This document shows, one piece after another, positions 1 through 64,000 of a stretch of 64,000 bases of DNA. This DNA is from an uncultured Coriobacteriia bacterium (GTDB taxonomy: Bacteria; Actinomycetota; Coriobacteriia; Anaerosomatales; PALSA-660), in assembly GCA_963726435.1 (NCBI GenBank), contig CAVSCJ010000004.1:209214-273213 (forward strand). Direction: 5' to 3'. Position numbers and translations under genes: made by a program. Position 1 is the first letter of the stretch. The number at the start of each line of letters is the position of its first letter. The notes beneath the pieces are model-generated. The model was not told where the DNA came from and searched no databases. It saw only the letters and a program-made list of their open reading frames with translations.

Positions 1-51
1 CGGCGTATTGTCTCGCATCGGTCGCCCCCAGACGAGAAGGGCTTCGCCGCT

Positions 52-2778
52 CTAGCGAGCGCGCCTTCTGGCCCCGAGGACCTTGATCGCATCGATGAGC
101 GCCATCGGCAGCGCCGCCGCCAGGATGACGGCCGCCCAATCCCTCAGGCCGAGCGGCTGGGTCTTGAACAGGTCCTGCAGCGCTGGGACGTAGATGACGA
201 GCGCCTGCAGGGTCATGGACCCGGCGAAGGCGGCGACCAACCACCTGTTCCGCAGTGTCTCGATCCGGAACACGGAGCGGGTCTCCGACCTGAAGTTGAA
301 GGCGTGCAGCACTTGCGAGAGCACGATCGTCGTGAAGAGCATCGTCTGCGCATGCTGGGCGCCGTCCACCGCCACGAGGCCGTATCTGACCCCGAGGTAC
401 ATGGCCAGCGCGCCGACGGTGATCAGAGCGCCTTGAGCCAGGACCTGGACCCGGCGCCGGGCGTTGAGGATCGACTCGTTGGGGCCGCGCGGCGGGCGGT
501 CCATGACCCGCGGCGATCCCGGGTCGACGCCGAGCGCGAGAGCCGGCAGGCCGTCGGTGACGAGGTTGATCCACAGAAGCTGCAGGGGCAGCAACGCGGG
601 CTGCGGCGCGATCAGCGCCGTCGCGAAGACGATCAGCACCTCGCTCATGTTGCACGAGAGCAGGAACAGGATGGACTTCCGCAGGTTGTCGTAGACCACG
701 CGGCCCTGCCGGACCGCCTCGACGATCGTCGCGAAGTTGTCGTCGGACAGGACCATGTCGGCCGCCTCGCGGCTGACGTCGGTCCCGATGCGGCCCATCG
801 CCACGCCGATGTCGGCCATCTTGAGTGCGGGCGCATCGTTCACGCCGTCTCCGGTCATGGCGACGATATGTCCTCGCCGCTTGAGTGCGCCGACGATCCG
901 CAGTTTGTGCTCGGGGTCGACGCGCGCGTAGATGCGTGTGTCCTTCGAGGCCCGGAACAGCTCGTCGTCGCTCATCGCCTCGATCTCGGCCCCGGTGATG
1001 ACCCTACCGCCCTCCAGCAGGCCGACCTCCGAGCCGACGGCGCGGGCGGTGAGCGCGTGATCGCCCGTCACCATCGCGATCTGGATCCCTGCACGGTGGC
1101 ACTCCGCGATCGCAGCGGCGACCTCGGGCCGCGGCGGGTCGAGCAGTCCCATGATCCCGACGTAGGTCATTTCGCGCTCGAGGGTCTCGCCCTCCAGGGC
1201 CTCTCCCTCATCGAGTGTTCGAGTCGCGAAGGCCAGCGTGCGGAAGCCGCTCGAGGCGAGGTCGGCGTTGAGTGTGTGGAGGCGCTCTCGCAGGGCGGCG
1301 TCCATCGGGACCGTCTCGCCTCGCAGCAGCGCACGCGAGCAGAGGCCGACGACCACGTCAGCGCCGCCCTTCATGTAGGCGAGGCGGCGCCCGTCCGATT
1401 CGTGGACGGTGGTCATGCGCTTGCGCTCGGAATCGAAGGGGATCTCGCCCACCCTTCGCGGGCGGATCGGGTCGGCCGACAGGCCCTCCGCAACGGCGAT
1501 GAGAGCCGTCTCCGTCGGGTCGCCCAGTAGCGTGCCGTCGGCGGAGAAGTGCGCGTCGTTGCAGGAAGCCGCGACCTCGAGGAGGAGTTCGCGATCCGCA
1601 TGGAGCGGCTCGGCGTCGTCGGGCCGCAGAGCGAAGTCGGGAAGGACCTCGGCCCCGTCCGTGCCCACGAGAAGGCGTCGGACAGTCATCTCGTTGCGCG
1701 TGAGGGTCCCCGTCTTGTCGGAGCAGATGAAGCTCGTCGAGCCGAGCGTCTCGACCGCGTGCAGCTTGCGGACTACGGCGTTGTGAGCTGCCATGCGCCG
1801 CACTCCCAACGAGAGGGCGACGGTCACGATCGCGGGCAGCCCCTCGGGTATGGCCGCGACCGCCAGGGCGATCGCGACCAGCAGGGCCGTGGTGAGCGAG
1901 CTTCGGGCCGCAGGCGAGCCCAGGGCGTCGAGAAACGTGATGCCGGACTCGGCGAGCGCCCTCCACACCTCGACTGCGAACACTATGGCCGCGATCGCGA
2001 GCACTGCCACTGCGATGATCTTGCCGAGGCGCCTCAGCTCTTCCTGAAGCGGAGTCCTGTGATCTTCCTGGGCGGCGAGCAAGTCGGCGATCCTGCCGAT
2101 CTCTGTGGCCTGGGCGGTCGCCGTCACCACTGCCTTTCCGCGTCCGACGGCGATCGAGGTGCCTGCGAACACGGTGTTATGCCGGTCGCCGAGAGCGGCC
2201 TCGGGGTCGGCCACCACGTCGACCACCTTGCTCACCGGCGTGCTCTCGCCGGTGAGCGAAGCCTCCTCGGCCCGGAGCGAGGCCGCGTGCAAGAGCCGGG
2301 CGTCCGCAGGAACGCGGTCACCAGACTCCAACAGGATGATGTCGCCGGGAACCAGCCCGGTTGCCGGAACGTCGGTCTCGACGCCGTCTCGTATGACCGT
2401 CGCGGAGGGAGCGGACATCTGCTTGAGAGCCTCGAGCGCCTGCTCGGCGCGGTACTCCTGCAAGAAGCCGAGAGCACCGTTGAGCAGCAGGATCGCCGTG
2501 ATGGCGATCGCCTCGGCCACCTGTCCTTCGAAGGCCGAGATGGCCACTGCCGCCAAGAGCACCCAGATCATGAAGTCGTTGAACTGCGAGAGGAACATGC
2601 GCCAGGGCGGGGTCTTGGGCTCCGCCCGCAACTCGTTGGGCCCGTAGAGAACGACCCTTCGCTCGACCTCCGGAAGAGTCAGGCCGCGCTCGGGGTCGGT
2701 AGCGAGAGCCGCGATCGCCTCGTCGGCTGTTCGCACGTGGTAGCACCCCGCCAGGCCGATCGTCCTCGCTTCGCTCAT
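52..2778 (-). CDS. P-type cation-transporting ATPase, type IIA (Ca2+/Mn2+ class)
   Basis: 908-aa ORF with DKTGTLT phosphorylation motif, TGDGVNDAPAL hinge, IPEGLPA in TM4 and multiple TM segments. A Mn2+-riboswitch-like leader lies upstream. Confidence 0.95.
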   Translation of the reverse strand: MSEARTIGLAGCYHVRTADEAIAALATDPERGLTLPEVERRVVLYGPNELRAEPKTPPWRMFLSQFNDFMIWVLLAAVAISAFEGQVAEAIAITAILLLNGALGFLQEYRAEQALEALKQMSAPSATVIRDGVETDVPATGLVPGDIILLESGDRVPADARLLHAASLRAEEASLTGESTPVSKVVDVVADPEAALGDRHNTVFAGTSIAVGRGKAVVTATAQATEIGRIADLLAAQEDHRTPLQEELRRLGKIIAVAVLAIAAIVFAVEVWRALAESGITFLDALGSPAARSSLTTALLVAIALAVAAIPEGLPAIVTVALSLGVRRMAAHNAVVRKLHAVETLGSTSFICSDKTGTLTRNEMTVRRLLVGTDGAEVLPDFALRPDDAEPLHADRELLLEVAASCNDAHFSADGTLLGDPTETALIAVAEGLSADPIRPRRVGEIPFDSERKRMTTVHESDGRRLAYMKGGADVVVGLCSRALLRGETVPMDAALRERLHTLNADLASSGFRTLAFATRTLDEGEALEGETLEREMTYVGIMGLLDPPRPEVAAAIAECHRAGIQIAMVTGDHALTARAVGSEVGLLEGGRVITGAEIEAMSDDELFRASKDTRIYARVDPEHKLRIVGALKRRGHIVAMTGDGVNDAPALKMADIGVAMGRIGTDVSREAADMVLSDDNFATIVEAVRQGRVVYDNLRKSILFLLSCNMSEVLIVFATALIAPQPALLPLQLLWINLVTDGLPALALGVDPGSPRVMDRPPRGPNESILNARRRVQVLAQGALITVGALAMYLGVRYGLVAVDGAQHAQTMLFTTIVLSQVLHAFNFRSETRSVFRIETLRNRWLVAAFAGSMTLQALVIYVPALQDLFKTQPLGLRDWAAVILAAALPMALIDAIKVLGARRRAR

Positions 2779-2848
2779 GTCGGTTCACTACCTCCCGAAA
2801 GAGAGAGACCCCCGGCGAAACGCCGCAGACAGGCCGCGGCCGTTCACC

Positions 2849-2947
2849 GAGAGTCTCGCGATCGCACATGTGTGACGGCAGGGCCGGGGCGCGCACGCCC
2901 GGGATTGTCGGCCTGCCCCCGCTGTTTCGCGGGTGCTACTCCCTCTC
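2849..2947 (-). promoter_or_regulatory. yybP-ykoY (Mn2+) riboswitch-like aptamer in the ATPase 5' leader
   Basis: Minus-strand RNA: GAGAGGGAGUAGCACCCGCGAAACAGCGGGGGCAGGCCGACAAUCCCGGGCGUGCGCGCCCCGGCCCUGCCGUCACACAUGUGCGAUCGCGAGACUCUC. It shares the GGGAGUAGC, CGACAAUCC and GAGAC blocks and a closing helix GAGAG/CUCUC with the yybP-ykoY aptamer as I remember it from Lactococcus. It ends about 70 nt before the ATG. No covariance model was run. Confidence 0.6.
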
Positions 2948-3110
2948 GCACCGGGAGAATACCACTCGCGTGCGCCGGGACGCGGGCACTGCGCGCGGGC
3001 GCCGGGGCCCGCTCCGAGCGAGGCTCGCGCGACGGCCGAGCCAAAGGGCGGTCTCGGCCTGCGCTCGCAATCGGCTCGTCGCAGGTCCCGGCGCCCGCTC
3101 GCCCGATGCG

Positions 3111-3959
3111 TCAGGGGACCAGCTTCTTGCCGGTGGGCGTCGCGGCGAGTCCCCCAAGGGCCGTCTCGCGCAGGGAGGGCGGAAGACTGCGGCCGACGGC
3201 TCCCATGGCGGCCGCCACTTCGTCGAATGGGATCGGGAACTCGACACCTGCAAGCGCCATCTGCGCCCCCGCCAGCGCCACGGCCGCTCCTGTCCCGTTG
3301 CGCACGACGCAAGGCACCTCCACCAGGCCGCCCACCGGGTCACAGATCAGACCCAGCAGACCCTGGAGGGCGAGCGAGGCGCCATGACCAGCCTGTTCAG
3401 GCGTGCCGCCGCACAGTTGCACCGCAGCGGCAGCGGCCATCGCGGCCGCAGAGCCGATCTCGGCCTGGCACCCGCTCGCGGCGCCCGAGAGCGAGGCCTT
3501 GGCAGCGATTATCGAACCGATGCCACCTGCTGCGGCGAGCGCCAGCGCCATCTGCTCGGGGTTCGCGCCTCTCCCGCGGCCGACGGTGCGAAGGACCGCG
3601 GGAAGGACGCCCGAAGCGCCGCCGGTTGGCGCCGCGACGACACGGCCCATCGCGGCGTTGACCTCGCCGACCGCGAGCGCGGCCGCTACGGTGGCGGCGA
3701 ACGACTCGCCCGCTACGCGCTCGGTGCTCTCTGCCACCCGTCGCCCGTCGCCTCCGGTCAGACCCGAACGGGAGCGCACCTCGCTGTTCAGACCGGTTCC
3801 TATGGCCGCGTCCATGACATCCAGGGCGTCTTCGAGGCGGGAGAGCACTACCTGCCGCGTGTCTCCGGTCTCGTCGCACTCAAGAGCCACGACAGCCTCG
3901 CCGATCGATCCGGCTACTCTCGCAGCACCGAGCAGGCCGGTCAGATTCGCGTACCCCAT
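3111..3959 (-). CDS. sdaAA: L-serine dehydratase (iron-sulfur type), alpha subunit
   Basis: ORF 3111..4058 trimmed to ATG 3959, which has AAGGAGG just upstream. Typical SDH-alpha sequence (GGASGVLPA, GCQAEIGSAAAMAA, DPVGGLVEVPC). Confidence 0.9.
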   Translation of the reverse strand: MGYANLTGLLGAARVAGSIGEAVVALECDETGDTRQVVLSRLEDALDVMDAAIGTGLNSEVRSRSGLTGGDGRRVAESTERVAGESFAATVAAALAVGEVNAAMGRVVAAPTGGASGVLPAVLRTVGRGRGANPEQMALALAAAGGIGSIIAAKASLSGAASGCQAEIGSAAAMAAAAAVQLCGGTPEQAGHGASLALQGLLGLICDPVGGLVEVPCVVRNGTGAAVALAGAQMALAGVEFPIPFDEVAAAMGAVGRSLPPSLRETALGGLAATPTGKKLVP

Positions 3960-4013
3960 GGTGTCCTCCTTACGAGCGGACCGCGCTCGATGGTAGCACC
4001 CCCTGGCACTCCC

Positions 4014-4073
4014 TTGACGCCACCCGGCGCCGGAGTTAGTGTATGGCATGTGCATCACTTAGTAGACACTAAG
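4014..4073 (+). promoter_or_regulatory. feoA promoter candidate with nested palindromic operator
   Basis: AT-rich island in a GC-rich background. TTGACG (4014-4019), 17 nt spacer, TAGTGT (4037-4042). Perfect inverted repeat CTTAGT-AGAC-ACTAAG at 4058-4073. Outer repeat TTAGTGT (4036-4042) / ACACTAA (4066-4072). Confidence 0.45.
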
Positions 4074-4102
4074 GCCGTACCCCCAGGCATGGAAGGACCG
4101 CG

Positions 4103-4399
4103 ATGACCGATAGCACGGCACGCGCGGAGCCGATCACCGCGAGCACGACGCCGGACCCCTGCGCGTCGTGCACACTGGCCGACGCCCGCGCCGGCCAGCA
4201 GTTCGTCGTGACGTGCGTCGGGGATCCGGGCGCGCGCATCACCGCGCTGCGGTTCGGAATGGCCGAAGGCGCCTGCGTCCACTGCACCGCCCGGATCCCC
4301 GCGGGCCCGATCGTGCTGCGCAGCGGGAGGCAGGAGATCGCGGTCGGACGCGAGTTGGCCAAGATGATCGACGTCCGCAGGCTGCCGGCGGCGAAGTAG
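4103..4399 (+). CDS. feoA: FeoA-domain protein
   Basis: 98-aa ORF with an SH3-like FeoA pattern (FVVTCVG...ALRFGMAEGACV...GPIVLRSGRQEIAVGRELA), 4 nt upstream of feoB. Confidence 0.85.
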   Translation: MTDSTARAEPITASTTPDPCASCTLADARAGQQFVVTCVGDPGARITALRFGMAEGACVHCTARIPAGPIVLRSGRQEIAVGRELAKMIDVRRLPAAK

Positions 4400-4403
4400 A
4401 GCG

Positions 4404-6257
4404 ATGGCTCACTGCGCACCTGCACTCGACGCCCTCGGAATCCGCGAGGGCGCCGTCGTGTTGGCGGGCAATCCGAATGTCGGCAAGTCCGTCGTCTTCG
4501 AGGCGCTGACCGGCGTCTACGTCGACGTGTCCAACTTCCCGGGAACGACGGTGGAGATCACCCGCGGGAAGATGGGAGACGTCGACGTCGTCGACACTCC
4601 GGGGATCTACGGTGTCTCGTCATTCAACGAGGAGGAGACCGTCGCCCGGGATGTCGTGCTGGCCGCGGGGCGCATCGTCGATGTCGTGGACGCGGTCCAT
4701 CTCGAGCGCGATCTGTTCCTGACGCTGCAGCTGGCCGACATGGGCATCCCGATGGTCGTGGCGCTCAACCTCGCCGACGAGGCGCGGCGCGAGGGCGTGG
4801 CGGTCGATCGCGACCTGCTGGAGGACCTGCTGGGCGTGCCGGTAGTTGAGACCGTTGCCGTGGACGGGACCGGGATCGGCGATCTGAAGGCCGCGATCTC
4901 ACGGGCCCGCCCGGGTCACGCCGATCCCGAGCTCGTCGAGGCGCTGGCGGAGGCGACGGCTGGCGCGTGCAGCCGGGCCGAGGCGCTGCTCGTACTCGAA
5001 GGCGATGAGGCCGTCGCGGCGCGCAACGGCGTCGGGCCAGGCGGCTTGCGCGACGAGATCTACACGCGCCGCCGCCTCCGCGTGGACGACTTGGTGCGCC
5101 ACGTCGTGCATGCGGAGACGCGGGGCGCCTCGCTGAAGGCGAGACTGTCGGTGTGGATGATGCGGCCGCTCACAGGCATCCCGATGCTCGCGCTCCTGCT
5201 GTTCGCCATGTACGAGGCGCTCGGGGTCTTCGTCGCCGGGTTCGTCGTGAACCTCACCGAGGGCGCCATGAAGGCCTACTGGGTGCCATTCGTGCAGCGC
5301 ACTCTCGCTCATGTGGCTGCTCCGGGTTCGACCGTCTACACCTTCCTGGCGGGCGAGTTCGGCGTGCTGACGATGACGCCGACGTACCTGATAGGCGTGA
5401 TCCTGCCGCTCGTTATGGGGTTCTACCTGATGCTCTCGCTGCTCGAGGACTCCGGGTACCTGCCGCGTATCGCCGCGCTCGCGGACCGGGCGCTGACCTC
5501 GCTCGGACTCAACGGTCGCGCGGTGATCCCGCTGATCCTCGGGCTCGGCTGCGTGACGATGGGGACGCTGACCACGAGGATCCTGGGCAGCAAGCGGGAG
5601 CGGTTCATAGCGACCGCGCTCATGGCGATCGCGGTGCCGTGCTCCGCGCAGATCGCGGTCATCGCGGCGCTGATGACGCGGGTCGCCTGGTACTACTCGC
5701 TCGCCTACTTCGCGATCCTGATCGCCATCTTCGTGGCGGTCGGCACGATCCTGGCGAGGATCACTCCCGGCGAGTCGACCGCGCTTCTCATCGATCTGCC
5801 CACTCTGCGTCTTCCGCGCCTCGGCAACGTGCTGCGCAAGTCAGGGCTGAAGGTCCGCAACTTCATGACCGAGGTCGCCGGCTTCTTCGGAGTTGGGGCG
5901 CTGATCATCTCGACGCTGCAGGTCAGCGGCGCGCTCGCATGGATCCAGGCCGTGGCGCGACCGCTGACCGTCGGGTGGCTGCGGCTGCCTCCTCAGGCAG
6001 CGACCGCCTTCGTGATGGGCTTCGTGCGCCGGGACTTCGGCGCCGCAGGCTTCTTCACAATGCATCTGAGCGACCCGCAACTGCTGGTCGCGATGGTCAC
6101 CATAACCTTGTTCGTGCCCTGCATCGCCAGCGTGATGGTCATCCTCAAGGAGCGTGGTTGGCGCTACCTTGTCGGGCTGGTGGCCGGGTCGCTCGGGTTG
6201 GCGTTCCTGCTCGGCGGCGTCGTAGCGCGCGTGATCGCGCTGGTGGGAGGCGCCTGA
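4404..6257 (+). CDS. feoB: ferrous iron transport protein B
   Basis: 617-aa ORF with an N-terminal G domain (GNPNVGKSVVFEALTG, DTPG) followed by a polytopic gate/nucleoside-recognition-like membrane domain. Confidence 0.95.
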   Translation: MAHCAPALDALGIREGAVVLAGNPNVGKSVVFEALTGVYVDVSNFPGTTVEITRGKMGDVDVVDTPGIYGVSSFNEEETVARDVVLAAGRIVDVVDAVHLERDLFLTLQLADMGIPMVVALNLADEARREGVAVDRDLLEDLLGVPVVETVAVDGTGIGDLKAAISRARPGHADPELVEALAEATAGACSRAEALLVLEGDEAVAARNGVGPGGLRDEIYTRRRLRVDDLVRHVVHAETRGASLKARLSVWMMRPLTGIPMLALLLFAMYEALGVFVAGFVVNLTEGAMKAYWVPFVQRTLAHVAAPGSTVYTFLAGEFGVLTMTPTYLIGVILPLVMGFYLMLSLLEDSGYLPRIAALADRALTSLGLNGRAVIPLILGLGCVTMGTLTTRILGSKRERFIATALMAIAVPCSAQIAVIAALMTRVAWYYSLAYFAILIAIFVAVGTILARITPGESTALLIDLPTLRLPRLGNVLRKSGLKVRNFMTEVAGFFGVGALIISTLQVSGALAWIQAVARPLTVGWLRLPPQAATAFVMGFVRRDFGAAGFFTMHLSDPQLLVAMVTITLFVPCIASVMVILKERGWRYLVGLVAGSLGLAFLLGGVVARVIALVGGA

Positions 6258-6258
6258 G

Positions 6259-6489
6259 ATGTCACAGCGAAGCGATCCGAACAAGCGCGATGAGGGCATG
6301 GACCGCCGCTCCCTGGACGAGGACGTTCGGGCGGAGGCGCGAGAGAAGCTCGTCTGTCCGAGATGCGGCCTGGGCCTCGAACCCGGGGCGATCCGTTGCC
6401 CGCGCTGCAACGCGTTCGTCCTGACAAGTTGCGGGGGCTCGTGCGCGTCGTGCGGATCGCTCTCGTGCGCGCAGCGAGAGCGGCTCTAG
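6259..6489 (+). CDS. Cys-rich zinc-ribbon protein translationally coupled to feoB
   Basis: 76-aa ORF starting 1 nt after the feoB stop. Contains CPRCG...CPRCN plus a CGGSCASCGSLSC tail. Its stop overlaps the sdaAB stop (CTAG at 6486-6489). Function unknown. Confidence 0.55.
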   Translation: MSQRSDPNKRDEGMDRRSLDEDVRAEAREKLVCPRCGLGLEPGAIRCPRCNAFVLTSCGGSCASCGSLSCAQRERL

Positions 6490-7157
6490 ACGCTCGGGAC
6501 CGAGCGGACCCCGGTGACGCCCGCGGCGCGCGCGACCGCCGCCGCCGCCTCGTGGCCGACCGGCTGGTCGGTCTCGATGACCATGAGCGCGCGCGCCCCG
6601 CGCCTCTCGCGGGAGACCTCCATGCTCGCGATGTTCACGCCGTGCTCGGCGAGTATCGCTGATACCGACGCGATGACGCCGGGCTGGTCGTGATGCTCCA
6701 CGACGAGCACGGGCAGCTCGCCTGTGATCGCCACGTCGAAGTCGTCGATCGAGGTCAAGACGACGTTCGCGCCGCCGACGGAGGAGCCCTGCACGGTCAC
6801 GGTTCGACCGTCGGACGAGGACAACTCGAGCCGCGAGGTGTTGGGATGAACCTCGCCCAGATCGCAGCTCTCGAAGGTGATCTCGATCCCCGCGTCGCGC
6901 GCCTGCCGGTCCGCGGTGCGGATACGCTCGTCGTCGGGCGCGAGCCCGAGGAGCCCGGCTGTCAGCGCGAGGTCGGTCCCGTGACCGTGTCCTGTGGAGG
7001 CGAAGGAACCGTGAAGCGTGATGCGCGCCACCGCGGGCTGCTCTCCGAACACGGCGCGGGCCAAGCGGCCGAGCCTGACTGCGCCGGCGGTATGCGAGGA
7101 GCTCGGGCCGATCATCACAGGTCCGATGACGTCGAACACGCTCCGGGTGCGTGCCAT
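6486..7157 (-). CDS. sdaAB: L-serine dehydratase (iron-sulfur type), beta subunit with ACT domain
   Basis: ORF trimmed to ATG 7157 (AAGGAG upstream). VFDVIGPVMIGPSSSHTAG N-terminus and a C-terminal ACT-like region. Confidence 0.9.
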   Translation of the reverse strand: MARTRSVFDVIGPVMIGPSSSHTAGAVRLGRLARAVFGEQPAVARITLHGSFASTGHGHGTDLALTAGLLGLAPDDERIRTADRQARDAGIEITFESCDLGEVHPNTSRLELSSSDGRTVTVQGSSVGGANVVLTSIDDFDVAITGELPVLVVEHHDQPGVIASVSAILAEHGVNIASMEVSRERRGARALMVIETDQPVGHEAAAAVARAAGVTGVRSVPSV

Positions 7158-7347
7158 CGATACTCCTTCGAATCTCCACACAGGCAGGAGGGTCGTACCC
7201 GGTCCGGAACCGTATAGTCATCGTGCGCGTCAAAAGAGGAGTGTAGCGCGACCGTGCGGTTGTGGACGGACGGTTCCGCCTATATCCTTGCACGGGCGCA
7301 ACGGCGCCCGTGTTCAGGCAAGCAGATCCGAAGGGACCGAACTGACT

Positions 7348-7905
7348 ATGGCGGAGAACAACAACCGTATGGTGGTATACCTGTCGATCGCGGTGGTCTT
7401 CTTGCTCGTGGCCTTCGTGGTCGTAGTTGTCGTCGTCACCGGCGCGAAGATGGCCGGTCCCACGACGACGACGGGGACCAACACGTCTTCGACAACGAGC
7501 ACCGACACCAACCAGCCCGGCATGTCGCCCTCGACCACGGGCTTCGACGCGGCCACGGCGACCAAGGTCCCGGCCGACTCGGATCCCAAGAAGTTCGTGA
7601 CGGCGTACTACCAGGCCATCCTCGACAAGAAGTGGGATGTGGCCTTCAAGATGCAGCCGGCGAAGAGCCAGGTCGGCCAGAGCGTCGAGGCTTTCCAGCA
7701 GACGCAGGAGCAGATGTACGGCATGACGAGCTTCGAGATCGCCAGCTCGCAGATCGGCAGCACGGATGCGACGGTCGTGGTGGCTCAGACGCTCAGGGAG
7801 CCCAACGGCGTGTGGACCGCGGTTTGGACGTTCGTCAAGGACAAGGGCACATGGCTGGTCGAGGCGCGCAAGGTCAACATGGGCGCTCCGACGGCGACCC
7901 CGTAG
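7348..7905 (+). CDS. membrane-anchored hypothetical protein (N-terminal TM, Thr/Ser-rich linker, NTF2-like C-terminal domain)
   Basis: In-frame ATG 7348 inside ORF 7018..7905. Hydrophobic helix VVYLSIAVVFLLVAFVVVVVVV, then a T/S-rich stretch and a globular tail. High GC3 codon usage. Confidence 0.65.
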   Translation: MAENNNRMVVYLSIAVVFLLVAFVVVVVVVTGAKMAGPTTTTGTNTSSTTSTDTNQPGMSPSTTGFDAATATKVPADSDPKKFVTAYYQAILDKKWDVAFKMQPAKSQVGQSVEAFQQTQEQMYGMTSFEIASSQIGSTDATVVVAQTLREPNGVWTAVWTFVKDKGTWLVEARKVNMGAPTATP

Positions 7906-7962
7906 GCGAGACGGCCCGGCCGTTCCGGGGGCATCGAAGCGGAGCCCCGGCACCCCTTTGGG

Positions 7963-7984
7963 TGTCGGGGCACCGTGCTATCGT
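7963..7984 (+). promoter_or_regulatory. RecA-NDp / PafBC-type promoter-like motif upstream of dinG
   Basis: TGTCGG (7963-7968), 10 nt, TATCGT (7979-7984). This has the same architecture as the mycobacterial tTGTCRgtg-N8-TAnnnT motif. The -10 ends 6 nt before ATG 7991, implying a leaderless mRNA. Confidence 0.4.
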
Positions 7985-7990
7985 CGGACA

Positions 7991-10915
7991 ATGACACACG
8001 GCACCGATACCCAGCTCCCCGACCGGCTCGCTGGACACCTCGCGCCCGGCACGGACAGCGAGGTGGCTGCACGCTATGCGGCACTCTCGCTGGCGGCCGA
8101 TGATGCCTTGTGGGGCATCGAGGATGAGACCGCATTCCTCGACATCGAGACCACCGGCTTCGACTGCCGCAATGACCGAGTCATCGAGGTCGCCGTCATC
8201 GTCGCGCGAGGCCCCGAGGTGGTGGAACGGTTCAGCTCGCTCGTCGACCCCGGCATGGCGATCCCGCGTGACACCACTCTCCTGACAGGCATCGACGATG
8301 CGTCGGTCGCGGGCGCGCCTTCCATCGACACCGTCGTCCGGGAGGTCGTAGCCCTGGTCGGCGGCCGCGACATCGTCGCGCACAACGCCAGCTTCGACCG
8401 CACCTTCATGACGACCGCCGCCAAGAACGCCGGCGTTGCGATGGGCAATCGGTGGCTGGACTCTCTCGAACTCGCCCGCATAGCGTTGCCGCGACTGCGC
8501 ACCCACCGGCTGCGCGACCTCGCTGAGGCTTTCGGGATCGACGAGCGCTTCCACCGGGCCGCGGGAGACACCGAGGCGATGTTCAGACTCTGGAGGATCT
8601 GCCTCGCGGGGCTGGCCGACCTCCCCCTGGAGGTGCTCACGGCGTTGGCGCGCCTCTCGCCGTCCACCGACTGGACCCTGCGGGAGACCCTGTCGAGGAT
8701 GGCGGCCTGCGGCAAGCCCGGCGCGTTCGATCTCAAGTATCTGAGGGCCGACTCGACTCGCGGTCACCAACTGCCCGGGTTGGCGGACGCAGACGAACGC
8801 GAGCTCACCTGCCCGGACCCCGGCACCGTGCTGGCCGAGTTCGACAGCGACGGCGCGGTCGGGCGGATGTACGCGGGTTTCGAGTCGCGCGACGAACAGC
8901 GAAAGATGGCCGAGGCCGTTCTGGACGCCTTCGCCAACCGTCGTCACCTGGCGATCGAGGCGGGCACGGGCGTCGGCAAGTCCGTCGCCTACCTGGTGCC
9001 CGCTGCGTCCTTTGCGCTGGCCAACGGTCTCGGCGTCGGCGTCGCGACCAAGACCAACACCCTCATGGACCAGCTCGTCCACGGCGAGCTCCCCAAGCTT
9101 GCGGCTGCCATGGGCGGCAAGTTGCGCTACGTCGGGCTCAAGGGCTACGAGCACTATCCCTGCCTGCGGAAGATCGAACGTCGTATGGGCGAGGACGGGC
9201 TGCCTCCTGAGGAGGTGGCGCATCTGGCGGCGCTGGTCGCGTGGGTAGCTCAGTCGTCCTGGGGCGACCTCGACTCCGTCAACCTGCATTGGACGCCGGA
9301 GGCGAGGCGCAAGGTCGCATGCTCGGTCGAGGATTGCACCCGCAAGAGGTGCCGCTTCTACCCGAATCTCTGCTACCTGCACGGGGTGAGACGGAGGGCG
9401 GCCGGGGCGCACGTCGTCGTCACGAACCACGCTCTGCTCTTCCGTGACCGCGCCGCCGCGGGCGGGATCCTGCCGCCTCTGCGGTACTGGATCGTCGACG
9501 AGGCCCACGCGGCGGAGTCGGAGGCACGCAGGCAACTCTCTGTGGCCGCCGATCATCGCACGATCCGCTCGCTGCTCGGGTCGCTGCACACCGAAGCGCG
9601 CGGCGGGTCCATCGACGCGGCGCGCTCGCTCGTGCGCTCGCTGGCGCGTGCGGGCGGCGACGAGGCGCTGATCGAGCGCGTGGAGCGGCTCGCGTCGGGC
9701 ATGCGGGCGGAGGTGACCACCGCAACGACCATCGCGGAGTCCTTCTTCGACTTCTTGAGGGACCTGCGTACCGGTGACGAAGGCTACGACAGCTCCGAGC
9801 TCCGCATAACATGCGAGGTGCGCGAATCGAGCGAATGGAGCATCGCCTCAGGCGTCGGCCACTCCCTGGCGCGGCACATGGAGGCCATCGTCGCGGCGTG
9901 CCGCGACCTACTCACCGCCCTCGAGGAGGCGGGCGAGAGCCTTGTCGACGCGCGCGCCGACCTCGCGGGCATCGTCTCTCGCATCCGCGAGCAGCTCGAC
10001 GGACTGGAGTCCGTACTCGACGGCTCCGACGATGCCTTCGTCTACAGCGCGCGGGTAGGCAAGCGAGCCGGCGACCGCCGAAACAGTCTCGAGGCCTCCC
10101 TGCTCGACGTCGGCGGTGAGCTGGTCGACCGCTTCTACCCGGACATTCACTCGGTCGTCTACACGTCGGCCACCATCGCGACGGGCGACGACTTCGGTCA
10201 CTTCGCCCGCACGATCGGTCTCGGCCGCCTGCCCGAGGGCGCTTGGAGCAGTCTGCGCCTCGAGTCGAGCTACGACTTCGACCGCCAGATGTCGGTGTTC
10301 GTCCCCACCGACCTCCCCGAGCCCCGCGGGGCCGAGCACTTCGACGCCCTGGAACGGCTCCTGCTGGGAGTGCACCAGGCTATGGGAGGCAGCGTCCTCA
10401 CCCTGTTCACGAGCAAGAGGGAGATGGAGGAGCTCTACGACCGTCTCGAGGGCCCTCTCGCGTCGCTCGGGTACAACCTGCTGCTCCAGGGTCGCGGGGT
10501 GTCGAACAAGCGCGTGCGCGACGAGTTCCTCGCGGACGAGCGGCTCTCGCTCTTCGCGACGAAATCGTTCTGGGAGGGGTTCGACGCCAAAGGGGACACG
10601 CTTCGGTGCGTGGTCATCGCGCGGCTTCCCTTCGGCAGAGTTCGCGACCCTCTCTACGAGGAGCGGCAGCAGCGGTTCGGGCGTCGCGCTTGGGAGGACT
10701 TCTACCTGCCCGAAGCCGTGCTCGAGCTCAAGCAGGCAGCGGGCCGACTGGTCCGCTCGGCGAGCGACGAGGGGTGTGTGGTCGTGGCGGATGGGCGCCT
10801 GTCGGCGGGCAGGGGCTACGCGCGCACGTTCATAGACTCACTGCCGGTGAGCGACGTCGAGCTGCTGCCGACGGCCGCGCTCGTGGAACAGGTGCGGGAG
10901 CGCTTCGGACGCTGA
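7991..10915 (+). CDS. dinG: bifunctional DinG-family helicase with N-terminal DEDDh 3'-5' exonuclease domain
   Basis: Start at ATG 7991 within ORF 7766..10915. Exo motifs DIETTG, AHNASFD, HRAAGDTEA. Helicase motifs GTGVGKS and VDEAH. A Cys cluster typical of Fe-S DinG/XPD helicases. Confidence 0.9.
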   Translation: MTHGTDTQLPDRLAGHLAPGTDSEVAARYAALSLAADDALWGIEDETAFLDIETTGFDCRNDRVIEVAVIVARGPEVVERFSSLVDPGMAIPRDTTLLTGIDDASVAGAPSIDTVVREVVALVGGRDIVAHNASFDRTFMTTAAKNAGVAMGNRWLDSLELARIALPRLRTHRLRDLAEAFGIDERFHRAAGDTEAMFRLWRICLAGLADLPLEVLTALARLSPSTDWTLRETLSRMAACGKPGAFDLKYLRADSTRGHQLPGLADADERELTCPDPGTVLAEFDSDGAVGRMYAGFESRDEQRKMAEAVLDAFANRRHLAIEAGTGVGKSVAYLVPAASFALANGLGVGVATKTNTLMDQLVHGELPKLAAAMGGKLRYVGLKGYEHYPCLRKIERRMGEDGLPPEEVAHLAALVAWVAQSSWGDLDSVNLHWTPEARRKVACSVEDCTRKRCRFYPNLCYLHGVRRRAAGAHVVVTNHALLFRDRAAAGGILPPLRYWIVDEAHAAESEARRQLSVAADHRTIRSLLGSLHTEARGGSIDAARSLVRSLARAGGDEALIERVERLASGMRAEVTTATTIAESFFDFLRDLRTGDEGYDSSELRITCEVRESSEWSIASGVGHSLARHMEAIVAACRDLLTALEEAGESLVDARADLAGIVSRIREQLDGLESVLDGSDDAFVYSARVGKRAGDRRNSLEASLLDVGGELVDRFYPDIHSVVYTSATIATGDDFGHFARTIGLGRLPEGAWSSLRLESSYDFDRQMSVFVPTDLPEPRGAEHFDALERLLLGVHQAMGGSVLTLFTSKREMEELYDRLEGPLASLGYNLLLQGRGVSNKRVRDEFLADERLSLFATKSFWEGFDAKGDTLRCVVIARLPFGRVRDPLYEERQQRFGRRAWEDFYLPEAVLELKQAAGRLVRSASDEGCVVVADGRLSAGRGYARTFIDSLPVSDVELLPTAALVEQVRERFGR

Positions 10916-10950
10916 TGAGAGCCTGCCGTCTGGCTCGACGGGTCCAGTGC

Positions 10951-11268
10951 TCAGCAGGGCCCCGCACCGCCGACGAACCGCCGGTGGACCTGCTCGGCGT
11001 ACCAGCTGTGCGCCCGGTCGCAGCCGAGGCACGCGGTCATCATCGCTTCGAACGTGTCGGGGGAGTCGGCGTCCGCCATGGCGCTCGCGAGCCGCGAGAC
11101 GTCGCCGAGAAGCACGCGCCGGCAGCACGCGGCGCACACCAGGCCGTCGGACGCGGGGCACCAGTCGTGATCGGCCTCTGCCTCGACCGAGGCGCACAGG
11201 CGGCAGGAAGCCAGCCCGTCGGCCCGCCGCTGCGGTCGCGCTTGAGGTGTCCTGTCCAAGTCGGCCAT
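10951..11268 (-). CDS. Cys-rich hypothetical protein, third gene of the pafBC-like operon
   Basis: 105-aa ORF starting 10 nt downstream of the PafC-like stop. High GC3. CxxC, CxxCC and CxxC motifs. No family recognised. Confidence 0.55.
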   Translation of the reverse strand: MADLDRTPQARPQRRADGLASCRLCASVEAEADHDWCPASDGLVCAACCRRVLLGDVSRLASAMADADSPDTFEAMMTACLGCDRAHSWYAEQVHRRFVGGAGPC

Positions 11269-11278
11269 GCTGTGTCCG

Positions 11279-12244
11279 CTATCCCTCTCTGTCGGTCCCG
11301 CCGGGGCCTTCCGCGAGCATGCGCGTCGCCTCCCGTACCACGGCCGCCCGAAGTCCTTCGGGTTCCTCCACGCGGGCGGTCCCCAGCCGGGCGACGATCT
11401 TCCGCGCCAGCCAGGAGGTGCCCGCGTACGGGACGGACGCGATGACGGCGCCGTCAGGCTGGCGCGCGAAGGTCGCGCCCGGCCACTCGCGTTCGTTCAG
11501 GTCGGGTCCGTCCTCGGTGAAGAGTACGGTCGCGCGGGGCAGCGTGTCCAGGTCCAGTAGCGGGGAGATCTCCTCGAAGCCGGAGGGCCTGTCGAACGGA
11601 TCGCGGGTCAGAGACACGGCGGTGATGCGGTCGACCCGGAAAGTGCGCTGCTCGCCCGCCTCCTCACAGAAGGCGACGAGGTACCAGGCGTCGCGCCACA
11701 GGTGCAGCGCCAACGGGTGGACCCGGCGTGCGGTCTCGTTCCCCGAACGCGCGGACGCGTATCGGATGACCGCCGCCACTCCGCGTTCCGCCGCGACGTC
11801 GAGAGCCGCGATAACCGACGCCTGCCCGTCGCGCGCGAACGCGGCACGGACCGTGCGCGCGACCCTGTCAGGGTCGACACCTGCTTCGGCGTGGTCGGCT
11901 AACCGGACCAGCAGGGAGGAGCGAGGGTCGAGACCTATCGACTCGAGGGCGGCCGTCAGGGCGCGCGCCTCCGAGGGTGTGAGGCGTACGGGCCGTTCGA
12001 GCGCCGGAAGGTCGGCGAATACCTCCGCGGTGTCACCCTCAACGACGACACCGATGAGCTGGCCGGGGTCGCGTTCGTCGCTCCCGCACAGCGACAGCAC
12101 GGTCAAGTCCTCCGCGACCGTGGCCTCGTCGCTTCCAACGGCCGCTGCAAGCTCGGATAGAGGCACGAGTCCCTGTCTGCGAAGGAATGGGAGCAGCGCC
12201 AGCAGCCGGCGCGCCCGACCCGCGGCGGAGGGGGCGTCACCCAT
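11279..12244 (-). CDS. WYL-domain transcriptional regulator (PafC-like)
   Basis: Trimmed to ATG 12244, overlapping the upstream stop by 8 nt. N-terminal HTH region (LLALLPFLRRQGLVPLSELA) and a WYL-type motif (RDAWYLVAFCEE). Confidence 0.8.
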   Translation of the reverse strand: MGDAPSAAGRARRLLALLPFLRRQGLVPLSELAAAVGSDEATVAEDLTVLSLCGSDERDPGQLIGVVVEGDTAEVFADLPALERPVRLTPSEARALTAALESIGLDPRSSLLVRLADHAEAGVDPDRVARTVRAAFARDGQASVIAALDVAAERGVAAVIRYASARSGNETARRVHPLALHLWRDAWYLVAFCEEAGEQRTFRVDRITAVSLTRDPFDRPSGFEEISPLLDLDTLPRATVLFTEDGPDLNEREWPGATFARQPDGAVIASVPYAGTSWLARKIVARLGTARVEEPEGLRAAVVREATRMLAEGPGGTDREG

Positions 12245-13229
12245 GTACTTCCACCACCTCGCGGAGCCCCGAGACCAGGGTCTCGCGCAGCGAGTCGGGA
12301 GAGAGGACCTCGATGCCGGGACCGTTGCCCGCCACCCAGCGCGCCAGCAGTGTCTGGTCGGCGAACGGGACGCGCCAGTCGTAGGGCCCGCCGGTAGGTC
12401 CGCTGAGCGACCCCTGCCCCGCAACGAGCGAAGCCGCGCGGTGAGCAGCGGAACCGCTCAGCCGCAGCGTCGCCTCGCCCGCCTGCGGCCCGTACTGGAA
12501 CGGCATGAGCATCCAAGAGCGCACGTCGAAGTCGGCTGGCCGATCGAAGTCCGGGGTCTTGGGCCGGCCGCGGTCGACGGACAACCCCGCCATGCGAGCG
12601 ACGGCGAATACTCGGACGCCGTTCGCCGAGGGGTCGCGCGCCACCAGATACCATCGGCCGTCGCGGGCGAACAGGCCCCAAGGCTCGACCGACCGCTTCG
12701 AGGCTCTGCCCCCGGCTCCTGTGTAGGAGAAGCCCGCGCGCTTGCGCCCCGAGATGGCGCCGGTGAGCTCGGCGACAGCGGCACCCTGTCCGCCCGGGTC
12801 CTCGTCGGCACGCAGCGCGCTCCTGACCGACGGGGACGTGCCGAGACGGGAATCGGCCGCCGCAGTGAGCTTGGCGAGCGCGATACGGAGATCCTCCGGA
12901 TAGGGATAAGAGGAGTCGGCGAACATGGCTGCGGCCGCAGCCCGCAGCTCGACAACTTCGATGGGATCCAGTTCGACGGTATCCGAGAACGTGGCGTCCG
13001 CGTCGAAGCGGTAGCGATCTGTCTCATCGGAGCGGTCCAGCTCGATGACGAATCCGGCGTGGCGCAACTCGTCCTTGTCGCGCTCGAACATGCGCCCGAA
13101 TGCGGCGTCGTTCTGAGAAGGGGAGTAGCCGGCGACGGCCGCGGAGATCTCGCGAGCTGCGACGGGGTGCCGGGCCGACGCCAGGTAGAGGGCGAGGTTG
13201 ACGATCCTCTCGGCCGGGCTCACCCCCAT
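12237..13229 (-). CDS. HTH + WYL-domain transcriptional regulator (PafB-like)
   Basis: Trimmed to ATG 13229. ERIVNLALYLASARHPVAAREI HTH region, DGRWYLVARD WYL motif. Paired with a second WYL gene, as in pafBC. Confidence 0.8.
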   Translation of the reverse strand: MGVSPAERIVNLALYLASARHPVAAREISAAVAGYSPSQNDAAFGRMFERDKDELRHAGFVIELDRSDETDRYRFDADATFSDTVELDPIEVVELRAAAAAMFADSSYPYPEDLRIALAKLTAAADSRLGTSPSVRSALRADEDPGGQGAAVAELTGAISGRKRAGFSYTGAGGRASKRSVEPWGLFARDGRWYLVARDPSANGVRVFAVARMAGLSVDRGRPKTPDFDRPADFDVRSWMLMPFQYGPQAGEATLRLSGSAAHRAASLVAGQGSLSGPTGGPYDWRVPFADQTLLARWVAGNGPGIEVLSPDSLRETLVSGLREVVEVHG

Positions 13230-13339
13230 CAGACATCCTCCGGCTCCGTCTTCGAACGCGGCCCGTTCGCAGCCGATTGTAGCCAATGCGGAGGGTGGAG
13301 GCCCGGCGAACGGGCATGCGCTGGCGCCGCGACATTGGG

Positions 13340-13485
13340 GAGAGAAATGGGCCCGGCCCGGCAGCGTCTCCGCTGTCGGGCCGGATCCTTGTCTTCGAAC
13401 GAGGTGCGTTGGGGGGGAACGCATCTCGTCTCTCAGAGGGCGGCGATCCCTGCCCTGAGGGGGGAGGAGGACAGGCCGCCACGGC
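13340..13485 (-). ncRNA. 6C-like small RNA candidate (two C-rich-loop hairpins plus terminator-like hairpin); strand uncertain
   Basis: Minus strand, hairpin A at 13480-13439: GGCGGC-CUGUCC-[UCCUCCCCCCUCA]-GGGCAG-GGAUC-GCCGCC. Hairpin B at 13427-13401: GAGAUGCGUU-[CCCCCCC]-AACGCACCUC. Hairpin C at 13384-13353: 14-bp stem with GAGA loop, followed by CCCAUUUCUCUCC. Wobble and mismatch pattern is mixed: A favours the minus strand, B and C favour the plus strand. Confidence 0.4.
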
Positions 13486-13615
13486 TCTGCAAGGCCAAAA
13501 AGCAACGTGCGTGCCAACTTGGTACCCATGCACCGGGTTGCGATACCACGCGGTCTCGTCTACAAGTAGATTGGGCGCAGCGTGCGCTCGGTCGAAGATT
13601 CGGAAGGGGCCCTTC

Positions 13616-14341
13616 GTGAGCATCTGGTCGCATTGGGCGTGGCCGCTGGCGACGGCGATACTCGGATTCGTCTACGTGGCTCTTCTCGTCAGGCAGTACG
13701 TGCAGCGGCGCAAGATGCACCAGCTCATGTGGGCGATCGGGTTCCTGTTCTACGCTGTTGCCGCGGTCATGGAGTTCTGGTCGGAGTTCAGCGGGGCGTG
13801 GGATCCTGGGGTATACCGCATCTACATCGTGCTGGCTGCCTCGCTGGTGGGCTTCCTCGGCAACGGCACTCTGTACCTGGTCGTCAAGAAGCGCCTGTGG
13901 GGCGACCTGTACCTCGGCTTCAACTTGGTCTGCCTTGCGATCTTCCTGTACGGGACCGAGACCGCGAACCTGGTCATGGCCAACCTCAAGGCCGGCATCG
14001 TCGTCGGCGGTACCGCGCTCGGCGCGAGCGGCACGTTCCCCCGGATCATGTCGCTGCCCTTCAACATCCCGGGATCCCTTCTGCTCCTGGGAGGGGCCAT
14101 CTTCTCCATCATGAAGTTCTGGCCCAACAGATCCTTCCGCTACAGGGTCTGGGCCAACGTGCTGATCATCGTCGGCACGCTGATGATCGCGGGTGCGGGC
14201 TCGATGGCGCGCCTGGGCGCCTCCGGCTGGCTGTACGCTGGCGAGATGGTCGCCTCCGCGATCCTGCTTTGGGGCTTCCTGATGGCCAGCACCTTGGAGA
14301 AGGGCGCCAAAGCCGTACGCGAGGCGCATCAGACTGAGTAG
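13616..14341 (+). CDS. hypothetical polytopic membrane protein
   Basis: GTG 13616 (GGAAGGGG upstream) within ORF 13286..14341. About 7 hydrophobic segments. The upstream part of the ORF is Arg/Gly-rich and non-protein-like. Confidence 0.55.
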   Translation: MSIWSHWAWPLATAILGFVYVALLVRQYVQRRKMHQLMWAIGFLFYAVAAVMEFWSEFSGAWDPGVYRIYIVLAASLVGFLGNGTLYLVVKKRLWGDLYLGFNLVCLAIFLYGTETANLVMANLKAGIVVGGTALGASGTFPRIMSLPFNIPGSLLLLGGAIFSIMKFWPNRSFRYRVWANVLIIVGTLMIAGAGSMARLGASGWLYAGEMVASAILLWGFLMASTLEKGAKAVREAHQTE

Positions 14342-14348
14342 CGGACAG

Positions 14349-14756
14349 GTGCCCGGCCGCTACGCCGACAGGATGTCTGAGGCTGGCGTGCGTGCCGACA
14401 CGCGCCTTCTCGGCGACTTCGTCGGCATCTACTGTCGCGGCAAGCACCGGGGCGCAGCTCGCGCTCTGCTGGTGTCCGAGGGCGCGGGCGGGAACGTCTA
14501 CGGCCGCCGCGCCCCGATGGTCTGCGATGAGTGCGCGGACCTGTTGAGATACGCCGAGCGACGCCGCGCGATGTGCACGAAGGAACCCAAGCCCTTCTGC
14601 AGTGTCTGCGACACGCACTGCTATGGGCCCGCGATGCGCGAGTCCATGAGGGAGGTCATGCGCTACTCCGGTCCGCGTGCGTTGTTTCGCGGGTATGCGA
14701 TACAGGGCATCAGACACCTGATTCAGAGCCGCAGAGCAGGCAAGGCTGCCGGCTAG
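14349..14756 (+). CDS. nitrous oxide-stimulated promoter family protein (YgbA-like Cys-rich protein)
   Basis: 135-aa ORF. Pattern CDECADLLRYAERRRAMC..KPFCSVCDTHCYGPAMRESMREVMRYSGPRAL matches my memory of the YgbA family. The start may instead be ATG 14373. Confidence 0.75.
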   Translation: MPGRYADRMSEAGVRADTRLLGDFVGIYCRGKHRGAARALLVSEGAGGNVYGRRAPMVCDECADLLRYAERRRAMCTKEPKPFCSVCDTHCYGPAMRESMREVMRYSGPRALFRGYAIQGIRHLIQSRRAGKAAG

Positions 14757-14790
14757 CACGCGGAGGTCCCCAACGGCTGATGGAACCGGA

Positions 14791-15174
14791 ATGACCGAAC
14801 TGAAACGGCAGATCGTACGCATCGATGAGGAGCTGTGTACCGGCTGCGGCCAGTGTGTGGCCCCGTGCGCCGAGGGCGCGATAGTACTCGTCGACGGGAA
14901 GGCCAGGGTCGTCCGCGAGGAGTTGTGTGACGGCGCGGGGTTCTGTCTTGGAACCTGCCCGACCGGTGCGCTGAGCATAGAGGAGCGCGAGGCCGTCCCG
15001 TTCGACCAACCCTCCGTCGACGAGCACTTGGCGGCAGAGCCCCGCAAGTTCATCTCTCAAGCCTGCTTCATGTGCGGGAAGACCGAGGACGAAGCGCCGC
15101 TCCTTCCCGTGAGGACGGAAGGCACCTCGACCTGGGTCTGCACGCGCTGCCTGCCTGCGCTCATCCACGGCTGA
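14791..15174 (+). CDS. 4Fe-4S dicluster-domain protein with C-terminal zinc-ribbon-like tail
   Basis: CTGCGQCVAPC and CDGAGFCLGTCP ferredoxin-type motifs, then CFMCG...CTRC. Confidence 0.75.
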   Translation: MTELKRQIVRIDEELCTGCGQCVAPCAEGAIVLVDGKARVVREELCDGAGFCLGTCPTGALSIEEREAVPFDQPSVDEHLAAEPRKFISQACFMCGKTEDEAPLLPVRTEGTSTWVCTRCLPALIHG

Positions 15175-15261
15175 GGCGATCGGGCCGGCCTTCGGTCAGG
15201 CGCGCAGTGGTATATCCTTTCGTGGTGACTCGACGACCCGGCTGCCGGAGTCGATCGTTCG

Positions 15262-17211
15262 ATGTCGGAAGGGACCCCCATGGGCGCGCTGATGTCGCAT
15301 GTCGAGCACCTCTCGGAGACGATCGGGCCGAGGCCGGCGACCACGGACGCCGAGGAGCGCGCAGCCGCCTACATCCGCGAAGCTTTCGAGGCACGCGGCC
15401 TGAGCGCGGAGGTCCAGGACTTCGATAGCCCCCGCAGCTACTCGTGGGCCTACGTGATCTATCACGCGCTCACGATCCTCGCTGCTGTCGGCTCCAACTG
15501 GTCGGCCTGGCCCGCGCTAGCTCTCGGGGTCGTGGTCGCGGTCGTGTTCCGGCTCGATCTCGACACCCGATGGGGTCTGACTGCGCTGATGCCCAGGGGC
15601 CCCAGCCAGAACGTCATCGCCCGTCACGTCCCCCGAGCAGGCAGGGGGGAGCGGGTCCCGAAGGTCGTGATCGTGGCTCACTACGACTCGGCGCGCTCGT
15701 CACTGGCGTTCGCGCCGGGCATGGTGAAGAACTTCGCCGCGACGTTCGGCCTGATGAAGTGGTGCACCTACCTGGTCCCGGCGCTCATCGCCGTGCGGCT
15801 GGTGCCCTACGCCTCGCGCCTCGAGCCGTGGGCGTGGTACGTGACGCTGGTCCCGGCGGCCTATCTGCTCCTGCCCCTGCTGATCGACGTCCACCGCGAG
15901 ATCTTCATGAAGTACACGCCAGGTGCAAACGACAACGCGTCGGGTGTCGCCGCTTTGCTGGGGCTCGTGGACCGGCTGGTGCCCGAGTCCGAGACTCCTC
16001 GTCCGGCGACGCGCGATGCCGTGATGGTGCACACGGAGCAGGAGGTCCGGGAGGCGGACGTGTCGCCCGAGGGGTCGCTGCTGAGCTACTCGCCCGTCGC
16101 GGCGCCTGCGCCCGAACCGGCGATGGATACGTGGGCCGACGACGACATCTCGTGGGACACCGGCGTGGTGGCGGGGCAGACTGAGCTCGGGCTCGACTCC
16201 TACGCCCGTGCTTTCAAGGAGAAGGAGGCTGGTTCAGCGGCTCGCGACTCAGAAGCGCAGACCGCGGCCCGCCTCTTCGGCATGGCGCCGATCCCTCCGT
16301 CGCCGTCGGTGGTCGCGCACCCTCCGGCTCCGGTGCCGGTTCCCGCGCCGGCGCCGCGCAGGGAGGCCGCTCCCGATCTGGGCTTCGACATCGAGCTCGA
16401 CGACGTCCCGAGTCGCACTCCGAACTCTCCGAGCGGAGAGGAGACGGCGCCCTTCACCCCGGTCGGGCCGACCGAGACCCCCGAACAGAGCGAGGACCGT
16501 CATCGCCGGGGCATGTTCGGCAGCACCGGCAAGGAGAAGTCCTCGGATCGTCGCGGGGTACGAGAGTGGCTGGGCGTCGGCAAGGACTTCGACGCGCGGA
16601 AGCAGGGCGACGCCATCGGGTCCTGGGACAACTTCACCGACGACGAGGACGACGAAGGCACGTGGAAGGGCGGCGCGGCTGGTGTCGAAGGGATCGAGGA
16701 CCCCGACTTCGCCCAGAGCGCGGCGGCTCGCATCCGCCGCAAGGTCACGATGAACGTCGATCGCGGGCTGACCGAGAAGGAAGTGTGGTTCGTCGCCACG
16801 GGCGCCGAAGAGGTCGGCACCTTCGGGATGCAGGCGTTCCTCAAGCAGCACGGCCGCGACCTGCGGGAAGCCGCCATCATCAACCTGGACAACATCGGCA
16901 GCGGATCGCTCGCGTTCGTCACGCGCGAGGGGATGGCAAAGCGCTACGATTCCGATCGCCGCCTCGTGTCCGCGGCCCGGCGAGCGGTGCACGAGTTCGA
17001 CCTGCCGCTCAAGGGGCACGAGTACAAGGGGCTGTCGACGGACGCCACGCCGGCCTTGGCTCGCGGATACCACGCCATGTCCGTTATGGCCTTCGACGTC
17101 AATGGGCGCCTGCCCAACTGGCACTGGGCGACCGACACGGCGGACAACGTCTCAGAGCCCAATCTGGAGACGGCAGTGGAGTTCGTCACTGCCTTGATCA
17201 AGGAGTTGTAG
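15262..17211 (+). CDS. membrane-bound M28-family metallopeptidase with a large low-complexity insertion
   Basis: 649-aa ORF. M28 hallmarks are split: HYDS, NDNASG ... ATGAEEVGTFG ... WHWATD. Several TM helices and an insertion of roughly 250 aa, rich in Pro/Ala/Glu/Asp, between the metal-ligand motifs. Confidence 0.8.
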   Translation: MSEGTPMGALMSHVEHLSETIGPRPATTDAEERAAAYIREAFEARGLSAEVQDFDSPRSYSWAYVIYHALTILAAVGSNWSAWPALALGVVVAVVFRLDLDTRWGLTALMPRGPSQNVIARHVPRAGRGERVPKVVIVAHYDSARSSLAFAPGMVKNFAATFGLMKWCTYLVPALIAVRLVPYASRLEPWAWYVTLVPAAYLLLPLLIDVHREIFMKYTPGANDNASGVAALLGLVDRLVPESETPRPATRDAVMVHTEQEVREADVSPEGSLLSYSPVAAPAPEPAMDTWADDDISWDTGVVAGQTELGLDSYARAFKEKEAGSAARDSEAQTAARLFGMAPIPPSPSVVAHPPAPVPVPAPAPRREAAPDLGFDIELDDVPSRTPNSPSGEETAPFTPVGPTETPEQSEDRHRRGMFGSTGKEKSSDRRGVREWLGVGKDFDARKQGDAIGSWDNFTDDEDDEGTWKGGAAGVEGIEDPDFAQSAAARIRRKVTMNVDRGLTEKEVWFVATGAEEVGTFGMQAFLKQHGRDLREAAIINLDNIGSGSLAFVTREGMAKRYDSDRRLVSAARRAVHEFDLPLKGHEYKGLSTDATPALARGYHAMSVMAFDVNGRLPNWHWATDTADNVSEPNLETAVEFVTALIKEL

Positions 17212-17218
17212 GACACTC

Positions 17219-18427
17219 GTGCAAGCCGGACGCTTGAACAAGGCGCTCCAGCGGCGCCTGACCATCCTGTGGCGTGACCAGCCCAGCCAGGGCGACATAG
17301 AAGAGCTGGCGGCCAACGTCGAGCGAGTGGGGCTGGTCATCAGGTTGCGGTGGGCGACCGTCGCCGCGATCGCCGTCTTCTCGGTACTGGGGATCGGCAT
17401 ATACGGGCTGGCCGGCCAAGCTCCCGCGCTGGCGCCGCGGATGATCATCCCGGGACTCGCACTGCTCTTGGTGCTCGTCTACAACTCCTACTTCCAGCGC
17501 ACCTACCGCAGCTTCGGCAATCTTGCGATCTTCAACACGGTGCAGCTGGTGCTCGACATCCTCGTCGTGACCGTGCTGGTCTACTACTCCGGCGGCGTCT
17601 ACTCGTGGTTCGATGCCCTCTACTACCTCTTCGTGCTGGAGGCTGCTCTGATACTCCCGAACCGGCGCGAGGTTTGGGGCGTGGCAGGTATCGCGGCCGG
17701 CGCCTATGTGCTCGTCGCAGGTCTCGTCTTCTTCGGCGTGATCCCGCATATGGCGATGCCGTTCGTGCAGAACGATCTCCAGCGCGTCGGGAGCTACGTC
17801 GCCGTGCGCGTCCTTTGGACGCTCACCGTGATCTTCGGGGTGGCTACCGTGGGAGGCCTGTTCACCAGCGCGACGCGCGCGCGCGCGGCCGCGCTCGCGA
17901 AGCAGTCCGTGTTCGACATCCGGACGGGGCTCTACGACCGCTCCCACTTCCGGCGCGAGATCGGCACGGAGATCGAGAGGTCGAAGCGCTTTTCGGGCGG
18001 TGTGTCGGTCATCGTCGCTGACATCGACGGGTTCGCCCACTTCAACGAGTTGTTCGGCACGGACGCCGGCAACAGGATGATCGAATTGATCGCGGACTCG
18101 GTCCGCGAGGTCTCCGGGTGTGCCTTCGGTGAGCCGTGCCTCGTGATCGCGGCGCGCTACGGCGGTGAGGAGTTCGCGCTCCTCGTCCCTGAGGACACCG
18201 AGGCGGGAACGGACGGCGAGGCCATGGCGGAGCGTCTGCGCAAGGCGGCGGCGTCCGTTCTCGACGAGGATCGGAGCGTGACCGTGAGCGTTGGGGTCGC
18301 GCGCTACCCGCGCGACGGGCGCACCGCCTCTGAGCTCCTCGCCGCGGCCGACGCCGCCTTGGTGCGCGCCGCGGACGAGGGCGGCAATCGCGTGGTGATC
18401 GGACGTCCCGAGGCCGCACAACCATGA
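17219..18427 (+). CDS. membrane-anchored diguanylate cyclase (GGDEF domain)
   Basis: 402-aa ORF with GTG start. N-terminal multi-TM region and a C-terminal GGDEF domain with the RYGGEEFALL active-site motif. Confidence 0.9.
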   Translation: MQAGRLNKALQRRLTILWRDQPSQGDIEELAANVERVGLVIRLRWATVAAIAVFSVLGIGIYGLAGQAPALAPRMIIPGLALLLVLVYNSYFQRTYRSFGNLAIFNTVQLVLDILVVTVLVYYSGGVYSWFDALYYLFVLEAALILPNRREVWGVAGIAAGAYVLVAGLVFFGVIPHMAMPFVQNDLQRVGSYVAVRVLWTLTVIFGVATVGGLFTSATRARAAALAKQSVFDIRTGLYDRSHFRREIGTEIERSKRFSGGVSVIVADIDGFAHFNELFGTDAGNRMIELIADSVREVSGCAFGEPCLVIAARYGGEEFALLVPEDTEAGTDGEAMAERLRKAAASVLDEDRSVTVSVGVARYPRDGRTASELLAAADAALVRAADEGGNRVVIGRPEAAQP

Positions 18428-19122
18428 TCCGGTGGTCGGCATCGCGCGCGGGTGAGGTGGCGCTCTCCGCGCTGCTGTGGGTCGTCCTGTGCGTCGGGTC
18501 CTCCGTGCTGGCCCTGACAGCCCCGGTCTACACGTCCGCGATGACCCAAGCCGTCGGGGTCCCCGCGTCCTCGGGACTGTCTGCGGACGATGTCGTCCAC
18601 CTGTCCGGAGAGGTCCGCGCCCTAGTGGCCGACGCGACCTACGATCCGCTCCCGGCGACATGGCGGGGCGCCCCGGCTTTCGACGTCGCTTCGGTGAACC
18701 ATCTTATGGACGTGCGAGCGGTCATCTCGGCCGCGCGGCTCGCTTCCGGGGCCGGCGCGCTCCTTCTCGCGGTCTACCTGGCCGTCTGCATCGCGAGGAG
18801 CAGGTTCTCCCGCCTCCGGTCAGGGATGTATGCCGGGGCTTGGGCTCTCGTCGCCGCAGTGGGGCTCGCCGCGGTGGCAGGGCTCTTGGACTTCGACACT
18901 CTCTTCGCCTACTTCCATTCGCTGTTCTTCGCGAGCGGGACCTGGACCTTCCCGTCGGACTCGATGCTGATACGGCTCTTCCCTGAGTCCTTCTGGATGG
19001 CGTCCGGAGCCTCTTGGGCGGCGCTCGTCCTGCTGTTCGCGGGTCTGCTGGCCCTCGCCGGGAAGCGCCTCGTCCCGGCTCTGGAGAGCATGGGTGCTTC
19101 ACGAATGGCTGAGAATGTGTAG
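18424..19122 (+). CDS. TIGR01906/DUF1461 (Lit-like) integral membrane protein
   Basis: 232-aa ORF with an ATGA overlap to the GGDEF gene. Conserved HLMDVRAV and FHSLFF..GTW.F motifs as I remember the family. Confidence 0.7.
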   Translation: MIRWSASRAGEVALSALLWVVLCVGSSVLALTAPVYTSAMTQAVGVPASSGLSADDVVHLSGEVRALVADATYDPLPATWRGAPAFDVASVNHLMDVRAVISAARLASGAGALLLAVYLAVCIARSRFSRLRSGMYAGAWALVAAVGLAAVAGLLDFDTLFAYFHSLFFASGTWTFPSDSMLIRLFPESFWMASGASWAALVLLFAGLLALAGKRLVPALESMGASRMAENV

Positions 19123-19230
19123 AGTGATACGAGGGGCGCACCCGTGAACGTGCGTCGGAGTCAGGTTTGATCGCCCTCACGGGCACGGCAAGGACCGCAA
19201 GAAACGCGCGATGAGGAGGTGGGCTCTAGC

Positions 19231-19377
19231 ATGGCAGGCAAAGAGGGCTACTGCGTCAAGTGCAAGGCCAAGAAGGAAATGAAGGACCCCAAGGCCATCG
19301 TGATGAAGAACGGGCGTCCGGCCACTCAGGGCATCTGCCCGTCCTGTGGAACGAAGATGTTCAAGATCGGCGCGTAG
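19231..19377 (+). CDS. DUF5679-like mini zinc-ribbon protein (48 aa), absent from the ORF track
   Basis: ATG 19231 with GAGGAGG 10 nt upstream. Translation: MAGKEGYCVKCKAKKEMKDPKAIVMKNGRPATQGICPSCGTKMFKIGA. Two CxxC pairs. Followed by a strong hairpin. Confidence 0.7.
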   Translation: MAGKEGYCVKCKAKKEMKDPKAIVMKNGRPATQGICPSCGTKMFKIGA

Positions 19378-19417
19378 AACCACAAACCGCGGCGCTCTGT
19401 GAGTGCCGCTTGTTCGA

Positions 19418-19453
19418 ACAGGAGCCGGACCGCGAGAGCGGGCCGGCTCCTGT
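19418..19453 (+). terminator. stem-loop terminator candidate after the DUF5679-like gene
   Basis: ACAGGAGCCGGACCGC-GAGA-GCGGGCCGGCUCCUGU, a 16-bp stem with one mismatch. The U-tail is weak (CAUGUUCC). Confidence 0.5.
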
Positions 19454-19591
19454 CATGTTCCGCCGCTCGCCCCGCATCTACACGCATTCTTCACGCGCCG
19501 GGAGATTGACCGGCCTTCGCGGGCGGGGGTAGCGTGTAGAACTTGTGTAACGGAGTACGGATGTACGTCGCGAGGGGATGGGGCGAAGCGT

Positions 19592-20233
19592 ATGAACGCT
19601 GTCGTCGTCGGGTGCGGGCGCGTCGGCTCGCAGTTGGCCACGATGCTGTCGGTCGAGGGGCACAACGTCACGGTCATCGACCGGGACGACTCGGCATTCA
19701 AGCGTCTCGGCTCGACATTCAACGGTGTCACCGTCAAGGGCCTCGGCTTCGACGAGGAGGTCCTCGACGAGGCGGGCATCCGAACCGCCGACGTCTTCGC
19801 AGCGGTCACCGACCTCGACAACACGAACCTGATGGCGGCGGAGGTGGCGCGCAAGATCTTCGGGGTGCCTCACGTCGTGGCCCGCCTCTACAACCCGCAG
19901 CGCGAGCGCACCTACCAGCAGCTGGACATGGACTACGTCTGCGGCACGACCCTGGTGGCCGAGAGCCTGCTGGAGAAGATCGAGGCAGGGCACGGGCACC
20001 ACGTCCAAACGCTCGGCGACGTCGAGGTCATCGAGTTCCGCGCGGGCGACGGCGTCGCGGGCAAGCGCGTGCGAGACGTCGAGATGGAGCACCAGTTCCG
20101 GATCTCCGTGCTGTCGCGCGGCAACGTGACGTTCATCCCCCTGCCCGACACGATGCTGCAGCCGGGGGACGTAGTGGTGGGTGCCGTGAAGGAAGAGGGC
20201 TTCGCCCGAGTCGAACGCTACATGGAGGGCTGA
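19592..20233 (+). CDS. trkA: Trk system potassium uptake protein TrkA (NAD-binding + RCK_C)
   Basis: ATG 19592 within ORF 19403..20233. VVGCGRVGSQLA Rossmann motif. Confidence 0.9.
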   Translation: MNAVVVGCGRVGSQLATMLSVEGHNVTVIDRDDSAFKRLGSTFNGVTVKGLGFDEEVLDEAGIRTADVFAAVTDLDNTNLMAAEVARKIFGVPHVVARLYNPQRERTYQQLDMDYVCGTTLVAESLLEKIEAGHGHHVQTLGDVEVIEFRAGDGVAGKRVRDVEMEHQFRISVLSRGNVTFIPLPDTMLQPGDVVVGAVKEEGFARVERYMEG

Positions 20234-20237
20234 GACC

Positions 20238-21053
20238 GTGTTCATCGTCATCAACGGCGGCGGCAAGGTCGCCAGCTTCCTTGCGAACACGCTTCTCGGC
20301 CGGGGGCACAACATCGTCCTGATCGAGAAGCGCGAGACCGTGGCCGAGAAGCTCGCGTCGGAACTGCCGGGACATCCGCTGATCATCCTGGGCGACGGCT
20401 GCGACGTGTCGTTCCAGGAAGACGCCGGTGTCGGTCACGCCGACGTCTTCGCGGCGGTGACCGGAGACGACGACGACAATCTCGTGAGCTGCCAACTCGC
20501 CAAGGTCGCCTTCGGCGTCCCCCGCTGTGTCGCACGGGTCAACAACCCGAAGAACCAGCACATCTTCAACGCCCTCGGCATCGAGGCGATCTCGTCCACG
20601 TCGATCATCGCGAGGATGATCGAGGAGGAGACGGTCGTGGGTGACCTGCGCACGCTCGCCAGCTTGCGCAAGGGCAACATGGCGGTCGTCGAGATCGAGC
20701 TGCCCACCGACCGCTGCGTCGTCTGCGACAAGAAGGTCAAGGACCTGAAGCTGCCGGTCGACTGCGTGCTGTTCGCGATCGTGCGCGGCGAGGATGTCAT
20801 CACGGTCCACGGCGAGACGACGCTGCAGCCCGGCGACGTGATCGTCGCCTTCACGGGCGTCGAGCACGAATCCAACCTCAAGCGCGCGCTGACGGGGAGT
20901 AGCGCGATGGTCGAGATGCCCCGCCCGGAGGCCACGCGGCGCCAGCGGATCGACGACTACGCGCTCGGCATGATGCACGAGAGTCTCTGGATCCTGGGGA
21001 TGACCCTGTTCGCGTTCGTCATGGCCGTCGTCGCAATGGCGGTGTTCAAGTGA
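20238..21053 (+). CDS. trkA: second TrkA-type RCK protein with a C-terminal hydrophobic tail
   Basis: 271-aa ORF. INGGGKVASFLA Rossmann motif. GTGA overlap with trkH. Confidence 0.85.
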   Translation: MFIVINGGGKVASFLANTLLGRGHNIVLIEKRETVAEKLASELPGHPLIILGDGCDVSFQEDAGVGHADVFAAVTGDDDDNLVSCQLAKVAFGVPRCVARVNNPKNQHIFNALGIEAISSTSIIARMIEEETVVGDLRTLASLRKGNMAVVEIELPTDRCVVCDKKVKDLKLPVDCVLFAIVRGEDVITVHGETTLQPGDVIVAFTGVEHESNLKRALTGSSAMVEMPRPEATRRQRIDDYALGMMHESLWILGMTLFAFVMAVVAMAVFK

Positions 21054-22561
21054 TCGTTCGCCCGCGCCTCGAAGACCATCTCGTCATAGGCAAGTACACC
21101 GGCAAGGTCATCGTCGGTGTCGGCTTGCTGATGCTCGATCCCGCTCGCGATGTCGATAGGGTTCGCGGAGTGGGACACGGCGATCGACTTCATCGTCGCG
21201 ATCACCGCCTGCATGGTGTTCGGCTTCGGTCTGCAGATCGTCTGTCGCACGCAGAAGGACCTGTCTTGGAGCCACGGTCTCGTGGTGGCATCGGGCTCGT
21301 GGTTCTTCGCCACGGCGCTGGGCGCGCTCCCGCACTTCCTCTCGGGGCACTCGGGAACGTATCTGGACGCGATGTTCGACGTGATGAGCGGGTACACCAC
21401 GACCGGCCTCTACCTGCTGCAGGACCTGGACCACATCTCCATGGGCCTCAACATGTGGCGGCACCTGCTCACGTACGCGGGGGGCCAGGGGATCGTCGTC
21501 ATCGCGCTCACGTTCCTGTTCAAGGGAACCGCGGGCGCGTACAAGGTCTACGTCGGCGAGGGCAAGGACGAGCGGCTGCTGCCGAACGTCATCCAGACGG
21601 CTCGCGCGATCTGGCTGGTGTCACTGACGTGGCTGGTCGTGGGCACGGCCTATTCCTCGGCGTTCGCGGCATGACGTTGGGACAGGGTCCGTCCGCGCTG
21701 TCTTCCAAGGTCTGTGGGTGTTCATGGGAGCATGGTCGACCGGCGGGTTCGCGCCGCAGAGCTACAACACGTTCTGGTTCCACGACATCGGATACGAGGT
21801 CGATCTGCATCGTCATCTTGATCGCGGGGTCGTTCAACTTCGCTCTGCACTGGGCGATGTGGACCGGCAAGCGCGCACGGAGATCCGCAAGAACGTCGAG
21901 ACCATCTCTTTCTTCGTCACGCTGTCGATCACCACGATGGTCGCGACGTTCTTCCTCGCGAAGGCGAACGTCTATCCGGATGCGATGTCGCTGTTCCGGA
22001 AGGTCTTCTACCAGCTGGCCTCGGGGCACACCACCACCGGCTTCTCGACGATCTACTCGCGCGCCTTCGTCACCCAATGGGGTCCGATCGGCCTGATCGC
22101 TGTCGACGGTCGCGATGGCGATCGGAGCCTCGGCCGGCGTCCACCGCTGGCGGCATCAAGGGCATACGGATCGGCGTCATCAGCAAGGCGCTGCGTGCAG
22201 GACGTACGCCGGATGATCTCGCCCGAGTCGTCGGTGATCATTGGAGAAGTACCACCACATCAAGGATACGTGGCTCACCGACGGCATAGTCCGTGCGGCC
22301 ATGACGGTGACCATCGCCTACGTCACGATGTACGGGATCGTCACGATCATCGGGGTACTCTACGGCTACCCGCTCGAACAGGCCGCGTTCGAGGGCATCT
22401 CGGCAGCGTCCAACACCGGTCTCTCCTGCGGCGTCCTGACGCCGGCGATGCCGTCCCTCATGAAGGTGTCCTACATCCTCGCCATGTGGCTCGGCCGTCT
22501 GGAGTTCATGAGCGTGTTCGCGCTGATCGGCTACGGCGTCGCGGTGGTGAAGGGCAAGTGA
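21050..22561 (+). pseudogene. trkH: TrkH potassium transporter subunit with about nine frame changes (pseudogene or assembly error)
   Basis: A TrkH-like sequence can be followed only by hopping frames 2>0>2>1>2>1>2>0>1>2 at approximately 21133, 21648, 21697, 21808, 21874, 22105, 22139, 22196 and 22241. Example: ...AMAIGASAG | STAGGIKGIRIGVISKAL | ...VRRMISPESSVII | EKYHHIKDTWL.... Confidence 0.8.
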
Positions 22562-22563
22562 TC

Positions 22564-23170
22564 ATGCTGAAGCGGTCCGTCGCAGCGCTCTTCCTGATCG
22601 CGGCTCTTCTGACTCTGCGCGCAGCCGGCCTTGGCAGCGGAGGCGCCCATCCCGAAGAACGACCCGTCGAGCGCCCAACTCGTCGAGCGGCAGAACGTTC
22701 CCGGCGACCCGGCGAAGGGTCTCTACTACAACGGCAAGACTGTGACCTTCGCGGGCGAGGCGATAGGTGAGGTCATGGTCAGGGGCGACTACGCCTGGAT
22801 CCATCTGAACGATGACGCGTACATGGACGTCAACGTCGAGGAAGGCGCCAAGCTCGGCGGCTACAACTCCGGCATGGCCGTGTGGATCCCCTCATCGCTG
22901 ACCGTGCCGATCGACACCTACGGCGACTACAAGCACGAGGGCTCGATCGTGCAGGTGTCGGGGACGTTCAACGCGGCGTGCAAGGAGCACGGCGGCGACA
23001 TGGACATCCACGCGACGACCCTCAGCGTGATCCGCGCGGGGCACGTGGTCGCGGATCCGATCGCGCCTTGGAAGGCCTCTCTGGCGGCTGCTCTGGTCGC
23101 GCTTGCGGCAGTGCTGTTCTGGATCGAGCGCCGCACGCGGAATCGCATCACGCCCCACCGCGGGGTATAG
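22564..23170 (+). pseudogene. exported protein with C-terminal TM anchor; signal peptide and mature part lie in different frames
   Basis: ATG 22564 encodes MLKRSVAALFLIAALLTLRAAG in frame 1. The globular part (AAEAPIPKNDPSS...GYNSGMAVWIP...) runs in frame 2 from about 22631. A one-base shift near 22625-22631 is implied. Confidence 0.5.
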
Positions 23171-23180
23171 GGGCATTCGT

Positions 23181-23210
23181 TTGCCCGCGGGCGCGCCACG
23201 CGGGTACAAT
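23181..23210 (+). promoter_or_regulatory. promoter candidate for tRNA-Gly
   Basis: TTGCCC (23181-23186), 18 nt spacer, TACAAT (23205-23210), about 40 nt upstream of the tRNA. Confidence 0.5.
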
Positions 23211-23249
23211 GGCCGACGCCGCCGGAGTGGACTCACCCAGGCGGCGATC

Positions 23250-23324
<75 letters not shown>

Positions 23325-23341
23325 CGTGATCACTCGAGGCC

Positions 23342-23368
23342 AGAGGCCGCCCCGACGGGGCGGCCTCT
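23342..23368 (+). terminator. hairpin terminator candidate downstream of tRNA-Gly
   Basis: AGAGGCCGCCCC-GAC-GGGGCGGCCUCU, a perfect 12-bp stem. Confidence 0.6.
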
Positions 23369-23506
23369 CGCTGTCTGCGCCACCCGGTAAGGTGCTCGTC
23401 AGTCCCGGGTCAGGCCCTCGGTGTCTGATCGGACGCGTCCACATCAATGATCGTGCGCGGCCGCCCCTCCCTCTCAAGGCGCCGCGAAGAGGAAGGGGCG
23501 TCAGTC

Positions 23507-24421
23507 ATGTCAAGGAAGGGATCCGCAGCCGCCGTGCTCTGCACGGCCGCCGTGCTGAGTCTGGTGCAGCCCGTACGGGCCGTCGCGTCCGGTGGTTGGA
23601 CCTGGCCCGCTGGAGGGGGCGATCGCCGCTAGGTACGGCGAGCGCTACACGTCGGGGCAGGGAGTCTCCTGCACGCACGGGGGCATCGACATCGCCGCCT
23701 CCCCCGGCTCTGCTGGTCCGCGCGGCCGTGGCAGGTGAGGTGGTGTTCTCGGGGCAGGTGCCGGCAGGTGAGGGAGCGCGATCGTGGGCGGTCACGGTCC
23801 TGACGGTCGATGGGCTGAGGGTCACCTACCTTCCCCTGCGGCGCGCTTCCGTCGCGAAGGGCGCGGAAGTCCGGCGAGGGAACCGCGTTGGGCGACCTCG
23901 CGGGCGAGGGCGACTCTTCCAGCGTCGCCTCGCACCTGCATCTGGGCGTGCGGAGGGGCGATGCGCGACTCGATCCACTCTCGCTGCTCGGCGAGCGCGT
24001 GGCCGTACCTGCTGCGCCGAGGCCCGAGACGGCGCATCCGTCGCCGGGCGGCGCCCCGGCAGTCCCTCATGCCGCCCCGGTAGTCCCTCACGCTGCGTCC
24101 TCGTCCGCGCGCGTGCCCGCGCAGGCGGGTACCCCCGCGAGCGCGGGCGTCGCTCGTACGCCCTCGCTGCTGCCGCACGCGTCCATGCCCGGGATCCCGA
24201 CGCTGACGAGGATGCCTCAGGCCTCCGACCTGCCCGTCGTCCGGACCGCCGAAGTGGCGGCGGACGTAGAGGCGACGCGCGACTTCCTTCAGGGCCTGCT
24301 GCTCCGTCTGGGGCTGGCCGGATTGGCTGGCGCGTGTGCCTGGCCCGTGCTGCGCGGCGTGCTGGACGGGCAAGCGACACGCACAGCTGCGGCTGTCGCG
24401 GTGCATCGGGACGGCGTGTAG
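23507..24421 (+). pseudogene. M23-family (LytM-type) peptidase with three +1 frame changes (pseudogene or assembly error)
   Basis: Signal peptide from ATG 23507. The M23 core is readable only across three shifts: GGWTWP.. | IAARYGERY..THGGIDIAASPG | VRAAVAGEVVFSG..VTYLPL | GDLAGEGDSSSVASHLHLGVRRG. The shifts are at the G5 run 23615-23619, at about 23714 and at about 23885. Confidence 0.7.
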
Positions 24422-24486
24422 GAACGCGCGAGAAAGCATCAGATGTGGAGATGCCGGAGTGTCAGAGCGCGGGGTCACCCTGTGTG

Positions 24487-24515
24487 TTGTGGAGCATGCG
24501 ACGCGATGCTACACT
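24487..24515 (+). promoter_or_regulatory. promoter candidate for the rpsF operon
   Basis: TTGTGG (24487-24492), 17 nt spacer, TACACT (24510-24515). Leaves a leader of about 70 nt before rpsF. Confidence 0.4.
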
Positions 24516-24591
24516 TCGGAAGCTCATTTCCTGTTCCGGGCCGCTGCCTTCACAGTCCCGGGGCCGACACAGTCCAAGGGAGGTGAACCAA

Positions 24592-24885
24592 ATGAAGGCT
24601 TACGAACTCATGCTTCTCATCGACCCTACGCTCGACGAGGAGACTCACGCTGCCGTCGTCACCAAGACGACCGGCGTCATCACCGGCCAGGGTGGCACGG
24701 TGGACTCGACCGAGGATTGGGGCAAGCGCCGGTTGGCCTACGAGGTCAAGGGCTTCACCGACGGCGCCTACACGGTCGTCCAGTTCCATGCCAATCCAGA
24801 GGCCGTCGCCGAGCTCGACCGAGTGCTCCACATCACAGACCCCGTGGCGCGCTTCATGATCGTCCGTCGCGACGATCTGGAGTGA
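24592..24885 (+). CDS. rpsF: 30S ribosomal protein S6
   Basis: ATG 24592 with GGGAGGTG upstream. MKAYELMLLIDP... is a typical S6 N-terminus. Confidence 0.95.
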   Translation: MKAYELMLLIDPTLDEETHAAVVTKTTGVITGQGGTVDSTEDWGKRRLAYEVKGFTDGAYTVVQFHANPEAVAELDRVLHITDPVARFMIVRRDDLE

Positions 24886-24948
24886 TGCGCCGCGACCGGG
24901 GGCGACTTTCCCCCGGGATAACCACGCACGAGAGCAGGTGTCATCGAT

Positions 24949-25371
24949 ATGAGCATCAATAGGGTCGTCCTCACGGGCAACCTGACCAGGGACGCGGAAC
25001 TCAAGCAGACTCCTGGCGGGATGGCGATCGCCAAGATCCGCTTGGCCGTCAACGACCGCCGCAAGAACGCAACTAGCGGGCAGTGGGAGGACACGCCGAA
25101 CTACATCGACGTGGTGATGTTCGGATCGCGCGGCGAGTCACTGTCGCGCTTCCTGACCAAGGGAAAGCAGATCGCCGTCGAGGGCAAGATCCGCTGGCGC
25201 GAGTGGGAGAGCCAGGCCGGGGAGAAGCGCAGCGCGATCGAGGTCGTCGCAGACGACATCGAGCTGCTCGGTGGTCGCGGCGACGCTACTGCGGGGTCGC
25301 GGGCGGTCTCCTCTGCGGCGGCCGAGGGCCCCTCGGACGATCTCGCGGACGGCGAGGACATCCCGTTCTAG
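24949..25371 (+). CDS. ssb: single-stranded DNA-binding protein
   Basis: 140-aa ORF with an OB-fold N-terminus (NRVVLTGNLTRDAELK) and an acidic DIPF C-terminus. Confidence 0.95.
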   Translation: MSINRVVLTGNLTRDAELKQTPGGMAIAKIRLAVNDRRKNATSGQWEDTPNYIDVVMFGSRGESLSRFLTKGKQIAVEGKIRWREWESQAGEKRSAIEVVADDIELLGGRGDATAGSRAVSSAAAEGPSDDLADGEDIPF

Positions 25372-25497
25372 GGAAGCGGACGGTGCACGGCCGGCACGGG
25401 GCGGCGGTACCCTCCCGCCTCCCGGTGACTTTCAGATGAAGCCTCGATCTCCACTCGCGACGAGCGAGCGAGACGGGTGAAGGAGGATAGGACGCAA

Positions 25498-25764
25498 ATG
25501 AGTGAGTACAGCCGCAAGCCGAAGCGCAAGTACTGCCAGTTCTGCAAGGACCACTCGGAGTTCATCGACTACAAGGACTCCCAAGGGCTACGGAAGTTCA
25601 TGACCGATCGCGGCAAGATCAAGCCGCGCCGCGTCACGGGCAACTGCGCCCAGCACCAGCACGCGATGTCGATGGCGGTGAAGCGCGCCCGCGAGATGGC
25701 GCTGCTCCCCTACGTCGTACCGGTGATCAGCACCAAGGTCGAAGGCCGGGGTCGCAGGGGCTAG
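25498..25764 (+). CDS. rpsR: 30S ribosomal protein S18
   Basis: ATG 25498 with GAAGGAGG upstream. YCQFC...IDYKD...[12 protein letters not shown] motif. Confidence 0.93.
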
Positions 25765-25765
25765 C

Positions 25766-26723
25766 GTGACGTCCAGCCCAGCCGACATACGAAACGTCGT
25801 TCTACTGAGCGTCGCCACCGCGGCGGCGGGCCTTCTCGTGCCCGGACTCCCCTTCGTGGGGATACCGTTGGCCGCCTTCGCTCTCGGGTGGATCGCCTAC
25901 CGCTACGGGCAGGGCGCCGCGATCGCCGTGGCGCTCGGTTCGAGCGCGGTGGCGGCGGTGTTCGGCCCGACCGCGGTCGGCATCGCCCGCCTGGACGCCC
26001 TGTTCGTCGCAGTCGCGCTGCTCGTCGCGGGACCAGCCACGGCGTGGGCGCTCAGGCGGTATTCGGCCTACAGCGTGGTCGCGGCGGGCACGGCCCTGAT
26101 CTCCGCAGCGTTCCTGCTCGCGCCGATAGGGGCTCAGACGCTCAGCGGCTCCATGGCCTTCATGCGCCAGTTCCTGAACTTGCTGGCGACGAGCGGGCCC
26201 GTGGCCGATCCGGCAGCGATGAAGCAGGTCGTCGCGTCGACCCTCGATCAGATGGCGGCTACGTGGCCGTCCACGGTCGTCTATACGATTGTGCCGGGCA
26301 TGCTGTTCGCGGTGGCGATCGTGTCGCGCGTGGCCCGGTCTGCCGGGATGCGAGGCGAGAACATACCCCGCCCTGGCGGACACTGATCTCTCGTTCCACC
26401 TCGTTTGGCCTGCGATCGCGGGTCTGACGCTGCTGGCTGTCGGGACGTTCTGGGGCCACGGACAGGGGACGGTCTACGACGTCGGGATGAACGTGCTGTT
26501 GATCATCCGCCCCGCGCTGGCGCTCCAAGGGTTGGCGGTGTTCGCAGCGCTTTATCGGAGGATCGGCGTCGGGCGGGTCATGAGGACCATCGGCTTCGTT
26601 CTGCTCGGGTTCACCGAGGTGCTCGTGCCATCGGTCTCGGTTCTCGGGCTGGTAGATCTGTTCCTCAACTTGCGCAAGGCCGAGAGGCGCGGCGCGAAGC
26701 CGAAGGTCGGCCCCGTGTCATGA
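25766..26723 (+). pseudogene. DUF2232/YybS-like polytopic membrane protein with one frame change
   Basis: ORFs 25766..26386 and 26289..26723 are two halves of one membrane protein. The junction ...AGMRGENIP | PALADTDLSFHLVW... lies at a C-run near 26366-26373. It sits between rpsR and rplI, as yybS does in Firmicutes. Confidence 0.65.
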
Positions 26724-26939
26724 CGGGCGCCGCTCGGATGCGGCAGACGACCGCCGGGCGGAAACACCGCAGGTCGGTGGAGAGTGTGGAAATCGCAGGA
26801 AGCGCCGGTAAGCGACCTGTGGACGAAGAAGGGATGCGGGCCAAGACGCCTTGAGAGAGCGTCCGGCCGGTCATAGAGTGAAGGACGCGCCGCGCGTCCG
26901 GGGCCTATCCCGGGCCGTGGCAGAGAAGAGGGCGAAGCA

Positions 26940-27626
26940 ATGAGAGTCATACTCACCGCAGAGGTGAAGGGCAAGGGCCACGAAGGCGACATCGTCGAGG
27001 TCGCCCGCGGATATGCAGCGAACTACCTGCTGCCACGCAAGATGGCGGTCCCCGCCACCGCGGGCAACGTCAAGCAGCTCGAAGCGCGCATGGAGAACAT
27101 CCGGAAGCGCAACTCCACGCGCCTGGGCGATGCCGAGGCCATCGCGGCCTCGATCGAGGGCAAGTCGATCACGCTCGAAGCCAAGGCCGGCACGGACGGC
27201 AAGCTCTTCGGTTCGGTCACCACGTTGATGATCGAGGAAGCCATCGCCGACCAGTTGGGCGTGGACGTCGACCACAAGCGGATGGACCTGCACCGGCCCA
27301 TCAAGACCACGGGCGAGCACAGCGTCGGGGTCAGCGTCTTCGGGGACGTCAAGGCCACGCTGGCCGTCAGGGTAGTACCGGAGGGCGGCGCGGCCGCTCT
27401 CGCGGCGCAGGAAAGCGCCGCTGCGGAGGCCGAGGCTCTGAAGGCCGCTCATGCCGAGGCCGAGGAGACCGAAGCTCCGAAGGCCGAGGCCGCCGAAGTC
27501 GAGGAGTCCGCCGAGGCTCCCGTCGAGGCTCCCGTCGAGGAAGCGCCCGGCCAGCCGTCCGAGGCCCCAGCCGAGGAGGCCGCCGAGGCGTCCCCGGGCG
27601 AGCCGGAGGATGCTGACGGCGAGTAG
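26940..27626 (+). CDS. rplI: 50S ribosomal protein L9 with a long acidic Ala/Glu/Pro C-terminal extension
   Basis: MRVILTAEVKGKGHEGDIVEVARGYAANYLLP is a typical L9 N-terminus. The protein is 228 aa, against about 150 aa for typical L9. Confidence 0.93.
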   Translation: MRVILTAEVKGKGHEGDIVEVARGYAANYLLPRKMAVPATAGNVKQLEARMENIRKRNSTRLGDAEAIAASIEGKSITLEAKAGTDGKLFGSVTTLMIEEAIADQLGVDVDHKRMDLHRPIKTTGEHSVGVSVFGDVKATLAVRVVPEGGAAALAAQESAAAEAEALKAAHAEAEETEAPKAEAAEVEESAEAPVEAPVEEAPGQPSEAPAEEAAEASPGEPEDADGE

Positions 27627-27655
27627 CTCCAAGATGACCTGCTCAACGAAGGCTG

Positions 27656-29110
27656 GTGGACGTGGCTGAGGACAGATCGCGCAGGGCGGACCCGGGTCCG
27701 ATGTGGACCGGTGACCGCGTGCCTCCTCACGACCTGGACGCTGAGAAGTCGCTTCTCGGAGCGATGCTTCTATCGGCTGACGCCACCGCCGTGGGCCTGA
27801 GCAAGATCAAGATCGACGACTTCTACCGTCAAGCGCACCAGCGCATATTCGCCGCTATCTCGGCGCTCTTCTCCAAGGGCGAGCCCTGTGACGTCGTGAC
27901 GGCCGCCGCGCGCCTCGAGTCGACCGGCGAGCTGGAGCAGATAGGCGGCAAGGCCTATCTGCTCGACGTGGTCGCCACCGTTCCGCTGGCCGGCAATGTC
28001 GGCCAGTACGCCGATATCGTCAAGCGCACGTCGATGCTGCGCCGCCTGATAGTCGCGGCCACGCACATCGCCGCGATCGGATACCAGGCGCACGACGACA
28101 TAGACGAGGTCATCGAGAGCGCGGAGAAGGAGATCTTCGAGGTCACGAACGAGCGCGTGGAGACGACCTTCAGGCCGATCGAGGAGTTGCTGACCGACGG
28201 CTGGAAACACCTCGAGGAGCTCTACGAGCGCCAGGAGCACCTGACCGGAGTCACGACCGGGTGGGCGGAGCTGGACCGGATCCTCGCCGGGCTGCACCGC
28301 GGAGACCTCGTCATCCTCGCGGCGCGTCCCTCCGTCGGCAAGACCGCCTTCGCACTCAACCTGGCCGTGAACGCGGCCCGCGACGGCACCTCTGTCGGGG
28401 TCTTCTCCCTCGAGATGGCCTCGGAGCAGCTTGTGATGCGCATCCTGTCCTCGGAGTCGCGCGTTGACGGCCAGAAGCTCCGAACCGGGCGCCTGTCCGA
28501 CTCGGACTGGAAGCCGCTGATGGACGCCATGGGCAGGCTCGACGGCTGTGACCTTCACGTCGACGACACTCCGTCGCTGTCGATCATGGAGCTGCGCGCG
28601 AAGGCGCGCCGCATGTTCCGGGGCAAGAAGAACGGGCTGATCATCGTCGACTACCTGCAGCTGATGCAGGGGGCCTCGCGCCGCGCGGAGAACCGCCAAG
28701 TCGAGATCGCGGAGATCTCGCGGGGGCTCAAGATCCTGGCCAAGGAGCTGAACCTCCCGGTGCTGGCGCTCTCGCAGCTCTCGCGCGCGATCGAGCAGCG
28801 CGCGGACAAGCGCCCCATGCTGTCTGACCTGCGGGAATCGGGAGCGATCGAGCAGGACGCCGACGTTGTCATGTTCATCCACCGGGACACCTACAAACGG
28901 GACGACGCCGGCTACGACGACGAGCGTTCCTCGAGCCATCAGCCCCCGAAGGGAACCGCGGAGATCATCATCGCCAAACACCGCAACGGCCCAACGGGCA
29001 ACACGAGCCTGATCTTCCACGAACCGTACATGCGGTTCGTCAGCCCCCAGAGCGCGTCTGTCGTCGGCGGCATCGTGTCGCAGGTCGCGGAGCCCGAGCC
29101 ACCGCTCTAG
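27656..29110 (+). CDS. dnaB: replicative DNA helicase DnaB
   Basis: PPHDLDAEKSLLGAML N-terminus and Walker A GARPSVGKTAFALN. Exact start uncertain (GTG 27656 or ATG 27701). Confidence 0.93.
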   Translation: MDVAEDRSRRADPGPMWTGDRVPPHDLDAEKSLLGAMLLSADATAVGLSKIKIDDFYRQAHQRIFAAISALFSKGEPCDVVTAAARLESTGELEQIGGKAYLLDVVATVPLAGNVGQYADIVKRTSMLRRLIVAATHIAAIGYQAHDDIDEVIESAEKEIFEVTNERVETTFRPIEELLTDGWKHLEELYERQEHLTGVTTGWAELDRILAGLHRGDLVILAARPSVGKTAFALNLAVNAARDGTSVGVFSLEMASEQLVMRILSSESRVDGQKLRTGRLSDSDWKPLMDAMGRLDGCDLHVDDTPSLSIMELRAKARRMFRGKKNGLIIVDYLQLMQGASRRAENRQVEIAEISRGLKILAKELNLPVLALSQLSRAIEQRADKRPMLSDLRESGAIEQDADVVMFIHRDTYKRDDAGYDDERSSSHQPPKGTAEIIIAKHRNGPTGNTSLIFHEPYMRFVSPQSASVVGGIVSQVAEPEPPL

Positions 29111-29144
29111 GGTGCGTGTCGCTCGAGATCGGAAGAGGCGTGCC

Positions 29145-30536
29145 ATGACCGTCGAACGCTATGACGTGGTGATAGTGGGAGCCGGTCCGGCTGGCATATT
29201 CGCGGCTCTCGAACTGGCGCGCGGCGGCTTCGGCGGCAGAGTCCTCATCCTCGAGAAGGGCCACGGACTCGAGAAGCGCGCGTGCCCGGCCCGCGAGCGC
29301 GGCTGCGTTGACTGCCGCGTGTGCGACGTCATGACCGGGTGGGGCGGCGCCGGAGCCTTCTCCGACGGCAAGCTCACGCTGACAACCGAGGTCGGCGGGT
29401 GGTTGGCCGACTACACCGGCACCGAGGAGCTCGTGGGGCTGCTCGAGTACGCAGACGGTGTCTGGGTCGATTTCGGTGCGACTGCCGAGGTAACCGCGCC
29501 CGATGCCGCGACCGTCGAGCGACTCGGGCGGGAGGCGGCCGGGGCGGGCATGCGCCTCGTGCCGATGAGGGTGCGCCACATGGGGACTGACAAGTCGCCC
29601 GCGATCCTGTCAGCGATGCGCGTGGAACTCGAGCGGCGCGGCGTCGAGGTGCGCACCGACGTTGCGGTGGCGCGCATCCTCACGGCGGACGGCAGCGTGA
29701 CCGGAGTCGAACTCGCGGGAGGCGCCCGCGTCGAAGCACCGACGGTCATCGTGGCCCCGGGCCGCGAGGGTGCGGACTGGATGGCGTCCGAGGCGCGCCG
29801 CTTGGGGATCGATCTGACCAACAACGCGGTCGACATCGGCTTGCGCGTCGAGGTGCCCGCCGTTCTCATGGAGCCGCTCACCGACCCGCTCTACGAAGCG
29901 AAGCTCGTCTACGAGTCGAGACAGTTCGGGGACCGCGTCCGCACATTCTGCATGAACCCGTACGGGGAGGTCACGACCGAGAGCTACGGCGGCATCACGA
30001 CCGTCAACGGCCACTCGTTCTCAGACACCCGGACCACCAACACCAACTTCGCCGTGCTGGTCTCGCAGATGTTCACTGAACCGTTCGACGACCCGATCGC
30101 CTACGGTCAGGAGATCGCCCATCTGGCGAACCTTCTTTCCGACGGGGTCATCGTGCAGCGTCTGGGCGACCTGAAGGCCGGCCGGCGCTCGACGCCGGCG
30201 CGCATGGCGGAGTCGGTCGTCACGCCGACGATGAAGGGCGCGGTCCCGGGAGACCTGGCGTTCGTGCTGCCGTACCGGCACATGGTCGATCTACTCGAGT
30301 TCCTGGAGGCGCTGGACAAGCTGGTTCCGGGGGTGAACGGCCCCGGGACGCTACTGTACGGCGTCGAGGTCAAGTTCTACTCGTCACGAGTCGAGGTCGG
30401 GCCGGACCTTCAGACGTCGATCGTCGGGCTCTATGCGATCGGCGACGGCGCAGGGATCACGCGAGGGCTGCTTCAGAGCAGCGCGAGCGGCGTCGTCGCC
30501 GCTCGCGCCGTGAGGGCGCGTATCGGCGACCGGTGA
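29145..30536 (+). CDS. FAD-dependent oxidoreductase (COG2509-like)
   Basis: ATG 29145. DVVIVGAGPAGIFAAL dinucleotide-binding motif and a C-terminal GDGAGITRG motif. Confidence 0.8.
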   Translation: MTVERYDVVIVGAGPAGIFAALELARGGFGGRVLILEKGHGLEKRACPARERGCVDCRVCDVMTGWGGAGAFSDGKLTLTTEVGGWLADYTGTEELVGLLEYADGVWVDFGATAEVTAPDAATVERLGREAAGAGMRLVPMRVRHMGTDKSPAILSAMRVELERRGVEVRTDVAVARILTADGSVTGVELAGGARVEAPTVIVAPGREGADWMASEARRLGIDLTNNAVDIGLRVEVPAVLMEPLTDPLYEAKLVYESRQFGDRVRTFCMNPYGEVTTESYGGITTVNGHSFSDTRTTNTNFAVLVSQMFTEPFDDPIAYGQEIAHLANLLSDGVIVQRLGDLKAGRRSTPARMAESVVTPTMKGAVPGDLAFVLPYRHMVDLLEFLEALDKLVPGVNGPGTLLYGVEVKFYSSRVEVGPDLQTSIVGLYAIGDGAGITRGLLQSSASGVVAARAVRARIGDR

Positions 30537-30598
30537 GCACCTGCGGCCACGCGCTCCTTCATGCAGCTAGAACGCCATCCGATCCGTTGCGGCGAACG

Positions 30599-31258
30599 TC
30601 ACTGCGACCCGCGGGGGGTAGGCTCGAATGAACCGATCGCTTCCAGCTCCGAGGCCTTCCCTTCCCAGCCCATAAGGCGGATAACGGCGTCGGCCATGGC
30701 CTCGTCGGGCTGGTCTCCGATGACCACGGAGGTGACGAGAGAGCCGACGAACAGCGACAGGAACGCTCGCGCGCGCGTCTCGCGCGATGCGGGGTCGGAG
30801 TCCACTCCGTAGGCATCGTCGAGCCGCTCGACGGCCTGGAGGAGGTGCTCCCGGATGGGCGTCATGACCTGGGCGCGGATCTCCACCAGCACCGCCGGAT
30901 CGTGCGCGGCGGCGGTGAGCAGCGTGCGCAGGACGGGGCTGAACACACCGATCGCACCGCGACGATCCGCGAGCGCCGCCGCGATCTGCTCCCGCAGGGA
31001 CTCGGGGCGGATGGAATCGAGGATGCCGAAGGCCTCCTCGCGGATGCGGGACGCGACCACTCGCACGAGAGACAGGAACAGCTCCTCCTTGCCGGCGAAG
31101 TGCCGGTAGAGCGCCGGCTCGGTCACGCCGACCACCGCGGCCACGTCACGCATCGAGCCCGCGCGGTACCCCTTCTCCGTGAAGACCTCGAGTGCCGCGG
31201 CGAGGATCTCGCCTCGCCGCCCCGGCTCCCAGCTCGCGATCAGGCCGGCTTCCTTCAT
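30599..31258 (-). CDS. TetR-family transcriptional regulator
   Basis: Trimmed to ATG 31258 (ATGA overlap with the upstream ATPase stop). HTH region RAGSMRDVAAVVGVTEPALYRHFAGKEELF. Confidence 0.88.
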   Translation of the reverse strand: MKEAGLIASWEPGRRGEILAAALEVFTEKGYRAGSMRDVAAVVGVTEPALYRHFAGKEELFLSLVRVVASRIREEAFGILDSIRPESLREQIAAALADRRGAIGVFSPVLRTLLTAAAHDPAVLVEIRAQVMTPIREHLLQAVERLDDAYGVDSDPASRETRARAFLSLFVGSLVTSVVIGDQPDEAMADAVIRLMGWEGKASELEAIGSFEPTPRGSQ

Positions 31259-32214
31259 CGCTCCGCCCCCCGCCTCTCCCGGCCGACCAGGTGCACGAAG
31301 ACGTCCTCGATCGTCGGCTCGACCTGCTCGCAGCGGGAGACCGCAAAGCCGCCGCTGCGCAGCTCGTCGCCGACCGAGCATGGGTCGGTCCGGTCTCCGG
31401 CGTTGACGTGCAGCATCGCCCCGGAGAGGTACGCCTCGACGATGTCATCACGTTCGCCGAGCCAGGCGAGAGCGCCCTCGACGTCGCCGACCTCGACCTC
31501 GAGGATCTGGTCGGTCATGTGCTCCGCGCGGATCTGCTGGGGCGAGCCGATCGCGATCAGGCGTCCGTCGTAGATGAACGCGAGCCGGTTGCAGTGCGTC
31601 GCCTCGTCCATGTAGTGCGTCGTGACGAACAGCGTCACGCCGCCCTCCGCGAGCTGGTAGAGCAGCTCCCAGAACTGCCGCCGCGCAGACGGGTCCACAC
31701 CGGAGGTCGGCTCGTCCAGGAACAGCAGCTCGGGCTCGTGGATCGTCGCGCACCCGAGGGCCAGCCGCTGCTTCCAGCCGACAGAGAGGTTCGCGGTCAG
31801 CTCGCGCTCGCGCCCCACGAGGTCCGCCATCTCGAGCACGTACCGGCGGCGCTCCGCGTACCGCTCGCCCTCGATGCCGTAGACGCCGGCGTAGAAGCGC
31901 AGGTTCTCGTCGACGGTCATGTCCTAGAACAGGGCGAACTTCTGAGACATGTAGCCGATGGAGCGGCGCACCGACTCCGGGTCGGCGACGACGTCGTGCC
32001 CAAGCACTGTCGCCCCGCCGGATGTCGGCGCGATCGTCCCGCAAAGCATGCGGATCGTGGTCGTCTTGCCCGATCCGTTCGGGCCGAGGAAGCCGAAGAT
32101 CTCTCCGCGCGGCACGTCGAAGGAGATCGCGTCCACCGCCGTGAAGTCGCCGAAGCGCTTCGTGAGGTCGCGGACCTCGATCGCGCTCTGCCGCGTGAGG
32201 GTGTCCTCAGCCAT
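31255..32214 (-). pseudogene. ABC transporter ATP-binding protein interrupted by an in-frame TAG
   Basis: Walker A (GPNGSGKTT) lies in ORF 31924..32595. The signature LSVGWKQRL and Walker B LLFLDEPTSG lie in ORF 31255..31920. Both are in the same frame, separated only by TAG at 31924-31926 (..[22 protein letters not shown]..). Confidence 0.8.
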
Positions 32215-33332
32215 CAGTCCGCCAGTCTCTTGCGGAACCTGGCGAGAGCCGCGAAGAACACGACTGCCGAGAAGACCGCCATCGCCACCAGCTGGGGCCA
32301 CAGGGCGTCCAGCCCCGCGCTCTTCATCCAGTTGGACCGAAGCACCACGATCACGTATCGCAACGGTACCAGGTACGTGACGGGCACGATCGCGGCCGGC
32401 ATCGACTCGATCGGGAAGATGAAGCCGGAGAGCACCATCGTCGGTATGAGGATGAACATCGTCCCCTGCTGCGCCTGCTGCCGGGTGCGCGAGATCGTGG
32501 AGATGAAGAGTCCTTGCCCGAGCGCGGTGAACATGAACAGCAACAGCCCGAGACCGATGATGAGCACGTTGCCTGAGAACGGCACGCCGAACCACCAGCT
32601 GCCCACGAACATCACCAGCCCGGCCTGCGCGAAGGAGATCAGGACGTAGGGCGTGACCTTGCCGATCAGGTACTCGCCCCGGGTGATCGGCGTGACGAAC
32701 ATCTGCTCGAGCGTGCCCTTCTCACGTTCCTTGACTACCGCCTGGCTCATCACCGCGCTCATCGAAAGCATCATGATCATCGCGGCCAGGCCCGGGACCA
32801 TCGCGTCGACCGCGCGCAGCGACGGATTGAAGAGCACCCGGACCCTGGCGTCTATCCCGGGAGCTCCCGAGACCCCGAGAGCGGCCACGCGCTTCTGGTT
32901 GAAGGCCCCGACGATCTGAGCCGCGTAGCCGGACGCCACCGAGGCGGTCTTGCTGTCCGAGCCGTCGACCACCACCTCGACGGGGACAGTGCGCCCGCTC
33001 GTCACGTCGGCCTGCATGCCCGCCGGCAGCAGCAGCGCGGCCTGGATCTCGCCCCGGTCGAGCATCGGCTGGATCTCGCCCTCGCTCGCCGGTTCCGCCA
33101 CCACCACGAAGTAGCCGCTGGAGGTGAACGCCGAGACCACCTGGCGCGACATGGCCGTGCGGTCCGCGTCCACGACCGCTGTGGGAATGTTGCGCACGTC
33201 GGCGCCCACGACATAGCCGAACATGACCAGCTGGAGCACCGGCATGACCAGCACAAGGCGCAGGAAGAGTGGATCGCGCCTGAACTGCACGAACTCCTTC
33301 CAGATCAGAAGGCCTATGCGCTTCAGACTCAT
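32214..33332 (-). CDS. ABC-2 type transporter permease (YbhS/YbhR-like)
   Basis: Trimmed to ATG 33332 (MSLKRIGLLIWKEFVQFRRDP). Large extracytoplasmic loop followed by 5 TM segments. Confidence 0.88.
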   Translation of the reverse strand: MSLKRIGLLIWKEFVQFRRDPLFLRLVLVMPVLQLVMFGYVVGADVRNIPTAVVDADRTAMSRQVVSAFTSSGYFVVVAEPASEGEIQPMLDRGEIQAALLLPAGMQADVTSGRTVPVEVVVDGSDSKTASVASGYAAQIVGAFNQKRVAALGVSGAPGIDARVRVLFNPSLRAVDAMVPGLAAMIMMLSMSAVMSQAVVKEREKGTLEQMFVTPITRGEYLIGKVTPYVLISFAQAGLVMFVGSWWFGVPFSGNVLIIGLGLLLFMFTALGQGLFISTISRTRQQAQQGTMFILIPTMVLSGFIFPIESMPAAIVPVTYLVPLRYVIVVLRSNWMKSAGLDALWPQLVAMAVFSAVVFFAALARFRKRLAD

Positions 33333-33358
33333 GGGTCCGCTGCCTGACGGCGCTGCCA

Positions 33359-34499
33359 CTACTCGGCCCTCCTCGACCACATGAGGGAGGCGATCGTGAG
33401 GCCGGCGACCGCGTAGACCGCGAGCGCCGTGACCTCGGGCCACAGCAGCGTCAGGTCGGCGCCCTTGAGGAAGACGGCCCGCGCGACCACGACCATGTAG
33501 CGCCCCGGGAAGGCGTAGCTGACCCACTGCAGGACGACCGGGATCGAGTTCAGCGGGAACGCGAAGCCCGAGAGCATGAAGCCGGGTAGGAACGCGACCA
33601 TCAGCCCGAGGAAGTTGGCGGTCTCAAGCGATGGTGCGCGCGACGAGATGATGAGCCCGATCGCGAGGCAGCACATCACGAACAGGAACGCCGCGAGTGC
33701 GAGCGTGAGCACGCTGCCGCGCAGCGGCACCCCGAACACGAGCACTGCGACCAGGGTGATCACCACGACGTCGATCAGCCCGAGCGCCACCCACGGCGCC
33801 ACCTTGCCGATCATCAGCTCGCCGCGGCGGATCGGGGAGACCGCCAGCTGCTCGAAGGTGCCCTGGTCCTTCTCACGGACCAGCGAGACGGCGGTCTGCT
33901 GCACGGTGACGATCATGATGATCACGACCATCAACGCCGGGATGAGGAAGTCGGCGCTGCGGCGTTCCGGGTTGTACCACGTTCGCGACACGCGGAGACA
34001 GCTGTCCCACTGAGGCCGGGTCGAGGCCCCGCTGCTGTGCCCAGGTCACCGAGATCCCGCGTGACACGGATTGCGTCAGCGCGGTGGCGTACGCCTGCGC
34101 GAGCTGCGCGGAGTTCGGCTCGCTGCCGTCGACGAGAACCTGGACCGTGGGGGTCCGCGCAGCAGTCACGTCCCGCCCGAACCCGGGAGGGATGACGATC
34201 GCGACCCTCGCCGCCGAGCGGGCGATGAACGAGTCGATCTCCGCGTCGTTGTTCGCGTACGCCACGACGCGGAAGAAGCCCGACTGACCGAACTGCGAGA
34301 GCAGATCGCGGCTCTGAGCCGTCCGGTCCTGGTCCATCACGACCGTCGGCACGTTCTTCACGTCGAAGCAGATCGCGTAGCTGAACAGCAGCAGCTGGAT
34401 GACGGGCATCAGCAGGACGGAGACGAGGATCCGCCAGTCGCGCGAGATGTGGATGAACTCCTTGCGCGCGACGGCGACGATGCGGCGAAGTGCGCTCAC
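33359..34499 (-). pseudogene. ABC-2 type transporter permease with one frame change
   Basis: N-terminal half in ORF 33873..34499 (MSALRRIVAVARKEFIHISRDWR...). C-terminal TM half in ORF 33359..33991 (..SRTWYNPERRSADFLIPALM..). Junction near 33993-33999. Confidence 0.75.
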
Positions 34500-35504
34500 G
34501 AGGTCTCACGCTCCTCCGCGAGGAAGGCGAACGCTGCCTCCATGTCGGGGCGCGCCGCCGCGATCGACACGCCGGACGCGCCGGCGGCCTGAAGCTCCTG
34601 GGCCAGAGCGTCGGCGTCCGGTCCGTCCGGGAACGACGAGAACGCGCAGCGATTCGCCGTGCACCGATACGCTCCGTATTCCCGAGGTCTCGCGAAGGAC
34701 GCGCATCGCCGCGCGCTGGTCTGCCGCCGAGACCTCGTAGAGCGTGCCGGGCAGGCGGCCCTTGACCGCGGCCGGCGTGTCCACGACCTCGAGTCGGCCG
34801 TTGCGCATGAAGGCGACGCGGTTGCATCGCTCGGCCTCGTCCATGTAGGGCGTGGCGACGAAGACGGTGACTCCGCGCCGGTGCAGGTCGGAGATGATGC
34901 GCCAGAACTCGCGCCGCGACACCGGGTCGACGCCGGTGGTCGGCTCGTCGAGGAAGATCAGGTCGGGCTCGTGGATGAGCGTCGCCGCGAGCGCGAGCTT
35001 CTGCTTCATGCCGCCCGACAGGTTGCGCGCCTGGCGGTCGGTGAACCCTTCGAGCCCCGCGAACCTCAGCAACCGCTCGGCCCTGGCGGCCTTCTCAGCC
35101 CTCGGGACCCCGCGCAGCTCCGCGAAGAAGTCGAGGTTCTCCGCCACCGTCAGGTCGGGGTAGAGCGAGAAGTCCTGACTCATGTAGCCGATGCGCGATT
35201 TAACCGCCGCCGGGTCGCGGGTGACCGAGTGGCCGAATACCGTCGCGTCTCCCGAAGTCGGGCTCAGCACGGTCGCGAGCATCCTGATCAGCGTGGACTT
35301 GCCGGCGCCGTCGGGGCCGAGCAGGCCGAACACCTCGGCTCGTCCGACATCCAGAGTCACGCCGTCGACGGCGGTCACCTGCGACCCGCGGCCGCCGAAG
35401 ACCTTCACCAGGTCGCGCGCCGAGATGGCGGCCTCGCCGCCGGTCTCTTCCGCATGCCCGCGCGCGCTCGCGCGCGCACGGAGGTTCTCGAGGAGTGAGG
35501 CCAC
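34496..35504 (-). pseudogene. ABC transporter ATP-binding protein with a C-terminal frame change
   Basis: Walker A GPDGAGKST, signature LSGGMKQKL, Walker B LIFLDEPTTG. After ..ESLRVLVVP the ORF becomes Arg/Gly junk. Shifting one base near 34630 gives DGPDADALAQELQAAGASGVSIAAARPDMEAAFAFLAEERETS, ending in a GTGA overlap with the next gene. Confidence 0.8.
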
Positions 35505-35508
35505 GTGG

Positions 35509-36276
35509 CTACTCGAACGTCACGTCGGCCGGCATCCCCGGCTTGAGCGTCCCTGTCGTGTCGGCCACGGACAGCTTGACCGCGTAGACGAGCTTCACGC
35601 GCTGGTCCTTCGTCTCGATCTGAGTGGGGGTGAACTCAGCTTCGCTCGCTACGGAGGTGACCGAGCAGTCGAAGGACGATGTGGACGAGTCGGTGGTGAG
35701 CTTCGCCTTCTGCCCCACCCGTACTCGTCCGATGTCGCTCTCGGCGATGAAGACAGTCACTGTCAGCGAGTCGAGCCGCCCGATCGTGGCGAGCGTCTTG
35801 CCTGGAGAGGCGTTCTCGCCCACGTCCAGCGACTTGGTGAGGAGAACACCGTCGACCGCGGAGGTCACGGTGCAGTAGGACAGTTGCAGCTTCGCGATCT
35901 TGAGAGCGTCGCTCGCCTGGTCCAGCTGGGCTTGGGCAGCGGCCTTCACCGCACGGCTCTTGTGATCGCGACGGGTCTGATCTCGCGCGGCCTTGGCCGC
36001 GTTGACTCCGGCCTGGGCCTGGCCCACCTGCAGCTTGATCACGGAGTCGTCGATGCGGAAGAGCACGTCGCCCCTCTTCACGCGGGCGCCCTCCTCGGCA
36101 GGGGCGGCCACGATGGTGCCCGCGACCAGCGGGGCGACGGTCACCTCGGGCGCCTCGATCGTTCCCGAGCCCGAGAGCGCCGCACTGGCCGTTCCGTTGC
36201 CCGAGAGCAGGTACCATGTCACTCCCGCCGCGACGAGGACGAGCACGACTGCGATCACGGCGATCCTTCTGCTCAT
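35509..36276 (-). CDS. HlyD-family membrane-fusion (periplasmic adaptor) protein
   Basis: N-terminal TM, then a barrel-sandwich/coiled-coil pattern (GTIEAPEVTVAPLVAGTI...VKRGDVLFRID). Start overlaps the upstream stop (TGATG). Confidence 0.88.
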   Translation of the reverse strand: MSRRIAVIAVVLVLVAAGVTWYLLSGNGTASAALSGSGTIEAPEVTVAPLVAGTIVAAPAEEGARVKRGDVLFRIDDSVIKLQVGQAQAGVNAAKAARDQTRRDHKSRAVKAAAQAQLDQASDALKIAKLQLSYCTVTSAVDGVLLTKSLDVGENASPGKTLATIGRLDSLTVTVFIAESDIGRVRVGQKAKLTTDSSTSSFDCSVTSVASEAEFTPTQIETKDQRVKLVYAVKLSVADTTGTLKPGMPADVTFE

Positions 36277-37400
36277 CAAGATCCACTCCTAGTCGAGATG
36301 GTCAGGTCGGCCGGGGTGCCCGCCGGAAGCGGCGCGGCCGGGTCGTCAAGGGTGACGCTCACCTTGACCGCCCGCGTCATGTGCACGAGCGGGGTGGCCA
36401 AGGAAGTCGGCGGGTAGCCGAAGGACGGTGCGATGGCGCTGACCCTGCCAGTGAAGACACGCGCCCCGGAGCTGTCGGAACCAGCCGTCGCGGCGGCGCC
36501 GAGGCGCACCAGCAGGAGCTCTCCGGCGTCGAGGTAGGTGTCGAGGATGACCGGCCCGTCAGGCGCGATGCGGGCGACCGGCTGCCCGGCGAACGCGACC
36601 GAACCGGCCTGCACGACCTGAGTGACCACGCCGCTGCACGGAGCGCGCAGGACGGCGAGCGCCCGCCGGGCGTCGGCCACCTCGATCCCGACATCCGCGG
36701 CGTGCGCAGCGAGCACGAGCACGCGGCGCAAGCCACGAAGTTGGGAGCGAGCGGTGGAGAGCTTCGCCGACGCGCCGTTGAGCTTCGCTCGCGCCGCTGT
36801 CGCCTTCGCCAGGCCGGCGTCGATCTGCGCCAGTGCGGCCTTCAGCTTCGCGACGAGCACGCGCGGGTCGGGCACCCCAGGAGGCAGCACGGGCGGCATG
36901 TGCGCCACGGCATCCTCGGCGGCGGCAAGGTTCCGCACGACGTCCGCTCGCGATGCTCTGAGCGTCGCGAGCGCGGCGTCGAGCTTCTTGCGCGCGTCGG
37001 CCAACGTGGCCGAGTTCGACGCCAATGTGTCGAGGTTGGCGTCGGCCACCCCGATGTTCGCCTTGGCGAGCCTGGCTCCGGCGCGCGCGACATCCGCCTG
37101 GAGCGCGAGCGCCCGGTCGTCCAGTCGCGCGACCACCTGGCCCGTCGTGACATGAGATCCCTCCGGGGCCTCGATGGAGGCGATCGTGCCGGCAAGCGCG
37201 GGCTGGCCCGACGCGGCGGAGGTCCGGGTGGACGCCAACGATGGTGCGACGAGGATCACGCTGTCGGACCGCACGGTGGCGGAGACGGCCAGCCGACCGG
37301 AGCTCAGAGGGTCCTCGGCGGCCAGGCGGGCCGACGCTAGCCAAGCCAACGCACCCAGCAGGACGACCAGGAAGATGGCTATCAGCCAAGGGCGCTTCAT
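36276..37400 (-). CDS. HlyD-family membrane-fusion protein with a long Ala-rich coiled coil
   Basis: 374-aa ORF. Signal/TM MKRPWLIAIFLVVLLGALAW. First gene of the exporter operon. Confidence 0.85.
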   Translation of the reverse strand: MKRPWLIAIFLVVLLGALAWLASARLAAEDPLSSGRLAVSATVRSDSVILVAPSLASTRTSAASGQPALAGTIASIEAPEGSHVTTGQVVARLDDRALALQADVARAGARLAKANIGVADANLDTLASNSATLADARKKLDAALATLRASRADVVRNLAAAEDAVAHMPPVLPPGVPDPRVLVAKLKAALAQIDAGLAKATAARAKLNGASAKLSTARSQLRGLRRVLVLAAHAADVGIEVADARRALAVLRAPCSGVVTQVVQAGSVAFAGQPVARIAPDGPVILDTYLDAGELLLVRLGAAATAGSDSSGARVFTGRVSAIAPSFGYPPTSLATPLVHMTRAVKVSVTLDDPAAPLPAGTPADLTISTRSGS

Positions 37401-37449
37401 GTCCGGAGCTGTTCCCGTCGGTGTGCTCGAGGCGCGCCGTCACGGCGCG

Positions 37450-37469
37450 GTTAGTTATCGCTCACTAAC
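37450..37469. promoter_or_regulatory. inverted repeat, candidate TetR operator at the exporter operon promoter
   Basis: GTTAGT-TATCGCTC-ACTAAC, perfect 6-bp arms, in an AT-rich patch about 50 nt upstream of the first HlyD gene. Confidence 0.4.
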
Positions 37470-37564
37470 ATACCCGCGTGCGCCCCCGAGTCAACGGCGG
37501 CCAGCGCTCGTGGGCGTCGCAGGGTATCTTCCCCGTGGCGAGACAGAGTGCGAAGGAGGGCGCG

Positions 37565-38013
37565 GTGCCGGGACCGGCGGTCCACTTCCGGTTGACCATG
37601 GGCTGGGCCATCGAGGAGGGCATGTCCGAGGCCGACGCCGAGGCCGCGGGCGTTGCGAACGTGCTCGTGGACGAGAAGTGGCCGGGCGTGCGCAGGCCGC
37701 TGCGGCACTTCAACCCGACCGCTTCGCTTCGTGGTCGCACCGTTCGAGCTTGCGTCGCGCGGTCGCCCTCGCGCGCGAGGGCGACCGCGCGGGCGCGCTC
37801 ACGCACCTCGGCTACTCGCTCCACTCGCGCCAGGACGCGATCGGGCACGGCCGCTTCGGGCTTAACCACCTCGCCTGGGACGTTGGTCTGCTGCGGCGTC
37901 ATCCTGACGTGTGGGAGACGATGCCGCCCTCCGTCCAGGCGCGCATCGAGCGGGCCACCAGGCGAGCGGTACGGCTCTATCTCGATCGCACCCGCTCCAG
38001 CACGGCAGCGTGA
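37565..38013 (+). pseudogene. small zinc-dependent phospholipase C-like / metal-dependent hydrolase-like protein with one frame change
   Basis: GTG 37565 with AAGGAGG 5 nt upstream gives VPGPAVHFRLTMGWAIEEG...RRPLRHFNP. Continuation DRFASWSH...LTHLGYSLHSRQDAIGH... is in the -1 frame (junction near 37716). Family assignment is weak. Confidence 0.45.
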
Positions 38014-38146
38014 CGCAGGCCGGCTTCTGGCGCGGGCGCCCGTCGTGCGGCATACTGTGCGCGGCGCGCGCCTACGGATCCGAGGTCCTGTAGCCGCGCG
38101 TGCGTGCGTCGCCCCAGGGCGCCGCACCCGGTCCGGGAGCGGCTAG

Positions 38147-39487
<1,341 letters not shown>

Positions 39488-39594
39488 GGGCCGGCGGGGC
39501 TCATGTGCTCGCCTCCTCGCCGTCGCGTCGTCGTACAATGCCTGCGTGGGAGGCCGTGCCTTCGCGCGACTTGTTCTCTGGGGGTTTGTGAACC

Positions 39595-40879
39595 ATGCGG
39601 ATTCTGGTCCTTGGCGGCGGCGGCCGCGAACACGCCATCGTCGACTCGCTGCTGAGATCGCACCACAAGCCCGATGTGCTCGTCGCGCCCGGCAACGGCG
39701 GGACCGCAGGCGTCGCGACCAACTTCGCCGACCTCAAGATCGACGACCCTGAAGCGGTCGCGCAGTTCTCCGCCGACCAGAAGGTCGACCTAGTGGTGAT
39801 CGGTCCCGAGGGCCCGCTCGTGGCCGGCGTCGCCGACGCCCTGCAAGCACGCGGGATCAGGGTGTTCGGGCCCGGGGCGCTTGCCGCCCGTCTCGAGGGC
39901 AGCAAGGCGTTCGCGAAGGGGGTGATGCGCCGTCACGGCATCCCCACCGGCGAATCTCGCGCCTTCGCGGACCGCAAGCTCGACCAGGCGGTCTTCTACT
40001 TGGAGAATGCCGAGTACCCGGTGGTCGTGAAGGCCGACGGGCTTGCGGCCGGCAAGGGCGTCGTCATAGCCGCGAACCCGGAGGAGGCCGAGGCGGCGGT
40101 CGCCAAGTGCTTCGACGGCGGGTTCGGCGAAGCCGGCGAGGTCGTCATCGTGGAGGAGTTCCTCAAGGGCCCCGAGTGCTCGCTGCTCGCATTCACCGAC
40201 GGCGTGTGTGTCGTTGCGATGGAGCCGGCGCGCGACCACAAGCGCGCATTCGACAACGACGAGGGCCCCAACACCGGAGGGATGGGCGTCTACTCTCCCG
40301 TGCCGTCGATCGACGAGCTCACCGTCGCCAAGATGGCCGACCTGCTGCAGCAGACCATCACCGGGCTGCTGAAGGAGGGCATCCGCTATCGCGGAGTGAT
40401 CTACGGCGGGTTCGTCCTCACCGAGTCGGGTCCCAAGGTGCTCGAGTACAACGCGCGCTTCGGCGACCCGGAGACGCAGGTGCTGCTCCCTAGGCTGACC
40501 AGTGACCTGGTGGACATCATGATGGCCGTCAGGCGACGGCACTCTGCCCGCCATGAAGCCAGAGTGGAGCAGCGATCAGGCCGTGTCGGTGGTGCTCGCA
40601 TCGGGCGGGTACCCGGGCGAGTACGAGACCGGGAAGGTCATCACCGGCGTGGACGAGGCCGAATCGATGCCAGGCGTGAAGGTGTTCCACGCGGGCACCG
40701 CGATCCGCAAGGACGGGGTGCTGGTCACCTCCGGCGGCCGCGTGCTCGATGTGACCGCGCTCGCCCCCACGTTGCGCGAGGCCAGAGCGCTGGCGTACCA
40801 GGCGGTCTCCAAGATCTCCTTCGAGGGGATGTTCTACCGGAGCGACATCGCCGCGAACGTCTTCGGCTCGGAGGTCTAG
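39595..40879 (+). pseudogene. purD: phosphoribosylamine-glycine ligase with one +1 frame change
   Basis: N-terminal 312 codons in the frame of ORF 39595. The C-terminus (..GDGTLPAMKPEWSSDQAVSVVLASGGYPG...) is in ORF 40553..40879. An extra base at about 40531 makes the track fuse purD to the next gene as a false 883-aa ORF. Confidence 0.85.
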
Positions 40880-42246
40880 TGCTCGCCGAACGTCTGCTGA
40901 CGCCCGTCATCCGCACGCTCAACTCGCGCTATCTCGCACTAGGGCATGCGGATCTCGCCCGGCTCCCGGGCCCTCTGCCCGGTCGCGAGTACCTGCTCTA
41001 CGCGCACGTGCCCTTCTGCCAGCGCCTCTGCCCGTACTGCTCGTTCAACCGATTCCCGTTCTCTGAAGCCCGCGCCGTCCCGTACTTCGACCAGCTGCGC
41101 GAAGAGATGCGCATGGTGGCCGACCTCGGCTACGACTTCGCTTCCATGTATGTGGGCGGAGGAACGCCCACGATAATCCTCGACGAGCTCGCGCGTACGA
41201 TCGATCTGGCGCGAGAGCTGTTCTCCATCAAGGAGGTCTCCTCCGAGACGAACCCCAACCACCTGATCCCGGAGTACGTGGAGGTGCTCGCGCCGCGCGT
41301 CCAGCGCCTCAGCGTCGGCGTCCAGAGCTTCGACGACGGTCTTCTGAAGCAGATGGAGAGGTACGACAAGTACGGCTCCGGCGCCGAGATCCTCGAACGC
41401 ATCCAGGCGACCGCCGGCGCATTCCATTCGATGAACGTGGACATGATCTTCAACTTCCCATCGCAGACCGAGGCGATGCTCCGCCACGACGTGGAGATGC
41501 TGGAGCAGTCGACCTGCAACCAGACGACCTTCTACCCGCTGATGGCGTCGCCGGCAGTCAACCGCGAGCTCGCCCGCACGGTCGGGCCGGTCGACTACAA
41601 GCGCGAGGCACAGTTCTACGAGATCCTTTCGGGACTGCTGTCGGACGCCTTCGAGAACGGCAGCGCTTGGACGTTCTCGCGCAAGGCAGGCGGGATGATC
41701 GACGAGTACATCGTCGACTACGAGGAGTACGTCGGGATCGGCTCCGGGGCGTTCTCGTACCTCGACGGCACACTCTACGTGAACACGTTCTCGCTGCGGG
41801 AGTACGGCGACCAGCTCGGCGCGGGCCGCATGGGCGTCGCGGGGGCGAAGTCGTTCGCAGCGCACGAGCGGATGCGGTACCGGTTCCTGATGGAGCTGTT
41901 CGGTCTCCGGCTCGACAAACGCAAGTTCGAGCGCGACTTCGGGGTGTCGATCGACCGAGGACTGCGCCCGGAGATGGGATTCATGCGCGCGGCGGGGGCC
42001 TTCGACCAGGACGACGACGAGGCGCTGACGCTGACGGCCCGCGGCCGCTACCTCATGGTCGCGATGATGCGCGAGTTCTTCATCGGCGTGAACAACGTCA
42101 GGGACCAGGCCCGCTCGGCCCTGAAGCCCGACGAGCGGGAATTGCTCTTCGGCGAAGGCGAGGGCGCCGCTTGTGACGAGTTCCACGGATCGGTCGCCGA
42201 GGCCGTAGCCGAATCGGAGGCGGCCGGGGATGCGATGCCGAGATGA
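40879..42246 (+). CDS. radical SAM protein, HemN/HemW/HutW-like coproporphyrinogen-III-oxidase family
   Basis: GTG 40879 overlaps the purD stop. LLYAHVPFCQRLCPYCSFNRF CX3CX2C motif and GGGTPT glycine-rich SAM motif. Confidence 0.8.
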   Translation: MLAERLLTPVIRTLNSRYLALGHADLARLPGPLPGREYLLYAHVPFCQRLCPYCSFNRFPFSEARAVPYFDQLREEMRMVADLGYDFASMYVGGGTPTIILDELARTIDLARELFSIKEVSSETNPNHLIPEYVEVLAPRVQRLSVGVQSFDDGLLKQMERYDKYGSGAEILERIQATAGAFHSMNVDMIFNFPSQTEAMLRHDVEMLEQSTCNQTTFYPLMASPAVNRELARTVGPVDYKREAQFYEILSGLLSDAFENGSAWTFSRKAGGMIDEYIVDYEEYVGIGSGAFSYLDGTLYVNTFSLREYGDQLGAGRMGVAGAKSFAAHERMRYRFLMELFGLRLDKRKFERDFGVSIDRGLRPEMGFMRAAGAFDQDDDEALTLTARGRYLMVAMMREFFIGVNNVRDQARSALKPDERELLFGEGEGAACDEFHGSVAEAVAESEAAGDAMPR

Positions 42247-42929
42247 GGCGGACCCCGCGAGAGTGGCTCGCTCTGGGCGTCGCGCTCGTTGTCGCGGGTG
42301 CCATAGTCGCCTTCATGGTCGCGATCTTCGGCTCCGTGCTCGGCCTGCCGCTCCCAGTGACCGTTGCGCTCGCGGTCGCCGCGGTCGCCCTCCTCGCCTA
42401 CCCTCTTGTGCGGGACCCGGCGCCGCCGGCCTCAGCCGATGCGGCCGCCGCAACGGAAAGGACCGTCATGAGTGACGCACCCCTGGTCGGCATCGTCATG
42501 GGATCGCAGTCGGACATGGCAGTGATGGAGGAGTGCGTGCGCACTCTGGAGGGCATGGGGATCGCACATGAGGTGTTGGTCGCATCGGCCCACCGTCAGC
42601 CCGCGAAGGTGCGCGATTGGGCGGCCGGTCTGGCCGATCGCGGCGTGAAGGTCGTCATAGCCGCCGCGGGCAAGGCCGCCCATCTGGCCGGCGTGGTGGC
42701 CGCAGACACGCCCCTCCCCGTGATCGCCGTGCCGATGAAGACTTCGGACCTCGGCGGACTGGACTCGCTGCTGTCGATGGTGCAGATGCCCTCGGGCGTT
42801 CCCGTTGCGTGCGTCGCGATCAATGGTGCGAAGAACGCGGCGATCCTCGCGGCACAGATCCTGGGAACCTCGATACCCGAGTGCCGCGCGGCCGTCGAGA
42901 AGCTGAAGTCCGACATGGCCGGGGCCTGA
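42243..42929 (+). CDS. purE: 5-(carboxyamino)imidazole ribonucleotide mutase, possibly with an N-terminal two-helix membrane extension
   Basis: PurE core from MSDAPLVGIVMGSQSDM (ATG 42468). The ORF is open from ATG 42243 (ATGA overlap with the upstream stop), adding 75 hydrophobic codons. The true start is unresolved. Confidence 0.88.
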   Translation: MRRTPREWLALGVALVVAGAIVAFMVAIFGSVLGLPLPVTVALAVAAVALLAYPLVRDPAPPASADAAAATERTVMSDAPLVGIVMGSQSDMAVMEECVRTLEGMGIAHEVLVASAHRQPAKVRDWAAGLADRGVKVVIAAAGKAAHLAGVVAADTPLPVIAVPMKTSDLGGLDSLLSMVQMPSGVPVACVAINGAKNAAILAAQILGTSIPECRAAVEKLKSDMAGA

Positions 42930-42959
42930 GGACCGTTGGGAGCCGGGATCGGACGGGTC

Positions 42960-43586
42960 ATGCGCATCCTCGTACTCGGGGCGTCGGGTGCCACCGGGCA
43001 GCAGGTCGTCGAGCAGGCGCTCAGCCACGGCCTCGAGGTCGTGGCGTTCGTCCGCGACGCCGGCCGCCTGCCGTTCACTCACGAGCGTCTGACCGTCATA
43101 GCGGGTGACGTCGCCGACTCGGTGGCGCTGCAGACGGCTGTCGCAGGGTGCGATGCCGTGATCTCGACGCTCGGTTCGCGCGGCCAGCGGCCCGTGACCG
43201 TCTACTCCGACGGCATCGCCAACACGATCCGTGCCATGGCAGCCCGCGGCATCCGGCGGCTCGTGGTCGTCTCCGCCGCGGGAGCCGGTGCGGACTCGCC
43301 CGACGTTCCGCTCCGGGTGCGCATGATGCGAAAGATGCCGGGTCTGCGTCCCGTCTACGAGGACATGGAGCGCATGGAAGGCGACATCATGCTCTCCGAA
43401 CTCGACTGGACCATCGTGCGCGCGCATGCGCTCCGCGACGGTCCGCTCACCGGCCTCTACCGGGTGGTCGAGGGCAACTCGGCGCCGAAGGGGGCGCACA
43501 TCTCGCGTGCTGACCTCGCCGCTCTGCTGCTCAAGTGCGCGCAAGGCGACCTGTACGTGAAGAAGGCCGTGGCGGTCGCGTACTGA
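42960..43586 (+). CDS. NAD(P)H-binding (atypical SDR / NmrA-like) protein
   Basis: MRILVLGASGATGQQVV Rossmann N-terminus. Confidence 0.78.
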   Translation: MRILVLGASGATGQQVVEQALSHGLEVVAFVRDAGRLPFTHERLTVIAGDVADSVALQTAVAGCDAVISTLGSRGQRPVTVYSDGIANTIRAMAARGIRRLVVVSAAGAGADSPDVPLRVRMMRKMPGLRPVYEDMERMEGDIMLSELDWTIVRAHALRDGPLTGLYRVVEGNSAPKGAHISRADLAALLLKCAQGDLYVKKAVAVAY

Positions 43587-43600
43587 CGGCCCGTTCGGGT

Positions 43601-44209
43601 TCAGCCTCGCGCGGTGCGACTGGGCAGGGCGGCGGTCTCGATCATCACTCGCATGAGCCCCTTCAGCGCGTGGATCCCCGCTTCGCATTCCTCCGCCGAC
43701 AGCGGCGCGATGCTCGCCCTGCAATGGTAGGCGAGGCACTGGATCGGGCGATCATGCGCGGGCAGTGCGCACCCCTGGGGGGTGCAGTTCGGGCAGTATT
43801 CGGGTGGCGCTGCCTGCGTCGCGGCGGGGTCGCGCAACGGCGGGTAGTCCGTGTGCTTCTCGCGTATCTTCGAGCGCAGGCTGCGTGGCGCCGGGTTCGG
43901 CTGCGAGGGGTCCTGGAGCACCCGGTCGACGATGGAGTCTCGGAAGCGCTCCTCCGTGCAGCAGCCGCCCCGGCACTCGGCGCAGGCCGCCCCGTGCGTC
44001 GCCTGTAGCGCGGCCATCTCGCTCTGAAAGGCGCGCCGGCGCAGGTCGAGCTCCCGCAGGCGCTCGGCGTGTTCGCTCCAGTCGGTGCCACCGCGGCGGG
44101 CTCGATAGGCGGCCGAGTAGCTCGCGTGGAAGTCGACCGCGCGGAACACGGGTCGCGCGAGCGCAAGGAACGTTGCCGCCTGCAGTGCCGAGCGTCGGCG
44201 AGCCGCCAC
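43601..44209 (-). CDS. YkgJ-like cysteine-cluster protein
   Basis: 202-aa ORF. CAECRGGCC cluster plus CPNC...C...C...C motifs. High GC3. Confidence 0.5.
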   Translation of the reverse strand: MAARRRSALQAATFLALARPVFRAVDFHASYSAAYRARRGGTDWSEHAERLRELDLRRRAFQSEMAALQATHGAACAECRGGCCTEERFRDSIVDRVLQDPSQPNPAPRSLRSKIREKHTDYPPLRDPAATQAAPPEYCPNCTPQGCALPAHDRPIQCLAYHCRASIAPLSAEECEAGIHALKGLMRVMIETAALPSRTARG

Positions 44210-44312
44210 GTGTCCTCCTTCGTTGGCGCGCGGTCTGTGGGACCGCGTCGCCGGGGGGTAGGATAGCGTACGGGGGCAGTTCCGGGACTCGTGACCGCGG
44301 CCGGGAGGTCAG

Positions 44313-45041
44313 ATGGCGATCGTAGAGACGGAAGCGCTGCGCAAGACCTACGGCGAGGGCGAGACGCAGGTCTGCGCGCTCGATGGAGTGGACCTGACGA
44401 TGCAGCCCGGAGAGTTCGTCGCTGTGATGGGTCCGAGCGGCTGCGGCAAGTCCACCCTGCTCAACATGGTGGGCGGGCTCGACCGGCCCACCTCCGGGCG
44501 CGTCAGCGTCGACGGGGCGGACCTCACCACACTCGACGACGACAAGCTCACCGAGTTGCGCCGCCGACGCATCGGCTTCGTGTTCCAGTTCTTCAACCTG
44601 ATCCCGGTCCTCGACGCGGTCGAGAACGCCGCGCTCCCGCTCACGCTCGACGGCGACCCCCACGCGAAGGAAACGGCGCGCGCGTGGCTCGAGAAGGTCG
44701 GATTGGGGGACCGCCTGTCCAGCCGTCCCGACCAGCTTTCCGGCGGGCAGCAGCAGCGCGTGACCGTCGCCCGGGCGCTCTCCGCCGAACCCGCGCTCGT
44801 CCTGGCCGACGAGCCGACCGGCAACCTCGACTCGAAGTCGGCCACCGATATCGCGACGCTGCTCAAGCAAGTCGCCACCGAGTGGGGCCGCTCGGTTCTG
44901 ATGGTCACGCACGACCCGAGGATCGCTGCGTACGCGGCACGTCTCGTGCTGATGAAGGACGGCAAGATCGTCGACGACCTGAGACTCGACGGCACCGAGC
45001 ATGCCGCGCGAGATGCGATGGAGCGAGCCGGGCTGCTGTGA
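44313..45041 (+). CDS. ABC transporter ATP-binding protein (MacB/LolD-like)
   Basis: GPSGCGKST Walker A, LSGGQQQRV signature, VLADEPTGNLD Walker B. Confidence 0.93.
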   Translation: MAIVETEALRKTYGEGETQVCALDGVDLTMQPGEFVAVMGPSGCGKSTLLNMVGGLDRPTSGRVSVDGADLTTLDDDKLTELRRRRIGFVFQFFNLIPVLDAVENAALPLTLDGDPHAKETARAWLEKVGLGDRLSSRPDQLSGGQQQRVTVARALSAEPALVLADEPTGNLDSKSATDIATLLKQVATEWGRSVLMVTHDPRIAAYAARLVLMKDGKIVDDLRLDGTEHAARDAMERAGLL

Positions 45042-47570
45042 ACGTCCAACTGACTCTCGCGTGGCGGTACCTGCGCGGCCGCGGAGGGCGCACTGTGCTC
45101 ACCTCGCTGGCGGTCGTGCTCGGCGTCATGCTCATCTTCGGACTCAACGGCCTCACGCCCACGCTTCTGAAGGCCTTCTCCCGCAACCTGGTCTCGACGG
45201 CAGGCAAGGTGGACGCCACGGTGACCAGCCCGTTCGGCGCTTCCTTCTCCCTCGACGTGGCGGCCAAGGTCGCGCGCGTGCCGGGAGTGGAACAGGTCAC
45301 CCCGATGCTCCAGCGGACCGTGCCCCTTCCGCCACGTGTCGGCGTGCCCGCGGCCGACCAGGTCGCGCAGGCCTACGTCGTCGGCGTGGACCCGGGCAGC
45401 ATCCTGCGCGTGCGCGACCTTCCGATCGGAAGCGGGCGCTCGCTGGCGATCGGGGATGGCGACGTCACAGTCCTGGCGTCCGACTTGGCGAAGAGCCTGG
45501 GAGTGAGGCTGGGCGACACGATATCCGTGCCTTCGTCGGTGGGAACGACGAAGTTCACAGTGGTCGGCCTGCTCTCCTCGGCGACAGTCCCGGGTCAGGA
45601 GCAGCTCTTCATCCCGCTCACCGCGGCACAGGCGCTGTTCGCGGAGGGCCAGAACATCAACGAGGTGGACGCCTCGTTCGTCCTCGGCGTCGACCGGGCC
45701 GCCACCGAGGCGGCCGTACAGCGGTCCGTGGGCAAGGACCTGCAGGTCGGCGGGCTGTCCAGCAACAGCTCGCTCATCGCCTCCCTGCAGGTGGCCCAGT
45801 ACTCCTTCAACCTGTTCGGCATCTTCGCGCTGGCCACCGGCGCGTTCATCATCCTGAACAGCTTCCGCACGGTCGTATCCGAGCGTCGTCGCGACATCGG
45901 GATGCTGCGGGCGATCGGCGCCAAGCGCGGCACGATCGTCGGGATGTTCCTTGCGGAGTCGCTCATCCAGGGGATCCTGGGTACCGCCCTCGGCATCCTG
46001 GCGGGGTGGGGCATGGCCTCCGCCGGCCTCGCCGCGCTCGGCCCGATCTTCGAGAGGTACTTCCACACCGCTCCGGGAGCGCCCATCTTCGAGGTCGGCA
46101 CGTGGATCTTCGCGATCACCCTGGGCGTGGGGGTCACGATCCTGGCGGCGCTGATACCGGCCATGGCCGCCGGCCGAGTGACGCCGATGGAGGCGATGCG
46201 CCCGCAGCTGGGCGAGGTCTACGAGCGGCGGGTCGGACGTCGCGCCTGGATCGGCGCGGGCATCGTCGGGTTGTCCCTGCTCATGCTCGCGACCCGCGAC
46301 GCCAGCCATGGTCGGTCTGGGGTCGATCGTATTCCTAGTCGGGATCGCACTGGTGGCACCAGCTGTCGTGAGCCCGCTCTCCGACGTGTTCGGCGGTCTC
46401 ATCGGCGTGGCGTTCGCGCGTGAGGGCGGAATAGCCCGGAGCAACCTTCAGCGCAACCCGGGTCGCAGCGCCATCACCGTCACGGCTGTCATGCTCGGGC
46501 TGGCCACGATCATCGCGATGGCCGGCGTGATCACCTCCATATTCGCCGGCTTCACCAGCTACATCGACAAGGCGATGAGCGCCGATTTCATGTTCCTGCC
46601 GCAATCGATCGTGCTCTCCTCCGGCAACGTCGCGGCGGGCCCGCGTCTGACGGAAGAGGTGCGGCACGCCCCGGGCATGGGCACCGTGACCACGCTCCGT
46701 TTCGGCCAGGGCAAGATAGACGGCGCCTCGGTTCAGGCCCTCGGGATCGACCCGACCACATACGCCAAAGTCGCCTCCTTCGAGTGGACGACGGGCTCCT
46801 CCGAGAGCGCTATCGCTCAGCTCGGGCAGGGTCGCTGGCTCATCGCGAACGGAATCTTCGCTTCCTCGCACGGGCTGGTGGTGGGACAGGCGGTCACGTA
46901 CGACACGCCGAGCGGGCCGAAGACGTACCACGTGGCCGGCATCGGAAACGACTACCTCAACGCCAAGCTCTCCACAACCTACGTGTCGCAGGACAACTTG
47001 GCGCGCGACTTCAACTCCACGAACGACCTGCTGATCATGGGGAACCTGGCCCCCGGCGCCGACAAGGCGCTCACGAAGGCCAGTCTCGAAAGGATCGTCG
47101 CCGACTACCCGGCGTTCAAGCTCTACGATTCCGCCACGTTCAAGACCGAGCAGCTGAGCGTGTTCGACCAGACGATGGGGATCTTCTATGTTCTCGGCGC
47201 CGCCCTGGCGCTGCCGTCGCTCCTCGCACTCGTGAACACGCTCGCGATAAGCGTGCTCGCGCGCACGCGCGAGATAGGGATGCTGCGCGCGGTCGGGTCC
47301 ACGCGACGCCAGGTGCGCAGGATGGTGATGGCGGAGTCGCTGCTGCTCTCGGCCATCGGTACCGCTTTCGGGATACTCGCGGGCATATGGCTCGGGTACG
47401 CGCTCGTCGACGCCATGCGGACCATCGGCTGGCCGATGCCCTACTTCTTCCCGTGGGCGGGCATCCTGCTGACGATCGCCGTCGGCCTGGGCTTCGGCGT
47501 GCTGGCCGCCTACATCCCGGCCCGCTCCGCTGCCCGGCTGAATGTGGTGGACGCGCTGCACTTCGAGTAG
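45038..47570 (+). pseudogene. FtsX/MacB-type ABC permease with two FtsX domains and one frame change
   Basis: GTG 45038 (GTGA overlap). First half in the frame of ORF 44291, second half in ORF 46308..47570. Junction ..GLSLLMLATRDAS | MVGLGSIVFLVGIALVAP.. inside a TM helix near 46300-46308. Confidence 0.8.
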
Positions 47571-47676
47571 GTGCGGCGCCGCCGTCCCGAACCGCTAGAA
47601 TGGCAGTCCGGCGAGCGCGTATGCACGCAATCGCCGCTATCATGCAGTGAATCCGCGATCGCCCCGGGAGAAGGCC

Positions 47677-48900
47677 ATGTCCCAGCGCTACTACGAAGAC
47701 GTCGCCGTCGAGGGCCACCTCATCGACTCGCAGATCGTCTCCAAGATGATGGACGACATAATCGAGCTCGGCGGCGAGTTCGAGACTCTGAGCTTCGAAG
47801 TCGGGCGGACGAACGACGACCCCTCGCGAGCGGTGCTCCGCGTTATCGCTTCCGACCAGGCGGCTCTGGACAACATCGTCACCGCGGTGCTCGAGCATGG
47901 AGCGGTGCCGATCGACCTTTCCGATGCCGAGTGGGCCGCCGCACCGGCGGCCGGCGTCTTCCCGGAGGGCTTCTACTCGACCACCAACATGGAGAGCTGG
48001 GTCCGCATCCGCGGGAGCTGGGTCCGGGTCCCCGGAGCCGAGATGGACCTCGGCATCCGTGTCGACCCGGACGCGGGCGCGGTGGAACTGGTCACGATCA
48101 ACGACGTTCGCTCGGGCGATCTCCTGGTCACCGGGCACAGGGGGGTGCGCGTCATCCCCGTGCAGCGCCCGCGCGAGAAGGGCGCGTTCGAGTTCATGAA
48201 CTCCGCCGTCTCCAGCGAGAAGCCCAAGGCTCAGATCGTGGGCGAGGTGGCCAAGCTGCTGCGCAGGACGAAGCAGGAGGGGAGGCCCGCGATCGCGGTC
48301 GTCGGTCCGGCCGTGGTCCATACGGGCGCCGCTCCGCACCTGGCCCGCCTATTCGAGATGGGCTACCTCACGGTGATGTTCGGCGGCAACGCGGTCGCCA
48401 CCCACGACGTCGAGGCGGCGCTCTACGGCACGTCGCTTGGAGTGCGGCTCGACACTGGTGCGCTCGTGCCGGGCGGGCACGAGCATCATCTGCGAGCGAT
48501 CAACGCGATCCGGGCCGCCGGTGGCTTCCAGAAGGCGGTCGCGTCCGGCGTGCTGACGAACGGGATCATGTACACCCTGGTCAAGACTGGCGCCCCGTAC
48601 GTGCTCGCCGGGTCGATCCGCGACGACGGGCCGATGCCCGGGGTCATCACCGATGCGCTCGAGGCCCAAGCCGCCATGCGGTCGTTCTGCCGCGACGCCG
48701 GCGCCTGCCTGATGTTCTCGACGATGCTGCATTCGATCGCCACGGGCAACATGCTACCGGCCTCCACTACCACGGTCTGCGTCGACATCAACCCGGCCGT
48801 GGTGACGAAGCTGGCCGACCGGGGGTCGTTCCAGACGGTCGGTGTGGTCACCGACGTCGGGCTCTTCCTCGAGATGCTCGCGGACGATCTGGCGAAGTAG
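47677..48900 (+). CDS. TIGR00300 / LOR-SDH-domain family protein (ornithine cyclodeaminase-like)
   Basis: ATG 47677. EGHLIDSQIVSKMMDDIIELGGEFETLSFEVGRTNDDPS N-terminus matches my memory of the archaeal/cyanobacterial family. Confidence 0.75.
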   Translation: MSQRYYEDVAVEGHLIDSQIVSKMMDDIIELGGEFETLSFEVGRTNDDPSRAVLRVIASDQAALDNIVTAVLEHGAVPIDLSDAEWAAAPAAGVFPEGFYSTTNMESWVRIRGSWVRVPGAEMDLGIRVDPDAGAVELVTINDVRSGDLLVTGHRGVRVIPVQRPREKGAFEFMNSAVSSEKPKAQIVGEVAKLLRRTKQEGRPAIAVVGPAVVHTGAAPHLARLFEMGYLTVMFGGNAVATHDVEAALYGTSLGVRLDTGALVPGGHEHHLRAINAIRAAGGFQKAVASGVLTNGIMYTLVKTGAPYVLAGSIRDDGPMPGVITDALEAQAAMRSFCRDAGACLMFSTMLHSIATGNMLPASTTTVCVDINPAVVTKLADRGSFQTVGVVTDVGLFLEMLADDLAK

Positions 48901-48983
48901 AGTCCCCTTCGGGCCACGCCGCGCCTGGCTCCGAATGGAGCGGGCCCGCCAGTGGGTATGACTGTTGCTGGAGGCGAGCGCTC

Positions 48984-49727
48984 ATGAGTCCCGAAGTCCC
49001 CACACCCGCACCCAAGCTGTCCATGCCGCAGCTGGAAGTCCAGCAGCCTGACGAGTTCGCCACGGCTACATTCGCCATGGGTTGATTCTGGGGGCCCGAC
49101 GCCCGGTTCGGGCGCCTCGAGGGTGTCTTGCGGACGCGTGTCGGCTACTGTGGCGGGTCGACGGATTCTCCCACATACGAGCGCATCGGAGACCACAGCG
49201 AGACCGTCGAGATGGACTACGACCCGCGGGTCATCTCCTACGACGACCTGCTGGCCGAGTTCCTCACCGGGCACGACGCGCGGACGCCGTCGTACTCGAC
49301 CCAGTACCGCTCGGCCATCTTCTATCGCGACGGCTCGGAGCGGGCCGCCGCCGAGCGTGCTCTGCAGGCGGCGCGGGTCTCTCGCGGGATGGTTCACACG
49401 TCCATCGAGCCGATCCTTCGCTTCTGGATCGCGGAGGACTACCACCAGAAGTACCGGCTGCGCGGGCACGGCAGGATAGCGTCAGAGCTTCGGGCACTGA
49501 TGCCCGACGAACGCGCGTTCATAGACGCGACCTCGGCAGCGCGGCTCAACGCCTGGTTCGACGGGTGGGGCGAGGCCGCGCAGATCGAGCGGGAGCTGCC
49601 GCTCACGGGGCTGAGCCGGTCCTCCCAGGACGAGGTGCTGGCGTACGCGGGCCGAAGAGAGCATGTCCGACAGGTCCAAGCAGAACAGGAGTCCGCGCAT
49701 GCCCTACGTGGTCGAACATACAGATGA
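48984..49727 (+). CDS. msrA: peptide-methionine (S)-S-oxide reductase MsrA, candidate selenoprotein (UGA at codon 34)
   Basis: ATG 48984 (GGAGG upstream) reads ...EFATATFAMG-TGA(49083-49085)-FWGPDARFGRLEGVLRTRVGYCGGS...DYDP..ISY..LL. The TGA aligns with the catalytic Cys of the GCFWG motif. The frame is continuous with track ORF 49128..49727. Confidence 0.7.
49095..49123 (+). promoter_or_regulatory. bacterial SECIS-like hairpin downstream of the msrA UGA
   Basis: CCCGA-CGCCCG-GUU-CGGGCG-CC-UCGAGGG. Six-bp G/C upper stem, with loop G and U at +24/+25 from the U of UGA. Lower stem has a bulged A. Confidence 0.5.
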
Positions 49728-50094
49728 GGAGTGGCGGCGCCTGCTCTCCCCGGACGCCTTCCGCATCCTGCGCCTGGCCGGCACGGAACCGGCGTTCAAC
49801 AACGAGTTCTGGAACAGTCACGCTGACGGGATCTACCTGTGCGGCGGTTGCGATCGTCCCCTTTTCGACTCCGCCGACAAGTACGACTCGGGCACGGGCT
49901 GGCCGTCGTTCACGCGTCCGATCGACGACAAGGCGATCGAGACCGGCCCCGACACGCAGCTCGGCACGGAGCGCACCGAGGTGCGCTGCGCGCGCTGCGG
50001 CGGCCATCTGGGCCACGTCTTCGACGACGGGCCGGCGCCTGACGGCAAGCGCTACTGCATGAACTCGGGCGCGCTGACCTTCCAGCCGCGCTAG
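49699..50094 (+). CDS. msrB: peptide-methionine (R)-S-oxide reductase MsrB
   Basis: ATG 49699 (AGGAG upstream; alternative start ATG 49663). CGGC and CARCGGHLGHVF zinc motifs and the catalytic RYCMNS motif. Confidence 0.92.
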   Translation: MPYVVEHTDEEWRRLLSPDAFRILRLAGTEPAFNNEFWNSHADGIYLCGGCDRPLFDSADKYDSGTGWPSFTRPIDDKAIETGPDTQLGTERTEVRCARCGGHLGHVFDDGPAPDGKRYCMNSGALTFQPR

Positions 50095-50095
50095 G

Positions 50096-50770
50096 GTGCG
50101 GCCGCTCTTGGAGCTCGCCTACGGACCGGAGTCACCCGAGGTCGTCGTGCTCGCGGCCGACCCGGTCATGGCGGCCGTCACTCGCGCGATAGGCGACGTG
50201 CGCGTTGGGGTGCAGCCCGATCGCTTCGTTTCCCTTGCCAGCTCGATCGTCGGCCAGCAACTCTCCGGCGCCGCCGCGTCGACGATCTGGCGGCGCTTCG
50301 CCGCACTCGGTCCCGTCGAGCCCGCTGCGGTGCTCGGGCTGGACGATGCGGCACTGCGCGCCTGCGGGCTTTCGGGTCAGAAGGTGCGCTATCTGCGCGA
50401 CCTGGCCGAGCGAGTCCACACCGGAGACCTCGACCTCGCTTCGATGGATGTCCTGGACGATGACGCGGTGGTCGCGGAGGTCACGAGGGTCAAGGGCGTG
50501 GGCCGCTGGACCGCCGAGATGTTCCTGCTGTTCTCGCTCGCCCGTCCAGACGTGCTTGCTCTCGACGACGGCGGTCTGCTGCGAGCGGCCGGTTGGGCGC
50601 TGGAGCTCGCGCGCCCTGCGACAGGCCCGGAGCTCGCCGCGGCCGGCGAGGCGTGGCGACCCTACCGCAGCGTCGCGTCGCTCTACCTGTGGGCCTGCCT
50701 GGACAGGCGCCTGGTTCCGCGCACCGGCGCACCCGGCGGACTGACGCCGCGAGAGGCGGACGCGGGCTGA
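50096..50770 (+). CDS. DNA-3-methyladenine glycosylase II family protein (HhH-GPD, AlkA-like)
   Basis: VGQQLSGAAASTIW, HhH motif VKGVGRWTAEMFLLF, then D in ALDDGGL. Confidence 0.82.
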   Translation: MRPLLELAYGPESPEVVVLAADPVMAAVTRAIGDVRVGVQPDRFVSLASSIVGQQLSGAAASTIWRRFAALGPVEPAAVLGLDDAALRACGLSGQKVRYLRDLAERVHTGDLDLASMDVLDDDAVVAEVTRVKGVGRWTAEMFLLFSLARPDVLALDDGGLLRAAGWALELARPATGPELAAAGEAWRPYRSVASLYLWACLDRRLVPRTGAPGGLTPREADAG

Positions 50771-50778
50771 CGTCGGGT

Positions 50779-51354
50779 TCAGGCGGGGGGCGCGACCTTC
50801 GGGTGCGCCAAGCGTTGCGCGAACACGACTGCGGCGAAGGTGGCCACCATCGTCCCCAGCCATCCGAGCGCGACCATCAGCGTGAGCGAGTCGACGCGCT
50901 CCTCCACGACGCGAAGGCTGCGGCCCGCGAGCACGAAGCCGCCGGCTCCGCCCTCGACCGGCACGACGACGGCCGCGATCCGCGTGTCGCGGCGCGGTTG
51001 CCAAGTGACCCTGTTCTCGCCGCTGGTCTTCGAGGCGTCCAAGACGCCTACCGGCGGCACGGGCGTCGTGCCACCGAACCGTGCCGACGAGATGACCGGC
51101 TTCTGAGCGGCGTCGAAGACGATGATGAAGGGCGCCAGGCTCACCGACGGGTCGATCGTCTCGTTCGAGACCACCTCATCGGGCGTCTTGCCCGCTGCGA
51201 GCGCAGCGGCGACGTCGTGCGCCACCATGATCTGAGGGTCGTTGGCTCCCTGGCGATACGTCTGCTGGACGATCGCGTAGCAGATCCCGAGGACCAGAGT
51301 GCAGCCCAGGCCGAGAGGTAGCCATCTTAGTAGCGAGCGCGCGAGCAGCGACAT
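50779..51354 (-). CDS. hypothetical membrane-anchored protein
   Basis: Trimmed to ATG 51354. N- and C-terminal hydrophobic helices flank a globular region. Confidence 0.6.
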   Translation of the reverse strand: MSLLARSLLRWLPLGLGCTLVLGICYAIVQQTYRQGANDPQIMVAHDVAAALAAGKTPDEVVSNETIDPSVSLAPFIIVFDAAQKPVISSARFGGTTPVPPVGVLDASKTSGENRVTWQPRRDTRIAAVVVPVEGGAGGFVLAGRSLRVVEERVDSLTLMVALGWLGTMVATFAAVVFAQRLAHPKVAPPA

Positions 51355-51560
51355 CCGAGATCCTCTCGTTGGCCGATGAGACCATGATGCGCCCGCGGAT
51401 CCCACTCGGTGTCCTGCGGCCGCCTCTGTCACCGCGGCGTTGCCCGGCAGCCGGGCCGGTGGCTCCCGCATCGCCCGTTCGTCACGCGGGTATAGTGGGC
51501 GTGGCGCCGCCGCGGCACAGCGAAGGCGCTGTCGGGGAGCCTGTTCAGGGGAGGTGCGCG

Positions 51561-51920
51561 GTGCAGTTCACGATCTCGATCGTGATCGGGCTCGCAGCGG
51601 GTGCGATCGCATTCGCGGCGCTCAGTCGCGGGATGTCCGCGAAGGCGGCCTTGCCGGCCAAGCCGACTCCGCTCGGCTGGACCGCGTACGGCGCGGGCAT
51701 TCTCGCGCTGGCGGCACTGGTGCTCATGATGGCGGGTTCCGGTTTCCGATTCGCCGTCCAAGCTTCCATCGGGCTGACGGCCGCGGCCATGTTGCTCAGT
51801 ATCGGCGCTCTTGTGAAGCGCGACCGGCGCTGGCCGACCTGGGTCGGGTTCGGGGCCTGCATGGTGTCCGGGCTCTTCTGGATCCTGTTCGTGGCCGGCG
51901 AGTTCACCAACCCGCACTAG
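51561..51920 (+). CDS. hypothetical small 4-TM membrane protein
   Basis: GTG 51561 with GGGAGGTG upstream, within ORF 51369..51920. Confidence 0.55.
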   Translation: MQFTISIVIGLAAGAIAFAALSRGMSAKAALPAKPTPLGWTAYGAGILALAALVLMMAGSGFRFAVQASIGLTAAAMLLSIGALVKRDRRWPTWVGFGACMVSGLFWILFVAGEFTNPH

Positions 51921-52007
51921 TCCGGCTGGCCCGTTCATGACAGCCCGAAGCACACAGAGCCGCCCGCTCGGGTGGTTCCGGGGTTGCGCTCGACGGCTGC
52001 CGCCGGG

Positions 52008-52580
52008 CTAGTACGGCTCGACGAACACCTCGTAGTAGGCCTGCGGGTGCTTGCACGCCGGGCACACGAGAGGCGCGCTCGTGCCCTCGTGGACGTATCC
52101 GCAGTTGCGGCACTTCCAGCGGATCGGCGCGTCCTTGGTGAAGACGCGTCCCGCCTCGACGTTGGCCAGCAGCTTCCGGTAGCGCTTCTCGTGCTTCTCC
52201 TCCACCTCGGCTATCTCGCGGAAGGAGGTCGCCACGTCGGCGAACCCCTCGCTCTCGGCGACCGCTGCGAAGTCGGGGTACAGGGTGCCCCACTCCAGCT
52301 TCTCGCCCTCGGCTGCGGCCAGAAGGTTCTCGGCGGTCGTGCCGATGCGCCCGGCCGGATAGGTGGCCGTGATCTCGGCGTCACCGCCCTCGAGGTGGCA
52401 GAAGAAGACCTTGGCGTGCTCCTTCTCGTTCTCGGCCGTCTCCATGAACAGAGCCGAGATCTGCTCGAAGCCCTCCTTCTTCGCCGCGCTCGAGAAGTAC
52501 CAGTAGCGGTTCCGCGCCTGGCTCTCGCCCGCGAACGCCTTGAGCAGGTTCGATTCGGTCTTGGTGCCCTTGATGGTCAT
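52008..52580 (-). CDS. rbr: rubrerythrin
   Basis: 190-aa ORF. Diiron four-helix motifs (ESQARNRY, ENEKEHAK, EGEKLEW, EEKHEKRY) and a C-terminal rubredoxin CRNCG...CPAC. Confidence 0.95.
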   Translation of the reverse strand: MTIKGTKTESNLLKAFAGESQARNRYWYFSSAAKKEGFEQISALFMETAENEKEHAKVFFCHLEGGDAEITATYPAGRIGTTAENLLAAAEGEKLEWGTLYPDFAAVAESEGFADVATSFREIAEVEEKHEKRYRKLLANVEAGRVFTKDAPIRWKCRNCGYVHEGTSAPLVCPACKHPQAYYEVFVEPY

Positions 52581-52695
52581 GATCTCCTCCGGTGGATCCG
52601 TTCGGCGCGCGTACGTCTAGGAGATACCCGTCGGCCTCCGCAGTGTCACGGTGCATGCCTCGCGGTATCCTTGTGCGGAGCGAAAGGGTCCTCGC

Positions 52696-53424
52696 ATGAC
52701 AGCCCCTCTGAGAGTTGCTCTTTCGATACTGAAATGGGCCGGCATCACGCTGCTGGCCCTGCTCGTTCTGCTCGTTGTCGGTTTCGTAGTCGTGCCGCCG
52801 CTGACGCGGAGCTTCACGGACCGCTGGGGAGCGACCGACGCCGAGGTCGCGGAGACGCTCCCCGGCGACGAATGGGTCGAAGAGCCGCTGCAGTCCGCCA
52901 CCCGCGCGATCACGATAGACGCGCCCGCTGAGATCGTGAACGCGCTCGTCCGCCAGCAGGGCTACAAGCGCGGCGGGTGGCACGGGTGGGACTGGTTCTA
53001 CAAGGCCACCGGCTCGGATGACTTCGTGGACGGGCACTACTCGACCCGGGTCGTCGCCGAGCTGCAGACGATCGCGGTCGGCGACAAGGTCTACATCAAC
53101 TCCGCGGTGAGCTACCTTGTGGCCATCGACGACAAACCGGGAGTCTTCGCGCTCTACAGCGGCTCGGGACCGGATGGCCGCGCGCTGGACGCGAGCCAGT
53201 CTGCGCAGGCGACCCGGGCCTCGACCAGCTGGGTGTGGGTGGCCCGCTCCGAGGGCCAGGACCGCACCCGGCTCATCCTCCGGATCCGGGGCGACATGCG
53301 CGGGCAGGGGGCGTTCGTAGCTTGGCTCTTCGACAACCCCCTCGATTTCGGCGGCGCGCTGTTCGCGAACAAGACGCTGCGCGGCATCAAGGCGACCGCC
53401 GAAGCGCTCGCCGTGGCGAAGTAG
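52696..53424 (+). CDS. membrane-anchored SRPBCC-like hypothetical protein
   Basis: ATG 52696. N-terminal TM followed by a START/SRPBCC-like globular domain (weak recognition). Confidence 0.55.
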   Translation: MTAPLRVALSILKWAGITLLALLVLLVVGFVVVPPLTRSFTDRWGATDAEVAETLPGDEWVEEPLQSATRAITIDAPAEIVNALVRQQGYKRGGWHGWDWFYKATGSDDFVDGHYSTRVVAELQTIAVGDKVYINSAVSYLVAIDDKPGVFALYSGSGPDGRALDASQSAQATRASTSWVWVARSEGQDRTRLILRIRGDMRGQGAFVAWLFDNPLDFGGALFANKTLRGIKATAEALAVAK

Positions 53425-53430
53425 GGCGCG

Positions 53431-54537
53431 GTGGCCGCTCAGTCATCCGGCGCGCCCGCATCCGAAACGCCCACGCTCGACGGGCTCGGGTTCGACCTCT
53501 TCCGCTCGGCCTTCGCGGAGCACGTCGCCCAGGGCCTCGAGCCGGCCCGCGTCATTCGCACGATCCGCGGGCATCTCTGGGTCGCCACGGAGTCCGAGGT
53601 GATGCGGGTGAGCCCGATCGGCAACCTCATGGGCGGGGGCGAGCCGGGCTCCTTCCCGGTGGTCGGCGACTGGGTGGGCGTGCGCCCGGGTGACGGGCAG
53701 TCGTCACCGATGGTCGAGGCCCTTGTGCCGCGGCGGACGTGCTTCATGCGCCGCGATCCGGGCAAGGCCGCAGTGGCGCAGGTGCTGGCGGCCAACATCG
53801 ACGTCGTGTTCATCGTCGACGGCCTGGACCGCGGCCCCAATCTGAGAAGGATCGAGCGCGAACTCGCGCTGGCCTACGAGAGCGGCGCGGTGCCCGTGGT
53901 CGTTCTCTCCAAGTCCGACCTGGCGGATGACCGGGACGCCGCCGTCGCCGCCGTGACCTCGATCGCCCCGGGCGTCGAAGTGCTGCTGGAAAGCGCCGAG
54001 ACGGGAGAGGGGCTCGCCGATCTTACGACCTACACCTCGGGAGACCGGACCGTCGCGCTCATCGGGCCGTCGGGCGCGGGCAAGTCCACGCTCATCAACC
54101 GGCTAGTCGGCGGCGACCTCCAGAGTGTCGGCGAGGTGCGCGCGTTCGACGGCAAGGGCCGGCACACCACCGTGACCCGCGAGTTGATCGCTCTGCCCTG
54201 CGGCGGCGCGCTCTTGGACACGCCGGGACTGCGCTCGATCGCCATGTGGGACGACGAGGAGGGTGTCGACTCCACCTTCGCCGAGATCGCGGGTCTGGCT
54301 ACGGGCTGTCGCTTCGACGACTGCTCCCACGAGTCCGAGCCGGGGTGCGCGGTGCTCGAAGCGTTGGAGGCGGGCGAGTTGGACGCGGCCCGCTACGACG
54401 CCTACGTCGCGCTTCGCCGGGAGACGGCGTTCTACGCCAGCCAGAGCGACGCGCGCCTGCGCGCGGCCAGCAAGGGACGCTGGAAGGCGATCGCCAAGGC
54501 GCGTCGCGAGCTCAACCGCAACGGGGACGGCAAGTAG
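53431..54537 (+). CDS. rsgA: ribosome small-subunit-dependent GTPase A
   Basis: GPSGAGKSTLINRL, HTTVTREL, DTPGLRS and the CRFDDCSHESEPGCAV zinc knuckle. Confidence 0.93.
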   Translation: MAAQSSGAPASETPTLDGLGFDLFRSAFAEHVAQGLEPARVIRTIRGHLWVATESEVMRVSPIGNLMGGGEPGSFPVVGDWVGVRPGDGQSSPMVEALVPRRTCFMRRDPGKAAVAQVLAANIDVVFIVDGLDRGPNLRRIERELALAYESGAVPVVVLSKSDLADDRDAAVAAVTSIAPGVEVLLESAETGEGLADLTTYTSGDRTVALIGPSGAGKSTLINRLVGGDLQSVGEVRAFDGKGRHTTVTRELIALPCGGALLDTPGLRSIAMWDDEEGVDSTFAEIAGLATGCRFDDCSHESEPGCAVLEALEAGELDAARYDAYVALRRETAFYASQSDARLRAASKGRWKAIAKARRELNRNGDGK

Positions 54538-54554
54538 GGAGGGCGGCCGGGGCG

Positions 54555-54773
54555 CTACCGCCTCGAGCGCTGCGCCTCAACGATGGCGCCAAGCACGACG
54601 CCGAGCGCCGCGCCGATGACGAGCCCCCACGTCAGGTCGCCCATCATCGTGCCGAAGAGCAGCCCGAGCGCGGCGCCCAGGGCGATCGACGTTCCCATGT
54701 TCATATAGCCGGACGGTCTGCGGTCCGGCTCCGCCGGCGGCGTTGAGTCGCTGGCAGGGCGTTCCTGGCTCAA
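54555..54773 (-). CDS. small glycine-zipper membrane protein
   Basis: 72-aa ORF with a GxxxG-rich hydrophobic core (GAALGLLFGTMMGDLTWGLVIGAALGVVLGA). Confidence 0.5.
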   Translation of the reverse strand: MSQERPASDSTPPAEPDRRPSGYMNMGTSIALGAALGLLFGTMMGDLTWGLVIGAALGVVLGAIVEAQRSRR

Positions 54774-54860
54774 GCGGATCCCCCTCTCTCCTCAACGGGG
54801 AGGATTCGACACCCGCGCGCCCGACCCTGTCGCGCCGCGAAAAGAAATCGAGATCGGGTG

Positions 54861-54888
54861 TTGACTAGTGCGAACTTCGTAGTAGTAT
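54861..54888 (+). promoter_or_regulatory. promoter candidate for the padR operon
   Basis: TTGACT (54861-54866), 16 nt spacer, TAGTAT (54883-54888), in the most AT-rich patch of the window. GTAGTAGTA repeats overlap the -10. Confidence 0.5.
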
Positions 54889-54984
54889 GCAACTGGGCTA
54901 GTGGTACCTTCACAATAGAAGCGAGTACAGAATACCGACCGGAAGCCGCACGCGGCGACCGGAGACGAGGCAAGGAGGTGGGTC

Positions 54985-55356
54985 GTGGACGTCGCAGACG
55001 AAGTCATGCTCCGCAAGTTCCAGAAGGAGCTGAACTCAGGGACCGTCTCGCTCATCTTGCTGGCCATCCTCGACCGCTCGGGAGAGCCGCTCTACGGCTA
55101 CCAGATCGCCAAGAGCATCGAGGGGAACTGGCAGGAGGGTGCGCCGGTCAAGCAGGGAACGCTCTACCCGGTCCTGCGCTCCATGGAGGAGAGCGGGCTG
55201 CTGGGAAGCCGCGTGGAACCGAGCGTCTCGGGTCCCCCGCGCAAGTACTACACGATCACGGACCGGGGACGGGCCGTGCTCACCGACTGGATGTCGGCCT
55301 GGTCGCAGACTCGCGACTTCGTCGACAAGACTCTGGAGGGGAGGAACGGTGCCTGA
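54985..55356 (+). CDS. PadR-family transcriptional regulator
   Basis: LLAILDRSGEPLYGYQIAK...GTLYPVLRSMEESGLL...RKYYTITDRG. Confidence 0.92.
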   Translation: MDVADEVMLRKFQKELNSGTVSLILLAILDRSGEPLYGYQIAKSIEGNWQEGAPVKQGTLYPVLRSMEESGLLGSRVEPSVSGPPRKYYTITDRGRAVLTDWMSAWSQTRDFVDKTLEGRNGA

Positions 55357-56242
55357 CACCATCGAGGCCTATCTGGCCGAACTCAGGACGGCGCTTGCGG
55401 GCGCCGATCCGGCACTCGTACAGGATGCCGTCTACGACGCGGAGGAGTACCTCCGCAGTGCCGTCGCCGAAGGCGGAGGCACGCAGGAAGCCGTGGCGAG
55501 CGCCATAGACGCCTACGGCACTCCGGCCGAGATCGCGTCGGCCTACCGCGAGACCGAGCGCACCGTCGCCGCGGCCCTTCGCCGGCCAGCGCCGGTGAAG
55601 TCGGGAAACGCATTCGCGCGGTTCTTCGGGGTCATCGCGGACCCGAGTGCGTGGGGCGCGCTGTTCTACATGATCCTGTCGCTCGCCACGGGCATCATCT
55701 ACTTCACCGTGGTGGTCACGGGGCTGTCGCTTTCGCTGAGCATGATGATCCTGATCGTCGGCGTGCCGATCGCGCTTCTGTTCCTCGGAGCGGTCCGGGC
55801 CATCTCGCTCGCTGAGGGGCGGATCGTCGAAGGCCTGCTGGGTCAGCGCATGCCGCGCCGCCCCCGCAACGCGGTCGTCGCGGACGGGACGTTCTGGGGC
55901 CGGCTGAAGAGCTGGTTCTCCGACTACCGCACCTGGACGACGATGCTCTACATGGCGCTGATGATGCCGCTGGGCATCGCGTACTTCACGGTGGTCGTCA
56001 CCGCGCTCGCCATGTCGGTCACGGTGTTCGCGGCGCCGATCGTGCAGTGGATCGTCAACACCCCGATCATCCGCAGCGGGCAGTGGGGCTACTGGATCGA
56101 GCCGTGGGGCGCGCCCTTCTTCTTCGCAGGCGGCATTCTCGGATTCCTGGCGACGATGTGGCTCGCGAAGGGCGTGGGCTACCTGCACGGGATGTTCGCA
56201 AAGGTGATGTTGGTCGGACGGTTCGAGGGAGGTTCGCAATGA
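55349..56242 (+). CDS. PadR-associated membrane protein (HAAS/DUF1700-like N-terminus plus two putative-sensor TM modules)
   Basis: GTG 55349 overlaps the padR end. IEAYLAELRTAL... followed by two repeats of the hydrophobic module (YFTVVVTGLSLSL / YFTVVVTALAMSV). Confidence 0.75.
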   Translation: MPDTIEAYLAELRTALAGADPALVQDAVYDAEEYLRSAVAEGGGTQEAVASAIDAYGTPAEIASAYRETERTVAAALRRPAPVKSGNAFARFFGVIADPSAWGALFYMILSLATGIIYFTVVVTGLSLSLSMMILIVGVPIALLFLGAVRAISLAEGRIVEGLLGQRMPRRPRNAVVADGTFWGRLKSWFSDYRTWTTMLYMALMMPLGIAYFTVVVTALAMSVTVFAAPIVQWIVNTPIIRSGQWGYWIEPWGAPFFFAGGILGFLATMWLAKGVGYLHGMFAKVMLVGRFEGGSQ

Positions 56243-56988
56243 GAAGGGCACTCACAGCCGTGGCGGCTGTGGTTCTTGGACTGGCGCTGCTCGCCGGCGC
56301 CGCCGGATGCACCCGGGTCGCTCTGCAGGACCTTCCGCAGACCCGGACGGAGACGCTGAACAAGACCGTAGCGCTCGAGGGCGCGACGCAGCTGAAGACG
56401 GAGCTCGCGATGGGCGTCGGGGAGTTGACGGTATCCGGTCTGGAGACTTCGGGAACGGCGATGACAGGAGAGTTCGTCTACTCGCCGTCGAACTGGAAGC
56501 CCGAGGTCAGCTACAACACGGCCGGCGGCGTCGGGACGCTGGCGATCCGCCAGCCCTCGCACTCCAACGTCCAGCTGTTCGAACGCGTGAAGAACACTTG
56601 GGACGTGCGCTTGGCCAAGGGCGTCCCGACCGACCTGAAGATGACTCTCGGCGTCGGCAAGAGCTCGGTGGACCTGCGCGGGATCGATCTGACTTCGCTG
56701 GATGTGGTCAGCGGCGTCGGGGACACGACGATAGACCTCTCCGGAGCGCGGACCACGGGCTTCACAGCCAACGTCGAGAGCGGTGTCGGCAAGCTCACGT
56801 TGCGCCTGCCGAGGTCGGTTGGCGCCAGGGTTGTCGGCGGCAAGGACGGGATCGGCGAATTCACAGCCGATGGCGTCACCGTCCACAGCGACAGCTGGGT
56901 CAACGACGCGTGGAGTGGGAGCGGCCCGAAGATCGACATCGCGCTGAGTCGCGGCGTCGGCGCGGTCGAGATCCTGCTCGTCGACTAG
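56239..56988 (+). CDS. lipoprotein, toast-rack / LiaF-C-terminal-like beta-repeat protein
   Basis: ATG 56239 (ATGA overlap). Lipobox LLAGAAGC. Repeated GVG-x-L/V beta-strand motifs. Confidence 0.7.
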   Translation: MRRALTAVAAVVLGLALLAGAAGCTRVALQDLPQTRTETLNKTVALEGATQLKTELAMGVGELTVSGLETSGTAMTGEFVYSPSNWKPEVSYNTAGGVGTLAIRQPSHSNVQLFERVKNTWDVRLAKGVPTDLKMTLGVGKSSVDLRGIDLTSLDVVSGVGDTTIDLSGARTTGFTANVESGVGKLTLRLPRSVGARVVGGKDGIGEFTADGVTVHSDSWVNDAWSGSGPKIDIALSRGVGAVEILLVD

Positions 56989-57029
56989 ACATCTGAAAGC
57001 CTCACGAGGGGCGAAAGGGCGTGTGAAGG

Positions 57030-57311
57030 ATGTACCACATGTGGGTGCCGTTCGGATTCGGTTTCGCAGGTCTCGGGCTGCTCGCGGCCGTGACCGCCGC
57101 CGCCTACCCGGTGTTCGTGGTCTGGATGATCATCGACGCCTTGCTGCGTACCGACGCCGAGTATCCGGGCACCGAGACCAACCGCAAGATCCTGTGGGTC
57201 GTGCTGATGATCCTGTTCCATGTAGTGTCGATCGCCTACTTCTTCGTGGTGTTCCTGAAGATCAAGCGCGGCTCGCTCCAAGCGCCGTACTGCCCGCCGC
57301 CCGCCGCGTAG
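57030..57311 (+). CDS. PLDc_N-domain small membrane protein
   Basis: 93-aa ORF. VWMIIDAL....K.LWVVLMILF pattern typical of the PLD-nuclease N-terminal domain family. Confidence 0.7.
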   Translation: MYHMWVPFGFGFAGLGLLAAVTAAAYPVFVVWMIIDALLRTDAEYPGTETNRKILWVVLMILFHVVSIAYFFVVFLKIKRGSLQAPYCPPPAA

Positions 57312-57326
57312 CGGCTTGGCGAGAGG

Positions 57327-57358
57327 CGGCCCCGCGTCCGGAAGCGGATGCGGGGCCG
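57327..57358. terminator. bidirectional hairpin terminator candidate between convergent genes
   Basis: CGGCCCCGC...GCGGGGCCG, a 9-bp stem enclosing an inner UCCG-GAAG-CGGA hairpin. Confidence 0.5.
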
Positions 57359-57385
57359 CTGTACGTTTGCGGGAGGCGCCTGGGG

Positions 57386-57754
57386 CTACCCGATCCAGCC
57401 GAGCAGCGCCGCGGCGACGATGAGCGCGTCGATGATCGGGTTGGCGATGAAGTCCTTGTGCCACAGCACCGCCGTGATGGCGACCGAGAGCACGGATGCC
57501 AGCACCGCGGCCGGCACCCAGACGCCCGCCAGGACCGGCACGCCCCACACTCCGAGGGCGGCGACGGCGTATCCGAGGAAGAGCAGCGCGATCACTGCCG
57601 TCCCGGGTCCGCGCAACTTCTCCGCGGGGACCGAGGGCATCAGCGGCGACTTCCACCGGAATGGCCACTTGGGGTCCTCAGGCTCCGGCATGAGCCACAT
57701 GAAGTGGACGGCTCCGTGCGCGAGCAGCAAGGCGCCGAACAGGAATCGCAGCAT
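57386..57754 (-). CDS. hypothetical 4-TM membrane protein
   Basis: 122-aa ORF, hydrophobic throughout, with high GC3. Confidence 0.6.
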   Translation of the reverse strand: MLRFLFGALLLAHGAVHFMWLMPEPEDPKWPFRWKSPLMPSVPAEKLRGPGTAVIALLFLGYAVAALGVWGVPVLAGVWVPAAVLASVLSVAITAVLWHKDFIANPIIDALIVAAALLGWIG

Positions 57755-57793
57755 CGGAGTCTCCCTCGTGTGGTCCGGGCGGACGTCACGAGT

Positions 57794-59434
57794 CTAGCGC
57801 GCGGGCCGTACGCTCTCTATCGCCGTGGCCAGGTCGGCGGAGGGCGGAAGAGGAAGCATGGCCGCGATGCCGGCCCGTTCCAGCCGCTCGACCACCGACT
57901 CGTTGGCTCGGCAGAGAACCACGCGGATCCCGCGCTTGCCCAGCGTTTCCAGCACCTCCTGGAGACTCGACAGACCCGTCAGGTCCACGAAGGGCACTCG
58001 CGCGAGCGAGATGATCAGCGCGTCCGGCTCGGTGTGAGTGTGGAGCAACGCCTGCTCGAACTGATCCACCGCCCCGAAGAAGAAGGGCCCGCGGACGGTG
58101 TAGACCAGCACGCCATGCGGAACGTCGGGCGCCCCCTCGTCCGGCAGTGCAGCCGCCAACTCGTCGTCCTCCAGCTGACGGACCTCCACCGCTGAAGACA
58201 TCCGCCGCAGGAAGTTCAGCATCGCGAGGATGATGCCGACCTCGACGGCGAGGACCAGGTCGGTGAAGATGGTCAGCCACATCGTGATGAACATCACCGC
58301 GACGTCGGTCTTCGGCGCGCGGAGCGCGATGCGCCCGACGTGACGGATCTCGCTCATGTTGAACGCCACGACGAACAGGATCGCAGCGAGTGCGGCGAGC
58401 GGGACGTTGTATGCGAGCGGAGCGAGCGCGACGAGCACGAGCACGATGACGGCGGCGTGGACGATGCCCGCGAGCGGGCTGTTGCCGCCGTGCCGCACGT
58501 TGGTGGCGGTGCGGGCTATCGCGCCCGTCGCCGCGAAACCTCCGAAGAGCGAGGATGCCACGTTCGCGATGCCTTGGCCGATGAGCTCATGGTTGGAGTC
58601 GTGCCTGGTCCCCGTCATCCCGTCCGCCACCGTCGCCGACAGCAGCGACTCGATCGCTCCGAGCATCGCTATCGCGAACGCGGGCTGCACAAGGTTCAGG
58701 GCGAGGTTGACCGAGAAGTGAGGCAAGGTCAGCGGAGGCAAGCCGAGAGGGACGCCTCCGAAGGTCGAGCCGATGGTGGCGACGCCGGGAAGGCGCCAGA
58801 CGCTCTGCACGATCGTAGCGGCCACGAGCGCGACCAGAGGAGCCGGGATCTTGCCGATCTTCGGGATGTGCGGCCAGGCGACAAGGACGGCGATGCTGGC
58901 CACTCCGATCAGAGCCGTGGTGGGGTGTAGCTGCGGCATCGAGGCGATCAGGGCGAACAGCTTCTCGTGGAAGTGTTCGCCGACAGGCTTCGGCAACCCG
59001 AAGAACGCGTCCCACTGCCCGACCCAGATCACTACCGCGATGCCGGCGGTGAACCCGAGGATGACCGACTCGGGGATGTAGCGGATGACCCCGCCCATCT
59101 TCGCCAGCCCGAACGCGAGCAGCATGACGCCGGCCATGAGCGTGACCATCTGGAGGCCCGAGAACCCGTAGCGGGCCGTGACGCCGGCGAGCAGCACGGC
59201 GAAGGCGCCCGTCGGTCCGGCGATCTGGACGCGGCTGCCGCCGAACAGGGTGACCGCGAGCCCGGCGACTAGGGCGGTGTACAGGCCGTTCTCCGGCTTG
59301 GCGCCAGATGCGACGGCGAAGGCCATCGCGAGAGGGAGGGCGACGATGCCGACGATGAGCCCTCCGGTGAGGTTCCTCATCCAGTTGTCGCGCTTGAGCA
59401 GTCCGGCGCGCCAGGCTTCTATGATCGCGGGCAT
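57794..59434 (-). CDS. SulP-family anion transporter with C-terminal STAS domain
   Basis: 546-aa ORF. Polytopic N-terminal domain and a STAS-like tail (VLVYTVRGPFFFGAV...VDLTGLSSL). Confidence 0.92.
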   Translation of the reverse strand: MPAIIEAWRAGLLKRDNWMRNLTGGLIVGIVALPLAMAFAVASGAKPENGLYTALVAGLAVTLFGGSRVQIAGPTGAFAVLLAGVTARYGFSGLQMVTLMAGVMLLAFGLAKMGGVIRYIPESVILGFTAGIAVVIWVGQWDAFFGLPKPVGEHFHEKLFALIASMPQLHPTTALIGVASIAVLVAWPHIPKIGKIPAPLVALVAATIVQSVWRLPGVATIGSTFGGVPLGLPPLTLPHFSVNLALNLVQPAFAIAMLGAIESLLSATVADGMTGTRHDSNHELIGQGIANVASSLFGGFAATGAIARTATNVRHGGNSPLAGIVHAAVIVLVLVALAPLAYNVPLAALAAILFVVAFNMSEIRHVGRIALRAPKTDVAVMFITMWLTIFTDLVLAVEVGIILAMLNFLRRMSSAVEVRQLEDDELAAALPDEGAPDVPHGVLVYTVRGPFFFGAVDQFEQALLHTHTEPDALIISLARVPFVDLTGLSSLQEVLETLGKRGIRVVLCRANESVVERLERAGIAAMLPLPPSADLATAIESVRPAR

Positions 59435-59555
59435 GCGGGGTCAAGTCCCAGGGTCAGTGGGTGGGCAAAGGCGTGGCTCAACACCCTACCATCGGAAGTC
59501 GTCGTTCGAGGGCCGCAAACCGCACGTCTGGGGTGCGATTCGGGGATCGGCGCGC

Positions 59556-60038
59556 CTACAGTCCGAGCGCTCTGCGCTTGTCGACTATCGCCGCGACGTG
59601 GCTCTCGAGGTGGCGGATCGTGTGCAGGAAGAGGCGGCGCAGCGTCACGAGGCCGATCTCACTGTGGATGGCTTCGCGCTCCCAGGCCGACGCGTCGACG
59701 CGGCGCAGGTCGGCGGACATCTGCTCGCGCGTGATCTCGATCAGACGCAGATCGAGGTCGAGATCGCGCTCCGCGTACTTGAGCGCCTCGAGGTACGTGA
59801 TCCCGTCGACGCCCATGAGAAGCGGCCGGTCGGTGGCGATCGTCCGCTTCATGCGGTCAGCCATGAACTGGTCGGCGTCAACGATGTGGCAGACGACTTC
59901 CTGCGACGACATCTTGCCGGCGATCGGGTGAGCCGCCAGCTGCTCGGGGGTCATGTCGGCCACGGCGTCGCGCAGGAGCGCGGTGCCGGCCAGGTAGCGC
60001 TCGATCAGATCGGCGGGCGAAGCGGTCGCGTCATCCAT
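59556..60038 (-). CDS. DinB-family (four-helix metalloenzyme-like) protein
   Basis: Trimmed to ATG 60038. H..(n)..H pattern (VVCHIVDADQF ... HTIRHLESH). Confidence 0.75.
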   Translation of the reverse strand: MDDATASPADLIERYLAGTALLRDAVADMTPEQLAAHPIAGKMSSQEVVCHIVDADQFMADRMKRTIATDRPLLMGVDGITYLEALKYAERDLDLDLRLIEITREQMSADLRRVDASAWEREAIHSEIGLVTLRRLFLHTIRHLESHVAAIVDKRRALGL

Positions 60039-60079
60039 GAGTGCCCTCTCGACTCGCGTCCGGTCGCCGGACGCCACGG

Positions 60080-61285
60080 CTAGCAGCTCCCCGGCGCGGC
60101 GCACGGGGCCGAACGCTCGAACTCGGGAGCCGCCTCTATCCGGCCGACGAGGACTGAACGGTCGGTCTCAGCGTGCAGCAGGCAGGTCAGGTCCTCGGCC
60201 ATCGGGTCGCCGGTGCGCTGCCACGCCTTCGCGCGACAGCCGCGGCAGATGCGCGAGTACTCGCACGCGTCGGGCGCGCAGACGCCCTTCGACTCCTGCA
60301 CGTCTAGCTTGTACAGCTCGGCGACGGCCTCTTGCAGCGACATCTCGCGGACGTTGCCGATCGTCCAGTCTTGGGCGAACTGGCAGGGCATGATGCCGCC
60401 CTCGGAGTTGATGTTCATGTGGCCCTTGCCGACTGGGCACGCGCTGATGACCTTCAGGCGCTCGAGCCCGTTGCTCACGTCTATGCCGCGCTCCATGAAG
60501 CGCTCGGCGACGTAGGGGATGAACGACGGCATCGCGCCGATGTCCCATTCGAACCCCTTCGCGCCGCTTTCCTGCCCCGCGACGAGGTCCTCGATGATGA
60601 AGTCGGCCAGCTCGCGCCATTGCGTGGCGGTGATGCGGCCGTCGTCCTCGCCCTCGCTGCGGCCGGCAGTGATCAGGTCGCAGAAGTAGATGAGGCCGAC
60701 GCCCAGTTCGCGCGCCTCGGCGATGAGGTCGTAGATGTAGGGCCAGGTTGTCTTGCTGATCGCCGTCTTGATGGCGACGCCGACGCCCTCCTCACGCAGG
60801 ACCCTGATGGCCTCGATGACGCGGCGGCGCGTGCCGGGCACGCCGACCATGGCGTCGTGGAACTCGTCGGGCCCGTAGAGGGAGGTCGCGATCCAGTCGA
60901 TTCCGTTGGACTTGAGCCGACGGGCGGCATCGCGGTCGATCATCGTGCAGTTCGTCGAGACGGTGACCCGGATGCCGTAGCCGCGGGCGCGCTCGAGGAT
61001 CTCCCAGAAGTTGCGGCGGATCATCGGCTCGCCACCGGAGAGGAAGAGCGCCGGAAGGCCGCGCTCGCCCATCTGGTCGACCAGCGCGAGCGTCTCCTCA
61101 TCGGTCAGCTCGTTCGGGCGCACGTGGGCGTCGGCGGCCATGTAGCAGTGGTCGCATAGCAGGTTGCATCGGTTGGTGATGTTCCAGATGACGTCGCTCG
61201 GACGGCCGAGCTTGAAGGCGGTGATCGCCTTGTTCTCGACGTCGGCGAGAGGTCCCTGGAAGAAGAGCGAACGTACGTGGGCCAT
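60080..61285 (-). CDS. radical SAM protein with C-terminal SPASM-type Cys-rich domain
   Basis: Trimmed to ATG 61285 (AGGAG upstream). NITNRCNLLCDHCY CX3CX2C motif, SGGEP, and C-terminal CPVG..MPC...C..C....C..C cysteines. Confidence 0.85.
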   Translation of the reverse strand: MAHVRSLFFQGPLADVENKAITAFKLGRPSDVIWNITNRCNLLCDHCYMAADAHVRPNELTDEETLALVDQMGERGLPALFLSGGEPMIRRNFWEILERARGYGIRVTVSTNCTMIDRDAARRLKSNGIDWIATSLYGPDEFHDAMVGVPGTRRRVIEAIRVLREEGVGVAIKTAISKTTWPYIYDLIAEARELGVGLIYFCDLITAGRSEGEDDGRITATQWRELADFIIEDLVAGQESGAKGFEWDIGAMPSFIPYVAERFMERGIDVSNGLERLKVISACPVGKGHMNINSEGGIMPCQFAQDWTIGNVREMSLQEAVAELYKLDVQESKGVCAPDACEYSRICRGCRAKAWQRTGDPMAEDLTCLLHAETDRSVLVGRIEAAPEFERSAPCAAPGSC

Positions 61286-61483
61286 TGCGGTGCGACTCCT
61301 AGAAGTCCTCGCGCCCCGCGCTCGGCGGGGCTCGGTTGTGAGCATGTGAATGCTAGCACGGGTCGCGCGTGGGGTGCGCGCGGAGCCGGCGGCCGGGCGG
61401 GACGGGCGGCCGGAGCTACCGTGCCCGGGAGGGGGATGATGCATCGTGTCACCCCGACCGCATGACGAAGGGAGTCGACTCCC

Positions 61484-61966
61484 GTGGCCCCCGCATCCAA
61501 CAGCGACCCGACAGCCCCAACGCTGGCCGAGCGTCTGCGTCTCGACGTCGATCGCCGGTGGCTGTTCGCGATCGCGGGCGCCGTCTGGACGGGTGTCGGT
61601 CTGCTACTGCTCGGATACGCCGTGACTTGGCTCGCGCCGGTGTCGATACCGCTCGAGATCGAGTTGGGCATCGCGGGGCTGGCGGTAGCCGCCGTGTTCG
61701 TTCGCTTCCTGTTCCACGGCATCGTGAGCAAGAACATCGCGCGCATCGAGGGCGGGCCCGCGCGCGCGAGCGCGTTCTCCTTCCAGGGGTGGAGGAGCTA
61801 CCTGGTGACCGTGTTCATGATCGTCCTGGGTGTAGTGCTCAAGCGCTCGCCGATCCCGAAGCCCGACCTGGCGGTCATGTATCTGGGTGTCGGCGTAGCG
61901 CTGCTTCTGACCAGCGGGCTGTACCACCGGCACTTGTTCAAGACGCGGCGGGGCGCGAGGGAGTAG
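61484..61966 (+). CDS. hypothetical 4-TM membrane protein
   Basis: 160-aa ORF with GTG start and four hydrophobic segments. Confidence 0.55.
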   Translation: MAPASNSDPTAPTLAERLRLDVDRRWLFAIAGAVWTGVGLLLLGYAVTWLAPVSIPLEIELGIAGLAVAAVFVRFLFHGIVSKNIARIEGGPARASAFSFQGWRSYLVTVFMIVLGVVLKRSPIPKPDLAVMYLGVGVALLLTSGLYHRHLFKTRRGARE

Positions 61967-62085
61967 GGCCGTCCGACACCGAATCGTGGTTTGACTGGCC
62001 TCCGTTCGGCCGCCACTGTTGACGCGACGGGTGACACGATCGTCATGGGGGGAGCCCGGCTCGCCAGTTGGGTCGAGGGGGGTTC

Positions 62086-63276
62086 ATGCAGCGACACTCG
62101 CGTCTCTGTCTCGCGCTCGTGTGCGCCGCGGGCCTTCTTCTTGCGTTGGTCTCGGGCTGCACGGTTCCGCCCTCGGAGTCTGCCTCGCCTGCTCCTCCAT
62201 CTACGCCTGCCACTCTGTCCACCGAGCCGGGAACGGTCGGCCCGAACGAAGGGGATTACCGGCCATCCGCGAATGACCTCCTGCTCGATGTGCGCGTCGA
62301 CAGTGTGGACAGTGGCCTCGCCACAGTCACAGTGGAACTGCGGAACATCACGGACGCCCCGCTGGTCTTCTTGCCTGAGCAGGCGGTCTGCCGTCTGGCG
62401 GTTCGACGTCCAGGCGAGGCCTCGCCCTCTATCGTCACTTCTGTGGCTGTCGGCTATCAGGGCTGGGGCGACCCAGTCAGCGCGAAGCGTCGGCTGACGA
62501 TCTGGCCCTACGAGTTCCTGACCGGGACTGCTACTCTGCGACTCACAGGGGCGGACCTGTTCACGGTCGTCGGGTCGATGCCGGCGATCCCGGGGGTCGA
62601 ATCGATGCCGACGCGGGCGGCCGTTCGCGGCGACCTCTCGGGCACCCTCGAGGACGGGGAGTACGCCTCGAGCTTCGATGCAGACGGCTGGGGTACTGCG
62701 GGAACGGTGAGTGGTGCGGTGTCCGAGTTCGCATCGGCAGATCCGACCCGTGCGATCTCTTCCAGGTGTACATGCGCAGAGGGCGAGCGTCTCGACGCGA
62801 ACGTCTACTGCCGCGCGAATTCCGGGATCAGACTCGTCGCTCGTGCTCCCGACGCGCGAGGACGTGCAACGGGTGTTGGGAACGGTACCGCGGACTCAGG
62901 GCGACAGCGCGCACCGCTGGCCGCATCGGCAGCGGCGGGTCGCGATGCCGGCCGATCATGGCTGACTGGCCTGGCAGGACTATTGGAGCGCGACTCGATT
63001 CCACTCGACGGGCACGGCGTTATGGACTACGTAGCGCCGTCTGCTGGCGTCTACGTCCCTAGCCGTGTTCAGCGAGGGCAGCACAGCGCACGGCAGAGCC
63101 GTATGCAGCTGAACTGGACAGTTGACTCCGATCTCAGGATCGCGCGAACATGGGTGCAAGAATCGCCGGCGTGCGGCGCAGAGCACGGTCCTCGGGGACG
63201 GTCCGGATCGCGTCGACCGTGTGGACGGCTACGTCGTGAGCGCCAAGAAGGACCAGTCACTGGTGGCACTGGGTGA
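62086..63276 (+). CDS. lipoprotein; only about the first 225 codons look protein-like, the remainder is doubtful
   Basis: ATG 62086 (GAGGGGGG upstream). Lipobox LALVSGC. After about 62760 the frame turns Arg/Gly-rich, while the other two frames carry protein-like stretches. Confidence 0.5.
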   Translation: MQRHSRLCLALVCAAGLLLALVSGCTVPPSESASPAPPSTPATLSTEPGTVGPNEGDYRPSANDLLLDVRVDSVDSGLATVTVELRNITDAPLVFLPEQAVCRLAVRRPGEASPSIVTSVAVGYQGWGDPVSAKRRLTIWPYEFLTGTATLRLTGADLFTVVGSMPAIPGVESMPTRAAVRGDLSGTLEDGEYASSFDADGWGTAGTVSGAVSEFASADPTRAISSRCTCAEGERLDANVYCRANSGIRLVARAPDARGRATGVGNGTADSGRQRAPLAASAAAGRDAGRSWLTGLAGLLERDSIPLDGHGVMDYVAPSAGVYVPSRVQRGQHSARQSRMQLNWTVDSDLRIARTWVQESPACGAEHGPRGRSGSRRPCGRLRRERQEGPVTGGTG

Positions 63277-63943
63277 ACCGATTGGTGTCCCCTACGACAT
63301 GCGAGCGCAGCGTCCGCAAGGCCGGGGAAGAACGACGAAGTCCGAGAAGGGCGAGATCGATGCGAGTTCGCTCTCGATCGAGGCGACGAGCACGCGACGC
63401 TACACGATCACCGTGGACGTGTCTCCATACGCCGACCCGTGCGGGATTCAGCGGCAACTACCTGCTCTCTTGGTGGATCAGGGAAGCGCGTGCAGCGTCG
63501 AGGCGACTCCGGATCAGACTGGACGCCGACGGGATACTGGACGATCACGAGGACGCGTAACGGACTCAGACGGGCCGCGGGCTTCGCGGGCAGGAAGGTG
63601 CTACTCGGGGCGTTCGACAGCGACGGCATGGTGGGACCCCGGGAGCGTGACCCAGGACTTCGGGCGCAACGGCTCATTCAGTCATCGCTGGGCAAGGGAC
63701 GGGACCAAGGACGCCACGGGTGACGACGACGCTCACGAGCATCATGGTCTGGGTCGCAGCGAATGATGGATTCGTGCCGTGCTATGTCGATGTGTATCCA
63801 CCCTTGGACCCCTCGGGGTTTCGCCACCCATAGCCGAACGGTTCCGGCCTGCGCGCGGTCTGGAGCGATTCCCGTTCTCGCGCAACCATGCGGGGACGCC
63901 TCCCCGCCTCCCGGGTACAGTCCCCGGAGGAGGTGCCACCGTC

Positions 63944-64000
63944 ATGGAACACATCGAACTGCACTCACTCACCGACACGGTCGAGATCGCGCCGGGCATC
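63944..64000 (+). CDS. 5' end of an unidentified gene running off the window
   Basis: ATG 63944 with GGAGGAGG 9 nt upstream. Translation begins MEHIELHSLTDTVEIAPGI... Confidence 0.45.
   Translation, partial: MEHIELHSLTDTVEIAPGI

Follow-up and report, generated by a model that had tools for sequence, protein, structure and literature searches.

A predicted selenocysteine-type methionine sulfoxide reductase A gene, with an in-frame UGA and a downstream hairpin, in an uncultured Coriobacteriia-like bacterium

The msrA–msrB locus and its gene calls

The 64-kb stretch of DNA analysed here (the window) belongs to an uncultured Coriobacteriia-like anaerobe and carries a full-length msrA coding sequence on its forward strand at 48984–49727. 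The gene has 247 codons and extends from an ATG at 48984 to a terminal TGA at 49725–49727; translation gives a single MsrA frame, the sole interruption of which is a TGA at codon 34 (49083–49085, forward strand). The product reads TATFAMG up to this TGA and FWGPDARFG beyond it, and both translation and alignment put the TGA at the catalytic Cys position of the GCFWG motif; in comparative alignment it is the predicted selenocysteine (Sec) codon of a GUFWG motif. The earlier note had proposed this same frame, interrupted at the catalytic Cys codon and open to 49727, and its coordinates proved correct. The Pfam family PMSR (PF01625) is recognised at residues 27–160 of the product (E = 2e-37).

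Comparison of the 14 codons 5′ of the TGA with those of relatives L083 and L092 reveals five synonymous changes and zero to one non-synonymous change, and this mostly synonymous pattern indicates that the upstream segment is translated in the same frame. A Shine-Dalgarno-like GGAGG, recognised by reading the sequence (48970–48974, forward strand), is situated 9 nt 5′ of the ATG and favours initiation 5′ of the TGA over initiation at TTG 49128. The 247 msrA codons contain no frameshifts or additional stops, unlike other genes of the assembly: an ABC ATPase gene is interrupted by an in-frame TAG (31924–31926), a MacB-like gene is split at 46305 by one inserted nucleotide that L092 lacks, and the TrkH and ABC-2 permease genes are fragmented. 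The predicted protein has one Cys, Cys56, within the motif VGY-C-GG; this residue is found in 13 of 85 TGA forms, including the entire near clade of the window.

The 3′ neighbour, msrB (49699–50094, forward strand), encodes a SelR domain (Pfam, E = 3.5e-48) of the Cys type, with the motif RYCMN. Its start was placed by means of the 131-aa gene calls in L092–L094; on this placement the last 29 nt of msrA also belong to msrB, and the two genes are probably co-transcribed. The order ArgZ-like gene, msrA with TGA, msrB is kept in L084–L087 and L092–L095, and is found with the Cys form in L089. The genes nearby, for rubrerythrin, an HhH-GPD glycosylase and MsrB, are in keeping with the defence of an anaerobe against oxidative stress.

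The ORF lister starts msrA at TTG 49128, past the TGA, and so deletes the active site, as had been pointed out in the earlier note; the public gene call for the same gene, P0001, also begins 3′ of the TGA, at an internal Met (MDYDP), and is 171 aa long. All of the public calls examined in the clade (171–200 aa) are without the active site, the caller restarting 3′ of the UGA. In databases a separate 33-aa upstream ORF, exactly Met1 to Gly33, is called for the clade, and in one JGI gene call the UGA is rendered as Trp. A further protein, P0020, seemed to carry Trp as its catalytic residue; this is actually a TGA translated with another genetic code.

The catalytic codon and the downstream hairpin among relatives

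In the genome collection, TGA occupies the msrA catalytic codon in 74 of the 80 best loci, each from a distinct GTDB species, and TGY in six. The 74 TGA loci come from at least 10 phyla, and among the groups represented are Coriobacteriia, Gaiellales, Chloroflexota, Planctomycetota, Desulfobacterota, Synergistota, Nitrospirota and Firmicutes; six are Actinomycetota MAGs. Over the whole alignment the catalytic codon is TGA in 85 loci and TGC or TGT in nine, with one GUFWH and one GUFWS variant of the motif within the set. L083–L088 and L092–L095 have TGA at the same codon, and the near relatives are drawn from independent JGI, ENA and NCBI assemblies. Among them are three independent JGI contigs with 94% nucleotide identity to the window (L092–L094), and the TGA is kept at protein identities of 82% (L083), 78% (L084) and 68% (L085–L087 and L001). 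Cys forms are present within the same syntenic clade (L089–L091). The earlier note had taken Sec-containing MsrA to be rare, and unusual in an actinobacterium-like genome. Both statements should be softened: judged by the catalytic codon, most of the nearest species of uncultured anaerobes have the Sec form of this MsrA subfamily and few the Cys form, and the six Actinomycetota MAGs and all sampled near relatives have TGA (compare PMC1794560).

A candidate SECIS core hairpin is located at 49098–49116 (forward strand), identified from bSECIS criteria, covariation and synonymous-site constraint. Its 6-bp upper stem pairs C49100–G49105 with C49109–G49114 around an apical loop of G49106, U49107 and U49108. 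The window sequence also allows a lower-stem extension, in which C49097–A49099 pair with U49117–G49119 (CGA/UCG), leaving a bulge of C49115–C49116. The hairpin had been drawn in this way from the sequence, and the local minimum free energy (MFE) fold of 49095–49120 reproduces that structure at −12.4 kcal/mol, with the core at −10.3 kcal/mol. For bacterial SECIS elements, the bSECIS criteria are a loop of 3–9 nt, an upper stem of 4–16 bp, a G in the first two loop positions, a spacing of 16–37 nt and an MFE of −7.5 kcal/mol or lower (PMC13188914). All four bSECIS criteria hold for the hairpin, which has a 3-nt loop (GUU), a 6-bp stem, a loop that begins with G then U above a G-C closing pair, and a spacing of 20 nt; with the U of the UGA counted as 1, the loop G and U are G24 and U25.

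Folding energy does not set the hairpin apart. In this coding sequence of 68% G+C its stability relative to shuffles gives z = −0.15, with 81 of 200 shuffles equal or better, and energy was therefore rejected as a criterion; it is the comparison with relatives that makes the hairpin significant. RNAfold applied over 60 nt favours a competing register. With the register fixed, 17 of 66 relatives give hairpin energies above −7.5 kcal/mol, and L005, the sole one of these inspected, folds one register over. A search of the hairpin against Rfam returned no family at gathering thresholds, and three chance matches (pRNA, Pyrobaculum sRNA and flavivirus xrRNA) when E values up to 10 were admitted; as the scan gave no match to any bacterial SECIS, it says nothing for or against the hairpin.

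The comparative evidence is of two kinds. The first is covariation: 35 double-change cells are observed versus 13.8 in shuffles, with none of 500 shuffles reaching 35, and 80.8% of cells are paired in the hairpin register versus at most 61% in slid controls. Compensatory pairs are seen at columns 19/31 (U-A 33, G-C 14, U-G 5, G-U 2), columns 18/32 (C-G 37, U-G 6, A-U 4, U-A 4) and columns 23/27 (G-C 36, A-U 11). The second is constraint on synonymous sites, the entropy of third codon positions inside the hairpin being 0.17, 0.0, 0.71 and 0.10 bits (columns 21, 24, 27 and 30) versus 1.6–2.0 bits at flanking sites. Columns 21, 24 and 30 show almost no variation among the 79 unique Sec forms and are variable in the Cys forms (Fisher exact, p = 3e-5 for column 21 and p = 4e-7 for column 30), and the mean number of pairs formed is 6.6 of 8 in Sec forms versus 4.0 of 8 in Cys forms. 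At closer range, the hairpin stretch is identical in L092–L094 though flanking synonymous sites differ, and it is unchanged with respect to relatives that have diverged by 6% in nucleotides and by 18–32% in protein. Close relatives with a Cys codon and no hairpin had been named in the earlier note as what would count against its proposal; the relatives have instead both the TGA and the hairpin. Once Cys- and Sec-type forms are aligned, the hairpin covaries and synonymous sites are frozen in the TGA forms only, and by this comparison the hairpin is under RNA-level selection in TGA forms and in no others.

Comparison with known selenoproteins

The best PDB match of the window protein is the selenoprotein MsrA of Clostridium oremlandii (4LWJ, 4U66; phmmer E = 3e-44, residues 25–221 against 7–204), in which Sec16 aligns with the window TGA (Sec34). 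This enzyme, CoMsrA, comes from Clostridium (Alkaliphilus) oremlandii OhILAs and has been proven by experiment to be a selenoprotein in its native form, with an activity about 20-fold that of its Cys mutant; it has no Cys, is of the 1-Cys (1-Sec) type and is recycled by glutaredoxin (PMC4479559). Its structures are available as PDB entries 4LWJ, 4LWK, 4LWL, 4LWM, 4U66 and 7C13. The two proteins belong to the same MsrA subfamily, with a C-terminal helical extension (STxAARxNG...) that is absent from E. coli-type MsrA, and share a UGA-encoded catalytic residue and the active-site context FA(L/M)G-U-FWGPDA(Q/R)FG. Relative to CoMsrA, the window protein is extended by 24 residues at its N terminus and has a longer tail at its C terminus, which is the part overlapping msrB. 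It also has Cys56, and so falls outside the 1-Cys type, which contains no other Cys. The hosts differ as well, CoMsrA being clostridial whereas the window derives from a high-G+C Coriobacteriia-like actinobacterium.

The hairpin is similar to the SECIS of E. coli fdhF in lying within the coding sequence immediately 3′ of the UGA and in presenting G then U in its apical loop, but is without an evident bulged U of the U17 type, and its sequence is otherwise unrelated, being set by the MsrA codons D-(A/S)-(R/Q)-F-G. The earlier note had compared its geometry to that of fdhF, where the loop G and U are G23 and U24: the window G24/U25 is within the 16–37 nt spacing range, but one nucleotide further out than in fdhF.

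Selenoprotein MsrA has been catalogued in bacteria, for example in Syntrophobacter fumaroxidans, with a GUFWG/H motif, Cys-type homologues and a SECIS just 3′ (PMC13188914, PMC1794560), and documentation of Sec decoding in Actinobacteria goes back to 2006 (PMC1794560; PMC5322559). The window gene differs from this catalogued family in nothing essential; its taxon and the breadth of the TGA form (74/80, at least 10 phyla) are additions.

The Cys-type MsrAs P0005/L089 and P0006/L091 have the same gene order of ArgZ-like, msrA and msrB; they share 59% identity with the window protein and 79% with the TGA-type P0019/L095. They have TGC in place of TGA. The L089 hairpin is degraded, with 6 of 8 pairs and GGG changed to GGA, and that of L091 is still perfect (8 of 8 pairs, −17.9 kcal/mol); the two together suggest that Sec and Cys were exchanged recently.

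Decoding of the UGA codon and its implications

On this evidence the gene at 48984–49727 very probably encodes a full-length methionine-S-sulfoxide reductase A with selenocysteine as its catalytic residue. The proposal of a Sec-containing MsrA with a bacterial SECIS, already made in the earlier note, is supported by the TGA-bearing relatives, the covariation and the alignment with Sec16 of CoMsrA. Translation would initiate at ATG 48984, and a SelB-type elongation factor carrying Sec-tRNA(Sec) would bind the mRNA hairpin 15–33 nt 3′ of the UGA (49083–49085) and deliver Sec there in competition with release factor 2, after which elongation would proceed to the normal TGA stop at 49725–49727. 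The GUFWG product would reduce Met-S-sulfoxide through a selenenic acid intermediate, and the Cys-type MsrB, whose gene lies just 3′, would be produced along with it. We infer actual selenium incorporation in the window MsrA, and likewise the reductant by which the enzyme is recycled.

The genome presumably encodes selA, selB, selC and selD. A tblastn search with the E. coli proteins found none of selA, selB and selD in the 64-kb window, and extending it to 80 loci gave nothing except a selD in the Desulfobacterales MAG L013; no tRNA-Sec was found in the window (ARAGORN, Rfam) or in 60 loci (ARAGORN). A 92-nt ARAGORN 'tRNA-Gly(tcc)' in L035 was considered as a tRNA-Sec or allo-tRNA and set aside as probably a false positive, with no Rfam match and a fold z of −0.45. 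TGA is the ordinary stop of many Pfam-confirmed genes of the window—FeoB, purE, an NAD-binding protein, an ABC ATPase, HhH-GPD and msrA itself—and these confident gene ends show that UGA is not globally reassigned, as it would be under code 4 or 25. When the window was scanned for an in-frame TGA flanked on both sides by high-GC3 sequence, no second selenoprotein gene emerged. The scan returned only adjacent genes in the same frame and one TAG nonsense codon.

Three other readings were weighed. The gene might be a relic, a Sec-type msrA inherited by a lineage that has since lost the Sec machinery, so that the UGA stops translation and leaves an inactive gene, a 33-aa peptide or a truncated protein without the active site. 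Consistent with this are the sel genes and tRNA-Sec not found within the 64-kb window, the frequency with which bacteria lose the Sec trait and replace Sec by Cys (PMC1794560), and the Cys forms L089–L091 in the same syntenic clade. We nevertheless consider a relic improbable, given that the frame is undisturbed before and after the TGA, with mainly synonymous change upstream and 247 codons free of lesions, and that the hairpin is perfect in the window whereas its decay has begun in the Cys-type L089.

Recoding of the UGA to something other than Sec is less probable still. A tRNA(Sec)-like tRNA(Cys) of the selC* type, with a UCA anticodon, could act with SelB* to insert Cys, or there could be near-cognate read-through by Trp or Cys, and nothing in the window indicates which tRNA decodes the codon. 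A selC*-type system is, however, unreported in Actinomycetota in the literature, the orthologous C. oremlandii enzyme contains Sec, and a single step from TGA to TGY would give Cys, as in L089–L091; retention of both UGA and SECIS over wide divergence argues for a benefit of Sec. That the UGA and hairpin of this actinobacterial clade are read by such a tRNA(Cys)/SelB* pair or by another non-Sec decoder, with insertion of Cys, thus seems very unlikely; were it true, selC*-type recoding would be extended to Actinomycetota.

Least credible of all is that a TGC or TGT codon was wrongly sequenced or assembled, or has mutated to a nonsense codon in this strain alone, which would make the gene an ordinary Cys-MsrA or a fresh pseudogene: the window does contain the TAG, the insertion and the fragmented genes described above, as the earlier note had cautioned, but that caution is inapplicable to the TGA at 49083–49085, since independent assemblies and species share the codon—L092–L094, the relatives at 82, 78 and 68% identity, and the 74 of 80 loci—so that the error would have to recur everywhere, and a hairpin under RNA-level selection sits 3′ of it. 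From the sequence comparisons, the TGA and its recoding hairpin are almost certainly an additional, routinely mis-annotated member of a known selenoprotein family, and neither an error nor a new type of system.

Scientifically this is an expected result, MsrA being an established bacterial selenoprotein family with a characterised member and Actinobacteria being known to decode Sec. Its practical value is in annotation, where calls that delete the active site extend across the clade; the family-specific SECIS, GAC-(U/G)CC-C(G/A)G-UU(C/U)-GGG-(A/C)G(U/C)..., could be used to rescue such genes. The 79%-identical pair of Sec and Cys orthologues, one with a decaying SECIS, offers natural material for the study of Sec/Cys exchange. 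If Sec34 pairs with the clade-specific Cys56 (GYCGG) as an intramolecular selenylsulfide, the enzyme would be a two-residue MsrA, distinct from the glutaredoxin-dependent, one-residue CoMsrA. The finding marks this Coriobacteriia-like lineage as a predicted user of Sec.

The msrA reading frame and its internal TGA

The msrA gene on the forward strand opens at ATG 48984, behind a Shine-Dalgarno-like GGAGG (48970-48974), and reads MSPEV...TATFAMG, the TGA at 49083-49085 (codon 34) and FWGPDARFGRLEGVLRTRVGYCGG..., with no further stop before 49725-49727. When Cys is assigned to the TGA, the product matches Pfam PMSR (E = 2e-37). Coordinates, translation and the mechanical ORF list were checked and agree with the earlier note, which had placed the TGA at the catalytic codon of a split gene; the list breaks msrA in two and gives TTG 49128 as a possible start, as that note had expected of a gene caller. 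Over the 14 codons 5' of the TGA, the window differs from contig L083 of a relative by five synonymous and no non-synonymous changes, and from contig L092 by five synonymous and one non-synonymous; this synonymous bias shows that the stretch and the part 3' of the TGA are translated in one frame. TGA is the usual stop of many Pfam-confirmed genes in the window, and the genetic code is therefore standard.

A protein database search with the full-length query returned top matches (100%, 82%, 78%, 76%, 68% identity and so on) of only 171-200 aa, most of which start at '(V/I)RTRVGY', directly past the active-site motif; the remaining homologues are full length, with GCFWG. The 80 most similar MsrA loci were taken from a scan of 185,579 species-representative genomes, and the aligned codon is TGA in 74 and TGC or TGT in six. 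Six of the TGA loci carry Actinomycetota labels (Coriobacteriia, Coriobacteriales, Gaiellales, Actinomycetes and Actinomycetota), and others are labelled Dehalococcoidia/Anaerolineales, Planctomycetota, Desulfobacterota, Synergistota, Nitrospirota, Acidobacteriota, Spirochaetaceae and Firmicutes; named TGA-type genomes include Desulforamulus aeronauticus DSM 10349 (Firmicutes) and the complete genome of Desulfosarcina alkanivorans.

The earlier note had named close relatives with a Cys codon and no conserved hairpin as a refutation; instead, TGA is present in every nearest-relative contig fetched. These are L092-L094 (three JGI contigs with 94% DNA identity to window 42476-50770), L083 (82% protein identity to the window MsrA), L084 (78%), and L085-L087 and L001 (68%). 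In each, gene calling gave a 33-aa ORF, equivalent to Met1-Gly33 of the window MsrA, and after it a truncated PMSR gene. Judged by this sequence comparison, the TGA is not an error. The JGI gene call for another contig, L088 (protein P0020), shows GWFWG with Trp at the catalytic position, where the codon (283-285) is TGA; the Trp is apparently an artefact of translation under a TGA = Trp code, masking another Sec-MsrA.

The probable SECIS hairpin

TGA-type sequences (66) were aligned from the TGA onwards, without gaps because the downstream peptide FWGPD(A/S)(R/Q)FG is conserved. Their common structure pairs columns 16-23 with 27-34 (49098-49105 with 49109-49116, forward strand) around an apical G-U-U loop in columns 24-26 (49106-49108). 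In the consensus bacterial SECIS model, the loop has 3-9 nt, lies 16-37 nt from the UGA and carries a G at one of its first two positions, mostly with G or U next to it and a base pair at its flank; the upper stem has 4-16 bp, and the minimum free energy is at most -7.5 kcal/mol (PMC13188914). The SECIS-like hairpin reported in the earlier note is present and agrees with all of these: the loop is GUU, the stem 6 bp, the spacing 20 nt, the G-U is closed by G49105-C49109, and the core has an energy of -10.3 kcal/mol, the local fold one of -12.4 kcal/mol. At this high G+C content the hairpin is no more stable than shuffles (z = -0.15), and RNAfold favours another register in the window sequence when 60 nt are folded. 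The fixed-register hairpin lies above -7.5 kcal/mol in 17 of the 66 relatives; at least one of these 17, locus L005, pairs one register over.

Pairs form in 80.8% of alignment cells. Column shuffles give 74.4%, with 0/500 attaining the level of the alignment, and sliding the 3' partners gives no more than 61%. Changes on both sides of a pair occur in 35 cells vs 13.8 in shuffles (0/500), bearing out the covariation that the earlier note had proposed to look for. Pair 19/31 is U-A in 33 sequences, G-C in 14, U-G in five and G-U in two; pair 18/32 is C-G in 37, U-G in six, A-U in four and U-A in four; and pair 23/27 is G-C in 36 and A-U in 11. These compensatory nucleotide changes shift the encoded residues jointly, Ser...Ser vs Ala...Arg, Ala or Leu.

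The constraint on synonymous sites is the clearest signal for the hairpin. Among 79 unique TGA-type sequences, third-position entropy is 1.6-2.0 bits in the flanking columns 12, 15 and 33-51, but falls to 0.17 bits in column 21 (C in 77/79), 0.0 in column 24 (G in 79/79), 0.71 in column 27 and 0.10 in column 30 (G in 78/79). The constraint is absent from the Cys forms, of which eight unique sequences are variable at the hairpin sites (Fisher exact p = 3e-5 for column 21 and 4e-7 for column 30), and the mean number of pairs formed is 6.6 of 8 in Sec-type and 4.0 of 8 in Cys-type sequences.

Known selenoprotein MsrAs and apparent Sec/Cys exchange

The best solved-structure matches (4LWJ, 4LWK, 4LWL, 4LWM, 4U66 and 7C13; E = 3e-44, query 25-221 vs chain 7-204) are all CoMsrA, the 209-residue MsrA of Clostridium oremlandii OhILAs, whose native catalytic residue 16 is selenocysteine, giving about 20-fold more activity than the Cys mutant (PMC4479559). 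Codon 34 of the window gene aligns with this residue. CoMsrA has no other Cys and is of the 1-Cys type, recycled by glutaredoxin and not thioredoxin (PMC4479559), whereas the window protein has a single Cys, Cys56 (49149-49151, forward strand; motif VGY-C-GG), where CoMsrA has Ala. Cys56 comes right after the conserved Tyr of VGYxGG and is present in 13 of 85 TGA forms; the whole near clade (L001, L083-L087, L092-L094) has it, as do loci L002, L022 and L033, but most Sec-MsrAs have Ala, Ser or Thr there. Cys56 is a possible resolving residue, forming a selenylsulfide.

In a 2026 review of prokaryotic selenoproteomes, MsrA (motif GUFWG/H) is one of the selenoprotein families verified by experiment (PMC13188914). 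Sec-MsrA has been on record for Syntrophobacter fumaroxidans since 2006, in a survey that also named Actinobacteria, with two other phyla, as rich in families of selenoproteins (PMC1794560). Given these records and the CoMsrA match, the window msrA is a newly found member of a selenoprotein family that is itself already known.

Both Sec and Cys forms are present in the syntenic actinobacterial clade of the window. Contig L095 (protein P0019) has TGA and an intact hairpin (GGACGCCCGGUUCGGGUGUC). L089 (1643-1693; P0005, 79% identical in protein to P0019) has TGC and a weakened hairpin (GGG to GGA, 6/8 pairs), and L091 (1451-1501; P0006) has TGC yet a perfect hairpin (8/8 pairs, -17.9 kcal/mol). 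This looks like recent Sec/Cys exchange with the SECIS decaying afterwards, L089 and L091 retaining a fossil SECIS after a Sec-to-Cys switch, and is consistent with the Sec/Cys dynamics described previously (PMC1794560).

Genomic setting and interpretation

The window is ordinary chromosome, containing rpsF-ssb-rpsR-rplI-dnaB, purA, purD, purE, Trk, FeoB and efflux ABC systems. PurA (38189-39487) shares 84-90% identity with proteins named 'MAG: ... Coriobacteriia bacterium' and 'Actinobacteria bacterium' and about 81% with the PurA of 'Actinobacteria bacterium HGW-Actinobacteria-1' and '-6', and the nearest species-level MsrA locus, L001, is from a Coriobacteriia MAG of palsa soil. An ArgZ-like arginine dihydrolase gene (47647-48900) precedes msrA, and the genes that follow encode MsrB, an HhH-GPD glycosylase and rubrerythrin. 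Small oxidative-damage clusters of this kind are typical of anaerobes, and relatives keep the gene order ArgZ-like, msrA, msrB. Comparison with relatives places the start of msrB (SelR, E = 3.5e-48) at ATG 49699, overlapping msrA by 29 nt. In the near clade the msrA frame is about 25 codons longer than in other relatives (49640-49727 in the window) and overlaps this start; its tail, ...EQESAHALRGRTYR, is conserved in proteins P0002-P0004, which may reflect constraint from the msrB N-terminus in the other frame.

Several other genes of the window are interrupted. An in-frame TAG (31924-31926, reverse strand) breaks an ABC-transporter ATPase into ORFs 31255-31923 and 31927-32721, with Pfam ABC_tran 2-70 on its 5' side and 74-137, then the DrrA C-terminal domain, on its 3' side; it has no selenoprotein context and is a plain nonsense codon or assembly error. 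TrkH (21132-22770, forward) and an ABC-2 membrane permease (33359-34505, reverse) are overlapping ORF fragments in different frames, which suggests assembly indel errors or pseudogenes and is in line with the many frameshifts noticed earlier. A MacB-like permease gene (45095-47570, forward) has one extra G at 46305 relative to L092, where MacB_PCD-FtsX-MacB_PCD-FtsX is one 824-aa ORF; the split is either an assembly indel or real, and ATG 46308 could serve as a new start for the second half. The 884-aa ORF at 39595-42246 (forward) joins GARS_N and GARS_A (purD) to Radical_SAM with no GARS_C match. L085 and L086 have two genes here that overlap by one base, a 427-aa purD with GARS_C and a 459-aa radical-SAM gene, and the window ORF is probably a fusion generated by a frameshift.

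Near the 80 loci, the only Sec-machinery gene is a selD homologue in L013, a Desulfobacterales MAG (3120-4124, reverse strand of the locus; 40.5% identical to E. coli SelD over 343 aa), about 4 kb from its Sec-msrA. ARAGORN called a 92-nt 'tRNA-Gly(tcc)' in L035, an Acidobacteriota MAG (16061-16152, about 6 kb 3' of Sec-msrA); Rfam gives neither a tRNA nor a tRNA-Sec match for it at E <= 0.01, its fold z is -0.45, and it is probably a false positive, although allo-tRNAs are on record in Acidobacteria.

The msrA TGA is very probably translated as Sec, with the hairpin as its functional SECIS; conservation of TGA and hairpin and the alignment with CoMsrA residue 16 uphold the earlier note's interpretation. 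That msrA is a relic left by recent loss of the Sec machinery is improbable: selA, selB, selD and tRNA-Sec were not found within the 64-kb window, but the UGA, frame and hairpin are under purifying selection, from which we infer that the machinery lies elsewhere in the genome. Still less likely is recoding of the UGA to a residue other than Sec, for example by a selC* tRNA(Cys) system as described in other anaerobes (PMC7609411). An error at the TGA has the least credence, given its recurrence in most of the similar loci and all nearest relatives fetched. The value of the Sec-MsrA assignment lies mainly in annotation and in flagging this lineage as a selenium user.
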